Source of the DNA: Thermodesulfobacteriota bacterium
GTDB taxonomy: Bacteria > Desulfobacterota > Desulfobacteria > Desulfobacterales > SURF-7
Assembly: GCA_049320885.1 (NCBI GenBank)
Contig: JBMORA010000013.1
Location: 32,001 to 96,000, forward strand
DNA length: 64,000 bases
Reading direction: 5' to 3'
Within the stretch, counting starts at the first letter, position 1; each line of letters begins with the position of its first letter. The notes under the pieces were generated by a model that made no database searches, had not been told where the DNA came from, and saw only the letters and a list, made by a program, of their open reading frames with translations. Shown piece after piece: positions 1-64,000 of this stretch. Made by a program: the position numbers and the translations under genes.

Positions 1-689
1 ACTATCGGCGCCTGTTCCTTTGGAACCGTGGCCCGGATGAAGGCCATCAATTGCTGCCGGGCCCTGTCGATGATCCCCGAAACCGGATTTCCGCTCTGCT
101 GCCGGGAAATCTCCAGGTGGCCCGCCACGGCGTAGGCCCGTGCAAAAACGCCCTGGAAGGCCAGCAGGCGTTTGTAATCGAATCCGCCGGGATTGTTGAA
201 ATTGCGGATGGACATCAGCCTGGCGTCGAAGGCGATGAAATCGCCGGTGGCCATTTCCGGGGGCTCGCCGGGACAAGTGACCCGCACTTTCCCACGGACC
301 GGCCGCCAGCCCTTTTCACAATAAAGGCGCCGGGCTTCGACGATCACATTCAGATAGCGCCCACCGCGGATCGGCGCTCCATGGACCGTTCCGAAGATCC
401 GCCGCTGCCGGCCACCGATGAAATGGGTGACATGATCCGGCGGGAATTCCGGATGGGTCCAGGGCTGGATGGAAAGATATCCCAGCGCCAGGAACAGCAG
501 CAGCGGCGGGGTTCCGGTTCCGCGGCGCCGCAGGATGCAGGCGATCACGGCGCCGAAACAGACGGCGGCCATCATGCCGGCCGGTATTTCGTGGCCGGGC
601 ATACGCACCCCCGCGGTGATTCCGAGCATGAAAGCGACCAGCAGCGGTATCACCGGCCGCAGATATACATCGGTTTGAACGGTTTTCAT
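1..689 (-). CDS. comEC: ComEC/Rec2 competence protein, N-terminal part (runs off window start)
   Basis: Not in the ORF track; translated by hand from ATG at 689: MKTVQTDVYLRPVIPLLVAFMLGI... Hydrophobic N-terminus, then SIRNFNNPGGFDYKRLLAFQGVFA, the NPGgFDY motif of the ComEC OB/DUF4131 domain. Confidence 0.85.
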   Translation of the reverse strand, partial: MKTVQTDVYLRPVIPLLVAFMLGITAGVRMPGHEIPAGMMAAVCFGAVIACILRRRGTGTPPLLLFLALGYLSIQPWTHPEFPPDHVTHFIGGRQRRIFGTVHGAPIRGGRYLNVIVEARRLYCEKGWRPVRGKVRVTCPGEPPEMATGDFIAFDARLMSIRNFNNPGGFDYKRLLAFQGVFARAYAVAGHLEISRQQSGNPVSGIIDRARQQLMAFIRATVPKEQAPI

Positions 690-840
690 GCGTCTCTGAA
701 CGGAGCGCAAAGAGCCCGCTCAGGAACCGGCGGGCATTTTTCGCGGATTTCGCCGTCTCGGCGACGGCAAGTCCGAATCCATCGGATCCGGCTCGTTTTC
801 TCGTTTCCCCCGGGAATCGGGGATTGGTTTTTCGGGAGCG

Positions 841-2091
841 CTATTTTTGTCTGCGGATGCGGGCTCCCAGTTGCAGGAATTTTTTTTCAATGGCCTCGTA
901 GCCGCGATCCAGATGATAGATGCGGTTGACTTCCGTGGTGCCCCCGGCGACAAGACCGGCCAGGATCAGGGAAGCGCTGGCCCGTAAATCCGTGGCCATC
1001 ACCGGGGCCCCGGACAGGCCCGCGACGCCCTTGATGATCGCCGAATTGCCTGAAACCGTGATGTCCGCTCCCATCCGCCGCAGTTCGCTGACGTGGATGA
1101 AGCGGTTTTCGAAAACGGTTTCGGATATCACGCTGAGGCCCCTGGCCACAGACATCAGCACCATGAACTGGGCCTGCATGTCCGTGGGGAATCCCGGGTA
1201 GGGGAAGGTCTTGATGTCCACGCTGTCGATGGAGTCCCGTCCCCGCACCCGGATATGGCTGTCACCGGTCTCCACCCGGACTCCGGCCTGCTTGATCTTG
1301 TCCACGATGGCGCCGACATGCTCGGGCGTGCAATCGCGGATCGTCACGTCGCCGCCGGTCAGCGCCGCCGCCACCATGAAGGTGCCGGTTTCAATCCGGT
1401 CCGGAATGATCGCCGTGGACACCGGCTCCAGCTTCTTCACGCCTTCGATGGCCACGACAGCGGTTCCGGCGCCCCGGATCCGGGCGCCCATCCGGTTCAG
1501 CACAGCGGCCAGGGCCACGACTTCGGGCTCCCGGGCCGCGTTGCGCAGGATCGTGTTTCCCCTGGCGAGAACAGCGGCCATCATCAGATTTTCCGTCCCG
1601 GTGACGGTGGGTGTTTCAAAATAAATGTCATCGCCGACCAGTTCCTCCGCCGCGGCGAATACATAGCCGTGTTCCAGGGTGATTTCAGCACCCAGCCTGG
1701 TCAGGCCTTTCAGGTGGAGATTGATGGGCCGGGCCCCGATGGCGCAGCCTCCGGGCAGGGAAACCTTGGCCTTTTTCAACCTGGCCACCAGCGGGCACAA
1801 CACCAGGATGGAAGCCCGCATCTTCCGCACCAGATCGTAGGGCGCCTCGAAATTGTTCAAACCGGCGGCATTGATCCGCACCACATCCCCGTCCACTTCA
1901 ATTTGCGCGCCCAACGTGGCAAGGAGCTGCAGAATGCTGTCGATGTCCTTCAGCCGCGGTACGTTCCGGTACGTGCACCACCCTTCGGTCAGGAGAGAGG
2001 ATACCAGAATGGGCAGGGCCGCGTTTTTCGCGCCACTGATCCGCACCTCCCCCGTCAGCGGAACACCGCCTTCCACAACGATTTTATCCAT
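841..2091 (-). CDS. murA: UDP-N-acetylglucosamine 1-carboxyvinyltransferase
   Basis: [21 protein letters not shown] (catalytic Cys), [27 protein letters not shown]. Confidence 0.98.
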
Positions 2092-2127
2092 TTCCCATTC
2101 CCATCCCCGGCCGGTTTCCGGCCCGGG

Positions 2128-2167
2128 AAATAAAACGCCCGCCCCGCCGCAGCGGCAGGGCAGGCGC
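2128..2167 (-). terminator. Intrinsic terminator of the qrc operon
   Basis: Minus strand GCGCCTGCCCTGCCG-CTG-CGGCGGGGCGGGCGT (15-bp stem with G-U pairs) followed by TTTATTT. Confidence 0.75.
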
Positions 2168-2194
2168 AGGTATCGATTTCAAGTCCGTTTCCGG

Positions 2195-2353
2195 CTAGTG
2201 GTGATGCCCGCCATTTCCGGCGGCGCTGTCCAGCGCCGCTTTGACGATGCAATAGGTCATGCCGAGCCCCAGGATGGTAAGCGCATACCACAACCCGCCC
2301 ATGAACACCATGTGACCCATATCCCAAACCCATTCAAAACAAAATGGAAACAT
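2195..2353 (-). CDS. 52-aa small membrane protein directly after qrcD (candidate extra Qrc subunit)
   Basis: MFPFCFEWVWDMGHMVFMGGLWYALTILGLGMTYCIVKAALDSAAGNGGHHH*; AGGAGG RBS 5 nt before ATG; one hydrophobic helix; lies before the operon terminator. Confidence 0.8.
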   Translation of the reverse strand: MFPFCFEWVWDMGHMVFMGGLWYALTILGLGMTYCIVKAALDSAAGNGGHHH

Positions 2354-2373
2354 CTGTTCCTCCTTCAGCCGGC

Positions 2374-3615
2374 TCAGGCCGCGACCGGATTCAATTCCTT
2401 TTCCTGCGGAAAAATCGGCAGATAGCGGTAGCTAAGCGCCACCAAAATGACACCATAGGCCACCGGCAAAATGGTGGTGGCCACTTCCTGCCAGCTGGGA
2501 TAATACAGCACCCACTGGTCGAACGGCAGCACCGGTACGGCCATCACCTGCAGGACCATCACCCAGCGGTTGATGCAGACCCCCGCCATGCCGAGAATCA
2601 CTCCGGTCCACAGCAGACCGGACGTGCCGCGGCCCTTGCGGGTGATCAGGATCAGGGCCGGGAAGAAGCCGCCCACCACGATTTCGGCCACCAGAATCCA
2701 GATGCCGTAAAAGGCGTTGTTGCTGTAGAAATCCATCAGGCGGAAGCCCATCCCCGGCGCCGTCGAAACCGCCCAGTAAACGGTGTCCACGGTCTTGGCG
2801 ATGATGTAGGTAAGCATCATCCAGCCCGAAATCTTGGCCAGCAGATCAATCACGTTATCCTTGACCAGTTTCTTACCGACGATCTTTTCCAGCAGCTTGG
2901 TCAGAAAAATGGTGAAGCAGGGTCCGTAGGCCGCCGCCGACCAGGTGAACAAGAAAAACGTCCAGGGCCATACCAACAGTCCTTCCCGGTAGGCAAAGGG
3001 CCGGCCGTACAGGACACCGGCCACGCCACCCAGGGATCCCTGATGGAAACAGGAAAGGAAAGCGCCGGTGGCGGCGAAAACCGCCATGACCTCATGCATG
3101 TTGTGGGTCAGATGATGAAAAAAGGGGATCTTGTCCAGCTGCCGGTTTTCCAGCACCAGGGGAATGTATTCGATGGTCAGCACCGCAAAATAGCAGGACA
3201 GGCAGAACGCCACTTCGGTGAGCATGGAATGGACGTTGGCGTGCCAGAAGATGAACCATCCCCGCAGCGGCTGTCCGATATCGATGGCCAGTATCAGCAG
3301 GGCCGAGCTGTAGCAGATGAAACCGATCAGCACCGCGAAATTGATGATGTTCTTCAGCTCATCCTTGCCGATGATGTACCGCAGCAGCCCCGTAAAAAAG
3401 GCCCCGCCGCCCAGGGCGATCACCGCCAGGTCCGCCCAGATCCACAGGGCGAATCCATAATAGTCGTTCATATTGGTCTGGTTCAGGCCTTTGAGCCAGC
3501 ACAACAGCATGGCATATATTCCCCACAGCAAAACCGCCCCCACCACCGACAATCCCAACATGAATTTCGGCAGCGGACAGCGTTTGACTCCCTCGGGTAT
3601 CAATGCTGAATCCAT
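2374..3615 (-). CDS. qrcD: Menaquinone reductase integral membrane subunit (NrfD/PsrC family)
   Basis: About 10 TM segments, FALWIWADLAVIALGGGAFF, DIGQPLR, HQGSLGG, NRW motif; last large gene of the qrc cluster. Confidence 0.92.
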   Translation of the reverse strand: MDSALIPEGVKRCPLPKFMLGLSVVGAVLLWGIYAMLLCWLKGLNQTNMNDYYGFALWIWADLAVIALGGGAFFTGLLRYIIGKDELKNIINFAVLIGFICYSSALLILAIDIGQPLRGWFIFWHANVHSMLTEVAFCLSCYFAVLTIEYIPLVLENRQLDKIPFFHHLTHNMHEVMAVFAATGAFLSCFHQGSLGGVAGVLYGRPFAYREGLLVWPWTFFLFTWSAAAYGPCFTIFLTKLLEKIVGKKLVKDNVIDLLAKISGWMMLTYIIAKTVDTVYWAVSTAPGMGFRLMDFYSNNAFYGIWILVAEIVVGGFFPALILITRKGRGTSGLLWTGVILGMAGVCINRWVMVLQVMAVPVLPFDQWVLYYPSWQEVATTILPVAYGVILVALSYRYLPIFPQEKELNPVAA

Positions 3616-3688
3616 ATGTTTCGCACTCCTTACTGTTTATCCGAATCCGACGAAAAAACGGTTTCCATGCCCGAACGTTCCGGCCTGC

Positions 3689-4483
3689 TCAGCGGTGTCC
3701 GCCCGGAACCTTGCCGATTTCCTCCCCCGGCAGATAATTGTCTCCGGCCCGCCGCACCCATTCCCGGCTGGTCAGATAATACACCTTGGTGTTGGTTTTC
3801 AGACGCTCCAGCAGGCGGAAAGCGCGCGGGTCCTTTTTCAGACTGTAAACCGCATGCTCCTTGTTGTTCAGATCGCCGAAGGTGATGGCGCCGGCTGGAC
3901 AAGCCTGGGTGCAGGCGGTCTGGTAGTCCTCCTCGCCGATCTCCCGGGTTTCCTCATAATAGGCCTTGTCCAGGGCCCGCTGATAGCGGTGATAGCAGAA
4001 ACTGCATTTCTCCACCACACCGCGCATCCGCGGAGACACGTTGGGACTGAGCATTTTTTCCATGCCCTCCGGCCAGACCGGATCCCACCAGTTGAAATAA
4101 CGGGCATGGTAAGGGCAGGCGGCCATGCAATACCGGCAGCCGAAGCAGCGGGTGTAGATCTGACTGACGATACCGGTTTCCGTGTCATAATCCGTGGCCG
4201 TGGCCGGGCAGACCGACACGCAGGGCGAATGGCCGCTGTGCTCCCCCTCGCAGTGCTGACAGGGCCGCGGCAGATAGCAGATTTCGGTCCTGGGGAACGG
4301 CTGGTTGTTGGTGAGCCGGTAAACCCGCATCCAGGTGATGCTGTCCAGTTTATTGGTCTCGTTCTCCTTGAAAGGGACGTTGTTCTCGGCCATGCAGGCC
4401 ACCATGCAGGAGCCGCAGCCGGTGCATTTGTCCAGATCGATCACCATGCCGAATTTCTTTGGTGTTGCGTGTGCTTGCTTCAT
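3689..4483 (-). CDS. qrcC: Menaquinone reductase iron-sulfur subunit
   Basis: Four Cys groups: CTGCGSCMVAC, CQHC...CVSVC, CFGCRYCMAAC, CSFC...CTQAC. Confidence 0.92.
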   Translation of the reverse strand: MKQAHATPKKFGMVIDLDKCTGCGSCMVACMAENNVPFKENETNKLDSITWMRVYRLTNNQPFPRTEICYLPRPCQHCEGEHSGHSPCVSVCPATATDYDTETGIVSQIYTRCFGCRYCMAACPYHARYFNWWDPVWPEGMEKMLSPNVSPRMRGVVEKCSFCYHRYQRALDKAYYEETREIGEEDYQTACTQACPAGAITFGDLNNKEHAVYSLKKDPRAFRLLERLKTNTKVYYLTSREWVRRAGDNYLPGEEIGKVPGGHR

Positions 4484-4502
4484 CAGAACCTCTTGCTATG
4501 TT

Positions 4503-6707
4503 TTAGGCTTTGGTCAGGCTTGCGCCGATGCCCCAGGCGGCGTCGTAACCGGAATCCGGATCATCCACCGGTCCCATCAATTCATGGATACTGACACCCT
4601 TGCCTGCCAGATACTTGTCGTGGGCGCCGTGACCGAGGCCCCGTTGCATGGCCACCACGCCGGGCATGATGCCGTGGAAACAATGAATCCGGACCCGCGA
4701 GGCCCCTCTGGGCGTCGTCAACACGGCGCCGGCGCCGTCTTTCAGTTGCAGGCTCGCCGCGGTTTCGGGATTGATCTCCACCACCATGTCCGAATCCTTC
4801 AAAACGGTATCCGGTACGATTTTAATCAGGAACGGCGGCGATCCCACGGCGCCGCTGGAAAGACGCATGGAGTCGCAGGCGATCAGTGTCAGCGGATAAC
4901 GCTTTCCGTCGCCTTCCGCCGGTATGGGCGACCGGGTCAACCGAGCCGCTTCCGGGAATACGAATTTAGCGCTCGGGGTTTCAAATCCCGTTTTCCACGG
5001 CGCCGGTTTGAACTCACCGTCCGTCCAGCAGATTTCTTCCTTCAAGGTATCCCATTTATCGCCGAGGGTTTGTTTCAGGCAGGTCTTGTAGTTCTTCCAG
5101 GGAAACGCCGCGGCGATATTGCCGCCCAGGGCCTGGGCCAGGGCCAGGATCACATCCCCCGCCTGCCTGGTGTCATACAGCGGTTTCACCACCGGAACCG
5201 CCAGGTTCAAGGCGGGCCTGGTCAGGCCGGCAGTCACCGGCACGTCTTCATAGCGTTCCAGGCAGCAGTGGTTCGGCAGAATCAGATCGGCCATGGCCGC
5301 GGTTTCGTCCATATGGGTGGCGAAGCTGACTTTCAGGGGAATCCGTTCCAGGGCCTGGCGGACGGCCTGGCCGCCGGGCAGGGTATAAGCCGGATTCGCG
5401 CCCGAGATGAACAATACCTGAATGCCGTCGCCAGCGCCGGAGTTGATCAGACCCGGCAGCTGGGTCAACAGGTACCGGGCGTCGGGAAAGCGTTCACCGC
5501 CGGCGCCGTCAATACGCGGCTTCTGCATGGCGCTGGCGGCGACAGCGTCCATCTCCATTTCCGGCCATTTTACGTACTCGGGCTCGGGCATGGCCCATAC
5601 GCCGCCTTTCCTATTGATATTACCCACCAGCGCGTTCAGCAGATGGGTGGCGGCGGTCTCCAGAAAACTGCCGGGAACGAGCCCCTGGCCCCGACCGCAG
5701 ACGGCCACCGGCCGTTTGGCGCGGGCGAACTCGCGGCCCAGGGAGCGAATCGTCTCGGCCGGGATGCCGGTAGTCTCGGCTACCTTCTCCGGCCGGTATT
5801 GGTCCAGAATCGCCTGCCGGCAGCCTTCAAACCCTTCGGCAAACTGTTCCGTAAACCGGCGGTTGAACAGATTCTCGCTCAGAATGACATGCGCCATTCC
5901 CAGAGCCAGATGGGCTTCCGTACCCGGTTTGGCGGCCAGCCACTGGTCGGCCTTGGCGGCCGTGTTGGACAGCCGCGGCTCCACCTGAACCAGCTTGGCC
6001 CGCCTGCTTTTCCATTCGGCATGGGCCTTGAACATCCGGACCGGCGAACCCCATCCCTCGATGATGCCGCTGCCCAGGCTCAGGATAAAATCGGCTTTTT
6101 CCAGATCGAAGCCGGGCACGCCGCGATGCCCCTGGGTTTTTTCCATCACCAGGGCATAAGCGTCCTCCATGGTGGCCGGCCGCAGGAAATTGGGCGAGCC
6201 GTATACCGTCAGCAGTCGGCTCCACAGCAGCGGCACGGTGCCCCTGTCCGACTCCGCGATGCAGGCGACGGTATGGGATTTCCCCGCGGCGCGCAATTCG
6301 ATCAGTCTGGCCGCGATTTCGGCAATGGCATCGTTCCAGGTAATGTTCTGCCAGGCACCGTTGACTTTTTTCAGCGGCGATTTCACCCGGGTGGGGCTGT
6401 ACAGCAGTTGCGGCGCCGCCACCCCCAGGGCGCAGATGCCGCCGTCATTGATCGGATGGCCCTTCATGCCCTCGACCTTGACCACCCGCTCGCCGATCTT
6501 GCGGACCGTGATTCCGCAGCCGCCCGGACACAGCAGGCAGGCCGAATTGGTTTCCGTGGCCTCCCCATCGGGAGGAACCGGAGTCCAGGGCCAGTTCTGG
6601 GTCCAGATGGAAAGGTCATCGGTAATCTTCCATGGCAGCGGCGACAGGGTGATGCCCGCCGTGGCTCCGATTCCGAGTGCCAAAAAACTTCTTCGATCTA
6701 TTTTCAT
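4503..6707 (-). CDS. qrcB: Menaquinone reductase molybdopterin-oxidoreductase-like subunit
   Basis: Tat motif DRRSFL; LSPLPWKITDDLSIWTQNWPW N-terminus; DMSO-reductase-family fold; start placed at MKIDRR after an AGGGG RBS. Confidence 0.9.
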   Translation of the reverse strand: MKIDRRSFLALGIGATAGITLSPLPWKITDDLSIWTQNWPWTPVPPDGEATETNSACLLCPGGCGITVRKIGERVVKVEGMKGHPINDGGICALGVAAPQLLYSPTRVKSPLKKVNGAWQNITWNDAIAEIAARLIELRAAGKSHTVACIAESDRGTVPLLWSRLLTVYGSPNFLRPATMEDAYALVMEKTQGHRGVPGFDLEKADFILSLGSGIIEGWGSPVRMFKAHAEWKSRRAKLVQVEPRLSNTAAKADQWLAAKPGTEAHLALGMAHVILSENLFNRRFTEQFAEGFEGCRQAILDQYRPEKVAETTGIPAETIRSLGREFARAKRPVAVCGRGQGLVPGSFLETAATHLLNALVGNINRKGGVWAMPEPEYVKWPEMEMDAVAASAMQKPRIDGAGGERFPDARYLLTQLPGLINSGAGDGIQVLFISGANPAYTLPGGQAVRQALERIPLKVSFATHMDETAAMADLILPNHCCLERYEDVPVTAGLTRPALNLAVPVVKPLYDTRQAGDVILALAQALGGNIAAAFPWKNYKTCLKQTLGDKWDTLKEEICWTDGEFKPAPWKTGFETPSAKFVFPEAARLTRSPIPAEGDGKRYPLTLIACDSMRLSSGAVGSPPFLIKIVPDTVLKDSDMVVEINPETAASLQLKDGAGAVLTTPRGASRVRIHCFHGIMPGVVAMQRGLGHGAHDKYLAGKGVSIHELMGPVDDPDSGYDAAWGIGASLTKA

Positions 6708-6761
6708 ACCCGTTTCCCCTTGCACAAAGAAAAGAAATGCCTGCCATTCACAATGGCGCGC

Positions 6762-7460
6762 CTATTTGTGGCAGACAAAACAGCCGTCTTTCTTGGTTTG
6801 GACGCTGGTCGCCCGCCCGGTTTCCTGCATATGGCATTCGGCGCAATCATCCATTTTCATTCGGTCCCATGTATTTTTTTTCAGGCACAGCATGTTTTCC
6901 AGATTGCGGCCCCAGATATCCCGGCTGTAACCGGTGATTCGGTTTTCCTCGTAAACCGGCAGGCTGGTGGATTCGCCGATGGGACCGTGACAGGTCACGC
7001 AGTCCATTCCACCCAGTTTCACATGGGCCGCATGGGAAAAGAATACGCAGTCGGGCTGCTTCGAATAAACCAGCCAGGGTACTTCCCGGTTCTTGGATAC
7101 ATATTCTTCCACAAAAATTTCTTCATCCTTGGAGTCACCCTGCACTTCCTCGTGACATTCGATGCACTGGGCCAGCTCCGGAACGCCGGCGTAGGTTCCG
7201 TCCTCCCGGAACAGGTGGCAGCTTTCGCAACCGTCATCCACCAGTTCCATATGCAGGGAGTGGTTGAAATCAAAGGGCTGCTGCTTTTTGGAATAGAGCA
7301 CTTCAGGAAAAACCAGCCAGCCGATCACCAGGCTGGCGGCGAATCCGATGATGAAAAACAGAACCGGCATCCCGGCGCCGGGATCCCGGTGGGCGGATGC
7401 GGTTGCATGGTCGGTCCCGTCGTCATGGACATCATTGGCATGATCGTCTACTGTAGTCAT
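6762..7460 (-). CDS. qrcA: Membrane-anchored pentaheme cytochrome c of Qrc
   Basis: N-terminal TM helix; CESCH, CIECH, CVTCH, CAECH, CFVCH; QPFDFNH and QPDCVFFSHAAH; GGAG RBS before MTTVDD. Confidence 0.9.
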   Translation of the reverse strand: MTTVDDHANDVHDDGTDHATASAHRDPGAGMPVLFFIIGFAASLVIGWLVFPEVLYSKKQQPFDFNHSLHMELVDDGCESCHLFREDGTYAGVPELAQCIECHEEVQGDSKDEEIFVEEYVSKNREVPWLVYSKQPDCVFFSHAAHVKLGGMDCVTCHGPIGESTSLPVYEENRITGYSRDIWGRNLENMLCLKKNTWDRMKMDDCAECHMQETGRATSVQTKKDGCFVCHK

Positions 7461-7679
7461 GGAAACTCCATTTTGAATGGGCCGGCCCACTGGTCCGACC
7501 ACTGCTCCGGGTTGATATGGTCTGACAAATCCCTTTCATTCCATGGTGCGGAACCACTGCGCTTTTCAGGCGTCAAGTTCCCGCGTTCGCACGGAAGTTC
7601 AGTTATTTATAACCGTTATCCAGGATTGTCAAGGGGTAATCGTGATGCCCGCCCCCCCTTTTTTGGGGCCTTACGCCCA

Positions 7680-8534
7680 TCAGGGCATTTGCCCGTAGCT
7701 GTGCAGCCCGGGAAGATAATTCACGCCGAAATAAGTAAAAATCACGGCGGAAAAGCCCACGATGGACAGCAGGGCGATGCGTTTTCCCTGCCAGCCGCGC
7801 ATGAACCTGGCGTGCAACAGCACGGCATAAATGAACCATGTGACCAGCGACCAGGTCTCTTTGGGGTCCCAGCCCCAGTATCGCCCCCAGGCCGAATTCG
7901 CCCACACGGCTCCGGTAATGATGCCGATGGACAGAAAGAAAAACCCGAACATCACCAACTGGTGGGTGATATCGTCCAGAACGGCCGGCGCCGGCAAATG
8001 AACCGGCTTTTGATCCGATTCCTCCAGATTCCGGCTTTTCAGCAGATACATCAGGCTGACGACAAAGGCCACCGCGAATCCGGCATACCCCAGGAAACAG
8101 GTAATGACATGAGCGATGAGCCAGTTGCTTTTCAAGGCCGGTATCAGCGGCTGAATGCGGTCGTTCATATTCGGATTCAGGGAGGCATAAGCCAGGGCGA
8201 GAAACATCAGCGGGGTGGTAAAAGCGCCGATGACCCGGTTGCGATACCGGAACTCCATCACCAGACTGAGGATCGCGATGACCAGGGAATAAAACACCAG
8301 GGATTCATACAGATTGGAAAACGGGGCATGACCGATGCCGAGATCATAGGATTCTATCCAGCGCAGAACGATTCCGGCCGCGTTGCCGGCGGCGGCGAGC
8401 ATCAGTGTGCCCATGGCCAGCTTTCCCGGTGGATCTTTCTTGAAGACCCAGGCCGCGATGTACAGACAGGACGACAAGGCGTAGACAAATGTCGTCATCG
8501 ACAGAACGAATGAACTGATATGGGAATCCATCAT
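7680..8534 (-). CDS. ccsA: Cytochrome c biogenesis System II heme-handling protein CcsA/ResC
   Basis: WWD motif WGRYWGWDPKETW, HAPFSNLYE, C-terminal GLHSY. Confidence 0.95.
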   Translation of the reverse strand: MMDSHISSFVLSMTTFVYALSSCLYIAAWVFKKDPPGKLAMGTLMLAAAGNAAGIVLRWIESYDLGIGHAPFSNLYESLVFYSLVIAILSLVMEFRYRNRVIGAFTTPLMFLALAYASLNPNMNDRIQPLIPALKSNWLIAHVITCFLGYAGFAVAFVVSLMYLLKSRNLEESDQKPVHLPAPAVLDDITHQLVMFGFFFLSIGIITGAVWANSAWGRYWGWDPKETWSLVTWFIYAVLLHARFMRGWQGKRIALLSIVGFSAVIFTYFGVNYLPGLHSYGQMP

Positions 8535-8590
8535 GTTGTTCGAACCTTTATATTACCTTTATATTAATCATTGCCTGAATCTTCATGCCG

Positions 8591-10348
8591 TCACCCGCCG
8601 GCTTCGTCCAGCCGCCGCAACCGGCGGGACAGGTTTTCCACCAGTCGCTGCATGCCCAGCTTGTTTTTATTGGCCGTGCCCGAAACCAGCACCCGGGTGT
8701 TTTTCCCGGCTGGGGTCAGTTCGATGCACACCCGTTGGTGGGAGGTGAAAAACGTCACATAGGAGCCCAGGATCATGAAGATAAAACCCAGGTACACCAT
8801 CGCGACCCCCGGGTCCTTGGTCACCTGAAGGCCGGTATAATATGTTTCCGAATAGGCCGTAACCGACAGGACCATGTTGGTCTCGGCCGAAGTCTCTTGA
8901 GGCTCGACAATGGATATCACCATGTCCCCTTTGCGCATTTTATCGAAATTCGGGAAGCGCACCGGCAGAACCACGGTTTCCGGTTCCCGGGAGTCCCGCT
9001 CAATCCTGCCCAGGACGGCCTGACCGATGGGATTGCCCATGAACGCATAAGACTCTTCAATCCCGGTAATGACAAAGGTTCCCTGTCCTTCGGGAATTTC
9101 CACCCGTTCCCCCGGCGAAACGGAACGGGAATAGGTCATGCCGCTGGACCTGCTGGCGAACTCCAGTCCGATTTTCCGCTGCGGGTCATCCGGGGCCGAT
9201 ATCCCCGCGGATCTCCGGCCGGATGCCTGGAAAGCGCTCATGCGGCGAAGTTCTTCCGGATCGTGGATATCGTATTCCGGAAACGGATACGGCATGATCA
9301 CCTCCACCGGCTCACCCGAGGGGGGAGTCCAAACCCCGATGAACGTTTCGCCCAACCGGTGGCCCTTATACATGTAGGCGCTTTTAAACTCCTGGATGAC
9401 GAGGGCGCCTTGCTGATTTGGGAGCTGAATCGGTTCCCCCATCCTGGCCGCCACTTCCGTTTCCTCCCCGCTTGAAACGGAGGTGAGCCGGACCGTCATC
9501 TCCTTGGGCGGAACCTTGCCATAGCTGGATTGAAAGATATTGATGCCCTTGTAGCGCAAGGGGTCATTGACAATAATGTCCTTTTGCAGCACCGTCTGAT
9601 TGTTTTCGATGATGGACAGCCGCGAGCGATATTCCTTGGGGACGCCGTTTTCATAGAAGCTGACATCGAAATCCTCGCAACGCACGGAAAATTCCAGGGG
9701 CTGCACCTTGTTGCCGCTGGTAAGCCTGACGGCGTTTACCGTTTCCCCCTCCGGGATATTGACTGTCCCGTCAAAGCCGCCCACAAGGCCGATCAGTGCG
9801 CCGATGAGCATCAGCACCACGCTGAGATGAACGCCGTACACACCAAAACGGGTCCAGCGGCCTCTTTCGGCCAGGATGCAAACGGCCTTTTCCATTGTTT
9901 CAACACGGTGGTACCGAAACCGCCGGCCGATATACCTCTCATAGCGCTCCTGTAAAATCTCCAGCGACGCCGATACGTTGTAGGTCTGCGCCTCTTTTTG
10001 TCTTCGAAACTGTTCGATATTGAATTTCGGGGATTCCACAAACACGATTTTCCAGACACTGGAAAACCGATCGATGGAGCAGACAATGATGTTGACCACC
10101 AGCAGGACGATCAGGGCCTGATACCACCAGGCATGATACATGTCAAAAAGCTGCAACCTGGAAAACAGACGGAAGAATGTTTCACCGTATTGATGAAAAT
10201 ACCAATCCGCCTCGGCGTTCTGGGGAATCAGGGTGCCGATGACGGAAGTGGCGGCGAGGGACAGCAACACCGTAACGGTGAGCCGCACGGAAGCCAGAAA
10301 ATTCCATATGGTTTGGTGAAAGGCGACCCTTTCCGCAGCTTGCTTCAT
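8591..10348 (-). CDS. resB: Cytochrome c biogenesis System II protein ResB/CcsB with an internal duplication
   Basis: SVIGTLIPQN, conserved His in GVHLSV, IVNDPLRYKG, YTGLQVTKDPG; GGAGG RBS before MKQAAE. Confidence 0.92.
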   Translation of the reverse strand: MKQAAERVAFHQTIWNFLASVRLTVTVLLSLAATSVIGTLIPQNAEADWYFHQYGETFFRLFSRLQLFDMYHAWWYQALIVLLVVNIIVCSIDRFSSVWKIVFVESPKFNIEQFRRQKEAQTYNVSASLEILQERYERYIGRRFRYHRVETMEKAVCILAERGRWTRFGVYGVHLSVVLMLIGALIGLVGGFDGTVNIPEGETVNAVRLTSGNKVQPLEFSVRCEDFDVSFYENGVPKEYRSRLSIIENNQTVLQKDIIVNDPLRYKGINIFQSSYGKVPPKEMTVRLTSVSSGEETEVAARMGEPIQLPNQQGALVIQEFKSAYMYKGHRLGETFIGVWTPPSGEPVEVIMPYPFPEYDIHDPEELRRMSAFQASGRRSAGISAPDDPQRKIGLEFASRSSGMTYSRSVSPGERVEIPEGQGTFVITGIEESYAFMGNPIGQAVLGRIERDSREPETVVLPVRFPNFDKMRKGDMVISIVEPQETSAETNMVLSVTAYSETYYTGLQVTKDPGVAMVYLGFIFMILGSYVTFFTSHQRVCIELTPAGKNTRVLVSGTANKNKLGMQRLVENLSRRLRRLDEAGG

Positions 10349-10587
10349 TTCATCCCCTCCCAAAAAGAATCCGCCCTTTTTACCAGAAATACCGGTGCAA
10401 CGCAATATATTCCGGCGCGATCATTTTTCAAGGGATGGGATGTGAATCCGGCGGGGGTTCCGTTTAACCATTCGGAAATTTTAATGAATACGAGGCTCGA
10501 CGCATCCGGATAGCGCCCCATCAGGGGCTGTCATGCGGTTTGGAGTGTGCTGCCGGTTTTTCCCGGGCCTTGTTTCCTGGACATGTC

Positions 10588-11223
10588 TCATACCGTCGAC
10601 ATCTGACTGTGATTTGAATACGTAGGCCAGGAAGGTGTATATTCTTCTGCTTCATTTCCCCACTGGTTCCAGCCCGGCCGCTTCCCGCGAGCGAATAACT
10701 CTAGAAATGGTCCGGGGCTGCAGGCTTCGATGATGCCGTATTGTTCATCCGGCTTGCGGGAATGTTCTCTCTTCCGAGATTTGATGATATTTACCTGCCG
10801 CCTTCCCGGTGCAAGCGTTCTCAAGCTGCCGCGGATTCCAAAAAGCATGATTTCTGTTGTATTTCGGAAATAGAAACCCACACCGCGCCCGTCCGGGCCC
10901 CCATCCTTCCTGACCTTATGCCAGATGATATTTGTCTTGTAATGAAATCCCCACCCCGCCATGACTTCCAAACCCTCCTTAAGAAGCGCATTGGGAACCC
11001 ACAGATACAAATGGCTTTGCTCCGCAGCCGCTGCAGAAACCGGTATTTCTTTTATCTCCCGTAGCGTGAGGGTGGAATAGCGCGACAAGCGTTTGTGTTC
11101 CGGCGCCATCTTACCGGTGCGGTTTGCAAACTGCCACGGAGGATCTGCCAGAAATGTCCCGAAGCGGTGGTTTCGGACCTGGGCCAAAAAATCCTCGGCC
11201 GCTGTGTTGTAGTGTTTTTTCAT
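10588..11223 (-). CDS. MT-A70 family adenine methyltransferase (no restriction partner in the window)
   Basis: ADPPW catalytic motif, HLYLWVPN, REHSRKP, LELFARG. Confidence 0.9.
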   Translation of the reverse strand: MKKHYNTAAEDFLAQVRNHRFGTFLADPPWQFANRTGKMAPEHKRLSRYSTLTLREIKEIPVSAAAAEQSHLYLWVPNALLKEGLEVMAGWGFHYKTNIIWHKVRKDGGPDGRGVGFYFRNTTEIMLFGIRGSLRTLAPGRRQVNIIKSRKREHSRKPDEQYGIIEACSPGPFLELFARGKRPGWNQWGNEAEEYTPSWPTYSNHSQMSTV

Positions 11224-11252
11224 AAATAAGGGGACGCCCTTTATTTTTTAAC

Positions 11253-12254
11253 TTAAATAAGGTCAAATCCATTCGTTATAGCGATCTCGGCGCCTCGATC
11301 GACCGACTTGCTCACTGCCACGATGGAGATATTCAATCGGCGTGCCATGGCAGCCATGCTTTCACCCAGTTCACGCACAGCCCAGAAACACAATAAGCTT
11401 CGAGCCCGCACAAGTTCCCTTGCTTTACCTTCACGCCAGATGTCCACCTCCGGAATAGCCAACAGAACCGACACTCGTTTTACAACAAAATCCAAATCAA
11501 TCCCATTGACTTCAAGGGCATACCGGCGTTCAAAGGCCTCCTTGGATCTGGACAGAATTTCAGAGACAAAATCACCATCTCCCAAGATGCGTTCATCGCT
11601 TTTCATATGCCTTTTGGATCTTCTCATCTCCTTGACCGCCGACCATCCGCCGGCACTCCGGATCAGACCTCCGCCGGTCAGATCGCACCGCCTACCTTCA
11701 TTCAGTCCTCCGGCGACAAATTCCCTGTATTTCCTCCTTGCGGAGGCGACCTGTTTTCCGAAATACATCAAAATCATTTCGCTGTTCTGCCAGGGTTGTT
11801 CGTGTCTGCCGACAATGACCCCATGGCCGGAAAAGGGATATTGATCCAGTTGATCCAAATCCGCCACCAGATTTGCCCGCAACGGATTTAAATGAATATA
11901 TCGGACCAGCTCCAAAAGATAGCTGTCTTCCTGACATAGAATCGATTTGTAACGGTTCTGGAACAGATGGCCTTGCCGCTGATGGCGGCCGTTAAACCTG
12001 ATGGCGTGGCCCGTCAGCAGTCGCCGCATCACCGTAGCAATTGGAACGGCACCGGTTCTCAATAACAGATGAAAATGATTGGGCATCAGCGACCAAGCAA
12101 AACACGCTGTTTCTGATTGTTCCAGGATCAAACCCAGGTTGTTAATAAAATTATAGCGGTCTTGATCGTCCTCGAATATGTTTCGGCGTTCAATGCCGCG
12201 AGCAATGATGTGGTGCAGCGCCCCCGTTGCGTCGATGCGTGATTTTCTGGGCAT
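11253..12254 (-). CDS. REP-associated tyrosine transposase-like protein (Y1_Tnp) with C-terminal HTH
   Basis: MPRKSR start, HHIIARG, LMPNHFHLL (HUH), GHLFQNRYKS, RYIHLNP (catalytic Tyr), C-terminal helix-turn-helix. Confidence 0.9.
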   Translation of the reverse strand: MPRKSRIDATGALHHIIARGIERRNIFEDDQDRYNFINNLGLILEQSETACFAWSLMPNHFHLLLRTGAVPIATVMRRLLTGHAIRFNGRHQRQGHLFQNRYKSILCQEDSYLLELVRYIHLNPLRANLVADLDQLDQYPFSGHGVIVGRHEQPWQNSEMILMYFGKQVASARRKYREFVAGGLNEGRRCDLTGGGLIRSAGGWSAVKEMRRSKRHMKSDERILGDGDFVSEILSRSKEAFERRYALEVNGIDLDFVVKRVSVLLAIPEVDIWREGKARELVRARSLLCFWAVRELGESMAAMARRLNISIVAVSKSVDRGAEIAITNGFDLI

Positions 12255-12261
12255 GCCAAAC

Positions 12262-12290
12262 ACCATAAATCGAGGACGCTATTATGTCAA
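12262..12290 (-). promoter_or_regulatory. Putative sigma70 promoter giving a leaderless transposase mRNA
   Basis: Minus strand TTGACA-17 nt-TATGGT, ending 7 nt before the ATG at 12254; no RBS. Confidence 0.55.
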
Positions 12291-12518
12291 GTTTATATAT
12301 TAAGGGCGTCCCTATTTCTGTTTTTCATTTTAATTGACACATTCCGTAAGGAAATATACATGTTAGTTTATACAATTCGCCATCTGTAAAAGCTGCTGCA
12401 TCAAACCACGAATACAATAAAAGTAAAGCTTGCGCCTCTTAATGAAACAGAGGTCACGGCGCAGGGTTAACACCCGGCATGGGATAAAAGCGATCTGGTG
12501 ATAGGGGGAAATCCGCCG

Positions 12519-13328
12519 ATGAAGCATTTCGTTGCAGTACTCATCGTTATTGCCGGGATTTGTTCCATGAATATCGCTGGATTTGGGGCTGACGATGATT
12601 GTCAAAAAATCGTGGTTTCCAGCGATGAAGCCTATCCGCCGATTTCCTGGCGTGACAAGGAACATCCGGAAAAAATTATCGGTGTGGCTATCGAATTGAT
12701 CGAAATGGCTTTTGCAGACCTGGGAATATCGGTTGAGTCTCGATACGTCGGCCCCTGGAAACGAACATTGAAAATGCTTGAATTAGGTGAAATCGATATG
12801 ATTTCCGGCTTGTATATCACCGAGGAACGTAAGGCCGCTTTTCAATTTGTTTTTCCCATGTTCATGACCGATCCCTCGGTGATCTTTGTCAAGAAAGGAG
12901 CCGCCTTTTCATTCGACAAATGGGACGATCTGAAAGGATTGACCGGAGGCAGCCGCTTCGGCGACAGCTATGGCGAGCAGTTTGATGCCTTTGCGAAAAA
13001 AAATCTAACCATTGAGCAAGTCACCACTTTCAAAATGCTTTACAAAAAAATCGAATACGGCCGGAATCGCTATATGATTTATGGACTCTATCCCGGATGG
13101 GCGCAGGCTGAGGAATTGGGCGTTCGCGACAAGATCGAATACCTGCCGAATTTTATTTCCAATGAAGGCGTTTATGTTGCGTTTTCAAAACGATCGCCCT
13201 GCGCCCGCCATGGCGAATTTCTTGGGAAAAAAATACAGGAATATATTGCAGCGCGATTGCCGGAAAAGCTTGTGGAAAAATATGTAACCATTTGGAAAGA
13301 CCAGGCCATCATCCCCTCTATGAAATAA
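12519..13328 (+). CDS. Periplasmic amino-acid-type substrate-binding protein (SBP family 3), no permease nearby
   Basis: Signal peptide, EAYPPISW, GVAIEL, PWKRTLKMLELGEIDMI, YVAFSK. Confidence 0.85.
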   Translation: MKHFVAVLIVIAGICSMNIAGFGADDDCQKIVVSSDEAYPPISWRDKEHPEKIIGVAIELIEMAFADLGISVESRYVGPWKRTLKMLELGEIDMISGLYITEERKAAFQFVFPMFMTDPSVIFVKKGAAFSFDKWDDLKGLTGGSRFGDSYGEQFDAFAKKNLTIEQVTTFKMLYKKIEYGRNRYMIYGLYPGWAQAEELGVRDKIEYLPNFISNEGVYVAFSKRSPCARHGEFLGKKIQEYIAARLPEKLVEKYVTIWKDQAIIPSMK

Positions 13329-13361
13329 TTGGGATGCGAAAAACAATAGATATAGGGAACC

Positions 13362-13400
13362 ATCATGTAAAGTTCATATATTAAGGGCGTCCCCTATTTC
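13362..13400. repeat. Orphan copy of the transposon right end (direct repeat of 12281-12318)
   Basis: ATCATGTAAAGTTCATATATTAAGGGCGTCCCCTATTTC versus ATTATGTCAAGTTTATATATTAAGGGCGTCCC-TATTTC. Confidence 0.85.
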
Positions 13401-13570
13401 GTGGACACCGGTTGTCAAACCGCGCAGTGACGAAAACCCCATTTGCAATTCCCAGTCGCCTGTGATAATTGATCATTATTATTGAATGAATAGCTCAGGC
13501 TGTTTTTCCCGGAGACGATGAAACCGATTTTCCAGCATCATAGCCAACGATTCAGACCGAACGGATCCAG

Positions 13571-14932
13571 ATGAAGGTAAAGGTCAATATCGATCTGCTG
13601 ATTGAGATCGTCAGCCGGGGCGGCACCCTGAAGACCGGTGTGGATGTCTACAACCAGAACGGATTGCTGCTGATCGACAAGGATCTGCTGATCAACAATG
13701 TCAACACCCTGCTGAACATCAAAAAAAACGGGGTCAGCGAAGTCGCCATTGTACCGGATAACGCCGGAGGATTGTGGGATTACAACGGCAAGGAAATCGA
13801 TTTCGGGTTCCAGCCGGGGCAAACCGGCGCCGCGGTCTCCACCGTGGAGAAAAAACTGCGCCAGATCACGGCCCTGAAAAAAGAAGCCCGGATCAAGTAC
13901 GACACCGCCAAACAGAACATCAAACAGGTGATTCTGGATATCCGAAAGACCGGCGGGGAATTTGATTATGAAACCGTGGAAAAAACGGTCACCGATCTGC
14001 TCAATTTCCTGACCGTCAATGAAACCGCCTTTTCCTATCTGACCAAGGAAATTTTTTCCTACGACGACTACCTGTACAACCATTCCATCAATGTCTGCAC
14101 CATCGCTCTGGCGGTCCTGAACCGTTTCAATATGCAATTCAGCGAAACCGTGAACCGCTTCCTGAGCAATACCTATCTCCAAAGCATGAAAAACGAAAGC
14201 CGGGGAACCCCGACCTCCTATATCCTGTACCTGCCGGATGATATCCGCGACATCGCCCTGGGCTATTTTCTGCACGATGTGGGCAAGGTCCTCATCGCCG
14301 ATGAAATCCTCAACAAGCACGGTCAACTGACCCCGGAAGAATTCGAAATCGTCAAGCATCACAGTTTTGACAAGGGCCGTTCCATTCTGGAACGAAACGG
14401 ATTGGAAAAAAACCCCCTGATCAGGAGTTCTGTTCAGTTCCACCATTGCGCTCTTTTCAGCGGGGAACCACGTTGTTATCCGGATGACAAAACCCCCATT
14501 GAAGTGCCGATTTTCGTAAAAATCTGCAAACTGGCAGACATCTACGACGCCATGACCACCAAGCGGGTTTACAAGGAGGCCCTCAATCCCATCGTCGTGG
14601 TGACGGAAATTTTTCGGAAATACGCGGAAAAGGAAAGCCTGCTCCAATTCGTTCTGCATTCCTTCGTGAAAGTCGTCGGGATTTACCCGGCCGGCAGCAT
14701 CGTCTCCCTTCAGAACGGCCAGATGGCTTTTGTGGTGGACAGCAGCGGCCCGCTGGTCATCCCCTTCACCGACAACTCCGGAAAGTCTTTACAAACCAAA
14801 CAGGAAGCGGTCAACCTGGAGAATGTCACCGACCAGGGTTTGCAGATCGATCGGCGCAAACCCCTGACCTCGCCCGTCGACGCCTATGAATTGCTGCCGG
14901 ATTACCTCCGCCAGCCGGCTGATGTAAATTAG
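13571..14932 (+). CDS. HD-GYP-like phosphohydrolase (variant GYP loop)
   Basis: DDYLYNHSINV, FLHDVGK, HHCALFSGEPRCYP, ADIYDAMTTKRVYK, GIYPAGS. Confidence 0.85.
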   Translation: MKVKVNIDLLIEIVSRGGTLKTGVDVYNQNGLLLIDKDLLINNVNTLLNIKKNGVSEVAIVPDNAGGLWDYNGKEIDFGFQPGQTGAAVSTVEKKLRQITALKKEARIKYDTAKQNIKQVILDIRKTGGEFDYETVEKTVTDLLNFLTVNETAFSYLTKEIFSYDDYLYNHSINVCTIALAVLNRFNMQFSETVNRFLSNTYLQSMKNESRGTPTSYILYLPDDIRDIALGYFLHDVGKVLIADEILNKHGQLTPEEFEIVKHHSFDKGRSILERNGLEKNPLIRSSVQFHHCALFSGEPRCYPDDKTPIEVPIFVKICKLADIYDAMTTKRVYKEALNPIVVVTEIFRKYAEKESLLQFVLHSFVKVVGIYPAGSIVSLQNGQMAFVVDSSGPLVIPFTDNSGKSLQTKQEAVNLENVTDQGLQIDRRKPLTSPVDAYELLPDYLRQPADVN

Positions 14933-14949
14933 CCGGCGATGGATCCAAT

Positions 14950-14983
14950 AAAGAAAGCCGCTCTTACGAGCGGCTTTCTTTTT
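14950..14983. terminator. Bidirectional intrinsic terminator between the HD-GYP gene and acsE
   Basis: AAAGAAAGCCGCTC-TTAC-GAGCGGCTTTCTTT perfect stem, with T-rich tails on both strands. Confidence 0.85.
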
Positions 14984-15005
14984 GGAAATATCGGAAAAAT
15001 AGCAA

Positions 15006-15896
15006 TCAGACTTCCAGCCAGGAGTCCGAATACAGGGTTTTTCCCACGATGACATCATAGGTTTTCTTGTACTCCTGCATTTCCTTGGAAAGGCTGGCCA
15101 TACTGGGCTCGTTGCCGTCCATGAGGCCGTAGATCAGGTCCACGATATCCTGGCGTTTGCCCTTGGCGATCTCCGTCAGCTTGGTGTCGAGGGGATCGGA
15201 AATGACCGAATACATGCCGCATTTTTCCAGCATGACCATATAGGTCTGGTTCAGGATCGGACGCAGATGGCTGGGGGGACCGTTGGAAATGTTGGACAGA
15301 CCGCAGGTGCTCTTGGCCCCCGGAGCGATGTCCTGGAGCATTTTCTGGAACTCCATCAGACACATGAGCTGGGGCTGTTGAATGTTGACCGGGGTGACGA
15401 TTCCGTCCACCCAGATGCGCTCGTTGGCGATCCCGGCTTCATTGGCGGCATAGAGCAGTTCCACACAGAGGGCGGCGCGTTCGTTTTCATCCCGGGGAAG
15501 TCCTTCCGGACCCCACATCAGGGCGATGAAGTCCGCATTATGCTCGGCGGCGATGGGGATCATTTTTTCATAGCGTTCCGGCCGGGCCATGATGGAGTTG
15601 ATCAGATGGGGCCGGTCCACATCCTTGAGGACTTTCAGCGCGGCGGCAATGGCGTCGATGTTGGACGTATCCAGCACCAGGGGCACATCCGGCACCACTT
15701 CCTGCACCACCTGGACCACCCAGGGCATCAATTCATGACCATCCTTTTTCGCCGGGCCCAGGTTGATATCGATATAGTCCATTCCCTTGGCTTTTTGGTC
15801 AAGGGCCTCTTCCTGGATGGGCTTGGGGTCACGCTCCTTAAAAGCTCTGCCGATCTTTTTGGAGATGACGTTCAGGCTTTCACCGATTAGAAACAT
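15006..15896 (-). CDS. acsE: Methyl-THF:corrinoid iron-sulfur protein methyltransferase (pterin-binding TIM barrel)
   Basis: MFLIGESLN, YIDINLG, LDTSN, INS, CGLSNISNG; GGAGG RBS; last gene of the acs cluster. Confidence 0.92.
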   Translation of the reverse strand: MFLIGESLNVISKKIGRAFKERDPKPIQEEALDQKAKGMDYIDINLGPAKKDGHELMPWVVQVVQEVVPDVPLVLDTSNIDAIAAALKVLKDVDRPHLINSIMARPERYEKMIPIAAEHNADFIALMWGPEGLPRDENERAALCVELLYAANEAGIANERIWVDGIVTPVNIQQPQLMCLMEFQKMLQDIAPGAKSTCGLSNISNGPPSHLRPILNQTYMVMLEKCGMYSVISDPLDTKLTEIAKGKRQDIVDLIYGLMDGNEPSMASLSKEMQEYKKTYDVIVGKTLYSDSWLEV

Positions 15897-15942
15897 ATTT
15901 CCTCCTTCGTAAAAGGGGACAGCCGCATCGGCCGTCCCCCCG

Positions 15943-15973
15943 GGTTTAAACAACTGGTTTAAACAACTGGTTT
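15943..15973. repeat. 13-bp tandem repeat (GGTTTAAACAACT x2 plus partial)
   Basis: GGTTTAAACAACT GGTTTAAACAACT GGTTT in the acsC-acsE spacer, next to a GC hairpin at about 15915-15939. Confidence 0.8.
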
Positions 15974-15974
15974 G

Positions 15975-17318
15975 TTATTTTTTGGCTTTCAGGAAAGCCG
16001 GGATATGGGCCGCTTCCCGGGGACCCACCGTGATGGTCCAGCCGGGCAATTCCTCTTCCACGTCGCCGGCGATGGCGGCGGCATATCCGGGAATGATCAG
16101 CTCCTTGTGTTTGACCTTGTCCATGATGCCGCATTTTTTCACGAACATGCCGACGTCGTCGCCGGCGAATTTACCGGCGGCCCAGGCGGTCAGAACCGAC
16201 AGGCCTTCCGAGTTCTTCACCAGCAGCCAAGACGGGACGCGGCTGCCTTCGATTTCACCAGAAACGATGAAATAGGTCAGGGCGAAGTTGGTGGTCACAA
16301 GAACCGGAGAATTTTCGTTCGGGTTGCCGATTTCGTAAATCCCCTCGGTAACCGTCATGGGCCGTTGCGGGTCGGTGTAAATGTTCAGGCGTTCCAGCAG
16401 AAGCGGAAAAATACTTTCGCCCGCGAAATCCGATAAAACGACTATACCGCCGTATTTGGCGATCATCATGCCGGCGATCAAGGTTTCCATATCCAGATTG
16501 GTGGCCATTTCGCAGGGGAAAGTGATGGTCGGGAAACCCAAGGAACGGTTGCCGGCTTTCAGGGCGGCCCGGCGGATGGCGACTTCGTCTTCCAGGGCCT
16601 TCTTGATTTCCCGGCTGCCGGGATCGAGCACCAGGTCTTTCAGGCCCATGCCGGTCAGCTTATCGGACAGGGCGATCAATCCATCCACCGAATCGGCCTT
16701 GATGGCCAGGGGCAGATCGTTTTCCTTGGCCAGGGCGCCGAAATCGGCGGCATTGGCGGCGGTGGCGGCATAGATGAGCGGCCGTTTGAACCCGCAGGCG
16801 GCGACGCCGGCTTTCATGACATCGATGTTATCGGACATGAGCACCAGGTTGAACTCGGAGGTCTCGGCGATTTTTTTGGCAACCTTGCCGAAGGCGTCCT
16901 TGTTGCCGTTGACGTCTTTCAGGGCGATCAGCTCCGGGCGGAGGTTCAGGCCCACGCGCTCGAACTGAAAGGCATTCCATTTTTTGAGTTTTTCCGTGAG
17001 CGCCTTGTCGGCGATATCCGAAGAGACCAGGGCAGCCAGCAAGGTGGGATTGTAAAATGTTTTTTCGTGTCGGTACATGACGGTTTCACCGCCGGTTTTG
17101 GCGGCGCGAACCCCTTTACCGACGGCCACCGGCCGGATGGGCGGCGCGGAGGCTTCCGCGAGCTGGGCCTTGGCTTCTTCCGAAACATAGGGACAGCTGT
17201 CCAGCTCAGCCTTGCCGGAAGCCAGGTTCATGGCGAACGCAAGACAGGTGGGCACGCCGCATTCCTTGCAGTTCGTCTTCGGCAGGAGTTTGAAAATCTG
17301 AATACCGGTTAATGCCAT
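15975..17318 (-). CDS. acsC: Corrinoid iron-sulfur protein large (gamma) subunit
   Basis: LPKTNCKECGVPTCLAFA...CP 4Fe-4S motif, NIYTDPQ, TTNFALTYF, GLSVLTAWAAGKF. Confidence 0.96.
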   Translation of the reverse strand: MALTGIQIFKLLPKTNCKECGVPTCLAFAMNLASGKAELDSCPYVSEEAKAQLAEASAPPIRPVAVGKGVRAAKTGGETVMYRHEKTFYNPTLLAALVSSDIADKALTEKLKKWNAFQFERVGLNLRPELIALKDVNGNKDAFGKVAKKIAETSEFNLVLMSDNIDVMKAGVAACGFKRPLIYAATAANAADFGALAKENDLPLAIKADSVDGLIALSDKLTGMGLKDLVLDPGSREIKKALEDEVAIRRAALKAGNRSLGFPTITFPCEMATNLDMETLIAGMMIAKYGGIVVLSDFAGESIFPLLLERLNIYTDPQRPMTVTEGIYEIGNPNENSPVLVTTNFALTYFIVSGEIEGSRVPSWLLVKNSEGLSVLTAWAAGKFAGDDVGMFVKKCGIMDKVKHKELIIPGYAAAIAGDVEEELPGWTITVGPREAAHIPAFLKAKK

Positions 17319-17463
17319 TGTCGTCTCCTTCTATATTGTTTCAACCCCGTAACGATGGTTTATTCGGTTGTCATGACATGTCCGCAAGCGCTTGTCTCAA
17401 GATGGTCTTGCACATGTCGTAAAATATCCGGGTACGGGATTTTCCCGTACCCGGACATGAGCC

Positions 17464-19677
17464 TTAGCCGACGATGGGTTCCATGGAAAGGGCCGGATGA
17501 CCTTTTTCCTGGAGCCAGGGCAGGATTTCCTCCTCGGTGATGCCGACGGTTTCATCGGCGATCTTGTCGTACAAATCGGGTACGCCGAGTTCCTTGCCGC
17601 GTTTGAGAATGCGATCCTTGAGCTCTTCCTTCAGGATTTTGGGCATCCACACCATCCGCAGCAGACCACCGTCGCCGATGATGAATTTGCCCTGGGTGAT
17701 GTTGTATTTGGAATGCCCCACGAAACCCGGAGAGGAAGCGCCGCCGCCCATGACCCCCGCCAGGGTGGTGAATTTCATCCCGGAGGGCGTATCGCCGGTA
17801 TAGTCGCGGTTGACGGTCATGACCCCGTTGCAGGCCGGCAGCATGGCCGCGATGCACTCGCAGCAGCCGCAGGTGGTCATGGGATCATGGACCATGGAGT
17901 AGAAATTATAGTGGGTAACGGCCCCGCGGGAGGCCTTGAAAACGAAATCATTGACGCCCTTCCATTGACCCAGTTTCGGGTTCAGGCATTCGCCCTTCTG
18001 AATGGGCTGGTTGGGTCCGGTGGGGTTGATTTCGAAAGAGGCCTTGCAGTCCATCCAGTTGTAGGCGCCGCAGAGGCCGGTACGCTCCGGGCTGACCGTG
18101 CAGACATGGCTGGGGGCGAAGGACTGGCAGAGGGTGCAGGAATAATAGGTTTCCACATCCTCGTCGGTCATCTTGTCCACGCGCTCGTCGCGCATCTTGT
18201 ATTCGGCCCGGGCTCGTTTGGTCAGGTCGTCCACAGCCTTCTTGTCCGTATAGAGGGTGACCTGGACTTTATCGACGATTTTCTTGAAATCCTGATGGAA
18301 TTTGGCATGCAGGACCACGCCGATATGCTTCAGGGTAAAGCCTTTTTCCACGGCCTGTTTGCTGACCCGGACCCAGGAGATATCCCGCTGTCCGATGTGC
18401 ATGATGCCCTGAATGTAGTTGATCAGGTGATGAATCTGGCGTTCCATGATGGGTTCGAAATCGGTCTGGAATTCACGGCCGGCGATCTGGACGTAAATAC
18501 CCAGGGGCAGGGCTTCACCTTCCTTGAGATCGCCCACATCCTTGCCGACCACGACGACTTTGCCGTCCTCGATTTCGTTCATCTGGGCTTCCTTTACCAG
18601 CTCGGTGCACTGGGTCTTGCCGCCGCCCATCTGGCAGAACAAATCCGCGCCGCGTACGCGCTCGCCCTCGAAGGCCGGGCCGAAGGAAAGCGGGATGTCG
18701 ATTGCAGTGACATTGACTTTCAGGCCGCGCACTTCCACGGAACGCTGGCACATGTCGTTGTGGGGCACGTTGGCCACCACGTGTTCATACGTACAGATGC
18801 CGGTGGGCAGGATCTCGGGAATATCCGTGTCCGCCAGGGTCGGGAAACCCCAGTTGACGCAACCGGCCGCCGCCACGCCCCACTCGGTGCCGATATCGCC
18901 CAGGGCGTTGACAAAGGCAAAAACGCGGTCCTTGTTGTAATGCAGGATCTTCTTGTAATCTCCGGGTTTCACACCGCCGAAGGCCATGGCGGCCCGGTTG
19001 GCGAAGCCCAGGGCGAAAACGGCGGAAGAGATGTCCGGCCCGAAGGGCACGATCCGGGTGTTCCAGCCGATCTGAACGCCCGCCTGGATGAGCTGCTGGA
19101 TGACCGAGGTGCCGTTGTGGCTGGCGGCGCAGAAGATGTACAGGTTCTTCTTCTGGTAGTCCTCCACGATCATCTTGGCGATCTCCGGCGTGGGGGCCGC
19201 GCCCACCATGGCGGCGAATCCGGGCGCGGAGCCGTCCACGAACTCCACACCGCGTTTCCGCAGAATGATGTCGTCCGCTGGTCCCACCCACATTTTGCCG
19301 TTTTCCAGATCCGGATCTTCCTGGAGAATATAGAAATCCGGTTCATACAGCATGCGGATGGCTTCCATGACCTCATACGAGAAAATGGCGGCCATGCCGG
19401 CGTCCAGCAGGGGCCCCAGGTAGGGCAGGTGATTTTTGCCCTTGATATGGGGGGGCAGAAGACCGCGGGCGAAGGCCATGGGCTTCTGCAGATCTTCCAG
19501 GGTCTCCACCTTCATGCCGGTCAGGGAGTAGATGACCGGCAGGTAGTAGGCGGTGTTGCCGAAGCCGACCTTGGTGTCCGCGCTATAGGTGTCCAATGCG
19601 TTCCGAAGCATGCCTTCGGCTTTCGATACGACTTTGTAGCCGCCCTGAATGGCTGCAAATGCTACTAATTTAGACAT
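17464..19677 (-). CDS. acsB: Acetyl-CoA synthase (A-cluster subunit)
   Basis: YSCTLCQSFAPSHVC, GLCGAYNW, PMTTCGCCEC A-cluster motifs; NTAYYLP N-terminus. Confidence 0.97.
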   Translation of the reverse strand: MSKLVAFAAIQGGYKVVSKAEGMLRNALDTYSADTKVGFGNTAYYLPVIYSLTGMKVETLEDLQKPMAFARGLLPPHIKGKNHLPYLGPLLDAGMAAIFSYEVMEAIRMLYEPDFYILQEDPDLENGKMWVGPADDIILRKRGVEFVDGSAPGFAAMVGAAPTPEIAKMIVEDYQKKNLYIFCAASHNGTSVIQQLIQAGVQIGWNTRIVPFGPDISSAVFALGFANRAAMAFGGVKPGDYKKILHYNKDRVFAFVNALGDIGTEWGVAAAGCVNWGFPTLADTDIPEILPTGICTYEHVVANVPHNDMCQRSVEVRGLKVNVTAIDIPLSFGPAFEGERVRGADLFCQMGGGKTQCTELVKEAQMNEIEDGKVVVVGKDVGDLKEGEALPLGIYVQIAGREFQTDFEPIMERQIHHLINYIQGIMHIGQRDISWVRVSKQAVEKGFTLKHIGVVLHAKFHQDFKKIVDKVQVTLYTDKKAVDDLTKRARAEYKMRDERVDKMTDEDVETYYSCTLCQSFAPSHVCTVSPERTGLCGAYNWMDCKASFEINPTGPNQPIQKGECLNPKLGQWKGVNDFVFKASRGAVTHYNFYSMVHDPMTTCGCCECIAAMLPACNGVMTVNRDYTGDTPSGMKFTTLAGVMGGGASSPGFVGHSKYNITQGKFIIGDGGLLRMVWMPKILKEELKDRILKRGKELGVPDLYDKIADETVGITEEEILPWLQEKGHPALSMEPIVG

Positions 19678-19714
19678 ATTCTTTCCTCCTTCGTTGAGGA
19701 TTTATTCGTTGATG

Positions 19715-21733
19715 CTACGCTTCCAGTGCCTGACGATCCGCCATATCCATCAGTACGCGCTCTCTTGCCTTGTCAATGCCCAGTTCCTTGCGTTTCTTGT
19801 CGATGTGGGCGATCATCAGGTGGGCATGTTTGATGGGGTCGGCTTCCAGATCCCATTTGCCGCCGTAAATTTTTTCCAGTTCCTTGGAAAGATAGTCATG
19901 GAACACCGGGGCTCCCTCAGTGGGCAGGTGCAGACCGAAAACCGTGTAAACGCCGGAAGACACAAAATACTGGCCGATGGAAATCGCTTTTTCGCTCATC
20001 CACTCCGGCGCGCTGCCGGCTGCCGGCAGGTCGCAGATGTCCTTGCCCAGACCGCCGGCCTTGACCACTTCCGTGGCCGCCAGCAGGATGCGGCTGTTGT
20101 CCACGCAGGAGCCCATGTGCAGGACCGGCGGGATGCCCACGACCTCGCAGACTTCGGCCAGACCGGGTCCGCAGTAGACCGCGGCGCTTTCCGGGGTCAG
20201 CAGGCCTTCCATGGCGCAGGCGATGCCGTTGCAGCCGGTGGTCAGGACGATGACGTCGTTCTTGATGAGTTCCTTGACCACGGCGATATGGGCCTCGTTA
20301 TGGCGCGTGCGGGCGTTGTTGCAGCCCACCACGCCGGCAATGCCGCGGATCCGGCCGTTGATGATGTTGTCGTTCAGGGTGTAATAGGTGCCGCGGAAGG
20401 TGCCGCCCAGGTGATATTCGATGGATTCGACGCCGAACCCACCCACGGAGGAGGCCTTGTATTTCGGGATCATGATCTCCGAACCGCGGTTCTTGTAATT
20501 GTCGATGGCCATGCGGACGATTTTTTCCGCGTCTTCCAGGGCATGGTGTTCGTCGAATTCAATGTGAATGACGTTGTTCTGTTCCATCCGGGCAATGGGA
20601 TGGGTGGTGATCAGTTTGGTGTGGAAGCATTTGGCGACGTTGGCCAGGTTCTGGAATACGCACTGGATGTCCACCACCATGGCGTCGCAGGCGCCGGTGA
20701 TGATGGCCAGTTCCTGCTGCAGGTAGGTGCCGGCCTGGGGCACGCCGTGACGCTGGAAAATCTCGTTGGCCGTGCAGCAGATGCCGCCCAGCTGGATGCC
20801 CTTGGCACCTTTGGATTTGGCGTATTCGATGATGTCCGGCCGCTGGGCCGTGGCCACGATCATTTCCGACAATACCGGCTCATGACCGTGAACGATGATG
20901 TTGACATGGTCCGCCTTCATGACGCCCAGGTTGGCCTCGGCCTGAAGGGGATAGGGGGTCCCGAACAGGACGTCCTGGAGGTCGGTGGCCAGCATGGAGC
21001 CTCCCCAGCCGTCCGCGAGTGAAGCCCGGGTGCATTGTTTGACGATATTTTTATAATCCTGATCCACTCCCATGTGGGTCCGATGCATGATTTCGCAGAT
21101 TTCCCTGTCGATGTTCCTGGGCAGCACGCCCTGTTTGACCCATTTGTCATACAGGGGCTGGGGAGCGCGTTTGAGATAGTACAGCTCGCCTTCCGGCTTG
21201 CCCCATTCTGCCAGAGCTTTTTCCGCCACTTCCAGGGCGATCTCATCCAGACTCCGGTCCTTGGTGACTCCGTCCGCTTCCACGGTGGTGGCCACGTTGA
21301 AATGGGGCGCGATGGCCATGAGTTTCTGGGGATCTTTGATTTTATACGCGTTGGTTTCCTTGCGGGCCACGGACAGGAAAACTTCTGCCACGCAGCGGCC
21401 ATGATCCGAATGGGCCGCGGCGCCGGCGGCGACCATACGGGCGAAATTCCGCGCGGCGATGGTATTGGCGGTGGCGCCGCACAAACCCTTGCGGGTGTCC
21501 TCGCCCTGGATGCCGCCCTTGGGCAGCGGCAACCGGCAGGGCCCCATGGCGCAGTTCTTACAGCAAATGCCTTGGATGCCGATGTTGCAGGGTTTCATCT
21601 GCTCGGCGCGGTCGAATACCGTATCAATGCCCAGGTCCTGGGCGCGCTTAATCAATTCCTGGGTCGCCGGATCAATCGAAGCCTTGATCGGATCAGCCAG
21701 TTTGTTCGCTTTTTCTTTTTTTTCTTCCGTCAT
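19715..21733 (-). CDS. cooS: Anaerobic Ni-CO dehydrogenase catalytic subunit (AcsA/CooS)
   Basis: CCKNCAMGPC, AAHSDH, HGHEP, GICCTANE, VDIQC, GCNN, TTGC, GSCVDN, PEWMSEKA. Confidence 0.97.
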   Translation of the reverse strand: MTEEKKEKANKLADPIKASIDPATQELIKRAQDLGIDTVFDRAEQMKPCNIGIQGICCKNCAMGPCRLPLPKGGIQGEDTRKGLCGATANTIAARNFARMVAAGAAAHSDHGRCVAEVFLSVARKETNAYKIKDPQKLMAIAPHFNVATTVEADGVTKDRSLDEIALEVAEKALAEWGKPEGELYYLKRAPQPLYDKWVKQGVLPRNIDREICEIMHRTHMGVDQDYKNIVKQCTRASLADGWGGSMLATDLQDVLFGTPYPLQAEANLGVMKADHVNIIVHGHEPVLSEMIVATAQRPDIIEYAKSKGAKGIQLGGICCTANEIFQRHGVPQAGTYLQQELAIITGACDAMVVDIQCVFQNLANVAKCFHTKLITTHPIARMEQNNVIHIEFDEHHALEDAEKIVRMAIDNYKNRGSEIMIPKYKASSVGGFGVESIEYHLGGTFRGTYYTLNDNIINGRIRGIAGVVGCNNARTRHNEAHIAVVKELIKNDVIVLTTGCNGIACAMEGLLTPESAAVYCGPGLAEVCEVVGIPPVLHMGSCVDNSRILLAATEVVKAGGLGKDICDLPAAGSAPEWMSEKAISIGQYFVSSGVYTVFGLHLPTEGAPVFHDYLSKELEKIYGGKWDLEADPIKHAHLMIAHIDKKRKELGIDKARERVLMDMADRQALEA

Positions 21734-21845
21734 GTGAGGTTCCTCCTCATATTAATGATCAATTCATCCGCCCGTACATCGAAACATCGGCGGCGGGTAT
21801 CTTTTTTTCTGTCAGGCGGTTCACGCAAAGGTCATGAACTCCGCC

Positions 21846-23411
21846 TCAGGCGACACGGCGGTGGACCCTGTTCAAGCGGTCGATGATCTTTTCGATGTCG
21901 CTTTTCTGAACAGCGGCCGGCGTCAGCGTGACTTTACCTTCCTTGACTTCCGCGGCCCTCTGGGCCGCCAGTTTGGCGCGCTCCTCGGCCCGTTTCATCC
22001 GCAGCTCGTTTTCTTCGGCCTGTCGCTTGGCAGCCACATCGGCATCGGCCTTGGCTTTGGCGTCGGCATCGGCTTTGGCTTTGGCTTCCGCATCAGCCTT
22101 GGCCTTGGCTTCCGCAGCCGCTTTCGCCTTGGCGTCGGCCTCGGCTTTGGCCTTGGCATCGGCTTCCGCTTTGGCTTTGGCATCGGCTTCGGCCGCTGCT
22201 TTGGCAGCCGCATCAGCCTTGGCGTCCACCTTGACTTCCACTTTCGGCGCTTCCGCGGGCGCTGCTTTCGGCTCGGCCTTGGGCGCAGCGGCCTTGGCGG
22301 CGGGTTTGGGCGCGGCCTTGGGAGCCTCTTTGGGCGCGGCGGCAGGGGCCGGTTTTTCTTTCTTTTCTTCCTCGATGGTCAGATTCGGCGTCGGTGAAAT
22401 GGCGGCATAATCAATTTTGGCTTCCGCCAGCTTTTTGGCGATGGGCGCCACTTTCGTCGCCATGCCGCCCCCCATGATCAGATCGATGAAGGCCCGCACC
22501 ATGCGAATGGCTTCCGGATGGCGCATGATCAGGATGTCGGAACCGGCCATCAGATAGGTGACCGCTCCCACCGCTTCCATCAGAATGCCGCGTTTTTCCG
22601 GATCCCCCAGGGAAGGGGCTTCCTCGGCTGGCAGTTTGGCTTCCTTGCATTTCCAGACTTCGTTGCCGAGGTTGTTGATGATCGGGAATTGCAGTTTGTC
22701 ATCACCCTGGGCCATGGCCGCCATCCGCAGGCGTTCCATGACCGAATAGGAATATTCCAGGCCGTACCCGATGCCGCCGGTGGTCGGATCCACGATGATG
22801 CGGTCCATGGGCATGCCCAGGTTTTCCAGCAGGATGTTCACCTGTTTGGCCAGGTTGACGTCGATGGGTGAGGACGAAATCAGGGTGTGGCCGAAACCCA
22901 TGGCGGAGGCGCCGATACCCTTGTGGTTCTTGTCTTCCACCGGACCCAGCACCAGCTTTTCGCCGTCGCACTCCTCGGAAATTTTCTTTAAGGTTTCTTC
23001 ATCTTTCTGGGGATTGGCGCACCCCCAGACGATCAGCGGAACATCGATGGCTTTCAGCACTTTCTTGACCGTGGCTACGGCGGACGCCGGGCTGGCGTTG
23101 TCGCCGTTGGGGTCCGTGCTTTTCAGTTGCAGCACGATGGCTTCCGCGCCGAATTCCTTGACGCATTTCTTGGCCCATGCAGCCGGATCGGACATCACAT
23201 CCTTGAAATGGACAAGCGCCGCCTCCGCCCAGTCCTGCGGTGCCATATCCCAGATTTCCATCGCGATTTTCGGTTTATTGGGCATCTTGCCTTCGAACTG
23301 ATAGAAGGGATAACAGGTTTCGCCCCCGACGGTCAGGGCCTTGGCGCCCTTTCCGATGGTAATCTCCTTTATGCTGCCAGCATAGGATTCTTTTACAATT
23401 TCAAAGCCCAA
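21846..23411 (-). CDS. acsD: Corrinoid iron-sulfur protein small (delta) subunit with a long Ala/Lys/Pro-rich C-terminal extension
   Basis: TTG start at 23411 after AAGGAGG; VGGETCYPFY, PIDVNLAKQ, DPTTGGIGYGLEYSYSVMER, IMRHP. Confidence 0.93.
   Translation of the reverse strand: MGFEIVKESYAGSIKEITIGKGAKALTVGGETCYPFYQFEGKMPNKPKIAMEIWDMAPQDWAEAALVHFKDVMSDPAAWAKKCVKEFGAEAIVLQLKSTDPNGDNASPASAVATVKKVLKAIDVPLIVWGCANPQKDEETLKKISEECDGEKLVLGPVEDKNHKGIGASAMGFGHTLISSSPIDVNLAKQVNILLENLGMPMDRIIVDPTTGGIGYGLEYSYSVMERLRMAAMAQGDDKLQFPIINNLGNEVWKCKEAKLPAEEAPSLGDPEKRGILMEAVGAVTYLMAGSDILIMRHPEAIRMVRAFIDLIMGGGMATKVAPIAKKLAEAKIDYAAISPTPNLTIEEEKKEKPAPAAAPKEAPKAAPKPAAKAAAPKAEPKAAPAEAPKVEVKVDAKADAAAKAAAEADAKAKAEADAKAKAEADAKAKAAAEAKAKADAEAKAKADADAKAKADADVAAKRQAEENELRMKRAEERAKLAAQRAAEVKEGKVTLTPAAVQKSDIEKIIDRLNRVHRRVA
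22030..22230 (-). repeat. Coding 24-nt / 8-aa tandem repeats (AEADAKAK-like) in acsD
   Basis: AKAAAEADAKAKAEADAKAKAEADAKAKAAAEAKAKADAEAKAKADADAKAKADAD. Confidence 0.9.
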
Positions 23412-23760
23412 TTTTGCCTCCTTATCGTTTTCGAACGATATTGCAGTTGAGAAACTTGTTGTAAGAACGTTGCCTATCGCGCCACCCGATAGGAGCTCCA
23501 TCCATCAATATAAATATTCCCCCTTTCATTAATAAAAAAGAATAATATGTCGACATCCGTTACAACGGATGGCTGTTTACGGACCGGCTTATTGTTTTCC
23601 AGCTAACCGATTTTCTTCGAGAAATTTAATGGAACAACCTCCCGGCAAAAAATACCAAATTATCTCCTTACATGCTGGCATAATATTTGTCAATAGAAGA
23701 CCGGAATCCTCCCGCACGGCACATTTTATTATAATTATTTAATATAACAGTAAAATATTG

Positions 23761-25716
23761 CTATCCAGCCTGTCTTGCCCGCAGGCGTCGGCGGTTCTCC
23801 ATGCGCGCCTTCAGTTTCGGAAAACTGTCCAGATCCGTATGCGGCAGGAAAAGCGACGCCACGTATTTGTCCATATACGACGGCGTCTCCGACAGCTCGA
23901 AATTGGTCATTTTCCTGGTGACGTCACCCACATCCCGCCGGATGCGGTTCGTCAGGGAGCTCATTTTACATCCCATCAGGGAGCCGTTTCCCACAAAAAT
24001 GACTTTTGCCGGGTCCACCTCCGGCAGCAGGCCGATGACCATGGCTTTTTCCAGATCCACATAGCTGCCGAAGCCGCCGGCCAGGATGATCCGATCCAGG
24101 CTGTGCACGCTAAGTCCCACCTCTTCCAGCAGGGTCTGGTAGCCGCTGTAAATGGCGCCCTTGGCGCGGATCAGATTTTCAATGTCGATCTCCGTCAGCA
24201 CCACATCCCGGTCGATCTGGGATTCATGCTGCCAGGCCAGCACGTATTCGTACACCCCCTCGGACTCACGGATCCGGGGGGTCTTGAGATCCCGGTCGAA
24301 TTTCCCCAGGTTGTTGATGATGCCCATTTCAAACATGGTGGCCACCATGATGATCAACCCGGAGCCGCAGATCCCCTTGGGCCTGGTGTTGCCGATGGTG
24401 ATGTTCATGGGTTCGAGGGTGATGGGATCGATGGAAAAATCCTCGATGGCCCCCTTGGCGGCCCGCATGCCCAGCTTGATGCCGCCCCCCTCGAAAGCCG
24501 GGCCGGCCGAACAGGCCGCGCAGGCCAGCCAGTCCTTGTTGCCGACGACGATTTCCGCATTGGTGCCGATGTCGATATACAGCGTCAACTCCTCGGTGCG
24601 GTACATGCCCGATCCCATGACGCCGGCCACAATGTCGCCCCCCACATAACTGGAGACCACCGGATACACCAGGGCGGTCACATGGGCCCCCAGGTTCATT
24701 CCCAGATCCCGGGCCCGAATGGGGGGGAACAGGGTGGCGGCCGGTACATAAGGGGAGAGCCGGATGTATTTCGGATTGATGTTCAACAGCAGCTGGGTCA
24801 TGGTGGTGTTGCCGGCCAGTGTGATGGTGGAAATACCTTCCGGGTCCACACCCGCCTGGGTGATGATCCTTCCGAGCACCTTGTTGATGGTCTCGATCAC
24901 CACCTCCTGAAGCTTCTGGCGGCCGCCCGGCTTGTCCGCGAACACGATCCGGCTGATCACATCCTCGCCGTAGCTGATCTGAGCATTGAAATCGCCGTAT
25001 TCACTCAACACCTCACCGGTCTTCAGGTTCAGCAGCTGGCCGTATATGGTGGTGGTGCCGATATCCATGGCAATGGCGTAATTCTGCTCCGTTGTGTCCC
25101 CCGCCTGAAGATTGGCGATGCGGGATTTGCTGCCTTCCCGCACCGGCCGTTCCAGGGTCGCGGTGACCTTGAAATCCTGTTCCCGGAGTACATCCGGAAT
25201 TTTCCGGATAACCGGCAGGGTGAGCTGAAGCTGATGCTCGCCGTGATTCAAGGTAAGGAAATTGACCAGGCGGGAGACATCCGGCAGATTGTCTTTATGA
25301 GAAGGTTCCGGCAACTCCAGATATCTTTTTTCCACCGGCGGCACGAACAGGCCGGCTTCCTTCAGGGTTTCAAAATCCATCTGCTGGATACGGGCGGTGC
25401 GGCGGGGCGTGGATTGGGAATTCAGCACACTGGCATCCACCGCCGATTCCACCGGAATGCGAACAGTCAGGTCGCTTCTGATCTTCGATAAGCAGGCCAG
25501 ACGGTAATTTTTTTCCAGATCGTCCTTGCTGAGCTTTTCCGTGATGCCGTCATCCACGCTGCCGCTTTCGATCATGACCCGGCATTTGCCGCAAACGCCT
25601 TCGCCGCCGCAGGAGGCGTTCACATGAACGCCGGCCTCCATGGCCGCACGGATCAGGCTTTCGCCGTCGGGAACGGAAATTTGTCGGTTGTGGGGCAGGA
25701 ACGTCACTTTGTGCAT
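23761..25716 (-). CDS. acsV: Reductive activator of corrinoid protein (RACo/AcsV; 2Fe-2S plus ASKHA ATPase)
   Basis: CGGEGVCGKC...RLAC, DIGTTT, YVGGDIV, DIGTNAE, SAGPAFEG, GICGSG, AGGFG. Confidence 0.92.
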   Translation of the reverse strand: MHKVTFLPHNRQISVPDGESLIRAAMEAGVHVNASCGGEGVCGKCRVMIESGSVDDGITEKLSKDDLEKNYRLACLSKIRSDLTVRIPVESAVDASVLNSQSTPRRTARIQQMDFETLKEAGLFVPPVEKRYLELPEPSHKDNLPDVSRLVNFLTLNHGEHQLQLTLPVIRKIPDVLREQDFKVTATLERPVREGSKSRIANLQAGDTTEQNYAIAMDIGTTTIYGQLLNLKTGEVLSEYGDFNAQISYGEDVISRIVFADKPGGRQKLQEVVIETINKVLGRIITQAGVDPEGISTITLAGNTTMTQLLLNINPKYIRLSPYVPAATLFPPIRARDLGMNLGAHVTALVYPVVSSYVGGDIVAGVMGSGMYRTEELTLYIDIGTNAEIVVGNKDWLACAACSAGPAFEGGGIKLGMRAAKGAIEDFSIDPITLEPMNITIGNTRPKGICGSGLIIMVATMFEMGIINNLGKFDRDLKTPRIRESEGVYEYVLAWQHESQIDRDVVLTEIDIENLIRAKGAIYSGYQTLLEEVGLSVHSLDRIILAGGFGSYVDLEKAMVIGLLPEVDPAKVIFVGNGSLMGCKMSSLTNRIRRDVGDVTRKMTNFELSETPSYMDKYVASLFLPHTDLDSFPKLKARMENRRRLRARQAG

Positions 25717-25877
25717 ATACCGTTTCCTTTTCGCTGGGGTGGTGTTGCCGCGTCGCCAGTCGGGCGAATGAAGTTACTTATCGAATTCACGGTCGGTTAT
25801 CAAGCAGAACCTTCACCGCATCGGATCGAGTCGAAAACGAGCAGCATGTGAGCATATACTCATAACTATGGGCGCTG

Positions 25878-26684
25878 TCAACCCTGATGTCGGTCCCGAT
25901 GTTTCCCGGGGATGGGGGTCACCCGGGGGTAAGGCCCCAGGGGATTCCGGTCCAGCAGCAGATCACATCCATAAGCAGTTTTCAGGATGTCGTCGCTCAA
26001 GACCGCCCGCGGTTCACCCTGGCCGGCAACCGCGCCGTCTTTCAACAGCAGCAACCGATCCCCGTACATGGCAGCCAGATTCAAATCGTGGGAGACCATC
26101 ACGATGGTGACCCCCTTTTCCTGTTTCAGACGCTCCATGACATCCATGATGCGGATCTGGTGAGCCAGGTCCAGCGAGGCGGTGGGTTCATCCAGAAGCA
26201 AAATTTCCGGTTGCTGGCAGATGGCCCTTGCGATGAAAACGCGTTGGCATTCACCGCCGCTCAACCGGTTGAGTTTCCGGCGGGCCAGATGTTCGATGCC
26301 GGTAAAGGCAAGGGCCTGGCGGGCGATCTCGCGGTCTTCCCGGCCCTCGACGCCGAATACGCCCAGATAAGGCGACCGGCCCATCAACACCAGTTCCATG
26401 ACGGTAAACGGGAAATCCGGGGTCGTCGTCTGGGGCACGTAGGCGATTTTCCGCGCGAGACTCCTTCGCCCGTAAGATCCGATGGCCCGCCCCTGAAGGG
26501 CAACCTTCCCGGAAATGCGGCCGGTTACGCCGGCGAGCACTTTTATCAAGGTGGTCTTTCCGGAACCATTGGGGCCTATGATGATGAAAAGTTCCGCCTC
26601 CTGAACGGAAAACGACACATTCCGGAGAACCGGTATCTCCCGGTAGGAAAAATTCAGCGCCTGGATTTCAAGAGCGGTTTTCAT
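25878..26684 (-). CDS. btuD: Cobalamin/Fe-siderophore ABC transporter ATPase
   Basis: GPNGSGKT, LSGGECQR, LLLDEPT; third gene behind a cobalamin riboswitch. Confidence 0.88.
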   Translation of the reverse strand: MKTALEIQALNFSYREIPVLRNVSFSVQEAELFIIIGPNGSGKTTLIKVLAGVTGRISGKVALQGRAIGSYGRRSLARKIAYVPQTTTPDFPFTVMELVLMGRSPYLGVFGVEGREDREIARQALAFTGIEHLARRKLNRLSGGECQRVFIARAICQQPEILLLDEPTASLDLAHQIRIMDVMERLKQEKGVTIVMVSHDLNLAAMYGDRLLLLKDGAVAGQGEPRAVLSDDILKTAYGCDLLLDRNPLGPYPRVTPIPGKHRDRHQG

Positions 26685-27691
26685 CTTCCCGACCGTTTCA
26701 ATAAGAAAATGAACAGCGGCGCCCCGAACATGGCGGTGATGACGCCGGCCGACATTTCACCCTGGGCCGGAAGCACCCTGGCCAGCAGATCGCACAGCAC
26801 CATATAGGCCCCGCCGCCCAGAACACAGGCGGGCATCAGGACCCGGTGATCCGGACCCAGCAGCAGGCGCAGGAGATGCGGAATCACCAGTCCGACAAAA
26901 CCGATCAGTCCGCAATGACTGACCGTCGCGCTGACCATGAAGGAAGTGACCACCAAAAGGATCAGGATGACCGCCTTGACATTGATCCCCATGGTCTGGG
27001 CCAGATCGCCCCCCAGCAGCAGCAGATTCATATTGTTGGATAAACGGAAAATCACCAGGAAACAGGGCGCCAGCATCAGGGCCAGCATTCCCGCTTGCGG
27101 GAGGTCGGTGGAGGCCAGATCCCCCATCAGCCAGAACATGATGGTATGGAGACGGGAATCCTGGGTCAATGAAATCAAGAACATAATCACCGCCGTGCAA
27201 AACGCGTTGACCATGACGCCGGACAGCAGCAGGGCGTCCTTGATCATCACGGTCTGACCGGAGGAAAGGGCCAGAATCAGCATCAGCGTCGCGGAGCTGC
27301 CGCAAAAAGCGCTCAGACTGACTCCCGGGAAAGGCGCCAGTCCCAGCAGAATCCCGAGGATCGCGCCGATGGCCGCCCCTCCCGAGATTCCCAAAATATA
27401 CGGTTCCGCGAGAGGATTCCGCAACAGGGCCTGGAAAACGAGTCCTCCGGAAGACAGGGCCGCGCCCACCAGGGCCGCCAGGATCACCCGGGGGAACCGG
27501 ATCCGCCAGATGATATTGCTCAGCATCGGATCCACGCCCTCGCCGCCTGTGAGGGAGAGCCAGACGGCTTTCGCATTGCCGCCGGTGCTTCCCATGGAAA
27601 GGCCCAGGAACATGGCGCCCAGAAGCAGCAGGAACAGGAAACTGTTGATGATCAGCAGACGTTTGATGACCATCGGCGCGCCCCGGCTCAT
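26681..27691 (-). CDS. btuC: Cobalamin ABC transporter permease (FecCD family)
   Basis: IRFPRV, LLRNPLAEPYILGISGGA, GLIGFVGLVIPH; ATGA overlap with the btuF stop. Confidence 0.88.
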   Translation of the reverse strand: MSRGAPMVIKRLLIINSFLFLLLLGAMFLGLSMGSTGGNAKAVWLSLTGGEGVDPMLSNIIWRIRFPRVILAALVGAALSSGGLVFQALLRNPLAEPYILGISGGAAIGAILGILLGLAPFPGVSLSAFCGSSATLMLILALSSGQTVMIKDALLLSGVMVNAFCTAVIMFLISLTQDSRLHTIMFWLMGDLASTDLPQAGMLALMLAPCFLVIFRLSNNMNLLLLGGDLAQTMGINVKAVILILLVVTSFMVSATVSHCGLIGFVGLVIPHLLRLLLGPDHRVLMPACVLGGGAYMVLCDLLARVLPAQGEMSAGVITAMFGAPLFIFLLKRSGR

Positions 27692-28623
27692 GGCGTTGAT
27701 CCCCTGGGCCCGGTTTCGAACAGTTCCGGATGAATCAGGCGCGCCAGCAGTTCCAGTCCATCCACCAGCCGGGGGCTGGCCCGGTCCAGCAGGTTGGAAT
27801 CCGCCAGCAGAATCCGGTCGTTTTTTACCGCCGGCATGTCGGGCCACCTTCGCCATTCGGCTTTCACTTTGTCGAAAACCCCTCCCCGCTCCATAGAGGT
27901 GATGATCAGGACTTCCGGCGCCAGCGCGATCACTTGTTCCCGGGATAGTCGCGGATACGGCAAGGGGCCTTCCGTCAGGTTGCGGCCTCCGGCCATGACG
28001 ATCAATTCATGGATGAAGGTGTGGGTTCCGACGCTGACAATGGGGGCGATTCCGATCTGAAAAAAGACGGTCGGCGTTCCGCCGGCTCCGACGACCGTCT
28101 CCCGGACGATTCCGATGCGCCGGCGCATATCGCCGACGATTTCTTCCGCCCGGTCCGAAGCATCCAGCAGGGAGCCGATTTCCGTGATGGTGTCCATCAC
28201 CGCGGCCAGATTTCGGGGGTCCACGGCATAAACCGGTATGGCCAGGGACTCCAGCCGGCGGATGACGGTCAAGGGGTTTCCATCCTTGACGGCGATGCAC
28301 AAATCCGGGCGCAAAGCGACGATTTTTTCCACATCCAGGTGCACATAGGAACCCACCTGGGGCAGGTCCAGGGCCGCCTGCGGATAATCGCTGTACTGGG
28401 TGACACCCTTCAGACGATGGCCCTGATCCAGGGCAAAAATGATTTCGGCGATACTTGGCGCCAAGGCGATGATGCGTCGGGGATGGGCCGGTATCGACAC
28501 CCGACGTCCCAACTGATCCGTTACGGCTCGGCCGGCCGTGGCTGCCGGACCGGAAATCGCGACCAGGAGAAAGACCACGAAGCCGACCACGATTCGCCTT
28601 ATGTTCCGTTCGGCGCCGGTCAT
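27688..28623 (-). CDS. btuF: Cobalamin-binding periplasmic protein
   Basis: Signal peptide, TDQLGRRV, RIIALAPSIAE, EKIVALRPDL, DRASPRLVDG. Confidence 0.88.
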   Translation of the reverse strand: MTGAERNIRRIVVGFVVFLLVAISGPAATAGRAVTDQLGRRVSIPAHPRRIIALAPSIAEIIFALDQGHRLKGVTQYSDYPQAALDLPQVGSYVHLDVEKIVALRPDLCIAVKDGNPLTVIRRLESLAIPVYAVDPRNLAAVMDTITEIGSLLDASDRAEEIVGDMRRRIGIVRETVVGAGGTPTVFFQIGIAPIVSVGTHTFIHELIVMAGGRNLTEGPLPYPRLSREQVIALAPEVLIITSMERGGVFDKVKAEWRRWPDMPAVKNDRILLADSNLLDRASPRLVDGLELLARLIHPELFETGPRGSTP

Positions 28624-28696
28624 GATTCGTCTCCGGCAAGGCGCCGCGGCTCCGATGATGAACTCTCCAGATCTTCCAATATTCCGGTCCTTGCCA

Positions 28697-28729
28697 TAAA
28701 AAATCCGTCCCCTGATTAGCGGGACGGAT
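28697..28729 (-). terminator. Attenuator terminator of the cobalamin riboswitch
   Basis: Minus strand ATCCGTCCC-GCTAATCAG-GGGACGGAT followed by TTTTT, between the aptamer and btuF. Confidence 0.75.
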
Positions 28730-28785
28730 GGAAACGGCTTTGAACGGATCCACACCGGCCCCGACCGCGAAGGCATTCTCGGTTC

Positions 28786-28953
28786 ATCATCCGGGCAGGT
28801 CTCCTGGCTTGTGGATCTCCCTACTGGTCGCCTCTTCCCGTTCCAATCGCTTTGAACAGTGAGCGCCTGCGACGGTCGTCCCCACTCACAGTGGCGGGCC
28901 CGCAGCGGAATCACACCGCTTTCCCTGTTATGCCCCACGGGCGCCCGGATGAC
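28786..28953 (-). ncRNA. Cobalamin (AdoCbl) riboswitch
   Basis: Minus strand AACAGGGAAAGCGGTGTGATTCCGCTGCGGGCCCGCCACTGTGA...GGGAAG...AAGCCAGGAGACCTGCC (B12 box); P1 pairing TCATCCGGGC/GCCCGGATGA. Confidence 0.93.
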
Positions 28954-29213
28954 ATCTTTCTGGAAGCTTAGAACACCGAAACCGCATGAAAAGTCAATAT
29001 AAAAATAGAACCGCGCGCCCGATGATCCTCCCGGGGCGGAAGTCGCCGGTCCGGTGAGAAAGCCGGGAAATTTCCCCATTATGAATTCCCTACACACAAT
29101 ATACAGTATTCATGTTGACTTGAGGTCACAATCTATATATGAAACACCCAATACCATCCATGCTAGACACAATCACGGATTGCATCCGGACTTCACTGAA
29201 TGGGGAGGAGTGC

Positions 29214-31499
29214 ATGAAAGGCGGTTCCATCCGGAAAAAAATCACCAGCGCCAGCACCATGGGAGTTGCGGCCATGGCGCTTCTGATGGTGGGTGTCCTG
29301 CTGTTGCAGCAACGGGAAATCCGCGGGCTCAGCCGTTCCACTCAGGAGAATATCGGCAACGAGCTGCTGGAATTGACGAAAAGTGAAACCGCCAAAGTCG
29401 CCCGCGGTGTTTACCTCATGTGTCAGGCGATCCAGGAAGCCACGGAGCAGAAAGTGGTTTCCGATCTCAAGGTCGCCCGGGAGATCCTGAACCGGACCGG
29501 CGAGGTTTCCTTTTCAGACGAAACCGTGGCTTGGGAGGCCGTCAACCAGTTCACCCAAAAAACGGAAAAGATCGTATTGAGAAAAATGATGGTCGGCGAT
29601 ACCTGGCTGGGGCAGAACACCGACCCGGCGGTTCCGTCTCCGGTGGTGGATAAGACCAAGTCCCTGGTGGGCGGAACCTGCACCATTTTTCAGCGTATGA
29701 ATCCGGTCGGTGACATGCTGCGCGTGTGCACCAATGTCAAAAAAACGGACGGACGTCGGGCCATCGGCACCTTCATCCCGGCCATCGGCACCAAAAACGA
29801 TCCCACCCTGCCCAATCCGGTGGTCCAGACGGTCTTGCAGGGCAAAACCTTCACCGGCCGCGCCTTCGTGGTGGATGACTGGTATATCACCTCGTATGAA
29901 CCCATCAAGGACAAGGATGACGCCGTGGTGGGGGTCCTGTACGTCGGCGTCAAACAGGGAAATGTGGACTGCCTGAAAAAAGGGATCCAGAAAACCGTGG
30001 TCGGCAAAACCGGATACGTGTATGTGCTGGGCGCCGAGGGTGAACAGAAAGGCGTCTATATCCTATCCAAGGACGGCAAACGGGACGGCGAAAACATCCT
30101 CGATTCCCGGGATTCCGAGGGTAATTATTTCATCCGCGATATCATCAACAAGGCCCTGGCCATGAAGCCGGCGACAGGGGAAGAGGAGATCCCCATCGAC
30201 TATCAACGCTATCCCTGGATCAACAAGGAAGCAGGCGAAAACCAGGCCCGCATGAAAATCGCGGCCATCGCCTATTTCAGGCCCTGGGATTGGGTCATCG
30301 GCGCCGGCGTGTACGAAGATGACTACCAGGACGTTCATTTCCGGATCCAGCATGCGCTGGGCAAAATCGATGCCGCCATCGTTTCCATGATTTTATGGAC
30401 CGTATTTTCCGCCGCGCTGCTGACGACGATTTTCTTTTTCGTCTCCCTTTTCATGGCCCGATCCATCTCCGCACCCTTGAATCAGGCGGGCAATGTGCTG
30501 AAAGACATCGCCGAAGGGGAAGGAAATCTCAAGGCGCGATTGGGCATTCACAGCGACGATGAGGTCGGCGGCCTTGCCAGGTACTTCAACCTGTTTGTGG
30601 AAAAGCTGGCCGGCATCATCCGGGACGTCAGCACCAATTCGGAACAGTTGAACCGTTCGGCGGCCAGATTTTCCGATCTGGCCCAAAGCATGTCCCGTTC
30701 GGCCGCCGAGACATCCCAGCAATCCAACGCCGTGGCGAGCTCGTCGGAGGAAATGAGTTCCAGCATGAGCGCCATCGCCTCCTCCATGGAGCAGATTTCA
30801 ACCAACGCGAATATCGTCGCATCGTCCGTGGAGGAAATGACTTCGACCATCAACGAGATTTCGGCCAATTCGGAAAAAGCCCGCTTCATCAGCGGCGAAG
30901 CCGTCACCCAGGCCGGAACAGCATCCAAGCGGGTGCAGGCCCTCGGGCAGGCAGCCCAGGAAATCGGCAAAGTCACCGAAGCCATCAATGAAATCTCCGA
31001 ACAGACCAATCTTCTGGCCCTGAACGCCACCATCGAAGCGGCGCGCGCCGGCGAGGCCGGCAAGGGGTTCGCGGTGGTGGCCAATGAAATCAAGGAACTG
31101 GCCAGGCAAACCGCTGGCGCCACCCAGGAAATCAAGGCCAGAATCCACGGCATCCAGGATTCCACCTCCGGAACGGTGGGCGATATCGAAAACATCTCCG
31201 CCGTCATCAACCAGATCAACGAAATCGTGGCCATGATCGCCGCCTCCATCGAGGAACAATCCGTGACCACCCGGGAGATAGCCGGCAATATCGCCCAGAG
31301 CTCCGCCGGTATTCAGGAAGTGAATCAGAATATTTCCCAGATTTTGAACGCCTCCGCCAATATCGCCGGTGAGATCACGGGCGTCAGTCGGCAGGCCCAT
31401 GAAATGGCTGATAACAGCCGAATGCTGAACGGCGGAGCCGAGGAACTTCGGAATCTATCGGAAAAACTGAAGGCACTGGTGGAGCGTTTCAAGATATAG
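29214..31499 (+). CDS. Methyl-accepting chemotaxis protein with periplasmic Cache domains and HAMP
   Basis: Two TMs, GGTCTIFQR...RRAIGT Cache motif, [50 protein letters not shown]. Confidence 0.95.
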
Positions 31500-31513
31500 G
31501 CCGGCTGCCTCGC

Positions 31514-32395
31514 CTAAAGCGGTATACGCGAAACAGCCCCGGCATCCAGAATCTCAAAAACCGCCTGTTTGATCTTCCCCAGCTCCGCCGGTTTTTCCAA
31601 AAACCGGATTTGATCGCGCTGGAAAAGCGTTCGTTCTTCATCGTTGGGGTTCCCGGAAAGAAAGAGAAACCGCCTACCCACTTCCGGGTGGACTTTCGAC
31701 AGGGAACGGTAGAATTCCGGTCCATCCATCACCGGCATGTTCACATCACTGACGATAACGGCATAATACCCATCCAGGGCCATGCGCAGCGCCTCCGCTC
31801 CGTTGGTCGCAACATCCACCAGCCCATACTTTTTCAACGTTTCCTTGAGGATTTCCGTGATGGGTGGAAAATCATCCACCACCAGGATGCGTTCCCGCCA
31901 GATGGTGGGCAGGGTTGTGATGCGGGGCAGATAATGGGAGGCTTTCGGATGTTTTTCGATTTCATGTTCGATCCAGCGGAGGTGGTGTTGAATTTTCGGG
32001 GCGATGGAACGGAAGCCGTCCGTGGTGTGCTTCAGGGAATCGATCACATATACAAAGATATCGTTCCATTCCGAAAATTCAGACTCCGCAATGGTTTCGA
32101 TCATCGCTTCCCCTGTCAGGGTTTTATCTGCCAATCGGGACCTCGCGGTTCGCAGCGGTTCCTCAATCTTCTGCTTGATGGGGTCGTCCACTTCCAGGCA
32201 ATATTCAGCGGCAGGCAGCTGGTGCGTTTCCCGCACGGCTTTTTCCAGCATGCGGAGATGCCAGGCTTCATCATCTGCCAGCTGAAGCAGAAAATTCTTC
32301 ATCGAGCCATCACCTTCCAGAAAGGCGGCTGCCTCCCGGTATATTTCCGATGCGGACCTTTCAATGGTGAGCAACCATTGCACCGTGCTCTTCAT
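31514..32395 (-). CDS. Ferritin/rubrerythrin-like domain fused to a C-terminal receiver domain
   Basis: IERSASEIY and LADDEAWH (ExxH) in the N-terminus; ILVVDD, SDVNMPVMDG, FLSG, KP in the receiver. Confidence 0.8.
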   Translation of the reverse strand: MKSTVQWLLTIERSASEIYREAAAFLEGDGSMKNFLLQLADDEAWHLRMLEKAVRETHQLPAAEYCLEVDDPIKQKIEEPLRTARSRLADKTLTGEAMIETIAESEFSEWNDIFVYVIDSLKHTTDGFRSIAPKIQHHLRWIEHEIEKHPKASHYLPRITTLPTIWRERILVVDDFPPITEILKETLKKYGLVDVATNGAEALRMALDGYYAVIVSDVNMPVMDGPEFYRSLSKVHPEVGRRFLFLSGNPNDEERTLFQRDQIRFLEKPAELGKIKQAVFEILDAGAVSRIPL

Positions 32396-32646
32396 GGCCG
32401 GCCTCCCTGAACTCCCTGAGCGTCGACTCACACCGGGAACGTCGCTCCAGAAGGAGGGTCGATTTCCGGATTCATTTGTTTCAAGGTAGGCACCGCCCAT
32501 GAATTGTCAATCCATGGGTTTGGCAGCAGCGGTTGTTCAAGGTTCCGGTAGGTGATTGCAGAAACGGCTGGATTGCCGGATCGATTTGTGGCACATTCCG
32601 TTCAGACTGACGGACCTTTTCTCCCAAGAAAGGATGCAGGCGCCAT

Positions 32647-33561
32647 ATGCTGAATCTCTCCACATCCTGGACTTCCCAATCCTGTGGAAGCGGGGACGAA
32701 TTGATAAAACGGTTGCGCGCTTTTGATGTCTCCGGGATCGAACTCGAATATCGCCTCCGGCCGGCTGTGGTCGAGTCCATGCGCCCAGCCTTGAGAAATC
32801 ATTCCCCTGCCGTTCACAGCATCCATAATTATTTCCCGGCGCCGCCCGAGGAAACCGGCCTGCGGCCCGGGGGGGATATTTTCCGGCTTTCCCATCCGGA
32901 CCCGGAGGAACGCCGGAACGCCGTGACCTGGACAGCCCGCAGCATGGAACAGGCCGATGATCTGGAAGCCGGGGTGCTGGTGCTGCATTGCGGATATGTG
33001 GAAATGCCCCATGGATCGAAACAATTGCATGATTTCTATCGAACCGGCCGGCTTGCTTCGGAAACGGCGCAGGCATTTCTCCGGGACCGGATTGCCGAAA
33101 AAGAACGCTTGAAGCCACCGTATCTTGATGGTCTGCTGATGAGCCTGGACCGCCTGATCCCCCTTGCCCTGAAGCGGAATCTGGTATTGGGACTCGAAAA
33201 CCGCTTTGATCATCATGAGTTGCCGGGACCCGACGATTTCGATTCGATTTTCAGGGAATTCAAGGGCGCCCCCATCGGTTACTGGCATGACTGCGGTCAT
33301 GCCCACGCCGCGGAGATCCTGGGATTGGTCGAGCCGTCGGGCCTGTTACAGCGCTACGGCGACCATCTGGTCGGCGTCCACCTGCATGACGCCCTTGGCC
33401 TGGATGACCATCTGGTCCCGGGCCGGGGGGAAATCGACTTTACGCTTCTGAAGCCCTATCTCAAAAACGACATACCTCTGGTGCTCGAACTCAAGCCCGG
33501 CACCACCGATGCGGAGGTGGTCGAAGGCATCCGTTATCTACGGACGGTGCTGGCGGTGTAA
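32647..33561 (+). CDS. Sugar phosphate isomerase/epimerase-like TIM barrel (AP endonuclease 2 family)
   Basis: [45 protein letters not shown]. Confidence 0.85.
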
Positions 33562-35333
33562 CTCATCCGGATTTGCGGCAACGCCCTTTGTTCATGACCG
33601 TCGGTCCCGCCTGATCGCTTCAATTGAAAACCGCCTAAAAGCGCACGCATCTTGGCGGCCTGGGCGGAAAGCTCCTCTGACGCAGCCGAGGTTTCCTCGG
33701 CGTTGGCCGTGTTTTGCTGCGTAACGCCGTCGATCTGGGAAAGTCCCTGGTTGACCTGGGTGATACCCTGGGCCTGTTCGCTGCTGGCGGCCGCGATTTC
33801 TCCCACCAGATCGGAAGCACGGGCGATCCCCTCCTGGATGGCTGCCAGCGCCGCGCCTGTTTTTTCCATGATATCGCTGCCGTTATCGACGTTCGCAATC
33901 GCCGTTTCAATCAACGCCGCGGTTTCCTGGGCCGCTTTGGCGCTTCTGGCCGCGAGTGTCCGGACTTCCTGGGCCACAACGGCGAAGCCTTTGCCGTGTT
34001 TTCCAGCCCGCGCCGCCTCCACGGCGGCGTTCAAGGCGAGGAGATTGGTCTGGAAGGCGATGTCGTCGATGGTCTTGATGATTTTCGAGATTTCCTTGCT
34101 GGAGGCAGTGATGGCGTCCATGGCCCGTCTCATCTCTTCCATCCGGCGAACCCCGGTGGCGGAATCATCCTTCGCCGAAGCGGCAAGCTGATTCGCCTGG
34201 ACGGCGTTCTCCGCGTTGGTTTTGGTTTGTGTGCCGATTTCAGCCATGGAGCTGGTAATTTCCTCCAGAGAGGAGGCCTGCTCGGTGGCGCCCTGGGAAA
34301 GGGATTGACTGGAGCCGGAAACCTGATTGGAGCCCTCATCGACTTGCTGGGCGGCAAGATAGAGGTCGCCGATCACCTGGTTCAAGCTGGCGACCATATG
34401 GCTCAATGCCGCCCCCAATTGATCGGCATCGGATTTCGTATCCACTTCAATATTGAGATTTCCCCTGGCGATTTCAGAGGCAGCGACGGCTTTTTCCTTC
34501 ATGTATTCGATCAGCTGGGAGAAGGCTCGGCCCGTGTCGCCCAGTTCGTCCCCCCGGGAATTGATGCCGGCGATTGCCTCCATGTCCATTCCTGCAAGGG
34601 CGATATCCCCCATCGAAAACCGCCGCGCCCCTTCGGCGACCATGCGGATGGGTGCGATGATGGAGCGGCTCAGAAGCCATACAATCAGTACGGCGGCAAA
34701 GAGACTGATGCCGGCGACAATGACCAGGATCATCACCATTCGTCGGTAGATGGGTCCGGTGGAACGATAGGCGTCATCGGCCATTTTTCCGCTGATCTCA
34801 ATGAGCTGATCCAGATGTGCGCGCATCGCATCGAATTTTTCCTTGGCCTGGCCCAGCGACAGATCCAGGGCCACCCGCCTGCCATCGCGGGTGTCCGCCA
34901 TTCGTCCGTCCACGATCTGCCGGGAAACGGCCGCCCACTCTTCCCGCGCTTTCTCATATGCGGGAATAACGGCTTTTTCTTCCACGCTGACAGCCAAGGT
35001 TTTATAATTTTCCCAGCGCTGCCGGGCCTGCCTCAGGTTTTCTTCATAATCGGCAGCCAGTTTTTTGAACCCGTCCGTTCCGGTGCTGGCGAAAATCATG
35101 GACCGTTCGGCCACCAACAGCTGTTGCAGATCCCGGTCCGCCTGAACCAGATAATCGATGGCCGGCATATGAACGGTGGCGATGTCGTCCAGTTCAAACT
35201 TGATGGCGCGGATACTCGTGTAACCGGTGATGCCGATAACGGCCAGGAAAAGAATCATGACGCCGAAAGCGAGGGTGAATTTGGCGCTGACCTTTAGATT
35301 ACGGAAACGGTTCACCTTGTCCTCCCCTGTCAT
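33534..35333 (-). CDS. Methyl-accepting chemotaxis protein (four-helix-bundle sensor, HAMP)
   Basis: Two TMs, DELG HAMP motifs, [30 protein letters not shown]. Confidence 0.95.
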
Positions 35334-35417
35334 ACCGTCTCTCCATGCCAGACAAGACGGGGCATACGGGAATAATCCCTGATCGATGACCGGCTGGATG
35401 AAAGGATAAGGATACGG

Positions 35418-35981
35418 TTACTGAACCTTATCGATATCGATGCCGAAGGTGATGGCGCCGACGGCTTTATCGGCGTCCATCACCGGAACCGAAATCTGGA
35501 CCAGATAGGCCTGGGAACTGTCATCGAACTCCACCTCGTCGACAAACACCGCGCCCTGACCTTTATTGAACGATTTTTGGAACTTGTCTTCATCTCCCTG
35601 CCAGTAGTCGGACGTCTTGTCGGTCATGGCCACATTGGCGCCCTGGTTGTCCATTACAAAAATTTCAGCGTAGTACGGAGCGCTCTTCTGAATCGTTCCC
35701 AGGTATTTGCCGCATTCGGAATCCATGAGGGCCTTCATGTAGTCGGCGATCCCGGCCTGGTCCGTCCATTTGGCATCCATGGCCTTGATCTGATCCAGTG
35801 TCTGCCCCTTGGCGTTGGCCTCCTGCACGGCCTTCACAACAATCGGATCAAGGCCTAGTTTCGCCAGGGAGGTGTTGGCGAGATCGACCACTTTTTGGGG
35901 CGCTTTTTCCCCGCTCCAGACCATACCGGAAAAACCGAATACAAACAGGCAAAGGGAAACAACGGCAATGATTCTTTTCAT
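35418..35981 (-). CDS. Secreted stand-alone Cache/PDC sensor-domain protein
   Basis: Signal peptide; EIFVMDNQGANVAMTDKTSDYWQGDEDKF, VEFDDSS, QISVPV, GAITFG; GGAGG RBS. Confidence 0.8.
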   Translation of the reverse strand: MKRIIAVVSLCLFVFGFSGMVWSGEKAPQKVVDLANTSLAKLGLDPIVVKAVQEANAKGQTLDQIKAMDAKWTDQAGIADYMKALMDSECGKYLGTIQKSAPYYAEIFVMDNQGANVAMTDKTSDYWQGDEDKFQKSFNKGQGAVFVDEVEFDDSSQAYLVQISVPVMDADKAVGAITFGIDIDKVQ

Positions 35982-36151
35982 GGACAGCCTCCTTTTCGAT
36001 AATAGGGTGATTACGCGCCGGCACTGCGGCTTGAAGCGAAACAATATCAAACAGAATATGGTTGTGATTTCGGGAAATCGGCTGCCGCCCGCCCCGCATG
36101 CTGGGGCACGGCGCTCGTGAGAATCGTGAAATGCTGTTATCGTGTCATTTC

Positions 36152-36180
36152 AGTATATTTAATTGATATCAGGCTGTCAA
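36152..36180 (-). promoter_or_regulatory. Consensus sigma70 promoter for the Cache-MCP pair
   Basis: Minus strand TTGACA-17 nt-TATACT. Confidence 0.7.
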
Positions 36181-36220
36181 TAAGAATCTGCGCTGACAAG
36201 ATGGGAGGCGGATCCCGGAA

Positions 36221-37456
36221 TCAAAAGGAAACGGAAAACACACTGCGGTCCAGGCACCAGTAGGGCACCGCCTGACCGGCGGAAAGCGTCGTCACCCCTT
36301 CCGGAATTTCCACCAGGGCCTGGGTCCGAAACATGCCCGTCAGCCGGCTTTTCAGTTTCTCTGGCCGCAGAAGCGCCCTGTCTTCCTGTAAAATGATCCG
36401 ACACTGGACGAACTGGGTCCAGTCGGCCTGGCCATTGACGGGTGTTTCCAGCGCGCCGGTCAATCGCAGGTAGGGAAAGCGGGAATGACCGGCCATTTTC
36501 AGGATACCGGGCAGGGCGATCATCAGGAAGGCCATTTCGTTCGAGGTCGGCCCACCGGGAAGACAGAACACCGGCTTGCCGTCCAGGATAGCCAGGCCCA
36601 CCGCTTTTCCAGGTCCCATTCGGACCCGGTGAAAAATCTGCTCGGCGCCCATGGCCGCCAGCACCTTGACGATCAGATCCCGGTCGCCCTTCCAGGCGCC
36701 GCCGGAAGTCACCACGACATCGCTGCGGGAGAGGAGGTCGGCAACGGCCGTCTGGATGGCGCCACCGTCATCAGCGGCATGCAACAGGTTTGTCTCCAGC
36801 TTTTTGGTACGCAGCCAGGCTTCCTGGAGGGCGACATTGCTGGCGAAGAGCTTTCCCTTTTCCAGAATCCGGCCGGGCAGAAGCACCTCGCTGCCGGTGG
36901 CCAGAAGGCCAACCCGCGGATGGGTGAAAACCGGCACGGCGGCGATCCCGCCGGCCACCAGCAGACTGGTCAGGGGAGGCGTGATCACCATGCCCGCATC
37001 GGCCAGTATTTCGCCGGACTTGACATCGGCGCCCTGGGGCAAAATATTTCTCCCTTTGGACGCATCGGCCAGCGCCAATACGGTGTCGCCCTCCGTCCGG
37101 GCGAATTCTTCCGCCAGCACCGCATCGGCCCCGTCCGGAATCGGCGCTCCGCTGAGAATCCGCAGGGCGTTTCCGGGAAGAACCTTCCGGGCGGAGCATT
37201 CTCCAGCAGCCACCCGACCCGACAATGCCAGCCTGACCGGAGCGGTTTCAGAGGCCGTTGTCAGATCCCTGCTGAACACGGCGAATCCGTCCTTGATGGA
37301 GGCGTCCACGGAAGGAGAGTCCACCATGGAATATACCGGTTCCGCGCAAATCCTGCCGGCCGCCTGGAGTATCGGGAGGATTTCCTTACGCGGCGCAGGC
37401 ATGTGCGTAAGGGTCAGCCGAAGGGCCTGTTGAAAGCCGATATCGTATCGTTTCAT
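36221..37456 (-). CDS. moeA: Molybdopterin molybdotransferase MoeA
   Basis: SIKDGFAV, ILSGAPIPDGADAV, ATGSEV, TSGG, MGPGK, LPGGP. Confidence 0.85.
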   Translation of the reverse strand: MKRYDIGFQQALRLTLTHMPAPRKEILPILQAAGRICAEPVYSMVDSPSVDASIKDGFAVFSRDLTTASETAPVRLALSGRVAAGECSARKVLPGNALRILSGAPIPDGADAVLAEEFARTEGDTVLALADASKGRNILPQGADVKSGEILADAGMVITPPLTSLLVAGGIAAVPVFTHPRVGLLATGSEVLLPGRILEKGKLFASNVALQEAWLRTKKLETNLLHAADDGGAIQTAVADLLSRSDVVVTSGGAWKGDRDLIVKVLAAMGAEQIFHRVRMGPGKAVGLAILDGKPVFCLPGGPTSNEMAFLMIALPGILKMAGHSRFPYLRLTGALETPVNGQADWTQFVQCRIILQEDRALLRPEKLKSRLTGMFRTQALVEIPEGVTTLSAGQAVPYWCLDRSVFSVSF

Positions 37457-38163
37457 TCCGCCTCCTCGAAAATTTTCTGGATCATGCGGAGATGAAGAAT
37501 CGGCAGCAGTTTATTGATCACGCCGATGGCGTCCCTGGCCAGCTTCGAGGCCGTGTCCCGGTCGATTCCTTTTCCGGCGATCCGCTTGCTGAACAGCTCC
37601 ACTTCCTTGCGGGCCAGGAATTCGATCAGATCCAGATGGACCCGTAAATGTTCCACCTGGAAATTCAAGTCCTGGCTCAGACCGACCTTTCGCAGTTCCG
37701 CCACGATTTCGGTCAGGCGGATACACTCCCCATCGAAACGGCCTTCCGGACCGGGCAGGATCATTTCCAGCCGCACCATGTCCGCGATTTCCTCCGGAGT
37801 CAAACCCGTATGGTGCGACAGCTCCTCGGCGCTCATGGACGGGGGTTTGCCGTTGGAATGGCCGTTCTCGAAAAGCGGCTTGTCGATCTCCCGGACAAGG
37901 GCCCTGGAATCCCCGCCGTTTGAAAAATCCATATCCGCCAGCAAGGTTTTGATGATATCCAGCGGCAGAAAACGCGTTTTTTGCAATTCCTTGATCACCC
38001 GGATACGCTCAATATAGCTTTCGTCGTAATAGGCCATATTCTTATGGGTTTTCACCGGATGGGGCAGCACTCCCTGATGGATGTAGTAGCGGATGGTGCC
38101 ACCGCTGACCCCGGTGATCTCCGCGAGCTCTTTCATCTTCAACAATTTTTGCTTTTTCATCAC
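37453..38163 (-). CDS. MerR-family transcriptional regulator
   Basis: MKELAEITGVSGGTIRYYIHQGVLPHP winged HTH; second degenerate HTH (EELSHHTGLT). Confidence 0.88.
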   Translation of the reverse strand: MMKKQKLLKMKELAEITGVSGGTIRYYIHQGVLPHPVKTHKNMAYYDESYIERIRVIKELQKTRFLPLDIIKTLLADMDFSNGGDSRALVREIDKPLFENGHSNGKPPSMSAEELSHHTGLTPEEIADMVRLEMILPGPEGRFDGECIRLTEIVAELRKVGLSQDLNFQVEHLRVHLDLIEFLARKEVELFSKRIAGKGIDRDTASKLARDAIGVINKLLPILHLRMIQKIFEEAE

Positions 38164-38181
38164 AGGCGTTTTGTTTGATGG

Positions 38182-39207
38182 CTATTTGCCGAACGGACAG
38201 ACCGGAAAACGGCATTCCGGGCAGTCCAGACATAACCCGCCGTGTCCCATAACGGCGAGTTCCGTCCGATCGACGGTTTCACCTGCCAGGATCCTCGGCA
38301 GGATCAGATCCAGCACGGTGGTTTTGTGGTAGATGCCGCAGGCGGGAACCCCCAGGACAGGAACGTCGCCGATATAGGCCAGCATGAACATGGCTCCGGG
38401 CAGTATCGGCGCTCCATACAACAATCGCCGGCCGCCGGCCTGCTGAACGGCCGCGCGGGTAACATCGTCCGGATCCACGGACATGCCTCCGGTGGTCAGA
38501 ATCAAATCCAGCTCGTCCTCAATGAAGGACAAGAGTCGTTTCCGGATGACCGCCGTGTCGTCCGTTACGATTTCAACCCGCAACACCCGGGCTCCGAGAT
38601 CGGTGAGCTTGCTTCTCAGGATCCCTTCGAAACGATCCGGAATCAAGCCCTCGGCGATTTCGCTTCCGGTGATCAGAATCCCCACCCGGGCCTTCCGGAG
38701 GGGCTTTATCGCCAGCAGCCCGGAGCAGTCCCCGGCGATATCCACGGCCTGTTCCACGATCTCCTTGCGAATCAGGAGCGGAATGGCGCGGGTGGCGGCG
38801 ATGATATCACCCTTGTGCACCACGGTGCCATGGTGTCGGGTGGCGCACATGACCTCGCCGAGCAGGTTGATGCGGGTCAGGGCGTCAATCTGGACGGCTA
38901 ACAGGCCGTCCTCCAAGGCGCAAAGCTTCAGCTTGCCCTCCACCGGCTCTCCATTCCAACCGACGCCGTCGCCGCAGAAGGCTTCGGCCATGACCATCAC
39001 CGCATTGTCCTCATGCAGGTAATCGTCCGGCTGATCGATGACAAAAATATGGCGCTTGCCGAGCCGTTGCAGGTGGCACAGATCGTCGTCGCAGATGCGA
39101 TGACCTTTTTTGAAGGCCCGGCCTTTGAATTCGCCGGGTCTGATTTCCGTGATATCATGAGCCAGAATGTGGCCCACGGCTTCCTCGGTTCTGATGGTTT
39201 TCAGCAT
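38182..39207 (-). CDS. Molybdopterin-binding protein (MoeA-like, MoCF_biosynth domain)
   Basis: LAHDITEI, AFKKGH, ATRAIPL, TGSEI, TGGMSVDPDDVT, PILPGAMF, C-terminal GGLCLDCPECRFPVCPFG. Confidence 0.85.
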   Translation of the reverse strand: MLKTIRTEEAVGHILAHDITEIRPGEFKGRAFKKGHRICDDDLCHLQRLGKRHIFVIDQPDDYLHEDNAVMVMAEAFCGDGVGWNGEPVEGKLKLCALEDGLLAVQIDALTRINLLGEVMCATRHHGTVVHKGDIIAATRAIPLLIRKEIVEQAVDIAGDCSGLLAIKPLRKARVGILITGSEIAEGLIPDRFEGILRSKLTDLGARVLRVEIVTDDTAVIRKRLLSFIEDELDLILTTGGMSVDPDDVTRAAVQQAGGRRLLYGAPILPGAMFMLAYIGDVPVLGVPACGIYHKTTVLDLILPRILAGETVDRTELAVMGHGGLCLDCPECRFPVCPFGK

Positions 39208-39301
39208 GGTTTCACTCAATCTGTTTCCGAACCGCTCAAGCGACCGCCCGGGAACCTTCCGTCTCCGGTGGTCGGCAACCCGTTCCCCGAGCGGTTACCG
39301 G

Positions 39302-41902
39302 TTACGGTTGTTCCACTGGTTCCGTCCGGCAGGGTTGATACCGAACCGTTGCCAGGGACGGGTCGTCCACTCCGTCAAAAATCAGTTCCTCGATATCCAC
39401 GCCGCCGGGGCCGCCCCAAAAGCATTGCAGGGCCTCGAAGGCCGGCTGTCCAGCCGGATTGGCGTTAAACAGCTGAAAGCCACTGTTGCCGTAGATATCA
39501 TTATATTCGAACACCATGGCGCCGTTCAAATAAATTCCGCCCACGCCATCATGGATCGCGGATTGATTGGCCACGACCCGGTTTCGGGTGAAGTTTTCAT
39601 TTTTAATACTGACTCCCCAAAAATTCAAGTAAGCGGCGCCACCATGTTTCCCGGATATCCGGTTGTCGCTGATCCGGTTGCGGTTCAGGGAGCTGTTGGC
39701 CTCGGCGAACACCCCGCCCCCCTGCTCCGCCCGGTTGGAAAAGATATCATTGTTTTCCACCAGTGCAAAGGTGGAAAATATGCCGCCGCCGTTTCCCCGG
39801 CACTGGTTGTTCTCAATCCGATTTTCCATCACGCCGGCCCTTGAGGCCCAGACGCCCCCGCCGTCGCCGCCGCCGCGGTTGTTTTCGATCCGGTTGTTCA
39901 GGATGTTGACGGCCGTATTGGAATGGTACCCATAGGCAAAAATGCCGGCGCCGTCCTCTTCGGCCTGGTTGTCCTCAATTGCATTTTCCTGGATTCGGAT
40001 CGGTCTGCTGCCATAGGCGTAAATCCCGCCGCCGTTGCTGGGACTCCGGTTCCGCATGATCCGGTTCTGGTGGATGGTGACGGCCGCGTTACGGATGGTG
40101 ATGCCGCTGCCAAGATTGTCGCGGATGAGGCACTGTTGAATCCGCGGCCCGGTTTCCTCCATGACGATTCCTCTGCCGTGTTCGATGATGCAATGCCGCA
40201 GAATTCCGCTTTGGTCGGCCGGCCGGTTTTCGCCGGCCGGATCGGAGGACGCCGCATCGGCGAGACTTTTCCGCTCGAAGAGCAGATGCCCCCAGGGCTG
40301 TTCGGACGAACCGGTAAAAAGGATCGGGCGTGACGCTTCTCCCTCGGCCTGCAGGACTCCTCGGGTTCGAATGATACTGCCCGGTGCAAGATGCAGAACG
40401 GCGCCGGGCAGAATTCTGACGGTTGCGTTTTCGGCGATGAACAGGTTGCCGGAAACGGTCAGCGGCCTTCCCGGGACCGACCCGATCACCTGGTCGGCGA
40501 CAATGGCGCCGGATAAAACCTCCGGTGATGGCGGCGGCAGCACTCGGTCGACCTGGGCCCCCCCGCCCGGGAGCGCCGGAGGCGCTTCGGTAATCCAGGC
40601 CATGGCCGGTGCCCGGCGATCCACCAGCCCGACGTTCGAATCCTTCAGCCAGTCGAAGATGAGGGCATCGATGATGGCCGGATCGGCGGTTCCCCAATAA
40701 TTTCCCATTGCGTTCAGATCCGTCGCCAGGCTATGCGTCTGGACCCTGACGGCATAACCGCCTGGAGCGATGATGTTGTTGCGCGTCAGCAGGGGATTGC
40801 CGGACACCGCTATGGTTTCTCCGGTTTGGGAATGGGGCGGGGTGTTACCCAGGAAGGTGTTGTTTTCAATGCAGCCTTCACCGAAATAAAACAGGCCGCT
40901 GCCTTTTCCCGGCGCCGCCTGATTGTCCGCTACGGTGTTGCCCTGGAGAATTCCTTTCTCCGCATACACCCCCCCGCCGCAATCCGCCCGGTTTTTTTGA
41001 ACCTGGTTGTTTTTCAAGGTGGAGCGCACGGCGTAAATCCCGCCCCCGCTATGATCGGCCTGGTTGTCGAACACCCGGTTGTCTTCAACCCGGCACGCAT
41101 AGGCTACCAAACCACCGCCGTAACGGTCGCTGCGGTTTTTTTCAATGAGATTGCGCCGGACGGCAACCGTGCCGGTATCATAGGCGAAGGCGAAAATGCC
41201 GCCGCCGCCGTCGCGCCCGCCGCTGGACTGATTGCCATACACGTGATTATCGGCGATCAGGAAGGACTTGTCGGTATAAACCATAATACCGGCTCCGTTG
41301 CCGGCGGCGGTATCCTGAACCGTGCTGTTGTCGCTGATCCGGTTCGCAATGATTTTTCCCGTACCGTATTCAATACGCACCGCCGAGGACACATGGTTGC
41401 GCAGGATGCAGTCCTCGATATGGACGGCGGCAGCCCGGATGGTGATTCCCCGGCCCCCTTCGATAATGCAATGCCGGAACAGATTGACGGGCAGGCTCCC
41501 GTCTTCCAGAAGCCAGCCGCCGAAGCAATCGAAATGATCCCAGGGTTCCCGGCCCAGCGGGCCGATACGAATCGGCTCCGCTGCCGTGCCTTCGGCGATG
41601 ATGCGCCCCTGGCTTCTGATCTGGACCCCGGGTGCCAGCAGCACCTGAACGCCGGGTTCGATGGTCAGGGTCACTTCCGGCAGGATGAAGATGTTCTCCA
41701 TGATCCGGCAGGGGCTGTTTCCCTTTTTCCAGACCGTATCGGAAACCAAAATGGTATTGAAACCGGGAATTTCGAGTGGCTGGACATGCTGCAATATCAA
41801 ACCGCGGCAGGCGGCGACCCCCAGAAGCAACAGGACGACGGGGATCACCCGGACCGCGGTCCGGCAAGGATTCCTGGTTGCATAGCGTCCGTATGACCGC
41901 AT
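39302..41902 (-). CDS. Lipoprotein with two tandem right-handed beta-helix modules
   Basis: GAGGTG RBS before MRSYGR; lipobox LLGVAAC; many N-x(3-5)-GGG-x-Y/F repeats; both halves end in (N/C)(Y/F)WG...IFD. Confidence 0.8.
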   Translation of the reverse strand: MRSYGRYATRNPCRTAVRVIPVVLLLLGVAACRGLILQHVQPLEIPGFNTILVSDTVWKKGNSPCRIMENIFILPEVTLTIEPGVQVLLAPGVQIRSQGRIIAEGTAAEPIRIGPLGREPWDHFDCFGGWLLEDGSLPVNLFRHCIIEGGRGITIRAAAVHIEDCILRNHVSSAVRIEYGTGKIIANRISDNSTVQDTAAGNGAGIMVYTDKSFLIADNHVYGNQSSGGRDGGGGIFAFAYDTGTVAVRRNLIEKNRSDRYGGGLVAYACRVEDNRVFDNQADHSGGGIYAVRSTLKNNQVQKNRADCGGGVYAEKGILQGNTVADNQAAPGKGSGLFYFGEGCIENNTFLGNTPPHSQTGETIAVSGNPLLTRNNIIAPGGYAVRVQTHSLATDLNAMGNYWGTADPAIIDALIFDWLKDSNVGLVDRRAPAMAWITEAPPALPGGGAQVDRVLPPPSPEVLSGAIVADQVIGSVPGRPLTVSGNLFIAENATVRILPGAVLHLAPGSIIRTRGVLQAEGEASRPILFTGSSEQPWGHLLFERKSLADAASSDPAGENRPADQSGILRHCIIEHGRGIVMEETGPRIQQCLIRDNLGSGITIRNAAVTIHQNRIMRNRSPSNGGGIYAYGSRPIRIQENAIEDNQAEEDGAGIFAYGYHSNTAVNILNNRIENNRGGGDGGGVWASRAGVMENRIENNQCRGNGGGIFSTFALVENNDIFSNRAEQGGGVFAEANSSLNRNRISDNRISGKHGGAAYLNFWGVSIKNENFTRNRVVANQSAIHDGVGGIYLNGAMVFEYNDIYGNSGFQLFNANPAGQPAFEALQCFWGGPGGVDIEELIFDGVDDPSLATVRYQPCRTEPVEQP

Positions 41903-41934
41903 GGCGGCACCTCGTTTGAAATGGGTTGACTGGT

Positions 41935-44184
41935 TTAATAACTGGTCCAATCCACATCGCTTCCGGGACGGACCGCTTCCATCTGTTGGTCTTCCTGGAT
42001 TTCGGGAACTTTGTCCATGAACATCAGGAAGCGGGCCGTGTACTCGATCCACATTTCCGGGTCCGGAATCCGCGGCACCTTGTCCGGGGTATAATACACA
42101 TACGGCATTTTGGTACCCCGGCCCGCATAGACATCCGGATCACGCAAAAAATTCTTGATCCAATCGAACCGCAGCCGAGACTTGGAGAGCATCAGGTTGA
42201 TGGACAGATCCTCGACCTTGACATCCGGGGGCAGCGTGCCGTCGAGGGCTACCGGATGGCATTGCATGCATTTGTCACTGAGCACGCGGTATTCCCCCAT
42301 CTGTATGGTTTCCGCCTCATAATCGGTTCTTACCGGGAGCAGCACGTAAGGGGCGCGGGGTTGAATCGATTCGGACGGCGGCGCCTGCAATACGAAATGC
42401 TCGATCAGTTCCGTTTTGTCCGCATAGCGGAAGGCAAACTCCGGCATGCGCATTTTCAGCCAGGGCCGCATCTCGGTGGGCCGGCTGAGAAACTGAAAAA
42501 GCCATTGGGGCTGGACCCGTTCGCCTTCGCCCAGCAGGCGGGGCGGAATCATGGATTTCAACGCCAGATGTTCGCTGATGCGCGGAGCCTGGTCTTCGGC
42601 CAGCTGATGACATCCCGCGCAGTTGTAATGGCCCAGGAGCCATGTGCCTTGCCGGCGGATGCGCATCTCGGGACGGGTGGCGGACAGGTAGCCGGCCGGC
42701 AGATCATAGGCGTCCTGGTGCAGGTAAAAAATACCAAGGGCCTCGATTTCGGCATCCCCAAAAACGGACTTGCGCACATAATCGGGCATTTTCAGGGGCA
42801 TGTCCTCGGTGGCAAACAGATCGGGCTGCCGGATCTTGGACAAGAGCCAATCCCATTTGGTGCGCGGCACGGTGGTGTCGTTGCCGAAGGGCAATTCTTC
42901 GAGACGCTTGTGGGCGACTTCCGCCACGTCAAGGCCGGCCTTGGGCAATTTGCTCAGGGATTCGATGGGGTGGCAGCCATAACAGCCGTAGGTCTGCACC
43001 GCCGACCGGCCTTCGGCCGCATCGCCTCCGGATAGCTGTTCCGGTAAAACCCCGCCGAGCCGTTGAGCGACCTGTTGCTCCCGCAAACCGTCGAGATAGA
43101 GGCACAAATGACCGATGTCTGCCTCCGTCAGCATCATTTTCGGCATGGCGGTCCGGGAAATGAGTGCGCCAGGATTGCGCAGCCAGGCGGCCGTCCAGCC
43201 GGAATCCAGCTTCAAACCGGCATCCGCCAGGTTGGGCACCCGGTCCGCCAGTGACCCCTGATCCGGCAGCACGCTGTGGCAGGCGATACATCCTTTGTCC
43301 GTAAACAGCGTTCGTCCCAGGTCCCTGTTTCCCGCTGGTTTTCCGCCGGTGTTTACCGCCGGATCGATGGTACGCAGGGTGGTCAGATAGGCGACGATAT
43401 GGCGCACGGTGTCTTCGGTCAGCCGAAAACCCGGCATAAGCGTCCGCCGGCGGATGGCCGAAGGTTCCGTTATCCAACTGAACAACCAGGCCGGAGTCCG
43501 GATCTTGAGGCCAATGCCGTCAAGGGCGGTGGACATGGGCGGCAGGTTTTCGGCCGCGGGAGTTGCGTGGCAGCCGTAACAGCCATGTTCGACAAAAAGG
43601 GTCTCGCCATAGGCAGCTTTTTCAGCCCCCGCAAGGCCGAAGGCGCTGTCATGGCATCCATAGCAAAGACCCTGGATAAGGTTCAAGGGCACGCGCGGCC
43701 TGGGCCAGTTGGCCTCATGGCCATGGGCTTTCGCACTGGTGAGCGCAGTTCCCTGGCCATGATGGCAGAGGGTGCATCCGAAGCGGTTGGGCGGGTGATG
43801 GTGGAGCATCTCGGCCGGATGGGAGCGCAGGGGAAGCTCCGCGTCTCGGAAAAGGGAATTCTCCATTCCCAGATGGCAGGTTCCGCACAGATCCCGGACA
43901 CCGGCGTCCGGCAGAAAAATCTGCCGGATGGTGACCTCCTCATCGGACCGGACCTCCTGATACAGCTTCCGCCATTTCATCAGGTCTCCCTCGTTTCCGG
44001 ACGCTTCGGCGGTTTCCACCTTTTCCCTCAGCCTCTGGGAATACGCTTTCCGGTAGTCCCGCTGAATGGCTTTCCACTCCTGCCGTTCGTCGGTCTTAAT
44101 GGTCGCCAGCACCAGGAGCAGCAAGCCGCTCGACAGGATCAGAAACAGAATGCGATGGGATGGTTTTGATCGAATGGGAGCCAT
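41935..44184 (-). CDS. Membrane-anchored octaheme cytochrome c
   Basis: N-terminal TM; CGTCH, CTLCH, CYGCH, CYGCH, CIACH, CYGCH, CAGCH, CMQCH. Confidence 0.92.
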   Translation of the reverse strand: MAPIRSKPSHRILFLILSSGLLLLVLATIKTDERQEWKAIQRDYRKAYSQRLREKVETAEASGNEGDLMKWRKLYQEVRSDEEVTIRQIFLPDAGVRDLCGTCHLGMENSLFRDAELPLRSHPAEMLHHHPPNRFGCTLCHHGQGTALTSAKAHGHEANWPRPRVPLNLIQGLCYGCHDSAFGLAGAEKAAYGETLFVEHGCYGCHATPAAENLPPMSTALDGIGLKIRTPAWLFSWITEPSAIRRRTLMPGFRLTEDTVRHIVAYLTTLRTIDPAVNTGGKPAGNRDLGRTLFTDKGCIACHSVLPDQGSLADRVPNLADAGLKLDSGWTAAWLRNPGALISRTAMPKMMLTEADIGHLCLYLDGLREQQVAQRLGGVLPEQLSGGDAAEGRSAVQTYGCYGCHPIESLSKLPKAGLDVAEVAHKRLEELPFGNDTTVPRTKWDWLLSKIRQPDLFATEDMPLKMPDYVRKSVFGDAEIEALGIFYLHQDAYDLPAGYLSATRPEMRIRRQGTWLLGHYNCAGCHQLAEDQAPRISEHLALKSMIPPRLLGEGERVQPQWLFQFLSRPTEMRPWLKMRMPEFAFRYADKTELIEHFVLQAPPSESIQPRAPYVLLPVRTDYEAETIQMGEYRVLSDKCMQCHPVALDGTLPPDVKVEDLSINLMLSKSRLRFDWIKNFLRDPDVYAGRGTKMPYVYYTPDKVPRIPDPEMWIEYTARFLMFMDKVPEIQEDQQMEAVRPGSDVDWTSY

Positions 44185-44190
44185 AACGCA

Positions 44191-44919
44191 CTAAACTGAA
44201 AAATGAGTGGTTGTAATAATGTATTTCAGGTGAAAAAAAATCCGCAGCAGCATTTTACCGGGAATGCTGAACATCAGAAGAATCAACACCCAGGCGAACA
44301 GGAATTTGAGGCGATCCGCCTGTTGGAACCGCTTCCTGGCATATAAAGCCGAAAGCAGCAGTCCCGCTCCGAAGTAAGCCGCTATCAGCGACAAACCGGT
44401 ACTGTTGGGCAGGCTGGACAGCGGCGGTTCAGGAGGCTTGACGATGCTCCAGTCCTCCCACGGCCAATAGAAATGCCAGCTGGGTCCGCGTAAAAACTGC
44501 CCGATGAGGATCAGGCCGAACCAGAGGGCATATCCGCAGAGGAAAATGGATATGGCCAGGCGCCGCCCTCGGAAACCATAACTGCCGACCCCTTTTGGAT
44601 TGGGGTCGATGTAAGGGAGACACATCAGTCCGAAAATGATGAAAAAGGGAAGGCACACGCCGGCGATCCACGGGTCGAAATACACCAGAACCTCCTGAAG
44701 ACCGACAAAATACCAGGGGGCTTTGGCCGGATTTTCCGTCCAATTGGGGTCGGCGATTTCCTTCAGCGGTGCGTCCACAAACAGGGACCAGACGCACAAA
44801 ACGATCATGGCGGCAAGAATCGCCAGCAACTCCTTATATACCAAATCCGGAAAGGTGAAGATTTCGTTTTCTTTTTCCGCTTCGTTCCGGATTTCAGAAC
44901 CCGTTATCAGTGTCTTCAC
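44191..44919 (-). CDS. Cytochrome b6-type complex subunit IV (PetD-like, extended)
   Basis: FTFPDLVYKE, APLKEIADP, ENPAKAPWYF (PEWY-equivalent), LPYIDPNP. Confidence 0.85.
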   Translation of the reverse strand: MKTLITGSEIRNEAEKENEIFTFPDLVYKELLAILAAMIVLCVWSLFVDAPLKEIADPNWTENPAKAPWYFVGLQEVLVYFDPWIAGVCLPFFIIFGLMCLPYIDPNPKGVGSYGFRGRRLAISIFLCGYALWFGLILIGQFLRGPSWHFYWPWEDWSIVKPPEPPLSSLPNSTGLSLIAAYFGAGLLLSALYARKRFQQADRLKFLFAWVLILLMFSIPGKMLLRIFFHLKYIITTTHFSV

Positions 44920-44984
44920 GAGCGCCTTCCTTGTTTCCTGTCATCAATTGCCGGATACCATATGCATCCAACCATCGGCCTCCG

Positions 44985-45734
44985 TTACAGTGGCCGCGAA
45001 ATGCCGCCGTCCTTGCGCACCCGCCAGAAATGAACCAGCATCAGGAGGGCGCACAAAAGCGGTAGAAGAACACAATGCAGCACATAAAAGCGCAACAAGG
45101 CATTCCCCCCCACTTCCGAATCCCCCAGCAGCAGATATTTCATGTCGTTGGCCCCATGAATCCCCAACAGTTCGTGAAACGGTCCCTCCACGCCCAAAAA
45201 CGGCGTGGCCGCCGCCATTTTCGAACCCACGGTGATGGCCCAGAAGGCGATCTGGTCCCAGGGGAGCAGATAACCGGTGAAACTGAGCAGCAGCGTCGTC
45301 ACCAGCAGGAGAACTCCCACCACCCAGTTGAATTCCCTCGGGGGTTTGTAGGAACCGGTCAAAAAAACCCGCAGCATGTGCAGCATGACCAGCAACACCA
45401 TGGCATGGGCCGCCCAGCGGTGCATGTTGCGCAGGAACAGGCCGAAACGGACCGTGTGCTCCAGCAGTTTCATGTCGAGATAGGCATATTCCGGCAAGGG
45501 CCGGTAATAGAACATCAGGAGAATGCCCGTGACGGTTTCCACCAGAAACATAAAGAGCGTCAGTCCGCCCAGGCAGAAAGTGAAACGCACCCTCGCCGCC
45601 GTTCGCGGAATGGTCACCGGATGCAGGTGCAGAAAGACGTTTGCCGAAACCGCCAGAGAACGATTTCGGGGCGTGTCCTTGAATGGATGGCGGAACACCG
45701 AACGCCAGAGCCGTGTCGCGGTTATCTTCTCCAT
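44985..45734 (-). CDS. petB: Cytochrome b6 (N-terminal cytochrome b)
   Basis: [50 protein letters not shown]-x14-H. Confidence 0.9.
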
Positions 45735-45746
45735 GGGCGCTTTCCG

Positions 45747-46478
45747 TTAGGGGGCCAGCAGGGTTTTCAGGTACCGGCAATCCGCTGCCAGAAACTCGTG
45801 GGTCAATTGAAAAAGCGCCTCGTAAAAGTGAAATACCTCCAGGCAGGCGTCCTCCGAGTCCGGCAGATTTTTCTCCAGCCGGCGGCAGCTTTCCAACAGT
45901 TGGCCGGTCCAAAGCAGGGGATGCCGTTCCAGAAAATCCTGCTCCGCCCTCATATAGGGAAACACATCCCGGTCGCTCTGCAGGGCCATTAATTCCTTGA
46001 AGGTCAAAAAATGCAGGAACTCCATTTGATAGCAGATATGATCCGGCCGGTCCTCCATGCTGCCTTCGCCGTAACTCAATCCGAAATGATTGTAAAACAG
46101 AATGAGCTCCCGGAAGATCGCCTGACGGTCTTCCCGGTAGAGCCCTTCCAACAGGGGTATCGGCGGACTGCCCGGTCCGGCTTCAAACAGCCGGATGAAT
46201 TCCACTTCGATGTTTTCATCGGAGACCGTTGCCAGTCCGCGGAGTCGGGCTTTTTCCTTTTCCCGCCACTCAAAAGGGTAGGGAAGATTTTCCGTCAGGC
46301 GACCCAGGGCCTGTTCCAGATCACCGTTTTGGGCCTGACGACGGAAGGGTTCGTCCGGATACCGGAATATTTCCGCGATGAGCGAGTACATGCGGCTGCG
46401 ATTGGCAGTGGTGATCTCCGCCTGGTTTTTCAGCTGGTCGGTAAAGAGAGCTTCCATGGAAATATCCTTTATGATCAT
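45747..46478 (-). CDS. TorD/DmsD-type molybdoenzyme chaperone (EbdD-like delta subunit)
   Basis: EVEFIRLFE, PLLEGLY, ILFYNHFGL, DRPDHICYQMEFLHFL, QDFLERH. Confidence 0.88.
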   Translation of the reverse strand: MIIKDISMEALFTDQLKNQAEITTANRSRMYSLIAEIFRYPDEPFRRQAQNGDLEQALGRLTENLPYPFEWREKEKARLRGLATVSDENIEVEFIRLFEAGPGSPPIPLLEGLYREDRQAIFRELILFYNHFGLSYGEGSMEDRPDHICYQMEFLHFLTFKELMALQSDRDVFPYMRAEQDFLERHPLLWTGQLLESCRRLEKNLPDSEDACLEVFHFYEALFQLTHEFLAADCRYLKTLLAP

Positions 46479-47608
46479 GTTTGTTTCGGTTTTCGCTGCA
46501 ACAGGGCCGGATCCTGTCCAAAAGGACCGAACATGGCCTTCCAGTCCTTGGCGATCAGAAGTTCCATCAGTTCGGATTTCCCGCCTTTTCGGACCTTTTC
46601 CATTTCCTGCTTCATGGTTGTGAGGGCCGTTTCGACCTCGGGGCCGAACAGGAACCGCAGATAGGCCATGGGAATGCGGTCCTTGGTGGGTTCGATGCGG
46701 CCCTGTTCATCAATGGCAGGCGGCGAAAGGGGCGGCACATAAAAAACATTGGGCTCCGTGCCGTATTCCGGATGAAGGGGCAGGGCCACCTTCCACACAT
46801 GGACGAGCTTGTGGATAATCCCCTGCTTGTCGTCCAGGAATCCCACGAAGCGCACCCGTCCGGTGCATTGACGCGCGCAGGCGTTGGCGACCTTTTCCTC
46901 CAGACGGGGATAGCAGAAGATGCACTTCATGCTCGTCTTGGTAAGGAAATTGAAGTAAATGACTTTATACGGGCAGGCCTCCAGGCAGAACCGGTACCCC
47001 TTGCAGCGTTCCTGGTCGATGACCACGGCACCGTCCGCTTCCCGTTTATAAATCGCATTCCGGGGACAGGCATCCACGCAAGCCGGATAGGCGCAGTGGT
47101 TGCAAATTCTCGGCAGGTAGAAATAAAAAGAGTTCGGATACTTCCCGCCGCCCTGATCTTCATCCCAATTCATACCCCAGTTGGGCGTGGAACCGTCCGG
47201 GTTGCGGGCCTCCAGATGTTTATCGCCGGCCTTGGAAGTAAACACTTCGTCGTAGTTGAACTGCCAATTGTCCCCGAAATCCGTGCGGGTGGGAAGCTGG
47301 CCTCTGACCGGATCCCGGACCTTGCCGCCGAAGAGCACCTTGTAGCCCCCGCCCATTCTTTCCCAGTCTTTGGGAGAGCCTTTCCCGGGTTGGGTGTTCA
47401 CCTTGTTCCACCACATATATTCGCGTCCCTCGATCTGGGTCCAGAGGGTTTTGCAGGCCATGGAGCATAGCTGGCAGCCGATGCATTTGTTTAGATCCAT
47501 CACCATGGCCACCTGTTTTTTGCATTCGCGCAATTTGTCCTTGGAGGCCTGAAATTCATTGGCCAATTCCTTCTCGCGATCCGATAGTTCTTTTTGATCA
47601 ACCGGCAT
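46475..47608 (-). CDS. EBDH/NarH-family iron-sulfur beta subunit
   Basis: CIGCQLCSMAC, CNHCAYPACVDAC, CKGYRFCLEAC (3Fe-4S type), CIFC...CARQC, NWDEDQG, LPLHPEYGTEPNVFYVPP; AGGAG RBS before MPVDQK. Confidence 0.93.
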   Translation of the reverse strand: MPVDQKELSDREKELANEFQASKDKLRECKKQVAMVMDLNKCIGCQLCSMACKTLWTQIEGREYMWWNKVNTQPGKGSPKDWERMGGGYKVLFGGKVRDPVRGQLPTRTDFGDNWQFNYDEVFTSKAGDKHLEARNPDGSTPNWGMNWDEDQGGGKYPNSFYFYLPRICNHCAYPACVDACPRNAIYKREADGAVVIDQERCKGYRFCLEACPYKVIYFNFLTKTSMKCIFCYPRLEEKVANACARQCTGRVRFVGFLDDKQGIIHKLVHVWKVALPLHPEYGTEPNVFYVPPLSPPAIDEQGRIEPTKDRIPMAYLRFLFGPEVETALTTMKQEMEKVRKGGKSELMELLIAKDWKAMFGPFGQDPALLQRKPKQT

Positions 47609-47619
47609 GTGAAGTCTCC

Positions 47620-48294
47620 TTATTCCAAAATTAGTTTCCGCCACTCCTTGCTGAAGGCCTTGACGCCGCCGCGTTCGCCGTTGCCCCCTTCCCATACCGC
47701 AAAGCCGATGACCGTTTCCGAACCCGGCGCAAGGTTCACCGCTTCCTCCTTGACGGAAAGCGGCCGGGCGATCACCACCCGCCAGGTCTTGCCCTCCCAT
47801 TTGGAGCCGGATACCAGGGACGATTCCTCGGTATACAGGGAGGTGGAAAGGCCGTGGGCGATCTGGTTTTTCGGCTTCTCCTCAAAATCCGGACGCCAGT
47901 ACCAGCTGTTGGTGGGAAAATCCTTGGAGCCCATTTCCTTGATTGGGGTTTGATCCGCCGATTTGAAGGGCAGCAGCAGGGAGACGCCGTCCGGGAAGGT
48001 GCCCACGTCACCGATGGTGTAATTGGGAGTTTCACTGCCCCACTCCAACCGGAAAAAAATATCCTGCCCGTTATGGGCCGCTTTGACCTGTAATTCCTTG
48101 ACGGCGCCGATGACCTTTTCATCGAAAGTCGCCTTTATATACGGTGACGGCTGGTTGGCCAGCGGAGTAGCCGCCGTTTCGACCAGCAGGCTGTTCAGCC
48201 GGCTCCATACGACCGCCCCGGGATCCAGCATTTCCTTGCGGGGGGCGGACAGTTTTTTGGCGATGATTTGCTGATTCTGGTTTTCATTGCTCAT
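47620..48294 (-). CDS. EBDH-family heme b gamma subunit
   Basis: VKAAHNGQDIFFRLEW, FPDG, EMGS (Met ligand), WYW, WRVVIARPL, FAVWEG.NGERGGVK (Lys ligand); no signal peptide. Confidence 0.9.
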   Translation of the reverse strand: MSNENQNQQIIAKKLSAPRKEMLDPGAVVWSRLNSLLVETAATPLANQPSPYIKATFDEKVIGAVKELQVKAAHNGQDIFFRLEWGSETPNYTIGDVGTFPDGVSLLLPFKSADQTPIKEMGSKDFPTNSWYWRPDFEEKPKNQIAHGLSTSLYTEESSLVSGSKWEGKTWRVVIARPLSVKEEAVNLAPGSETVIGFAVWEGGNGERGGVKAFSKEWRKLILE

Positions 48295-48342
48295 CTTTCG
48301 ATCTCCTTTTGAACCACCCTGTAAGTATTGGAAAGCGGCGCA

Positions 48343-51258
48343 TCAAACCTTCGCTTTTTCGACTTCCACGGCTATGGCGCGGTCCACCGGCTGCAGGCAC
48401 CAGTTCCAACGCCAGAAATTCAGATGTCCGTACCCTCCCGCCAGATCCAGCCATTTGATCATGCCGGGAATGGCAGCGTCATAGCTTTTCCATTTTTTGA
48501 ACATGTAGGGCTCCCAGGCGTGATAGACAATCACTTGTCCGGGCTGCGATCCTTTGCCGGGCTTGGCCGCGGCGGTGAGTTTCACATGGATGTAGAAATC
48601 GTCGAAATCATTATAGACATGTACGTAGTCATCATTTTTGATTCCACGTTTTTCCGCGTCCTCCGGGTTCATGAACATAAAGGGCCGGCCCTGGTGGGTG
48701 CGCAGCAATTGCTGCCCGGTGACCCAGATGGAATGGATGCTCCAGCGCTGATGCCCGCTGGTCATGGTGAGGGGGTAGTTCCCGCCGATGTTCGGATTGG
48801 GTTTGTGAACCGGCAGCTGCTCCTTGGCTTCCACAAACCAGGGATGATCGATATAGAACTGGATCCTGCGGTTATAGGTCGGGTAAGGGATTTTCTTGCC
48901 CGTATGCCAGGTCAGGGGAATGATGGGTTCATCGGGCTTGATGTCCGTCGCCAGGTTCATGCTCACCGCATCGAAGGGCGAAACCCCCACAAAGCGCACG
49001 ATGCCTTCCTGGCGCATACGGGCGACATTGGTTCCCTTGGGCAGGTTGCCCAGGAGAACGCTGGCCTCCAAGGCATCTTCCATGATTTCCTCGAAGTTAT
49101 TGGCTTCCATGGCCTGGACTTTTCCGAGATTTTTCAGGTTGATTTTCCGTCCGTCGCGGAGCGTGAACTCCGTCTTGCCTCGTTTCTCGGCCGCGGCTTC
49201 GATCTTTTCCGCCAGCATGCGGCAGATATCCCATTCCGGCTTGGACTCCCCGATGGGCTTGACAGCCTGATCGGTGAGGGTCAGCCAGGGCACATGGGGG
49301 GTGGGAAACCGGGTGTCCAGCTTTTCATAAAAGCCGGCGCCGGGGAGGGCGTAGTCCGAATACAACAGGGTCGTGCTCCAGCGGGTTTCGAAACCGAAGA
49401 TCAGGTTGAACTTGGGCCATAGCGAGGTCAGGATGTTTTTGTTGAATCCGCGGTTTTTTCTGGCCGGATTGGTGCCCATATAGAAATAGACCTGGGGCTT
49501 TTGATCCCTGGCCGGCTTGACGAAGCCGTCCCACCAGCCTTTGGTGATGGCCTCCTCCATATATTCCGGGAATTCCCGTTTCATCGTGGGGCAATGCCAG
49601 GACTTTCGATCCCAGGCGGCCTTGTAATCGGAATGGAAATACCAGAGGAAGTTCGGAACGGTCCAGTTCAGCTCCTTGCGATCCCGTTCACGTTCCAGGT
49701 GGATGGACAGCATTTCATCGGTCAGGGTCGGATCCAGCCGTTTGAAATGCGCCATGATTTTTTTATCCTTGGGAAGATGTTGGATGGTGGCCATATTGCC
49801 GATCCGCGGTTTCATGATCTGCAGCAGGGCACCCTCAAAAAGGGATTCGTTCCAGCCGCGGATGCCGCTGCCTTTCTTGCCGAAACTGCCGGTGAGCGCC
49901 AGCACCAGACACATGCTTCGCTCAATCAAATCTCCATGATAGTATTTCGGTGAATTCCATCCCACCATGACCTGGATATGCCCCATGGCATTGGCGCACT
50001 TCTGCGCCAGCCGCCGGATGGTGTCCGGGTGGGTATTGCACAGCTTGGCCGCTTTTTCCGGTGTATAGTCGCGGTTGAGCAGCTCCTTGAGCTCATTGAA
50101 CGTCGGTTGCACCTTGACGGCAGAGCCGTCTTTCAGTGTGACCGTGAAGACCCCGGTCAATGCCGGATCGCAGGACAGCGTCAGGGTTTCCAGGGCGGCC
50201 TTTACCGGTTTGCCGGTTTTGGCGTCCCAGTAGTAGAACTGATCGTCGCGTCCGCCCGCCTCCATATCGGCCACCCGCAAGAAACGCTGATTGTCCATCC
50301 GGACCAGCAGCGGCAGGTCGGTCTGCTCCTTGACAAAGGGCGTATCGATCTGGTTCTTTTCGATAAGCACCTGGCAGACAGCGAGTCCCAGGGCCGTATC
50401 GCCCCCGGGATCCACCGGCACCCATTCGTCGGCATGCATGGCGCTGGGGGAGTAATCCGGTGCGATGGTGATGACTTCCGCGCCGTTGTAACGCGCCTCG
50501 GCGATGAAATGGTAACAGGGAATCCGGGTATACACCGGATTCATGTGCCAGATCAGCAGGAGCTTGCCGAAAAACCAGCCGTCGGCGGAGTCCATGAACT
50601 GAAATTTGCCCATGGTTTCATACACTCCCCGGTTGAAATCGCCGATGGTGGTGTTCGTGTCGAGGGAAACCGCTCCCAGCAGCACGGAAAGACGGTGAAC
50701 GGCGATAATGTGCAGGTACCCGCCGTTGCCCGGACCGTTCTCGTTGATAATGGATTCCGGACCTTCTTTTTCCATGGCGTCCAGTATCCCTTCGGCGATA
50801 TCTCCCAGGGCTTCATCCCAGCTGATTTTTTTCCATTTGCCGCTGCCGCGTTCGCCCACGCGCTTCATGGGATATTTCAGCCGGTCCGGGTTGTACATCA
50901 TCAAGCTGTAAGAGGCGCCCTTCTGGCAGCCGCGGGGATTGAAATCCGGTCCGGTGGGATCCACCACCGGGTATTTGGCCGCCTGCTCCTCGCGAAAAAC
51001 CACCCCGTCCTTTGAATACACCCGCCAGAGGCAGTTGCCTGGATAACAATCCACCAGATGGGTGCCGAAGGTGACCCGGTCCCAGGTCCATTCCTTGCGG
51101 TGCAGATCTTCCCAGCGGCCGTAGTCCCATTCGTTGAGCACTTTTTCCGCTGCATTGGCATTACCACCTAGAAACCCCAAGGAATTCAATGACAGCATCA
51201 CGGCCGAGGCTCCCGTAATCTTTAAAAACTCCCGCCGATTCAGTTCCAATTGACGCAT
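48343..51258 (-). CDS. DMSO-reductase family type II catalytic alpha subunit, EBDH / steroid C25 dehydrogenase / alkane hydroxylase-like
   Basis: Tat RREFLK; WEDLHRKEWTWD; FS0 motif THLVDCYPGNC...NPRGCQKG; Asp ligand region DTNTTIGDF; NPVYTRIP; SGHQRWSIH; 971 aa, shorter than NarG. Confidence 0.9.
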   Translation of the reverse strand: MRQLELNRREFLKITGASAVMLSLNSLGFLGGNANAAEKVLNEWDYGRWEDLHRKEWTWDRVTFGTHLVDCYPGNCLWRVYSKDGVVFREEQAAKYPVVDPTGPDFNPRGCQKGASYSLMMYNPDRLKYPMKRVGERGSGKWKKISWDEALGDIAEGILDAMEKEGPESIINENGPGNGGYLHIIAVHRLSVLLGAVSLDTNTTIGDFNRGVYETMGKFQFMDSADGWFFGKLLLIWHMNPVYTRIPCYHFIAEARYNGAEVITIAPDYSPSAMHADEWVPVDPGGDTALGLAVCQVLIEKNQIDTPFVKEQTDLPLLVRMDNQRFLRVADMEAGGRDDQFYYWDAKTGKPVKAALETLTLSCDPALTGVFTVTLKDGSAVKVQPTFNELKELLNRDYTPEKAAKLCNTHPDTIRRLAQKCANAMGHIQVMVGWNSPKYYHGDLIERSMCLVLALTGSFGKKGSGIRGWNESLFEGALLQIMKPRIGNMATIQHLPKDKKIMAHFKRLDPTLTDEMLSIHLERERDRKELNWTVPNFLWYFHSDYKAAWDRKSWHCPTMKREFPEYMEEAITKGWWDGFVKPARDQKPQVYFYMGTNPARKNRGFNKNILTSLWPKFNLIFGFETRWSTTLLYSDYALPGAGFYEKLDTRFPTPHVPWLTLTDQAVKPIGESKPEWDICRMLAEKIEAAAEKRGKTEFTLRDGRKINLKNLGKVQAMEANNFEEIMEDALEASVLLGNLPKGTNVARMRQEGIVRFVGVSPFDAVSMNLATDIKPDEPIIPLTWHTGKKIPYPTYNRRIQFYIDHPWFVEAKEQLPVHKPNPNIGGNYPLTMTSGHQRWSIHSIWVTGQQLLRTHQGRPFMFMNPEDAEKRGIKNDDYVHVYNDFDDFYIHVKLTAAAKPGKGSQPGQVIVYHAWEPYMFKKWKSYDAAIPGMIKWLDLAGGYGHLNFWRWNWCLQPVDRAIAVEVEKAKV

Positions 51259-51280
51259 ATCCCCTCCTGATAAATTGACG

Positions 51281-51574
51281 TTACGGTTCCGCCGCCGCGA
51301 CCAGACGGATGGCGTTCCACGGGCATCCGGTCACATGACTGCTGTCCGGTCCGCCGGTTTGACAATTCCCGCAACCGCTGCACCGTGATGAATCCACCTG
51401 CATTTTCTTGAACGGATAATTCTCCGGGTCTTCCATCAGCCGCAGGGCGTCGCGGCTGCAAAAAATCCGGCAGATCGGGCTGCCGCCACAGCCGGTGCAG
51501 CCCTCCGTCACCCGGGCAATCTTCCTGGTCCCGGTGCGGAGGAGGCGCTTCTTTTCCGCCGGTCCCGGATCCAT
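51281..51574 (-). CDS. 2[4Fe-4S] ferredoxin with loop insertions
   Basis: CTGCGGSPICRIFC and CSGCGNC...GCPW; no export signal. Confidence 0.85.
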   Translation of the reverse strand: MDPGPAEKKRLLRTGTRKIARVTEGCTGCGGSPICRIFCSRDALRLMEDPENYPFKKMQVDSSRCSGCGNCQTGGPDSSHVTGCPWNAIRLVAAAEP

Positions 51575-52180
51575 TTACGCCTTCACCTGGATGTAAATTC
51601 GTTTTTCTTCAAACTCCGCGGCAGAATAAATCTTGCGGGTGTCCACGAGTATATACCCCTCCGCATCCTCACGGATGCTCAAACGATCCAGGGGTCTGGG
51701 TGCCGGTCCGGCGAACTGCCGGCCGTCGGAATGAAATTCGCTGCCATGGCATGGGCATTTGAAGGTTTTGATCCCGGGAAACCAATTCACCGTGCATCCC
51801 AGGTGGGTGCAACGGGCATACAGGGCATATATCCGGTCGGCTTCCCGGATGACGAAAAACCGGTGTTCGGTTTTGAAGCGGTCATCCACGGCGATCACCC
51901 CATGGGCGTCCGGCGCGCCTGCGGCGATGAATTCGGCCAGGGGACCGATTCTGAATTGGCTGGGAGGCTGGAACACGACCGAAGGGAAAAAAAATGTAAC
52001 GGCTTCAAAAGTCGCTGCGCCCGTGCACACAAAAAACGCGCCCCAGCCGCCGGCTGAAAGACATTTGTGCAGGAATTCCCGCCGCGACGCCGGCGGCAGG
52101 GAGGATCGGGCCTGGGCAGCCGCCCGAAGCAGACCCTCGATGTTCCCATTTCCCGGATTGAGCTCCCCACCATTTTTCAT
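51575..52180 (-). CDS. Rieske 2Fe-2S protein of the Rieske/cytochrome b complex
   Basis: Tat SRREFL plus TM anchor; CTHLGC, CPCHGSEF, GPAPRPL. Confidence 0.93.
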   Translation of the reverse strand: MKNGGELNPGNGNIEGLLRAAAQARSSLPPASRREFLHKCLSAGGWGAFFVCTGAATFEAVTFFFPSVVFQPPSQFRIGPLAEFIAAGAPDAHGVIAVDDRFKTEHRFFVIREADRIYALYARCTHLGCTVNWFPGIKTFKCPCHGSEFHSDGRQFAGPAPRPLDRLSIREDAEGYILVDTRKIYSAAEFEEKRIYIQVKA

Positions 52181-52564
52181 GACGACCTTTCCGCCCTCGC
52201 GGTTTCGTCTTCAACCGGGCGCTGCCTGAACCGAACGGCTCGTCCCGGCGACCGGTCCCTTCCTGTTTCGGCAGGCATGCCGCAGAACCCGCCAGCGCCT
52301 TGCCGAACAACCCATCGCCCTTGTGCGCCGGGCATTAGTGAATAGTTTAGCTTTTTACTTTGCAAATAGATCAGCTCGAATCTCTTTGTCAAGAAAAAAA
52401 TATGGAATGAATATCCAATTAAATAACAAAAACTTGAAAAACCGCCCGCCCGGAGCGGGACTCCAGCCCGCGATAACTCATAGTTGACATATTCACTATA
52501 TGATAATATGAAGGGACCAGCTGTTCCACCCGATGACGCTTTTCCATATGAAAGGAGGGTTTCC

Positions 52565-52828
52565 ATGACATCCGCCAGGATTTCCATTCTCGGCATCACC
52601 GGCCTGTCCGCGCTTTTCGCCCTGGTTTACGCCGGTCTTTTCCTTGCTGTCTCCAACATATCCTATTGGTATTTCACCCATACATTTCTATATGCCGAAC
52701 TCTTCAACAATCCCGGATATCACCTGTACGACTGGCTCTGGAATCTTGTGGGAACCGCCGCCACCCTGGTCTGCACCTTTTTCATCGAATTCCTGCGCGG
52801 ATTTTTCCGCCGTCGAACAACGGTCTGA
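52565..52828 (+). CDS. Small two-TM hypothetical membrane protein
   Basis: AAGGAGG RBS; two hydrophobic stretches; basic C-terminus. Confidence 0.65.
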   Translation: MTSARISILGITGLSALFALVYAGLFLAVSNISYWYFTHTFLYAELFNNPGYHLYDWLWNLVGTAATLVCTFFIEFLRGFFRRRTTV

Positions 52829-53057
52829 CCCTCCCGTCCCCTCCGCCGCGACGCCAACCGGTCCTTTTGCCCACCGCTGGACGACCTTGCCATCGGAAGT
52901 TGTTTTTTCTTCGAAAACGTGTAAACTGAATGCGTCCAAAAAACGGCTTCCGTCATTCCGACGAAACGCGGGTGTGCTCGCAACCGGTAAACGCATCAGA
53001 CAGGTGACACCCCGGCGAAGCCCCGGTTCACTTTCATTCAATAAGGAGTATGCCATC

Positions 53058-53669
53058 ATGATCAGACATCTGCTCGTTGTTGCCGGCTGCCTGTGCGTTG
53101 CCGGCTTCCTGCCGGTTTCCTGCGCAACCACCAAGGTGGAACGGATCGCCGTGGACGAAACCGTGGACATCAGCGGGAATTGGAACGACAGCGATTCCCG
53201 GATGGTATCCGAGGAAATGATTGCGGATGTATTGAGCCGCAGCTGGCTCGATGTTTTTAAATCCACCCACCAGGGCCAGGCGCCCACGGTGATCGTCGGA
53301 ACCGTCCGGAACCGCAGTGACGAACACATCAACACCCGGACCTTTGTCAAGGATCTGGAGCGCTCGCTGATTAATTCCGGCCAGGTCGAGTTTGTCGCCT
53401 CCCAGGGCGAACGGGAGGAAATCCGGGAGGAACGCAAGGACCAGGCCACCCATGCATCCGAAGCCACCGCCAAGGAGGAAGGCCAGGAAATCGGGGCGGA
53501 TTTCATGCTCCAGGGCTCCATCAATACCATAACGGACCGGCTGGAAGACAAACAGGTCAAATATTATCAGGTCAACCTGGAAATGATCCATATCGAAACC
53601 CATAAAAAGGTCTGGATCGGAGAAAAAAAGATCAAGAAGCTGGTCGAAAAAAGCAGCTTCGGCATATGA
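53058..53669 (+). CDS. lpoB: LpoB-family lipoprotein
   Basis: Lipobox PVSC, DISGNWNDSD, VRNRSDEHINT, GADFMLQGSI, YYQVNLE. Confidence 0.8.
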   Translation: MIRHLLVVAGCLCVAGFLPVSCATTKVERIAVDETVDISGNWNDSDSRMVSEEMIADVLSRSWLDVFKSTHQGQAPTVIVGTVRNRSDEHINTRTFVKDLERSLINSGQVEFVASQGEREEIREERKDQATHASEATAKEEGQEIGADFMLQGSINTITDRLEDKQVKYYQVNLEMIHIETHKKVWIGEKKIKKLVEKSSFGI

Positions 53670-53727
53670 TCGGGCAACACCACACGATGCCGGGCGATGC
53701 CATTAGATGTTGCGGAAGACCGATCCC

Positions 53728-55044
53728 ATGCGCCGAATCCTGATACCAACCCTGGCGTTGGCGCTTACGGTGCTGACGAGCGCCTGCGGTCCGAGCGCGG
53801 CCTACCACCAGCGCCTCACGGGCCACCTGGCGGCCGGCGAATGCGAAAAAGCCGCGGAACTGGTGGAAGAAAGCCGGGACGACTATGGCGCCAACGCCGA
53901 GCTGCTGTATCTGCTGGATGGGGCCATGGTGAATTTCAACTGCGGCGATCAGGAACGGGCCCAGCGGCAATTCCAGGAAGCGGATCAGCTGGCGGAGCGT
54001 TTGTGGACGGAAAGCATCAGCGCCAATACCCTGGCCCTGGTCACCAACGATTATCTTCTGCCTTACGCCGGCGAGGATTTCGAACGGGTCATGATCCATC
54101 TGCTTGCCGCCCTGAGCTATCTCAAGTCGGATCAATTGGATGAAGCCCTGGTGGAATGCCGCAGGCTCGATTCCCTGCTGACGCTATACAGATCAAAATA
54201 TGAAGAAGCGAGTGTCTACAAGGAAGACGCTTTTGCCCGCTATCTCAGCGGCATGCTGAACGAGGATGATCAGGCCATGGACGATGCCTATATCGATTAC
54301 GCCAAGGCATATGGGATCTATGCAGACTATAAGGCCGCCTACGGGACGCCGGCCCCGCCCATCCTCGTCGAAGACCTGCTGCGGACGGCCAAAACCGTGG
54401 ATCGCGTCGAGGATGCCGAAAAACTCGTTCCCAAGGAGGACCGGCAACGCCATCTCAGCCGCACCGAGGCCCGGGATATGGGGCGCATTGTGTTGATTCA
54501 TCTGAACGGTGAGGCGCCGCAAAAGCAGGAGGACCGAATCTACCTTCCCACCTTTGGATACGGACCTCTGACCATCGCGTTTCCACGGATGGAGATTTTA
54601 CCGCCGGACTGCCGAAAATGCCGGCTTATCCTGACAGCGACGACCGGCATGCGGATCACGGCGGAAGGATTTCTGGCCGAGGACATCAATCGTATCGCGG
54701 TCAAGGATCTGGATGATCGCAAGGCCCGGATTCTGCTGAAAGCCGCGGCCCGGGCAGCCGCCAAACAGGTGGCCATCCACCAGATCGCCAATACCAGCAA
54801 GGACCGCGACAGCCGCAACCTGATCGTGACGGCCTTCAATATCGTCAATATCTTTCTGGAACAGGCGGACACCCGATCCTGGCGCACCCTTCCCGGCGAA
54901 ATCTATCTGGCCAGGGCCTACGTCCCACCCGGGACTTACAAGGTGGCGGTGGGAACCTGCCATGGGGCCGGCAAACCAATGGACCAGGTCCGGGTTGCCG
55001 CCGGTGAAACACGCTATCTGATTGTTGACGGACGCTATGAATGA
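53728..55044 (+). CDS. COG3014-like helical-repeat lipoprotein
   Basis: Lipobox LTSAC, LLYLLDGA, PYAGEDFE, ALVECRR, ADTRSWRTLP. Confidence 0.75.
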   Translation: MRRILIPTLALALTVLTSACGPSAAYHQRLTGHLAAGECEKAAELVEESRDDYGANAELLYLLDGAMVNFNCGDQERAQRQFQEADQLAERLWTESISANTLALVTNDYLLPYAGEDFERVMIHLLAALSYLKSDQLDEALVECRRLDSLLTLYRSKYEEASVYKEDAFARYLSGMLNEDDQAMDDAYIDYAKAYGIYADYKAAYGTPAPPILVEDLLRTAKTVDRVEDAEKLVPKEDRQRHLSRTEARDMGRIVLIHLNGEAPQKQEDRIYLPTFGYGPLTIAFPRMEILPPDCRKCRLILTATTGMRITAEGFLAEDINRIAVKDLDDRKARILLKAAARAAAKQVAIHQIANTSKDRDSRNLIVTAFNIVNIFLEQADTRSWRTLPGEIYLARAYVPPGTYKVAVGTCHGAGKPMDQVRVAAGETRYLIVDGRYE

Positions 55045-55089
55045 TGACCGGGAACTGTCAGACGGAAACCAACCCGAATGGGGGCAACC

Positions 55090-56094
55090 ATGAATATAAA
55101 ACAGTGGTTCGTCATTGGATGGGGAGTTTTTCTGCTGGGTGCCTGCGCCGGTTCGGCTACAGCGCCGACCACCGCAAGGGAACCGGACTTTCCGGCGCAA
55201 AGATATCTGACCGCCGTCGGCATTGCTGCGACCGAAGCGGAGGCGCGGCGGCAGGCGGTGGTGGAGATGTCCCATATTTTCGAGTCCAGGGTTTTTGCGG
55301 AAACCTATGCCTCGGTTCAATCCGTTATCAATGAAACCGACCAGGAAGTCTTCTCCCGGGAAGCGGAATCCAGGGTACGGACCGTTTCCGAAGTTGAACT
55401 GAAAGGCGTCCGGATCGGGAAAACCTGGCAGGACTCAACCAGCGGCCAGGTTCATGCCATGGCCGTACTGGACAAATTTCAGGCCCGACGATCCTGGGAG
55501 GGAGAGATCGAAGCCATTGAAACCGCCATGGAAGGAACCCGAAGCTCCCTGGCCGCCGCCCGCAGCGATTTTCGAAAGCTCCAGGCCCAAAACCAGCTTA
55601 TGAGCTTCTGGTTGCAGCGGGAGTCCATCCGCAGCCGCTTGCGCGTGATCGGTTTCGCAGGAATACAGGAGGAGGAGGAGGAAATTCACGACATCGTCAG
55701 GGCCAATGCCGAAATTCGCGGCAGACTGAAAATCCTCATCGACATTTCAGGGAAAAAAGGCCCTGCCGTGATCAGCACCGTGGGGCAGCGTCTCACGGAA
55801 AACGGCTATAACCTCGTATTGACCGGCCAGGAGCCCGATATCGTGCTCCAGGGTGAAATCCGAACGGAAAACGTGAACCTGCCGAACCCCCAGGTCCGGT
55901 TTGTGCGGGCCCAGGTAATCCTTCAGCTGATCGACCGTGTTGAAGGGAGACAGGTGGCTGAAATCAAAGAAGATATCCGCAAAGGTCATGTCGACCGGAA
56001 AGAGGCCGCCCGCAATGCCGTCGAAGGTGTCGCCGGAATGACGGCCGCCCGGGTGATCGCGGTTTTTGGGCAGGTCGACGCATCCCGGGACTGA
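55090..56094 (+). CDS. LPP20-family lipoprotein
   Basis: Lipobox LGAC, YLTAVG...EARRQA, ELKGVRI, HAMAVLDK. Confidence 0.7.
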   Translation: MNIKQWFVIGWGVFLLGACAGSATAPTTAREPDFPAQRYLTAVGIAATEAEARRQAVVEMSHIFESRVFAETYASVQSVINETDQEVFSREAESRVRTVSEVELKGVRIGKTWQDSTSGQVHAMAVLDKFQARRSWEGEIEAIETAMEGTRSSLAAARSDFRKLQAQNQLMSFWLQRESIRSRLRVIGFAGIQEEEEEIHDIVRANAEIRGRLKILIDISGKKGPAVISTVGQRLTENGYNLVLTGQEPDIVLQGEIRTENVNLPNPQVRFVRAQVILQLIDRVEGRQVAEIKEDIRKGHVDRKEAARNAVEGVAGMTAARVIAVFGQVDASRD

Positions 56095-56163
56095 AGCCAT
56101 GAATTGCATTTTATCAAACCGGCAACCGGCCGGGTTGAACAGAAACCATAAGGAGGGTTAACC

Positions 56164-56754
56164 ATGAACCACAAGCGCATGGCGTTGATCATGATCCTGT
56201 TCGTGCTGGCGGCAGTTCTGGCGGGTTGCAGCAAGGCCCAGGTGGCCAATGAAGCCCTTTCCGAGGAATTCGAAGATGCACCGGATTGGGTGCTGGGGGA
56301 ACAATCATCCGAAGCCGGCGCCCTGACCGCCGTCGGTTCCGCCAAGGTCGGCAAAGGCGGCGTGCAGTTCGCGCGCACCGAAGCCATGGCCCATGCCCGC
56401 ACCGAACTGTCCCAGCAGTTGGCAGTCAAGGTCAAGGCCTTGGTGAGCAATTTTTCCCAGCAGGTCGGCATGGGGGAGGGTCAGAGTCTGGATATGTTCA
56501 CCGAACAGATCTCCAAACAGGTTACCAATGAAACCATCAGCGGGTCCAAACAGAAAGAACTTTGGATCTCACCGGCTTCCGATTTGTATGTGCTCGTTTG
56601 CATCGATCCGGAAATGGTCAAGGCTTCGGTGAAAAATCGCATCATCACCAGCTTTAAAGGGGATGAAATCCGCTGGCAGAAATTTCAGGCCCAGAACGGC
56701 AGCGACGCCCTGGACAAGGAAATCGAAAAAACATTCGGTACCGAAGGAAAATGA
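56164..56754 (+). CDS. LPP20-family lipoprotein
   Basis: Lipobox LAGC, APDWV, AVGSA, ARTEAMAHARTELS, LYVLV; AGGAGG RBS. Confidence 0.8.
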   Translation: MNHKRMALIMILFVLAAVLAGCSKAQVANEALSEEFEDAPDWVLGEQSSEAGALTAVGSAKVGKGGVQFARTEAMAHARTELSQQLAVKVKALVSNFSQQVGMGEGQSLDMFTEQISKQVTNETISGSKQKELWISPASDLYVLVCIDPEMVKASVKNRIITSFKGDEIRWQKFQAQNGSDALDKEIEKTFGTEGK

Positions 56755-56776
56755 TGGTTCTGAGCGTCGCGATTTC

Positions 56777-57883
56777 TTACGAGCCCGGATAATAGGTCTC
56801 GCCGCTCTTCAAATCCACCCAGCTGTCCAACAGCCCCGCCGCCGCCAATTCCCGACGCAGATGCCTGGGTGGGAAATGCACCGGTTCATCGCCCAGCCGG
56901 AACGCCCCCCAGTGGACGATCATCAGCTTCCGGGCCTTCAGTTCCCGGAAGGCCTGCACGGTCTCCCGGGGGTTGATATGGCTCTGGGCCATGAACCAGC
57001 GGGGTTCATAGGCCCCCAGGTTGAAAATCGCCAGATCGATGTCATAGGCTGCGCCGATCTGCTCGAACCCGTCGAAATAAGCGGTATCGCCGGAAACATA
57101 AATGGTATAGCCCTGGGAGGTGCGGATCAGGTAGGAGCCCCACAGGGAGGTGTTCGGCCCCTGGATGGGGCTGCGCATGGTCCAGTGATTGCACGGCAGC
57201 AGGGTGATTTCCAGCCGGTTGTCCGTATAGCTGTCAAACCAATCCAGCTGGGTCCGATCCTGGACGCCCAGGGAGGTGAATTCCTCCTCGTATCCCAGGG
57301 GGCTGATCATATGGGTGGTTTTGCCGAAGGCGCCCAGGCTGGGCAAATCCAGGTGATCATAATGACCGTGGGTGATCAGAATATGGTCCGGTTTCGGGAT
57401 GGTATCCGTTTTCATGGCCGGCGGGTTGAAATCTTCGATAAACCAGAAGATATCGTCCAAGATCGGGTCAACCAGCAGGCGGCGTTCCTGATCTTGGATC
57501 AACAGTCCGGCATGCTTCAGGAAGGTGATGGACAGTCCGGCCGTATCCCGGATGGCCTCCCAGTTGACGGAAAAGGGCGTCATCGGCTGCTCATCCAGAT
57601 ATTTCCCGAATTGGTTGGCGGAAAACAATTTCCAGCGCATGAGATCCAGGAAGCGCCCATCCTGGGACAGGCCCATGGGGTTGTGGAAACGATTTGGTCC
57701 GTGATGGTGTTTTTTCCGGGCGATATCCCGCAGGAGGGTTCCGTTCAACGGCTGATAAAACAGCTGGGTCTCCAAATTCGGTTCCTGGACCGCCAGGGCG
57801 GAGAAACCCGGAGCCGTAAGGGGCAGGGATGCCAGCCCGGTCACTATTCGCTTCAAGAATTTCCTGCGTCCCATGGTCGTCAT
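56777..57883 (-). CDS. Tat-exported MBL-fold metallo-hydrolase (NAPE-PLD-like)
   Basis: GRRKFLK, RFHNP, ITHGHYDHLD, HWTMRS, SGDTAY, GAYEPRWFM, VHWGAF. Confidence 0.85.
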   Translation of the reverse strand: MTTMGRRKFLKRIVTGLASLPLTAPGFSALAVQEPNLETQLFYQPLNGTLLRDIARKKHHHGPNRFHNPMGLSQDGRFLDLMRWKLFSANQFGKYLDEQPMTPFSVNWEAIRDTAGLSITFLKHAGLLIQDQERRLLVDPILDDIFWFIEDFNPPAMKTDTIPKPDHILITHGHYDHLDLPSLGAFGKTTHMISPLGYEEEFTSLGVQDRTQLDWFDSYTDNRLEITLLPCNHWTMRSPIQGPNTSLWGSYLIRTSQGYTIYVSGDTAYFDGFEQIGAAYDIDLAIFNLGAYEPRWFMAQSHINPRETVQAFRELKARKLMIVHWGAFRLGDEPVHFPPRHLRRELAAAGLLDSWVDLKSGETYYPGS

Positions 57884-58125
57884 CCCTTCCTCCTGCCGTC
57901 GTTCCCATCAGCTCCTTGAAAAGGCCGGTCATTTTACCGGTCTTGGCATACAATAATCATGATCGGTCATTTGAAAAGACCCGGAATGCCGCTGGATGGT
58001 ACTTGACAATGCCGCCGGGGACGGATTAGGGGAGTCCATTTGTTTTCATGGTTGCGGGGCAACCGTATCGCTCACGGTCAGCATTTCCCCATGATCGATA
58101 TAACATAACGAAAGGTAATCAAAAC

Positions 58126-58713
58126 ATGATGAATCCGGAATGGATGAACAAAAAGGAACGCTTGAAACAACTGTTGACGGAAAAATCCTTTCAATACAGT
58201 GACACCCCGAAATTCAAACTGGTATCGGGCGCCGTCAGCCAGTATTATATCGACTGCAAAATGACCACCCTGCTGTCCCATGGCAAAGTGCTCATCGGCG
58301 AAATTCTCTTTGAAATGATCAAGAGCCTGAATATCAAGGGGATCGGCGGACTGACCCTGGGGTCCGACCCCATCGCCAACGCCGTGGCCTTTGTGGCCGG
58401 GCTGCATGGGCTGGACATGATTTCCTTTGTGATCCGCAAGGAGGCCAAAAAGCACGGCACCCAAAAATGGATTGAAGGCGACATGCGGGCCGGTGACCGG
58501 GTGGTGGTCATCGACGATGTCATCACCACCGGCGGGTCCACGATCAAGGCCATCGACCGGGCCGAGGAGGCCGGACTGACCATTTTGAAAACCATCGTCC
58601 TGGTGGACCGGGAGGAAGGCGGCCGGGAAAACATCCTCGCCCGGGGTTACGATGTGGAAGCGGTTTTTACCAAATCGGAGCTCAGAGCCGCGTTTGAAAA
58701 AAGGCGCGGTTGA
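58126..58713 (+). CDS. pyrE: Orotate phosphoribosyltransferase
   Basis: FKLVSG.VSQYYIDCK, IRKEAKKHG, VVIDDVITTGGS. Confidence 0.95.
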   Translation: MMNPEWMNKKERLKQLLTEKSFQYSDTPKFKLVSGAVSQYYIDCKMTTLLSHGKVLIGEILFEMIKSLNIKGIGGLTLGSDPIANAVAFVAGLHGLDMISFVIRKEAKKHGTQKWIEGDMRAGDRVVVIDDVITTGGSTIKAIDRAEEAGLTILKTIVLVDREEGGRENILARGYDVEAVFTKSELRAAFEKRRG

Positions 58714-60251
58714 TACAAGGCCCGGGCCTTGCGACCGAAGGGGATGCCCAGTTTGCGCATCTTCTGACGTAGGGTGGCCGGATGGATGTTCAGGAGGGCG
58801 GCGGCGCCGTTGGGCCCCTCAATGCGCCCGCGGGTCCGGTCCAGTGTTTTCCGGATATGGGCGGTGATAACGGCGTCCAGCTGGGAAACCACCGGGAAAG
58901 GCGGCTCGTTTTCCGCCGGATGATCCATTCCGCAGGATCGTTGCAGGTCGCTGAACGTCAGCGGCTGCCGCCCGCAGATGATCAGGGCCCGTTCCACCGC
59001 ATTTTCCAGCTCCCGCACATTACCGGGCCAATCATAGGCCATCAGTCCATCCAAGGCGCCCGGCGACAGGGTCGGCATCCCGGGAATGGCCAACTCTTTG
59101 GCTTTTTCCCGCAGAAAATGCTGGACCAGGGCGGGGATATCCAATTTGCGGCGCCTCAACGGCGGTATTTCAAGGGGAAACACCTTGAGCCGGAAATACA
59201 GATCCTCCCGGAATTGCCCGTGCCGGATCATCTGCTCCAGATCGCGATGCGTAGCGGCGATGACGCGGCTGTCCACTGCCATGGGGGCTTCTCCGCCGAC
59301 TCTTTCAATCTCCTTGTCCTGGAGCACCCGCAATAACCTGACCTGGGCTTCCAGCGGCAATTCACCGATTTCATCCAAAAAAATCGTGCCGCCGTCGGCC
59401 CGCTCGAAGCGTCCGCGCTTGCCGGCCACCGCGCCGGTAAAGGCGCCTTTCTCATGGCCGAAAAGCTCGCTGTCGATCAGGGACTCCGTGATGGCACCGC
59501 AATTGACCGTAATGAACGGTCCCTCCCGCCGGGGGGAGCTGTTGTGAATGGCCTTGGCGATCACTTCCTTGCCCACGCCGGTTTCCCCGAGGAGCAGCAC
59601 CGGGCTGCCGGACGGGGCCACCTTTCGGACCGCCTCCATGACGGCTTTCAGTCCGCCGGCGGAGCCGATGATTTGTTGCCCCTTCATCCGGAAGAGTTCA
59701 TCCTGAAGATAACGCTTGTCATCGGCCAGCAGGTTTTTCAGTTCGCGGACTTTCCGGTATCGCAGGCTGTTGGTCAAGGCGATTCCCAGGGGTTCATTCA
59801 GGAGCTTCAACAGGCGGACATGATCCGACGTATAGGGTGTCTGCTTTTCATTGATGATGATCAGGGCGCCCATGCGTTTGCCGGTGAGCACCATTTCCAT
59901 GGCGATGGAAGCGCCGTAGGGCCAATGAAGATGCCGGATCAGGGCCTGGGCCGCGTCGTCTTTGCCGATCCTGTTGGTTACCGTAATCCGGGGTTCGGTG
60001 ATGTCGGTGCGCAGCTGGCGCCGATGCTGGGGGGGAACCGGCACCAGGACGGGCAGGGTGTTGCTGCCGTCCAGATATGCCGCGGCAATGGTTTCATAGC
60101 TTTCCTGCTCCGGCAGGTACACCACAAACCCCATGAAATCCGCCGGGATGTACTCCCGGATATAGAGCAGGCAGGACCGCAGGGCTTTGTCGATTTCCAG
60201 ATTTCCGCAAATCCGCAGCGTGGCTTCGCGGAAAAATTCATTTTCATCCAT
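58647..60251 (-). CDS. Sigma54-dependent enhancer-binding protein (GAF-AAA+-HTH, FhlA-like)
   Basis: GETGVGKE, SELFGHEKGAFTGA, FLDEIGE, FREDLYFRL, WPGNVRELEN, GAAALLNIHPATLR. Confidence 0.95.
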   Translation of the reverse strand: MDENEFFREATLRICGNLEIDKALRSCLLYIREYIPADFMGFVVYLPEQESYETIAAAYLDGSNTLPVLVPVPPQHRRQLRTDITEPRITVTNRIGKDDAAQALIRHLHWPYGASIAMEMVLTGKRMGALIIINEKQTPYTSDHVRLLKLLNEPLGIALTNSLRYRKVRELKNLLADDKRYLQDELFRMKGQQIIGSAGGLKAVMEAVRKVAPSGSPVLLLGETGVGKEVIAKAIHNSSPRREGPFITVNCGAITESLIDSELFGHEKGAFTGAVAGKRGRFERADGGTIFLDEIGELPLEAQVRLLRVLQDKEIERVGGEAPMAVDSRVIAATHRDLEQMIRHGQFREDLYFRLKVFPLEIPPLRRRKLDIPALVQHFLREKAKELAIPGMPTLSPGALDGLMAYDWPGNVRELENAVERALIICGRQPLTFSDLQRSCGMDHPAENEPPFPVVSQLDAVITAHIRKTLDRTRGRIEGPNGAAALLNIHPATLRQKMRKLGIPFGRKARALYQPRLFSNAALSSDLVKTASTS

Positions 60252-60446
60252 TCCCCTGGTTCCTCCCCCATCGAATACCTGAAACTTGATTATGCGACAG
60301 TTTATCAGCTACCTGTACTATTTTCCAGAAATAACTGTCATATTCCACAGAAATCACTGTGCGTACCGGCGGCCGGCCCTGGACTGAAAACCAATGGACG
60401 GCATAACAACTCGGATTCTCGATAAATTCAATCAATATACCTTCAA

Positions 60447-60462
60447 TGGCATCCTTCCTGCT
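60447..60462 (+). promoter_or_regulatory. Sigma54 (-24/-12) promoter of the FadH-like operon
   Basis: TGGCATCCTTCCTGCT: GG-N10-GC spacing, 68 nt upstream of the ATG, divergent from the enhancer-binding protein gene. Confidence 0.75.
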
Positions 60463-60530
60463 TTACACCTCAGCCAACCGGACGGTGATGTGGCACAACG
60501 CCGTCCCCATCCCCGACCAAAGGAGACGCC

Positions 60531-62531
60531 ATGTATCGGTATCTGTTCAGCCCCATCCGGATCAACAACTGCGAGATCAAAAACCGGATCGCCTATCCGG
60601 CCCTGGGGCTGCTGTATTCCCACGACCGCAAGCTGAATGACAAGTATCTGAATTATTACACGGAGAGAGCCAGAGGCGGCGTCGGCTTGCTGACCGTCGG
60701 TCCGGTGGGCGTCGATTTTCTGGGTTCCGGGTATCTGGCCCTGGCCCTGGACAACGACGACGCCATCCCCGCTTTTCAATCCCTGACCCGGGCGATCAAA
60801 AATGAAGGCGCCAGCCCCTGGATCCAGCTCTTTCACGCCGGCGGCTATTCGCATCCCATCCTGATCGACGGCCGGCAACCCATGGCGCCCTCGGCGGTGT
60901 TTTCCAGCTATGCCAAAACCACGCCCCGGGAAATGACCCGGGAAGATATCGCCGCCGTGCAACAGGCGTTTGCCAAAGCGGCGGTCCGCGCCCGGGAGGC
61001 GGGCTTTGCGGGCGTGGAGATCATCGCCTCGGCCGGATACCTGCTCACCCAGTTTCTCTCGCCGGTCAAAAATATTCGCACCGACGAATATGGCGGCAGT
61101 TTTGAAAACCGCGTCCGCTTCCCCGAAGAGCTCATCCGGCTGGTCCGGAAACACCTCGGCCCGGATTATCCCCTGACCGTCCGCATGGCGGGGAATGATT
61201 TCGTCACCGGCAGCAACACCGACGCCGAAACCCCGAAAATCGCCCGGATATACGAAGCCGCCGGGGTGGACGCCATCAATGTGACCGGCGGCTGGCACGA
61301 GGCCCGGGTGCCGCAGCTCCCCATGGATCTGCCGCGTTCCGCCTTTGCCTTTCTGGCCCTCAACATCAAAAAGGCGGTTTCCATTCCGGTGATGGCCTCC
61401 AATCGCATCGCCACCCCCGCCGAAGCGGAAAAAATCCTGCGCAACGGATATGCCGACATGGTGAATCTGGGCCGGGTGCTCATCGCCGATCCGGAATGGC
61501 CGAAAAAGGCCTTCGCAGGAAGAGCGGATGAAATCCGGCCCTGCACCGCCTGTTCCCAGGGTTGCACGGATCAGGTGTTTCAGGGGAAGCCGGTTTTCTG
61601 CGTGGGCAATCCCCTGGCCGGTTGCGAGTCCGAACGCCGAATCCGCAGAAGCGACCGCCCCAAAAACGTGATGATCATCGGGGCCGGCGCCGCCGGATTG
61701 GAAGCGGCCGTGACCGCCGCGCTGGCCGGACACCGGGTCCGTCTGTATGATAAAGGTCCGGATATCGGCGGCCAGTTGTGGGCTGCCGGCGCTCCGCCCC
61801 ATAAGCAGGAGCTCTGGGAATACATCCGCTACTACCGGGCCATGCTCCGGAAATATCCCATCGACCTGCATCTGAATACGGAGGTGACGCCGGAACTGAT
61901 TCGGGCGACGAATCCAGACCATATCATCGTCGCCGAAGGCGCTAGGCCCCTGCTTCCGCCCATCAAAGGGGTGCGGGACCCCGGCGTATTGACTTCCTGG
62001 GAAGTACTCCAGGACAATCCCCGGCTGGGGAAAAACGTGGCCGTGATCGGCGGCGGCGCCGTTGGGCTGGAAACCGCCCTGTTCGTGGCCGCCAAGGGCA
62101 CCATGAGTCCCGAGATCCTGCATTTCCTGTTCTCCTATGACGCGGTCCCTCCGGAGCGCCTGAGAGAGCTGATGGTCCAAGGCAGCAGCCGGGTGACGGT
62201 GTTCGAGATGCTGCCCAAGGCCGGAAAGGACGTGGGCCGCTCCACCAAATGGGTGCTGTTCGACAACCTGAAAAAATTCGGCGTGGCCATCATCACCAAC
62301 GCCAGGGTCGCGGCCGTTGAAGGCGGCCGTGTCCAGTATGAAAAGGACAACGCGGCCCATGAGCAACGATTCGACAACGTCATCGTCGCCTCGGGCTCCC
62401 AGCCGGTGCGGACCGTCACCGAACAGCTGCAACAGGCCGGCATTCCCCACACGGCCATCGGCGACTGCCTCCGGCCGGGGAAAATCGGCGACGCCATCCA
62501 TGGCGGCTTCCTGGCGGCCATGAATCTATGA
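60531..62531 (+). CDS. fadH: NADH:flavin oxidoreductase, 2,4-dienoyl-CoA reductase-like (OYE barrel, 4Fe-4S, FAD/NAD(P) domains)
   Basis: QLFHAG, SAGYLLTQFLSP, RTDEYGGS, GWHEARVP, CTACSQGC...C, IGAGAAG, IGGGAVG. Confidence 0.8.
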   Translation: MYRYLFSPIRINNCEIKNRIAYPALGLLYSHDRKLNDKYLNYYTERARGGVGLLTVGPVGVDFLGSGYLALALDNDDAIPAFQSLTRAIKNEGASPWIQLFHAGGYSHPILIDGRQPMAPSAVFSSYAKTTPREMTREDIAAVQQAFAKAAVRAREAGFAGVEIIASAGYLLTQFLSPVKNIRTDEYGGSFENRVRFPEELIRLVRKHLGPDYPLTVRMAGNDFVTGSNTDAETPKIARIYEAAGVDAINVTGGWHEARVPQLPMDLPRSAFAFLALNIKKAVSIPVMASNRIATPAEAEKILRNGYADMVNLGRVLIADPEWPKKAFAGRADEIRPCTACSQGCTDQVFQGKPVFCVGNPLAGCESERRIRRSDRPKNVMIIGAGAAGLEAAVTAALAGHRVRLYDKGPDIGGQLWAAGAPPHKQELWEYIRYYRAMLRKYPIDLHLNTEVTPELIRATNPDHIIVAEGARPLLPPIKGVRDPGVLTSWEVLQDNPRLGKNVAVIGGGAVGLETALFVAAKGTMSPEILHFLFSYDAVPPERLRELMVQGSSRVTVFEMLPKAGKDVGRSTKWVLFDNLKKFGVAIITNARVAAVEGGRVQYEKDNAAHEQRFDNVIVASGSQPVRTVTEQLQQAGIPHTAIGDCLRPGKIGDAIHGGFLAAMNL

Positions 62532-62649
62532 ACCGCCGGACAGATGACGACATTCGGGCGATTTGAAAAAGACGGACGGATCTGATAGGTTACACTCCAA
62601 CCATGAAAACTCCGGAAACGGTTCCGGGACGAACAGGAAAGGAAGCGCA

Positions 62650-63747
62650 ATGGCACAAACCGTATATCAAAAATTGAGAGCCCAGCTGGATCAGTATTCC
62701 ACCGGTTTTCCGGAAACCGCCTCGGGAATCGAATATCGGATTCTGAAACGCCTGTTCACGGAAGAAGAGGCGGCCATGTATCTGGATTTGACGATGATGC
62801 TCGAATCCCCCGCCTCCATTGCCGAACGCACCGGTCGGGATCCGGTGAAAACCGAAACCATGCTCCGACAGATGGTCGAAAAAGGCCTTATCTTCCGGGT
62901 CCGGAAAAACGACGCGGCCCGATATGCGGCGGTGCCTTTTGTCATCGGCTCCTATGAATTCCAGTTGAACCGCATGGACCGGGAACTGGCGGAAATGACC
63001 GAAACCTATTTCGAGGAAGCCCTCATGCCCCATCTCGTGGGGAATGTGCCCCCCCTGCGGACCATCCCGGTCCAAAAATCCGTGGACGTGGCTCACAAGG
63101 TCGCCCCTTACGCCGACGCCAAGGCCATTGTCGCCGACAAGGAGAAAATCGCGGTGGCGGAATGCATCTGCCGCAAGCAGCAGGGCTTGCTGGAAAAAGG
63201 CTGCGGAAAACCCAGGGAGGTCTGCCTGGTGTTCGGCTCCCATGCCGATTATTATGTGGACAAGGGCATGGCGCGGTTCATCGAAAAGACGGAAGCCTAT
63301 GCGATTCTGGATCAGTGCGAAAAGGCGGGATTGGTGAACCAGCCGGCCAACATGGTCAATCCCGGCGGCATGTGCAACTGCTGCGGCGACTGTTGCGGTG
63401 TGCTGCGGGGGCTCAACCAACTGCCCAAACCCGCCGAAATGGTCTGCAACAATTATGTGGCCGCCGTGAATGCGGAGGAGTGCACCGGCTGCGGCGTTTG
63501 CGAGGAGCGCTGCCAGATGGCGGCCGTGGCCGTGAACGACGATTCCATCGCCGCGGTGAATCCCGACCGCTGCATCGGCTGCGGTCTCTGCGTAACCACC
63601 TGCCCCACGGAGGCGATCCGGTTGCAGGTCAAGCCCGAGCACCTGCAACGCACACCGCCAGCAAGCGGCCGGGAGCTCATGGACATGACCGCCAGAATCC
63701 GCGGCACCTCCCTGATGCCGCTGTTCATGACGGCGCCGAAATCATGA
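62650..63747 (+). CDS. Cys-rich 4Fe-4S dicluster protein with an N-terminal winged-helix-like region
   Basis: ILKRLFTEEEA, CICRKQ, CNCCGDCC, CTGCGVCEERC, CIGCGLCVTTC. Confidence 0.85.
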   Translation: MAQTVYQKLRAQLDQYSTGFPETASGIEYRILKRLFTEEEAAMYLDLTMMLESPASIAERTGRDPVKTETMLRQMVEKGLIFRVRKNDAARYAAVPFVIGSYEFQLNRMDRELAEMTETYFEEALMPHLVGNVPPLRTIPVQKSVDVAHKVAPYADAKAIVADKEKIAVAECICRKQQGLLEKGCGKPREVCLVFGSHADYYVDKGMARFIEKTEAYAILDQCEKAGLVNQPANMVNPGGMCNCCGDCCGVLRGLNQLPKPAEMVCNNYVAAVNAEECTGCGVCEERCQMAAVAVNDDSIAAVNPDRCIGCGLCVTTCPTEAIRLQVKPEHLQRTPPASGRELMDMTARIRGTSLMPLFMTAPKS

Positions 63748-63760
63748 GGACACCAAGGAC

Positions 63761-64000
63761 GTGGATGGAGACAACCCGAAACTAATAAGGAGTCAGAAGT
63801 CAGGAGTCAGGAGTCAGCATAAAATACGGACGCCGGCCTACCTATTTTTCTATATGCTGTTTTCTCCCGACACATGGCGTGTGGTGATCGGGATTATCGT
63901 TGCTTATTTTCTGGCGCCGCTGATTCTGCCCCCGGAATTGCCACCCGCCGGCATCGTCCTGCTGTATGTCATGCTTGCCGTCATCGGATACACCGGTAGC
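63761..64000 (+). CDS. Small membrane protein, partial (start uncertain: GTG 63761 or ATG 63854)
   Basis: Open frame KIRTPAYLFFYMLFSPDTWRVVIGIIVAYFLAPLIL...GIVLLYVMLAVIGYTGS runs to the window end; two hydrophobic helices. Confidence 0.6.
   Translation, partial: MDGDNPKLIRSQKSGVRSQHKIRTPAYLFFYMLFSPDTWRVVIGIIVAYFLAPLILPPELPPAGIVLLYVMLAVIGYTGS
63788..63817. repeat. Heptamer tandem repeat AG(G/A)AGTC x4
   Basis: AGGAGTC AGAAGTC AGGAGTC AGGAGTC AG. Confidence 0.85.

Follow-up and report, generated by a model that had tools for sequence, protein, structure and literature searches.

Gene linkage of a putative Ahy-type alkyl hydroxylase with a Rieske/cytochrome b6 complex in the genome of a menaquinone-type sulfate reducer

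The window, i.e., the whole 64,000-nucleotide stretch of DNA analysed here, was described in the initial annotation as carrying ten close-packed minus-strand genes at 39302-52180, and all ten were found. They are given below with their neighbouring features, beginning upstream of the Rieske gene.

52181..52640, no strand assigned: presumed promoter region, AT-rich and non-coding, 5' of the Rieske gene (from sequence inspection)
51575..52180, minus strand: Rieske [2Fe-2S] subunit (201 aa; Pfam PF00355)
51281..51574, minus strand: ferredoxin-like protein, 2x[4Fe-4S] (97 aa; Pfam Fer4_7)
48343..51258, minus strand: Mo-bisPGD alpha, catalytic subunit (971 aa; PF00384 and PF01568)
47620..48294, minus strand: gamma, EB_dh haem b protein (224 aa; Pfam PF09459)
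46475..47608, minus strand: beta, iron-sulfur subunit (377 aa; PF13247, Fer4_11)
45747..46478, minus strand: delta, TorD/NarJ-type assembly chaperone (243 aa; Pfam PF02613)
44985..45734, minus strand: cytochrome b6 (249 aa; PF00033, 144.6 bits)
44191..44919, minus strand: subunit IV (242 aa; weak PF00032 match)
41935..44184, minus strand: octahaem cytochrome c, membrane-anchored (749 aa; eight CxxCH)
39302..41902, minus strand: lipoprotein with two NosD-like right-handed beta-helix domains (866 aa; PF13229)
38182..39219, minus strand: molybdenum-cofactor-biosynthesis-domain (MoCF) protein (345 aa; Pfam PF00994)
37453..38163, minus strand: MerR-family regulator (236 aa; Pfam PF13411)
36221..37456, minus strand: MoeA molybdopterin molybdotransferase (411 aa; PF03453/PF00994/PF03454)

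Calculated from the coordinates, the gaps across the ten genes from Rieske to the beta-helix protein are 0, 22, 48, 11, -4, 12, 65, 6, and 32 nt, and the same-strand run continues through the MoCF, MerR, and MoeA genes to 36221 with gaps of 82, 18, and -4 nt. Translation likely starts at 47608 for beta and at 41902 for the beta-helix protein. An ORF at 44944-45912 was rejected as the cytochrome b6 gene: it has no Pfam match, and the overlapping 249-aa frame is cytochrome b6. There was also no Pfam match to the 140-aa ORF 5' of the Rieske gene (52177-52599), and no sigma-54 consensus (with at most two mismatches) in 52181-52640. The MerR-family gene (37453-38163) is a candidate regulator of the cluster; a MerR homologue (38-54% identity) lies just 5' of the Rieske gene in loci L084, L086, L087, L093, L095, L121, L107, L108, L112, and L157, and L199 has two MerR-family homologues upstream of it. 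L004 and L005 likewise have a MoCF-domain gene after the cluster.

The alpha subunit is a type II enzyme of the DMSO-reductase family, within an AhyA-like clade, and carries the Tat motif NRREFLK. Its closest solved relative is EbdA of Aromatoleum aromaticum (2ivf_A), matched over its full length (residues 6-969) at 746 bits, as against 498 for the type II enzyme 4ydd/5e7o and 183 for NarG. Features shared with EbdABC(D) (2IVF) are the Tat signal, the FS0 motif (H-x3-C-x4-C in alpha), the Mo-ligand Asp (D223, aligned with D207 of EbdA), Lys450 (aligned with K438), the delta chaperone, and the Met/Lys haem ligands. Met108 and Lys201 of gamma pair with M and K of EbdC (2ivf_C; 98 bits), and the gamma haem b, being Met/Lys-ligated, is therefore probably high-potential. 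As to differences, the His192 region of EbdA, APHVHAG, reads GPGNGG in the window's alpha, a near-invariant motif inside which a Pro aligns with His192. Gamma has only about nine extra N-terminal residues relative to 2ivf_C and neither a signal peptide nor room for one, and no hydrophobic leader was seen in the N-termini of 26 orthologues. The window's genes are also embedded in a bc operon; the EBDH of denitrifiers passes its electrons to soluble cytochrome c. Using NCBIfam, beta exceeded the cut-off of TIGR03478 (504.8 versus 480.7), and alpha, gamma, and delta fell narrowly under the type II subfamily cut-offs (for delta, 134.6 versus 152.3 with TIGR03482). The EbdA/B/C/D equivalog cut-offs were missed by wide margins, with alpha (798 versus 2000), gamma, and delta all far below theirs.

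Two trees of alpha were built, one with FastTree (96 rows) and one with IQ-TREE in quick mode (49 rows), and both nested it among EBDH-like sequences; together with EbdA as the closest solved relative, this upholds the original assignment to the EBDH family. More precisely, alpha falls in the clade of the putative anaerobic alkane hydroxylase (AhyA), apart from ClrA and NarG, with support of 100 in both trees (SH-like and SH-aLRT, respectively), as do all but one of the 28 bc-linked alphas (27/28). An EbdA proxy, L184, which has EbdA's own motifs, is sister to a larger group containing the AhyA-like clade, and the branch splitting off ClrA and haloarchaeal NarG from the EBDH-like group had a support of 97. 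The clade also holds sequences from MAGs titled Desulfosudaceae and Desulfococcus sp. 4484_241, and from L102, the only fetched locus with an exact match to the published ahyA forward primer; the window's alpha has two mismatches to it. Ahy of D. oleovorans Hxd3 is a proposed alkane C2 hydroxylase, to which proteomic data from alkane-grown cells point (PMC3653055, PMC7803848, PMC9118554). Its subunit set is identical to that in the window, but it is described as a three-subunit enzyme, and Rieske/cytochrome b genes go unmentioned in the papers searched.

The Rieske protein has the Tat motif RREFL and one hydrophobic anchor (aa 40-58). Its cluster boxes, CTHLGC and CPCHGSEF, are kept in 26/26 sequences (the window and 25 related loci), and the S-x-F form in 24 of the same 26. 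Its best NCBIfam matches are b6f-type Rieske models, all under cut-off. It belongs to the "SF" class, with potentials of 200-230 mV, compared with 120-160 mV for the AY/GY/GF class (Baymann et al. 2012, PMC3509893, Fig. 3 legend). Cytochrome b6 represents the four-helix part of a split cytochrome b and contains the haem ci/cn Cys in FTFCLGG; C54, H105, H119, H220, and H235 do not vary across 27/27 sequences. Its best PDB matches are b6 proteins of cyanobacteria and chloroplasts (157.7-166.4 bits), with bc1 cytochrome b at ~90 bits. Subunit IV has three hydrophobic helices, and its Qo-loop motif is APWY rather than the PEWY from which the usual motif takes its name. The octahaem cytochrome c has four CxxCH in aa 100-206 and four more at aa 299, 401, 522, and 639; eight were counted in 25 of 26 sequences (the window and 25 related loci), the remaining one being cut by a contig end, and no solved relative was found by sequence. 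The b6f-like group A2 complexes (cyanobacterial b6f, Geobacter ExtO/P/Q/S, and anammox) likewise have a split cytochrome b that carries the haem ci Cys. However, the window's complex departs from that group in its Qo motif, in having an octahaem c subunit, and in a 14-residue insertion between helices C and D of cytochrome b6. The best NCBIfam name for the latter is ExtP, of a selenite/tellurite reduction operon, whose cut-off is narrowly missed (275.7 versus 290 bits), whereas those of ExtQ and ExtS are missed widely. The D. oleovorans complex was itself placed in group A2 by Baymann et al. (2012), who remarked on its split cytochrome b and its Cys (PMC3509893).

Two small genes accompany these. 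The 97-aa ferredoxin has a basic N-terminus and neither a signal peptide nor a hydrophobic stretch; its eight Cys (CxxCx5Cx3C and CxxCxxCx12C) are invariant in an alignment of 24 sequences, no NCBIfam family was found for it, and its PDB matches were generic ferredoxin-domain ones only. Of the 26 other loci whose cytochrome b6 match is strong, 23 encode this ferredoxin (at least 75% of the query covered), always directly behind the Rieske gene, also in the variant gene order of L124 and L129. The beta-helix protein scored 54.8 against the NosD family in NCBIfam (cut-off 300), its atlas neighbours are NosD/Beta_helix clusters, and its gene, the last of the cluster, is found in 20 of the 22 loci with the window's gene order (19 and L086).

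Whether this gene order also occurs at the ahy locus of D. oleovorans had been left as a question. A MAG titled Desulfosudis oleivorans (L005), with an alpha 91% identical to the window's, shows the same ten-gene order, as does a complete genome from another family (G129/L199; alpha 70-72%), the window's genome and G129 belonging to different families of the order. A synteny comparison took in 47 loci with an alpha of at least 57% identity: 22 have the full set in the window's order, eight are contig-cut but fitting, eight are orphan alphas, and nine have flanks too short to judge. L124 and L129 retain every part in a second gene order. MAGs with titles naming tar biofilms (L097, L101, and L102) are among the carriers. 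Among 301 genomes surveyed in the order, 15 had alpha (E<=1e-100), and precisely those 15 had a cytochrome b6 of at least 76% identity; the two lie on one contig, a few kb apart, in 14 of the 15. The best cytochrome b6 among alpha-negative genomes was 64% identical. Because the orthologous cytochrome b6 is confined to the alpha-bearing genomes and adjacent in 14 of them, the molybdenum and bc modules form one conserved unit, as had been proposed. The arrangement is not due to chance, since nearly half the sampled loci share the order, the cut loci fit it, and the two modules co-occur across the survey. In the window's genome, the Rieske protein, cytochrome b6, subunit IV, octahaem cytochrome, gamma, and EBDH-type alpha each occur once.

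The host had been taken for a sulfate reducer, and this is borne out by dsrA (627 bits), aprA (957 bits), QrcB, and MqnA, the background of a menaquinone-type sulfate reducer; a weaker second match to the dsrA model, beside dsrA, is probably dsrB. QrcB and CODH/ACS are both encoded inside the window. Two premises of the initial annotation fared less well: the rarity of bc complexes in sulfate reducers finds no support, cytochrome b/b6 homologues being present in 107/301 genomes of the order, and neither does a rationale specific to sulfate, with dsrA above cut-off in just one of five other carriers tested; of the four without it, one is a record titled "chromosome" and one has three COX1-family matches over cut-off. 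The five next-best cytochrome b6 loci inspected (L194-L198) all have Rieske, cytochrome b6, and subunit IV genes, together with a large multihaem cytochrome c in L194-L197 and a multihaem-EB_dh fusion instead in L198. A COX1-family search of the window's genome gave no cytochrome c oxidase and no evident high-potential acceptor for the electrons of cytochrome c; the sole COX1-family gene, for a 745-aa product, adjoins one for a hybrid-cluster protein. Genes of the Hydantoinase_B type (acetone/acetophenone-carboxylase-like) were looked for in the 98%-complete genome without success, and the published downstream route by ketone carboxylation is thus without an obvious enzyme of that type here.

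We propose, with about an even chance of being right, that the cluster is one functional unit in which an AhyABC(D)-type hydroxylase is joined to a Rieske/b6 complex run backwards into menaquinone. The Tat-exported periplasmic Mo-bisPGD/FeS/haem b enzyme would be a putative water-dependent hydroxylase of non-activated alkyl C-H bonds, acting most probably on n-alkanes or comparable hydrocarbons. The sole Rieske/cytochrome b6-subunit IV complex of the genome would have the membrane-anchored octahaem cytochrome as its c-type subunit, and electrons would pass from substrate to Mo, the alpha/beta FeS chain, the gamma haem b, the octahaem cytochrome c, and then Rieske. Acting as a cytochrome c:menaquinone oxidoreductase, the b6-type complex would run a backward Q cycle paid for by proton-motive force, and the two electrons of each hydroxylation would in this way enter the menaquinone pool feeding sulfate reduction. 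How the parts associate, which substrate is used, which way the electrons run, and what the small ferredoxin and the beta-helix lipoprotein do are inferences on our part. Reverse flow into menaquinone is plausible, but direction is not readable from sequence. The Met/Lys pair of gamma, the SF-class Rieske, the result of the oxidase search, and the Hxd3 proteomics speak for this reading; the Pro at the His192 position, the missed NCBIfam cut-offs, the carriers without dsrA, and the negative Hydantoinase_B result speak against it. A functional precedent is PetI, the reverse bc1 of Acidithiobacillus ferrooxidans, which moves high-potential electrons uphill to the quinone pool on proton-motive force, although it differs from the window's complex in bc lineage, quinone, and electron source.

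Run forwards, the same parts would make a respiratory reductase, in which menaquinol feeds Rieske/b6, the octahaem cytochrome c, the gamma haem, and finally Mo for reduction of an oxyanion or oxide; we consider this unlikely. The nearest architectural precedent, pHME322 of Haloferax mediterranei, counts against the reverse direction: Rieske, cytochrome b, NarG, NarH, EB_dh-type gamma, and TorD chaperone genes stand together, and the published model has electrons flow from quinol to nitrate (PMC3509893). However, its alpha is only 31.5% identical to the window's and lies with the outgroup in trees, its Rieske belongs to the low-potential GF class (PMC3509893), its cytochrome b is unsplit (a 1458-nt gene), and it is without a c-type cytochrome, ferredoxin, or beta-helix protein. 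The ExtP name of cytochrome b6 also favours a reductase, as do L195 and L197, where related bc modules adjoin a 1148-aa Tat-dependent Nar/Nxr-like alpha; forward running conserves energy, moreover, and would fit carriers without dsrA too. Set against this are the nesting of alpha among EBDH-like sequences, with ClrA and NarG across the well-supported branch, its bit-score preference for EbdA over 4ydd/5e7o and NarG, the tar-biofilm titles of several carriers, and the implication of the related Hxd3 enzyme in alkane-grown cells (PMC3653055).

It is likewise improbable that hydroxylase electrons leave via the octahaem cytochrome c for some other periplasmic acceptor while Rieske/b6 is an ordinary quinol oxidase with no reverse flow. 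In carriers such as G302, which has three COX1-family matches over cut-off, and in those lacking dsrA, a high-potential sink could accept them. The second gene order, that of L124 and L129, indicates that the Mo and bc genes are separable blocks. However, no cytochrome c oxidase was found in the COX1-family search of the window's genome, and strict co-occurrence (15/15, with the orthologue in 0/286 others) exceeds what a shared wire needs. Least probable, and we think quite unlikely, is a confurcation in which the ferredoxin would be cytoplasmic and supply low-potential electrons by way of haem ci and the b haems, so that one of these and one high-potential electron from the hydroxylase reduce menaquinone at Qo with little or no proton-motive force: the leaderless ferredoxin keeps its place beside Rieske where the Mo genes lie elsewhere, the haem ci Cys is invariant, a Pyr_redox_2/4Fe-4S flavoprotein follows the related bc module of L196, and CODH/ACS is a possible source of reduced ferredoxin, but no computed result links the ferredoxin to cytochrome b6, it could be a NapF-like maturation factor, and, as gamma without a signal peptide must ride out with alpha, the ferredoxin could do likewise.

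The enzyme type, Ahy-like and putative, was already known, and no description of bc coupling for Ahy-type enzymes was found in the literature searched. What the linkage within the cluster suggests is how the electrons of the putative hydroxylase could reach the quinone pool.

The run of ten tightly packed minus-strand genes described in the initial annotation was confirmed at 39302-52180 by the ORF listing and Pfam scans, with intergenic gaps of -4 to 65 nt.

Genes of the cluster, in order, and the same-strand genes that follow it (window positions)
Minus strand: Rieske protein, with a twin-arginine motif and one membrane anchor
Minus strand: ferredoxin, 97 aa, two 4Fe-4S motifs
Minus strand: alpha, molybdopterin oxidoreductase, 971 aa, Tat signal
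Minus strand: gamma, EB_dh haem b subunit
Minus strand: beta, FeS subunit with four clusters; likeliest start 47608
Minus strand: delta, NarJ/TorD-type chaperone
44985-45734, minus strand: cytochrome b6, 249 aa
Minus strand: subunit IV, three helices, a separate gene
Minus strand: octahaem cytochrome c, 749 aa, N-terminal anchor, eight CxxCH motifs
Minus strand: beta-helix lipoprotein, 866 aa, two NosD-like beta-helix domains; likeliest start 41902
Down to 36221, minus strand: a MoCF-domain gene, then a MerR-family regulator, then MoeA, with gaps of 82, 18, and -4 nt

A longer ORF overlapping 44985-45734 had no Pfam hit and was rejected as the cytochrome b6 gene. Because the same-strand run extends through the MoCF, MerR, and MoeA genes, the unit at this locus is probably thirteen genes long. 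Scans of the window for sigma-70 promoters and terminators gave only chance-level results; the sigma-54 consensus matched 21 times, with 32.6 matches expected, and never upstream of the Rieske gene. The MerR-family gene (37453-38163), a candidate substrate-responsive regulator of the cluster, sits downstream of it in the window, between Mo-cofactor genes. In many other carriers (loci L084, L086, L087, L093, L095, L121, L107, L108, L112, L157, and L199) a MerR-family gene also accompanies the cluster, usually directly upstream of the Rieske gene.

The proposal that the molybdoenzyme and the Rieske/b6 genes form one conserved unit held up well. Among 47 fetched loci with an alpha at least 57% identical to that of the window, 22 have the Rieske, gamma, beta, delta, b6, subunit IV, and octahaem c genes all in the window's order; the ferredoxin is present as well in 21 of them, and the beta-helix gene in 20. 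Eight others are cut by contig ends, the remainder fitting the same order, and the flanks of nine were too short for judgement. A second order, alpha-gamma-beta-delta-Rieske-Fdx-b6-subunit IV-octahaem, was found at L124 and L129 (the latter titled Myxococcales); the ferredoxin thus travels with the Rieske gene and not with alpha. Eight of the 47 loci (L105, L114, L115, L116, L119, L125, L146, and L150) hold "orphan" alphas, whose flanks lack partner genes for 2 kb or more upstream and 6 kb or more downstream, and the assembly of each orphan also yielded a full cluster (prefixes CAYVDS, CAYVQZ, JACRIR, CAXXDV, and CP070770). Some genomes, including G067 and G174 in the sampled order, combine one full cluster with one to four extra orphan alphas; the window's genome has a single alpha. 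The orphans resemble the arrangement in Sterolibacterium, where the beta and gamma subunits are common to several alphas of steroid C25 dehydrogenase.

Alpha was detected (E<=1e-100) in 15 of 301 genomes of the order, and in 13 of the 222 that are high-quality. A cytochrome b6 at least 76% identical to the window's occurred in exactly those 15 of the 301; it lies a few kb from alpha on the same contig in 14, and the exception is a 65%-complete assembly of 580 contigs. The best cytochrome b6 in alpha-negative genomes of the order was only 64% identical. Each part of the cluster is present once in the window's genome, with no second Rieske or cytochrome b6 gene. Co-inheritance of the cluster spans Desulfobacterales-type genomes and MAGs with the titles Poribacteria and Myxococcales. 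The 301-genome co-occurrence and the 47-locus synteny led us to reject chance adjacency of unrelated operons, and comparative genomics could hardly make a stronger case for functional coupling, as distinct from physical contact, of the two modules.

Among solved structures, alpha scores best against EbdA of ethylbenzene dehydrogenase (EBDH; PDB 2IVF), at 746 bits over residues 6-969, compared with 498 bits for the type II enzyme 4ydd/5e7o (which we take to be perchlorate reductase), 183 for NarG, and 142 for NxrA. Alpha bears a Tat signal (NRREFLK, aa 7-13), and its FS0 motif, H67-x3-C71-x4-C76...C111, is invariant in the alpha alignment. EbdA Asp223 and Lys450, which we assume to be the Mo ligand and the active-site Lys, align with D207 and K438. 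The Mo-ligand Asp is retained across every alpha clade examined; the Lys450 position is kept in EBDH-like clades, except for an Arg in five of six rows of the Sterolibacterium group, and is not retained in the outgroup pair of NarG and L168. The position of EbdA His192 is Pro176 in the window's alpha, where APHVHAG is replaced by a near-invariant GPGNGG; among the clades examined, APHVHAG is confined to the EbdA-proxy rows L184 and L185. In gamma, a Met and a Lys align with Met108 and Lys201 of EbdC, presumably the haem b ligands. Gamma begins only ~9 residues before the crystallised EbdC chain and therefore has no signal peptide; it must leave the cytoplasm folded, along with alpha. Beta passed the cut-off for its NCBIfam type II subfamily (504.8 > 480.7), and alpha (918.8 < 984.75), gamma (138.7 < 169.85), and delta (134.6 < 152.3) fell narrowly below theirs; the Ebd equivalog cut-offs were missed widely (alpha 798 vs 2000, beta 459 vs 740, gamma 115 vs 400, and delta 108 vs 360).

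Two alpha trees were built. The first (FastTree) contained 96 alphas of at least 850 aa from related loci plus the window's, with two duplicate loci dropped and rows below 850 aa or 300 bits left out; the second (IQ-TREE "quick", LG+G4) contained 49 rows hand-picked to represent each clade. The named references CmdA, S25dA, DdhA, SerA, PcrA, NxrA, and Hxd3 AhyA were in neither tree. A 12-residue peptide common to the window's alpha and EbdA, used as a search pattern, retrieved 34 loci, including L184 and the Sterolibacterium rows. A degenerate sequence pattern aimed at EbdA itself had no match in the genome contigs searched; L184 bears EbdA's own four motifs and was used as its proxy. Both trees placed the window's alpha, with support of 100, in a clade that includes L102 and MAGs titled Desulfosudaceae and Desulfococcus sp. 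4484_241. This clade is nested among EBDH-like sequences, with the EbdA proxy L184 and the Sterolibacterium rows outside it and the latter branching deeper. Ideonella ClrA and Haloferax NarG were separated at a support of 97, and a grouping of alpha with oxyanion reductases, which would have argued against the initial annotation, was thus not found. On sequence grounds, we assign the window's alpha to the AhyA clade, as a putative alkane hydroxylase.

The Rieske boxes CTHLGC and CPCHGS are each present in 26 of 26 sequences, and the box continues S-x-F in 24 and S-x-Y in the other two. Rieske potentials are given as 200-230 mV for SF, 300-350 mV for SY, and 120-160 mV for AY/GY/GF in a published figure legend (Fig. 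3, PMC3509893). Cytochrome b6 residues H105, H119, H220, H235, and C54 are invariant in all 27 sequences and align with the b6 His/Cys positions; they are predicted to be the four ligands of haems bL/bH and the haem ci Cys. Between helices C and D (aa about 181-198), the window's protein has an insertion of 14 residues relative to cyanobacterial b6, and the inserted residues G184, P185, F186, N196, and D197 are invariant across the 27 sequences. PEWY is the usual Qo-site motif of subunit IV, but the window's protein reads APWY, without an acidic residue; in the subunit IV alignment, A67, W69, and Y70 do not vary, and P68 is at least 90% conserved. The best curated NCBIfam name for the cytochrome b6 is ExtP (selenite/tellurite reduction operon), just under the cut-off, and the equivalog cut-offs for Geobacter ExtP, ExtQ, and ExtS were all missed (275.7 vs 290, 46.1 vs 150, and 39 vs 100, respectively).

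Genome analysis led to the discovery of Ahy and proteomics implicated it, and it is described as a putative, proposed enzyme in passages that mention no assay, Rieske protein, or cytochrome b (PMC3653055, PMC7803848, PMC9118554). Baymann et al. 2012 list the D. oleovorans Rieske/cytochrome b complex in group A2, with a split cytochrome b and a haem ci Cys, in passages that do not mention an adjacent molybdoenzyme (PMC3509893). The initial annotation could not tell whether the window's gene order already occurs at the ahy locus of D. oleovorans; among known ahy-type loci it does, at L004, L005, and L199. L004 and L005 are the closest loci by alpha identity (92% and 91%, L005 being titled "MAG: Desulfosudis oleivorans"), and both have all ten genes in the window's order, with flanking LpoB and MoCF genes. 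L199 is from G129, a complete, single-contig genome of 3.9 Mb from another family of the order, and reads two MerR genes, then Rieske-Fdx-alpha-gamma-beta-delta-b6-subunit IV-octahaem-beta-helix. The title of L005 is not proof about the type strain, because the published ahyA forward primer has an exact match only in L102 among 193 loci (and two mismatches in the window), because alpha matches of at least 90% in the order-wide search came from only two genomes, both of the window's own genus, and because alphas from another family's genomes in the order are 71-73% identical to the window's; the species label of this MAG may be loose. No description of a link between Ahy and a Rieske/cytochrome b complex was found in the Creative Commons and bioRxiv literature; Heider et al. 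2016 or related reviews reportedly may show the ahy gene neighbourhood. Already in print are the enzyme type, its occurrence in alkane-degrading sulfate reducers, and the b6-like complex in D. oleovorans. Added by this analysis are the strict co-inheritance of the modules, the definition of the unit as ten to thirteen genes, the conserved ferredoxin and haem ci site, the orphan alpha paralogues, and the wider association of b6-type modules with type II molybdoenzymes.

The window's genome (5.6 Mb in 68 contigs, 98% complete, with the window on contig C13) was initially taken to be that of a sulfate reducer, and its gene content agrees: dsrA (627 bits, cut-off 393), aprA (957 bits), two genes of the MqnA family (futalosine route to menaquinone), and QrcB were all found. 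A weaker second match to the dsrA model adjoins dsrA and is probably dsrB; the genome is thus not that of a denitrifier without dsrAB. The Qrc genes lie in the window:

4542-6707, minus strand: QrcB equivalog, menaquinone reductase of sulfate reducers, 518 bits (cut-off 440)
3689-4483, minus strand: probably QrcC, a multi-4Fe-4S protein of 264 aa

A 1392-aa plus-strand ORF over QrcB was judged spurious. The sole COX1-family gene of the genome encodes a 745-aa protein and adjoins a hybrid-cluster protein gene; we infer that this is not a cytochrome c oxidase but a quinol NO reductase, and no cytochrome c oxidase was found in the genome. A complete CODH/ACS (Wood-Ljungdahl) cluster with the corrinoid-protein activase RACo occupies 15006-25716 on the minus strand; it marks a complete oxidiser and is a possible source of reduced ferredoxin. 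At 10588-14000, the GC content falls to 0.47-0.51 around an IS200-like Y1 transposase and an MT-A70 methyltransferase, and this segment may be a small mobile insertion.

The genome contains no Hydantoinase_B-type carboxylase that we could find. It has six glycyl-radical enzymes of 799-983 aa (L206-L211, on contigs C46, C28, C9, C17, C53, and C25), the best models for which are all of the PFL2/dehydratase type; one scores 991.7 bits against the (2S)-3-sulfopropanediol dehydratase model (cut-off 1000). Two of the six were compared with solved structures and scored 174 and 216 bits against MasD and 166 and 179 bits against BssA, versus 287 and 510 bits against their best dehydratase/lyase-type relatives. 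No alkyl- or benzylsuccinate synthase was evident among the six, judging by the model scores of all and the MasD/BssA comparison of two. Neither the published downstream route (ketone carboxylation) nor the alternative fumarate route is evident from the gene content of this genome.

The energetic objection to such an enzyme in this setting is that EBDH-type electrons are released far above the menaquinone and sulfate-reduction couples. In EBDH, the haem b that has the Met/Lys pair retained by the window's gamma lies near +250 mV, and the ethylbenzene/1-phenylethanol couple is at about +30 mV; menaquinone is at about -74 mV, APS/sulfite at -60 mV, and sulfite/sulfide at -116 mV. With these potentials, electrons exit the enzyme ~300 mV above the quinone used by the sulfate-reduction machinery. 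The reverse electron flow into menaquinone proposed in the initial annotation appears to be the most likely answer: a Q cycle running in reverse, as in the iron oxidiser Acidithiobacillus ferrooxidans, would lift the hydroxylation electrons to menaquinone at the cost of a few protons per hydroxylation, little in comparison with the large number of electrons that a long alkane yields afterwards.

Two premises of that proposal were not supported. Sulfate reducers were said rarely to have bc complexes, but 107 of the order's 301 genomes contain cytochrome b/b6 homologues. The sulfate-specific rationale for the module is not supported either: of five more genomes with the full module, just one has dsrA above the cut-off, so the module did not arise for sulfate reduction in itself and is, at most, used for it here. 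Among the carriers with no dsrA hit above the cut-off, one has a record titled "chromosome", and three COX1-family matches pass the cut-off in another. Flow in the opposite direction also has a precedent, as Haloferax mediterranei has the same architecture (Rieske, cytochrome b, small ORF, NarG, NarH, EB_dh-type protein, and TorD chaperone), and the haloarchaeal Rieske/cytochrome b-Nar system is proposed to run forward to nitrate (PMC3509893). The name ExtP for the cytochrome b6, taken from a reduction operon, also speaks for that direction. The Haloferax NarG is only 31.5% identical to the window's alpha and lies on the opposite side of the outgroup branch, and the gene order differs too.

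The next-best cytochrome b6 genes of the order, at five loci, are all in Rieske-b6-subunit IV clusters, four of which (L194-L197) also include a large multihaem cytochrome c. At L195 (genome G139) and L197 (G226), in genomes without an orthologue of the window's alpha, the genes after this bc module encode a monohaem cytochrome c, gamma (EB_dh), beta, and delta subunits, and an alpha of 1148 aa that is Tat-dependent, Nar/Nxr-like, and only 25% identical to the window's; these two loci are a second kind of bc-molybdoenzyme cluster. At L196 (G286), c-type cytochromes come after the module, along with a di-haem cytochrome c peroxidase and a flavoprotein of the Pyr_redox_2/4Fe-4S type; at L198 (G255), the next protein is a fusion of a multihaem cytochrome with an EB_dh domain. 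No partner of this sort lies within the retrieved stretch of L194.

A more elaborate joint reading, which we consider improbable, is a new kind of respiratory supercomplex of a periplasmic C-H hydroxylase and a b6-type complex that reduces menaquinone by electron confurcation, with orphan alphas sharing one module. The high-potential electron of the hydroxylase would pass through the octahaem cytochrome c to the Rieske protein, and a low-potential electron from the signal-less ferredoxin would pass through haem ci to the b haems; the Q cycle would then run backwards without a proton-motive-force cost. In some genomes, several orphan alphas would plug into one shared beta/gamma/bc module, broadening the substrates. 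The ferredoxin has eight invariant Cys, lacks a signal peptide, and always adjoins the Rieske gene; it may act in the cytoplasm as a partner of the haem ci side, travel as a passenger of the Tat system, or serve in maturation. Complex prediction for the ferredoxin with cytochrome b6, subunit IV, and the Rieske protein gave a score of 0.03 against a mark of 0.32, which counts neither for nor against an interaction.

Ahy is the leading candidate for the activation of saturated hydrocarbons by strict anaerobes that do not add fumarate; to our knowledge, the enzyme has never been assayed. The biology is important, yet the core idea will not surprise specialists. An Ahy-type enzyme inherited with a dedicated Rieske/b6/octahaem module, a ferredoxin, and a beta-helix lipoprotein makes the energetic objection testable, and the ten genes together are a more specific marker than ahyA alone in surveys of anaerobic hydrocarbon degradation. 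Across the order, the wider pattern is one of b6-type modules repeatedly joined to periplasmic type II molybdoenzymes.
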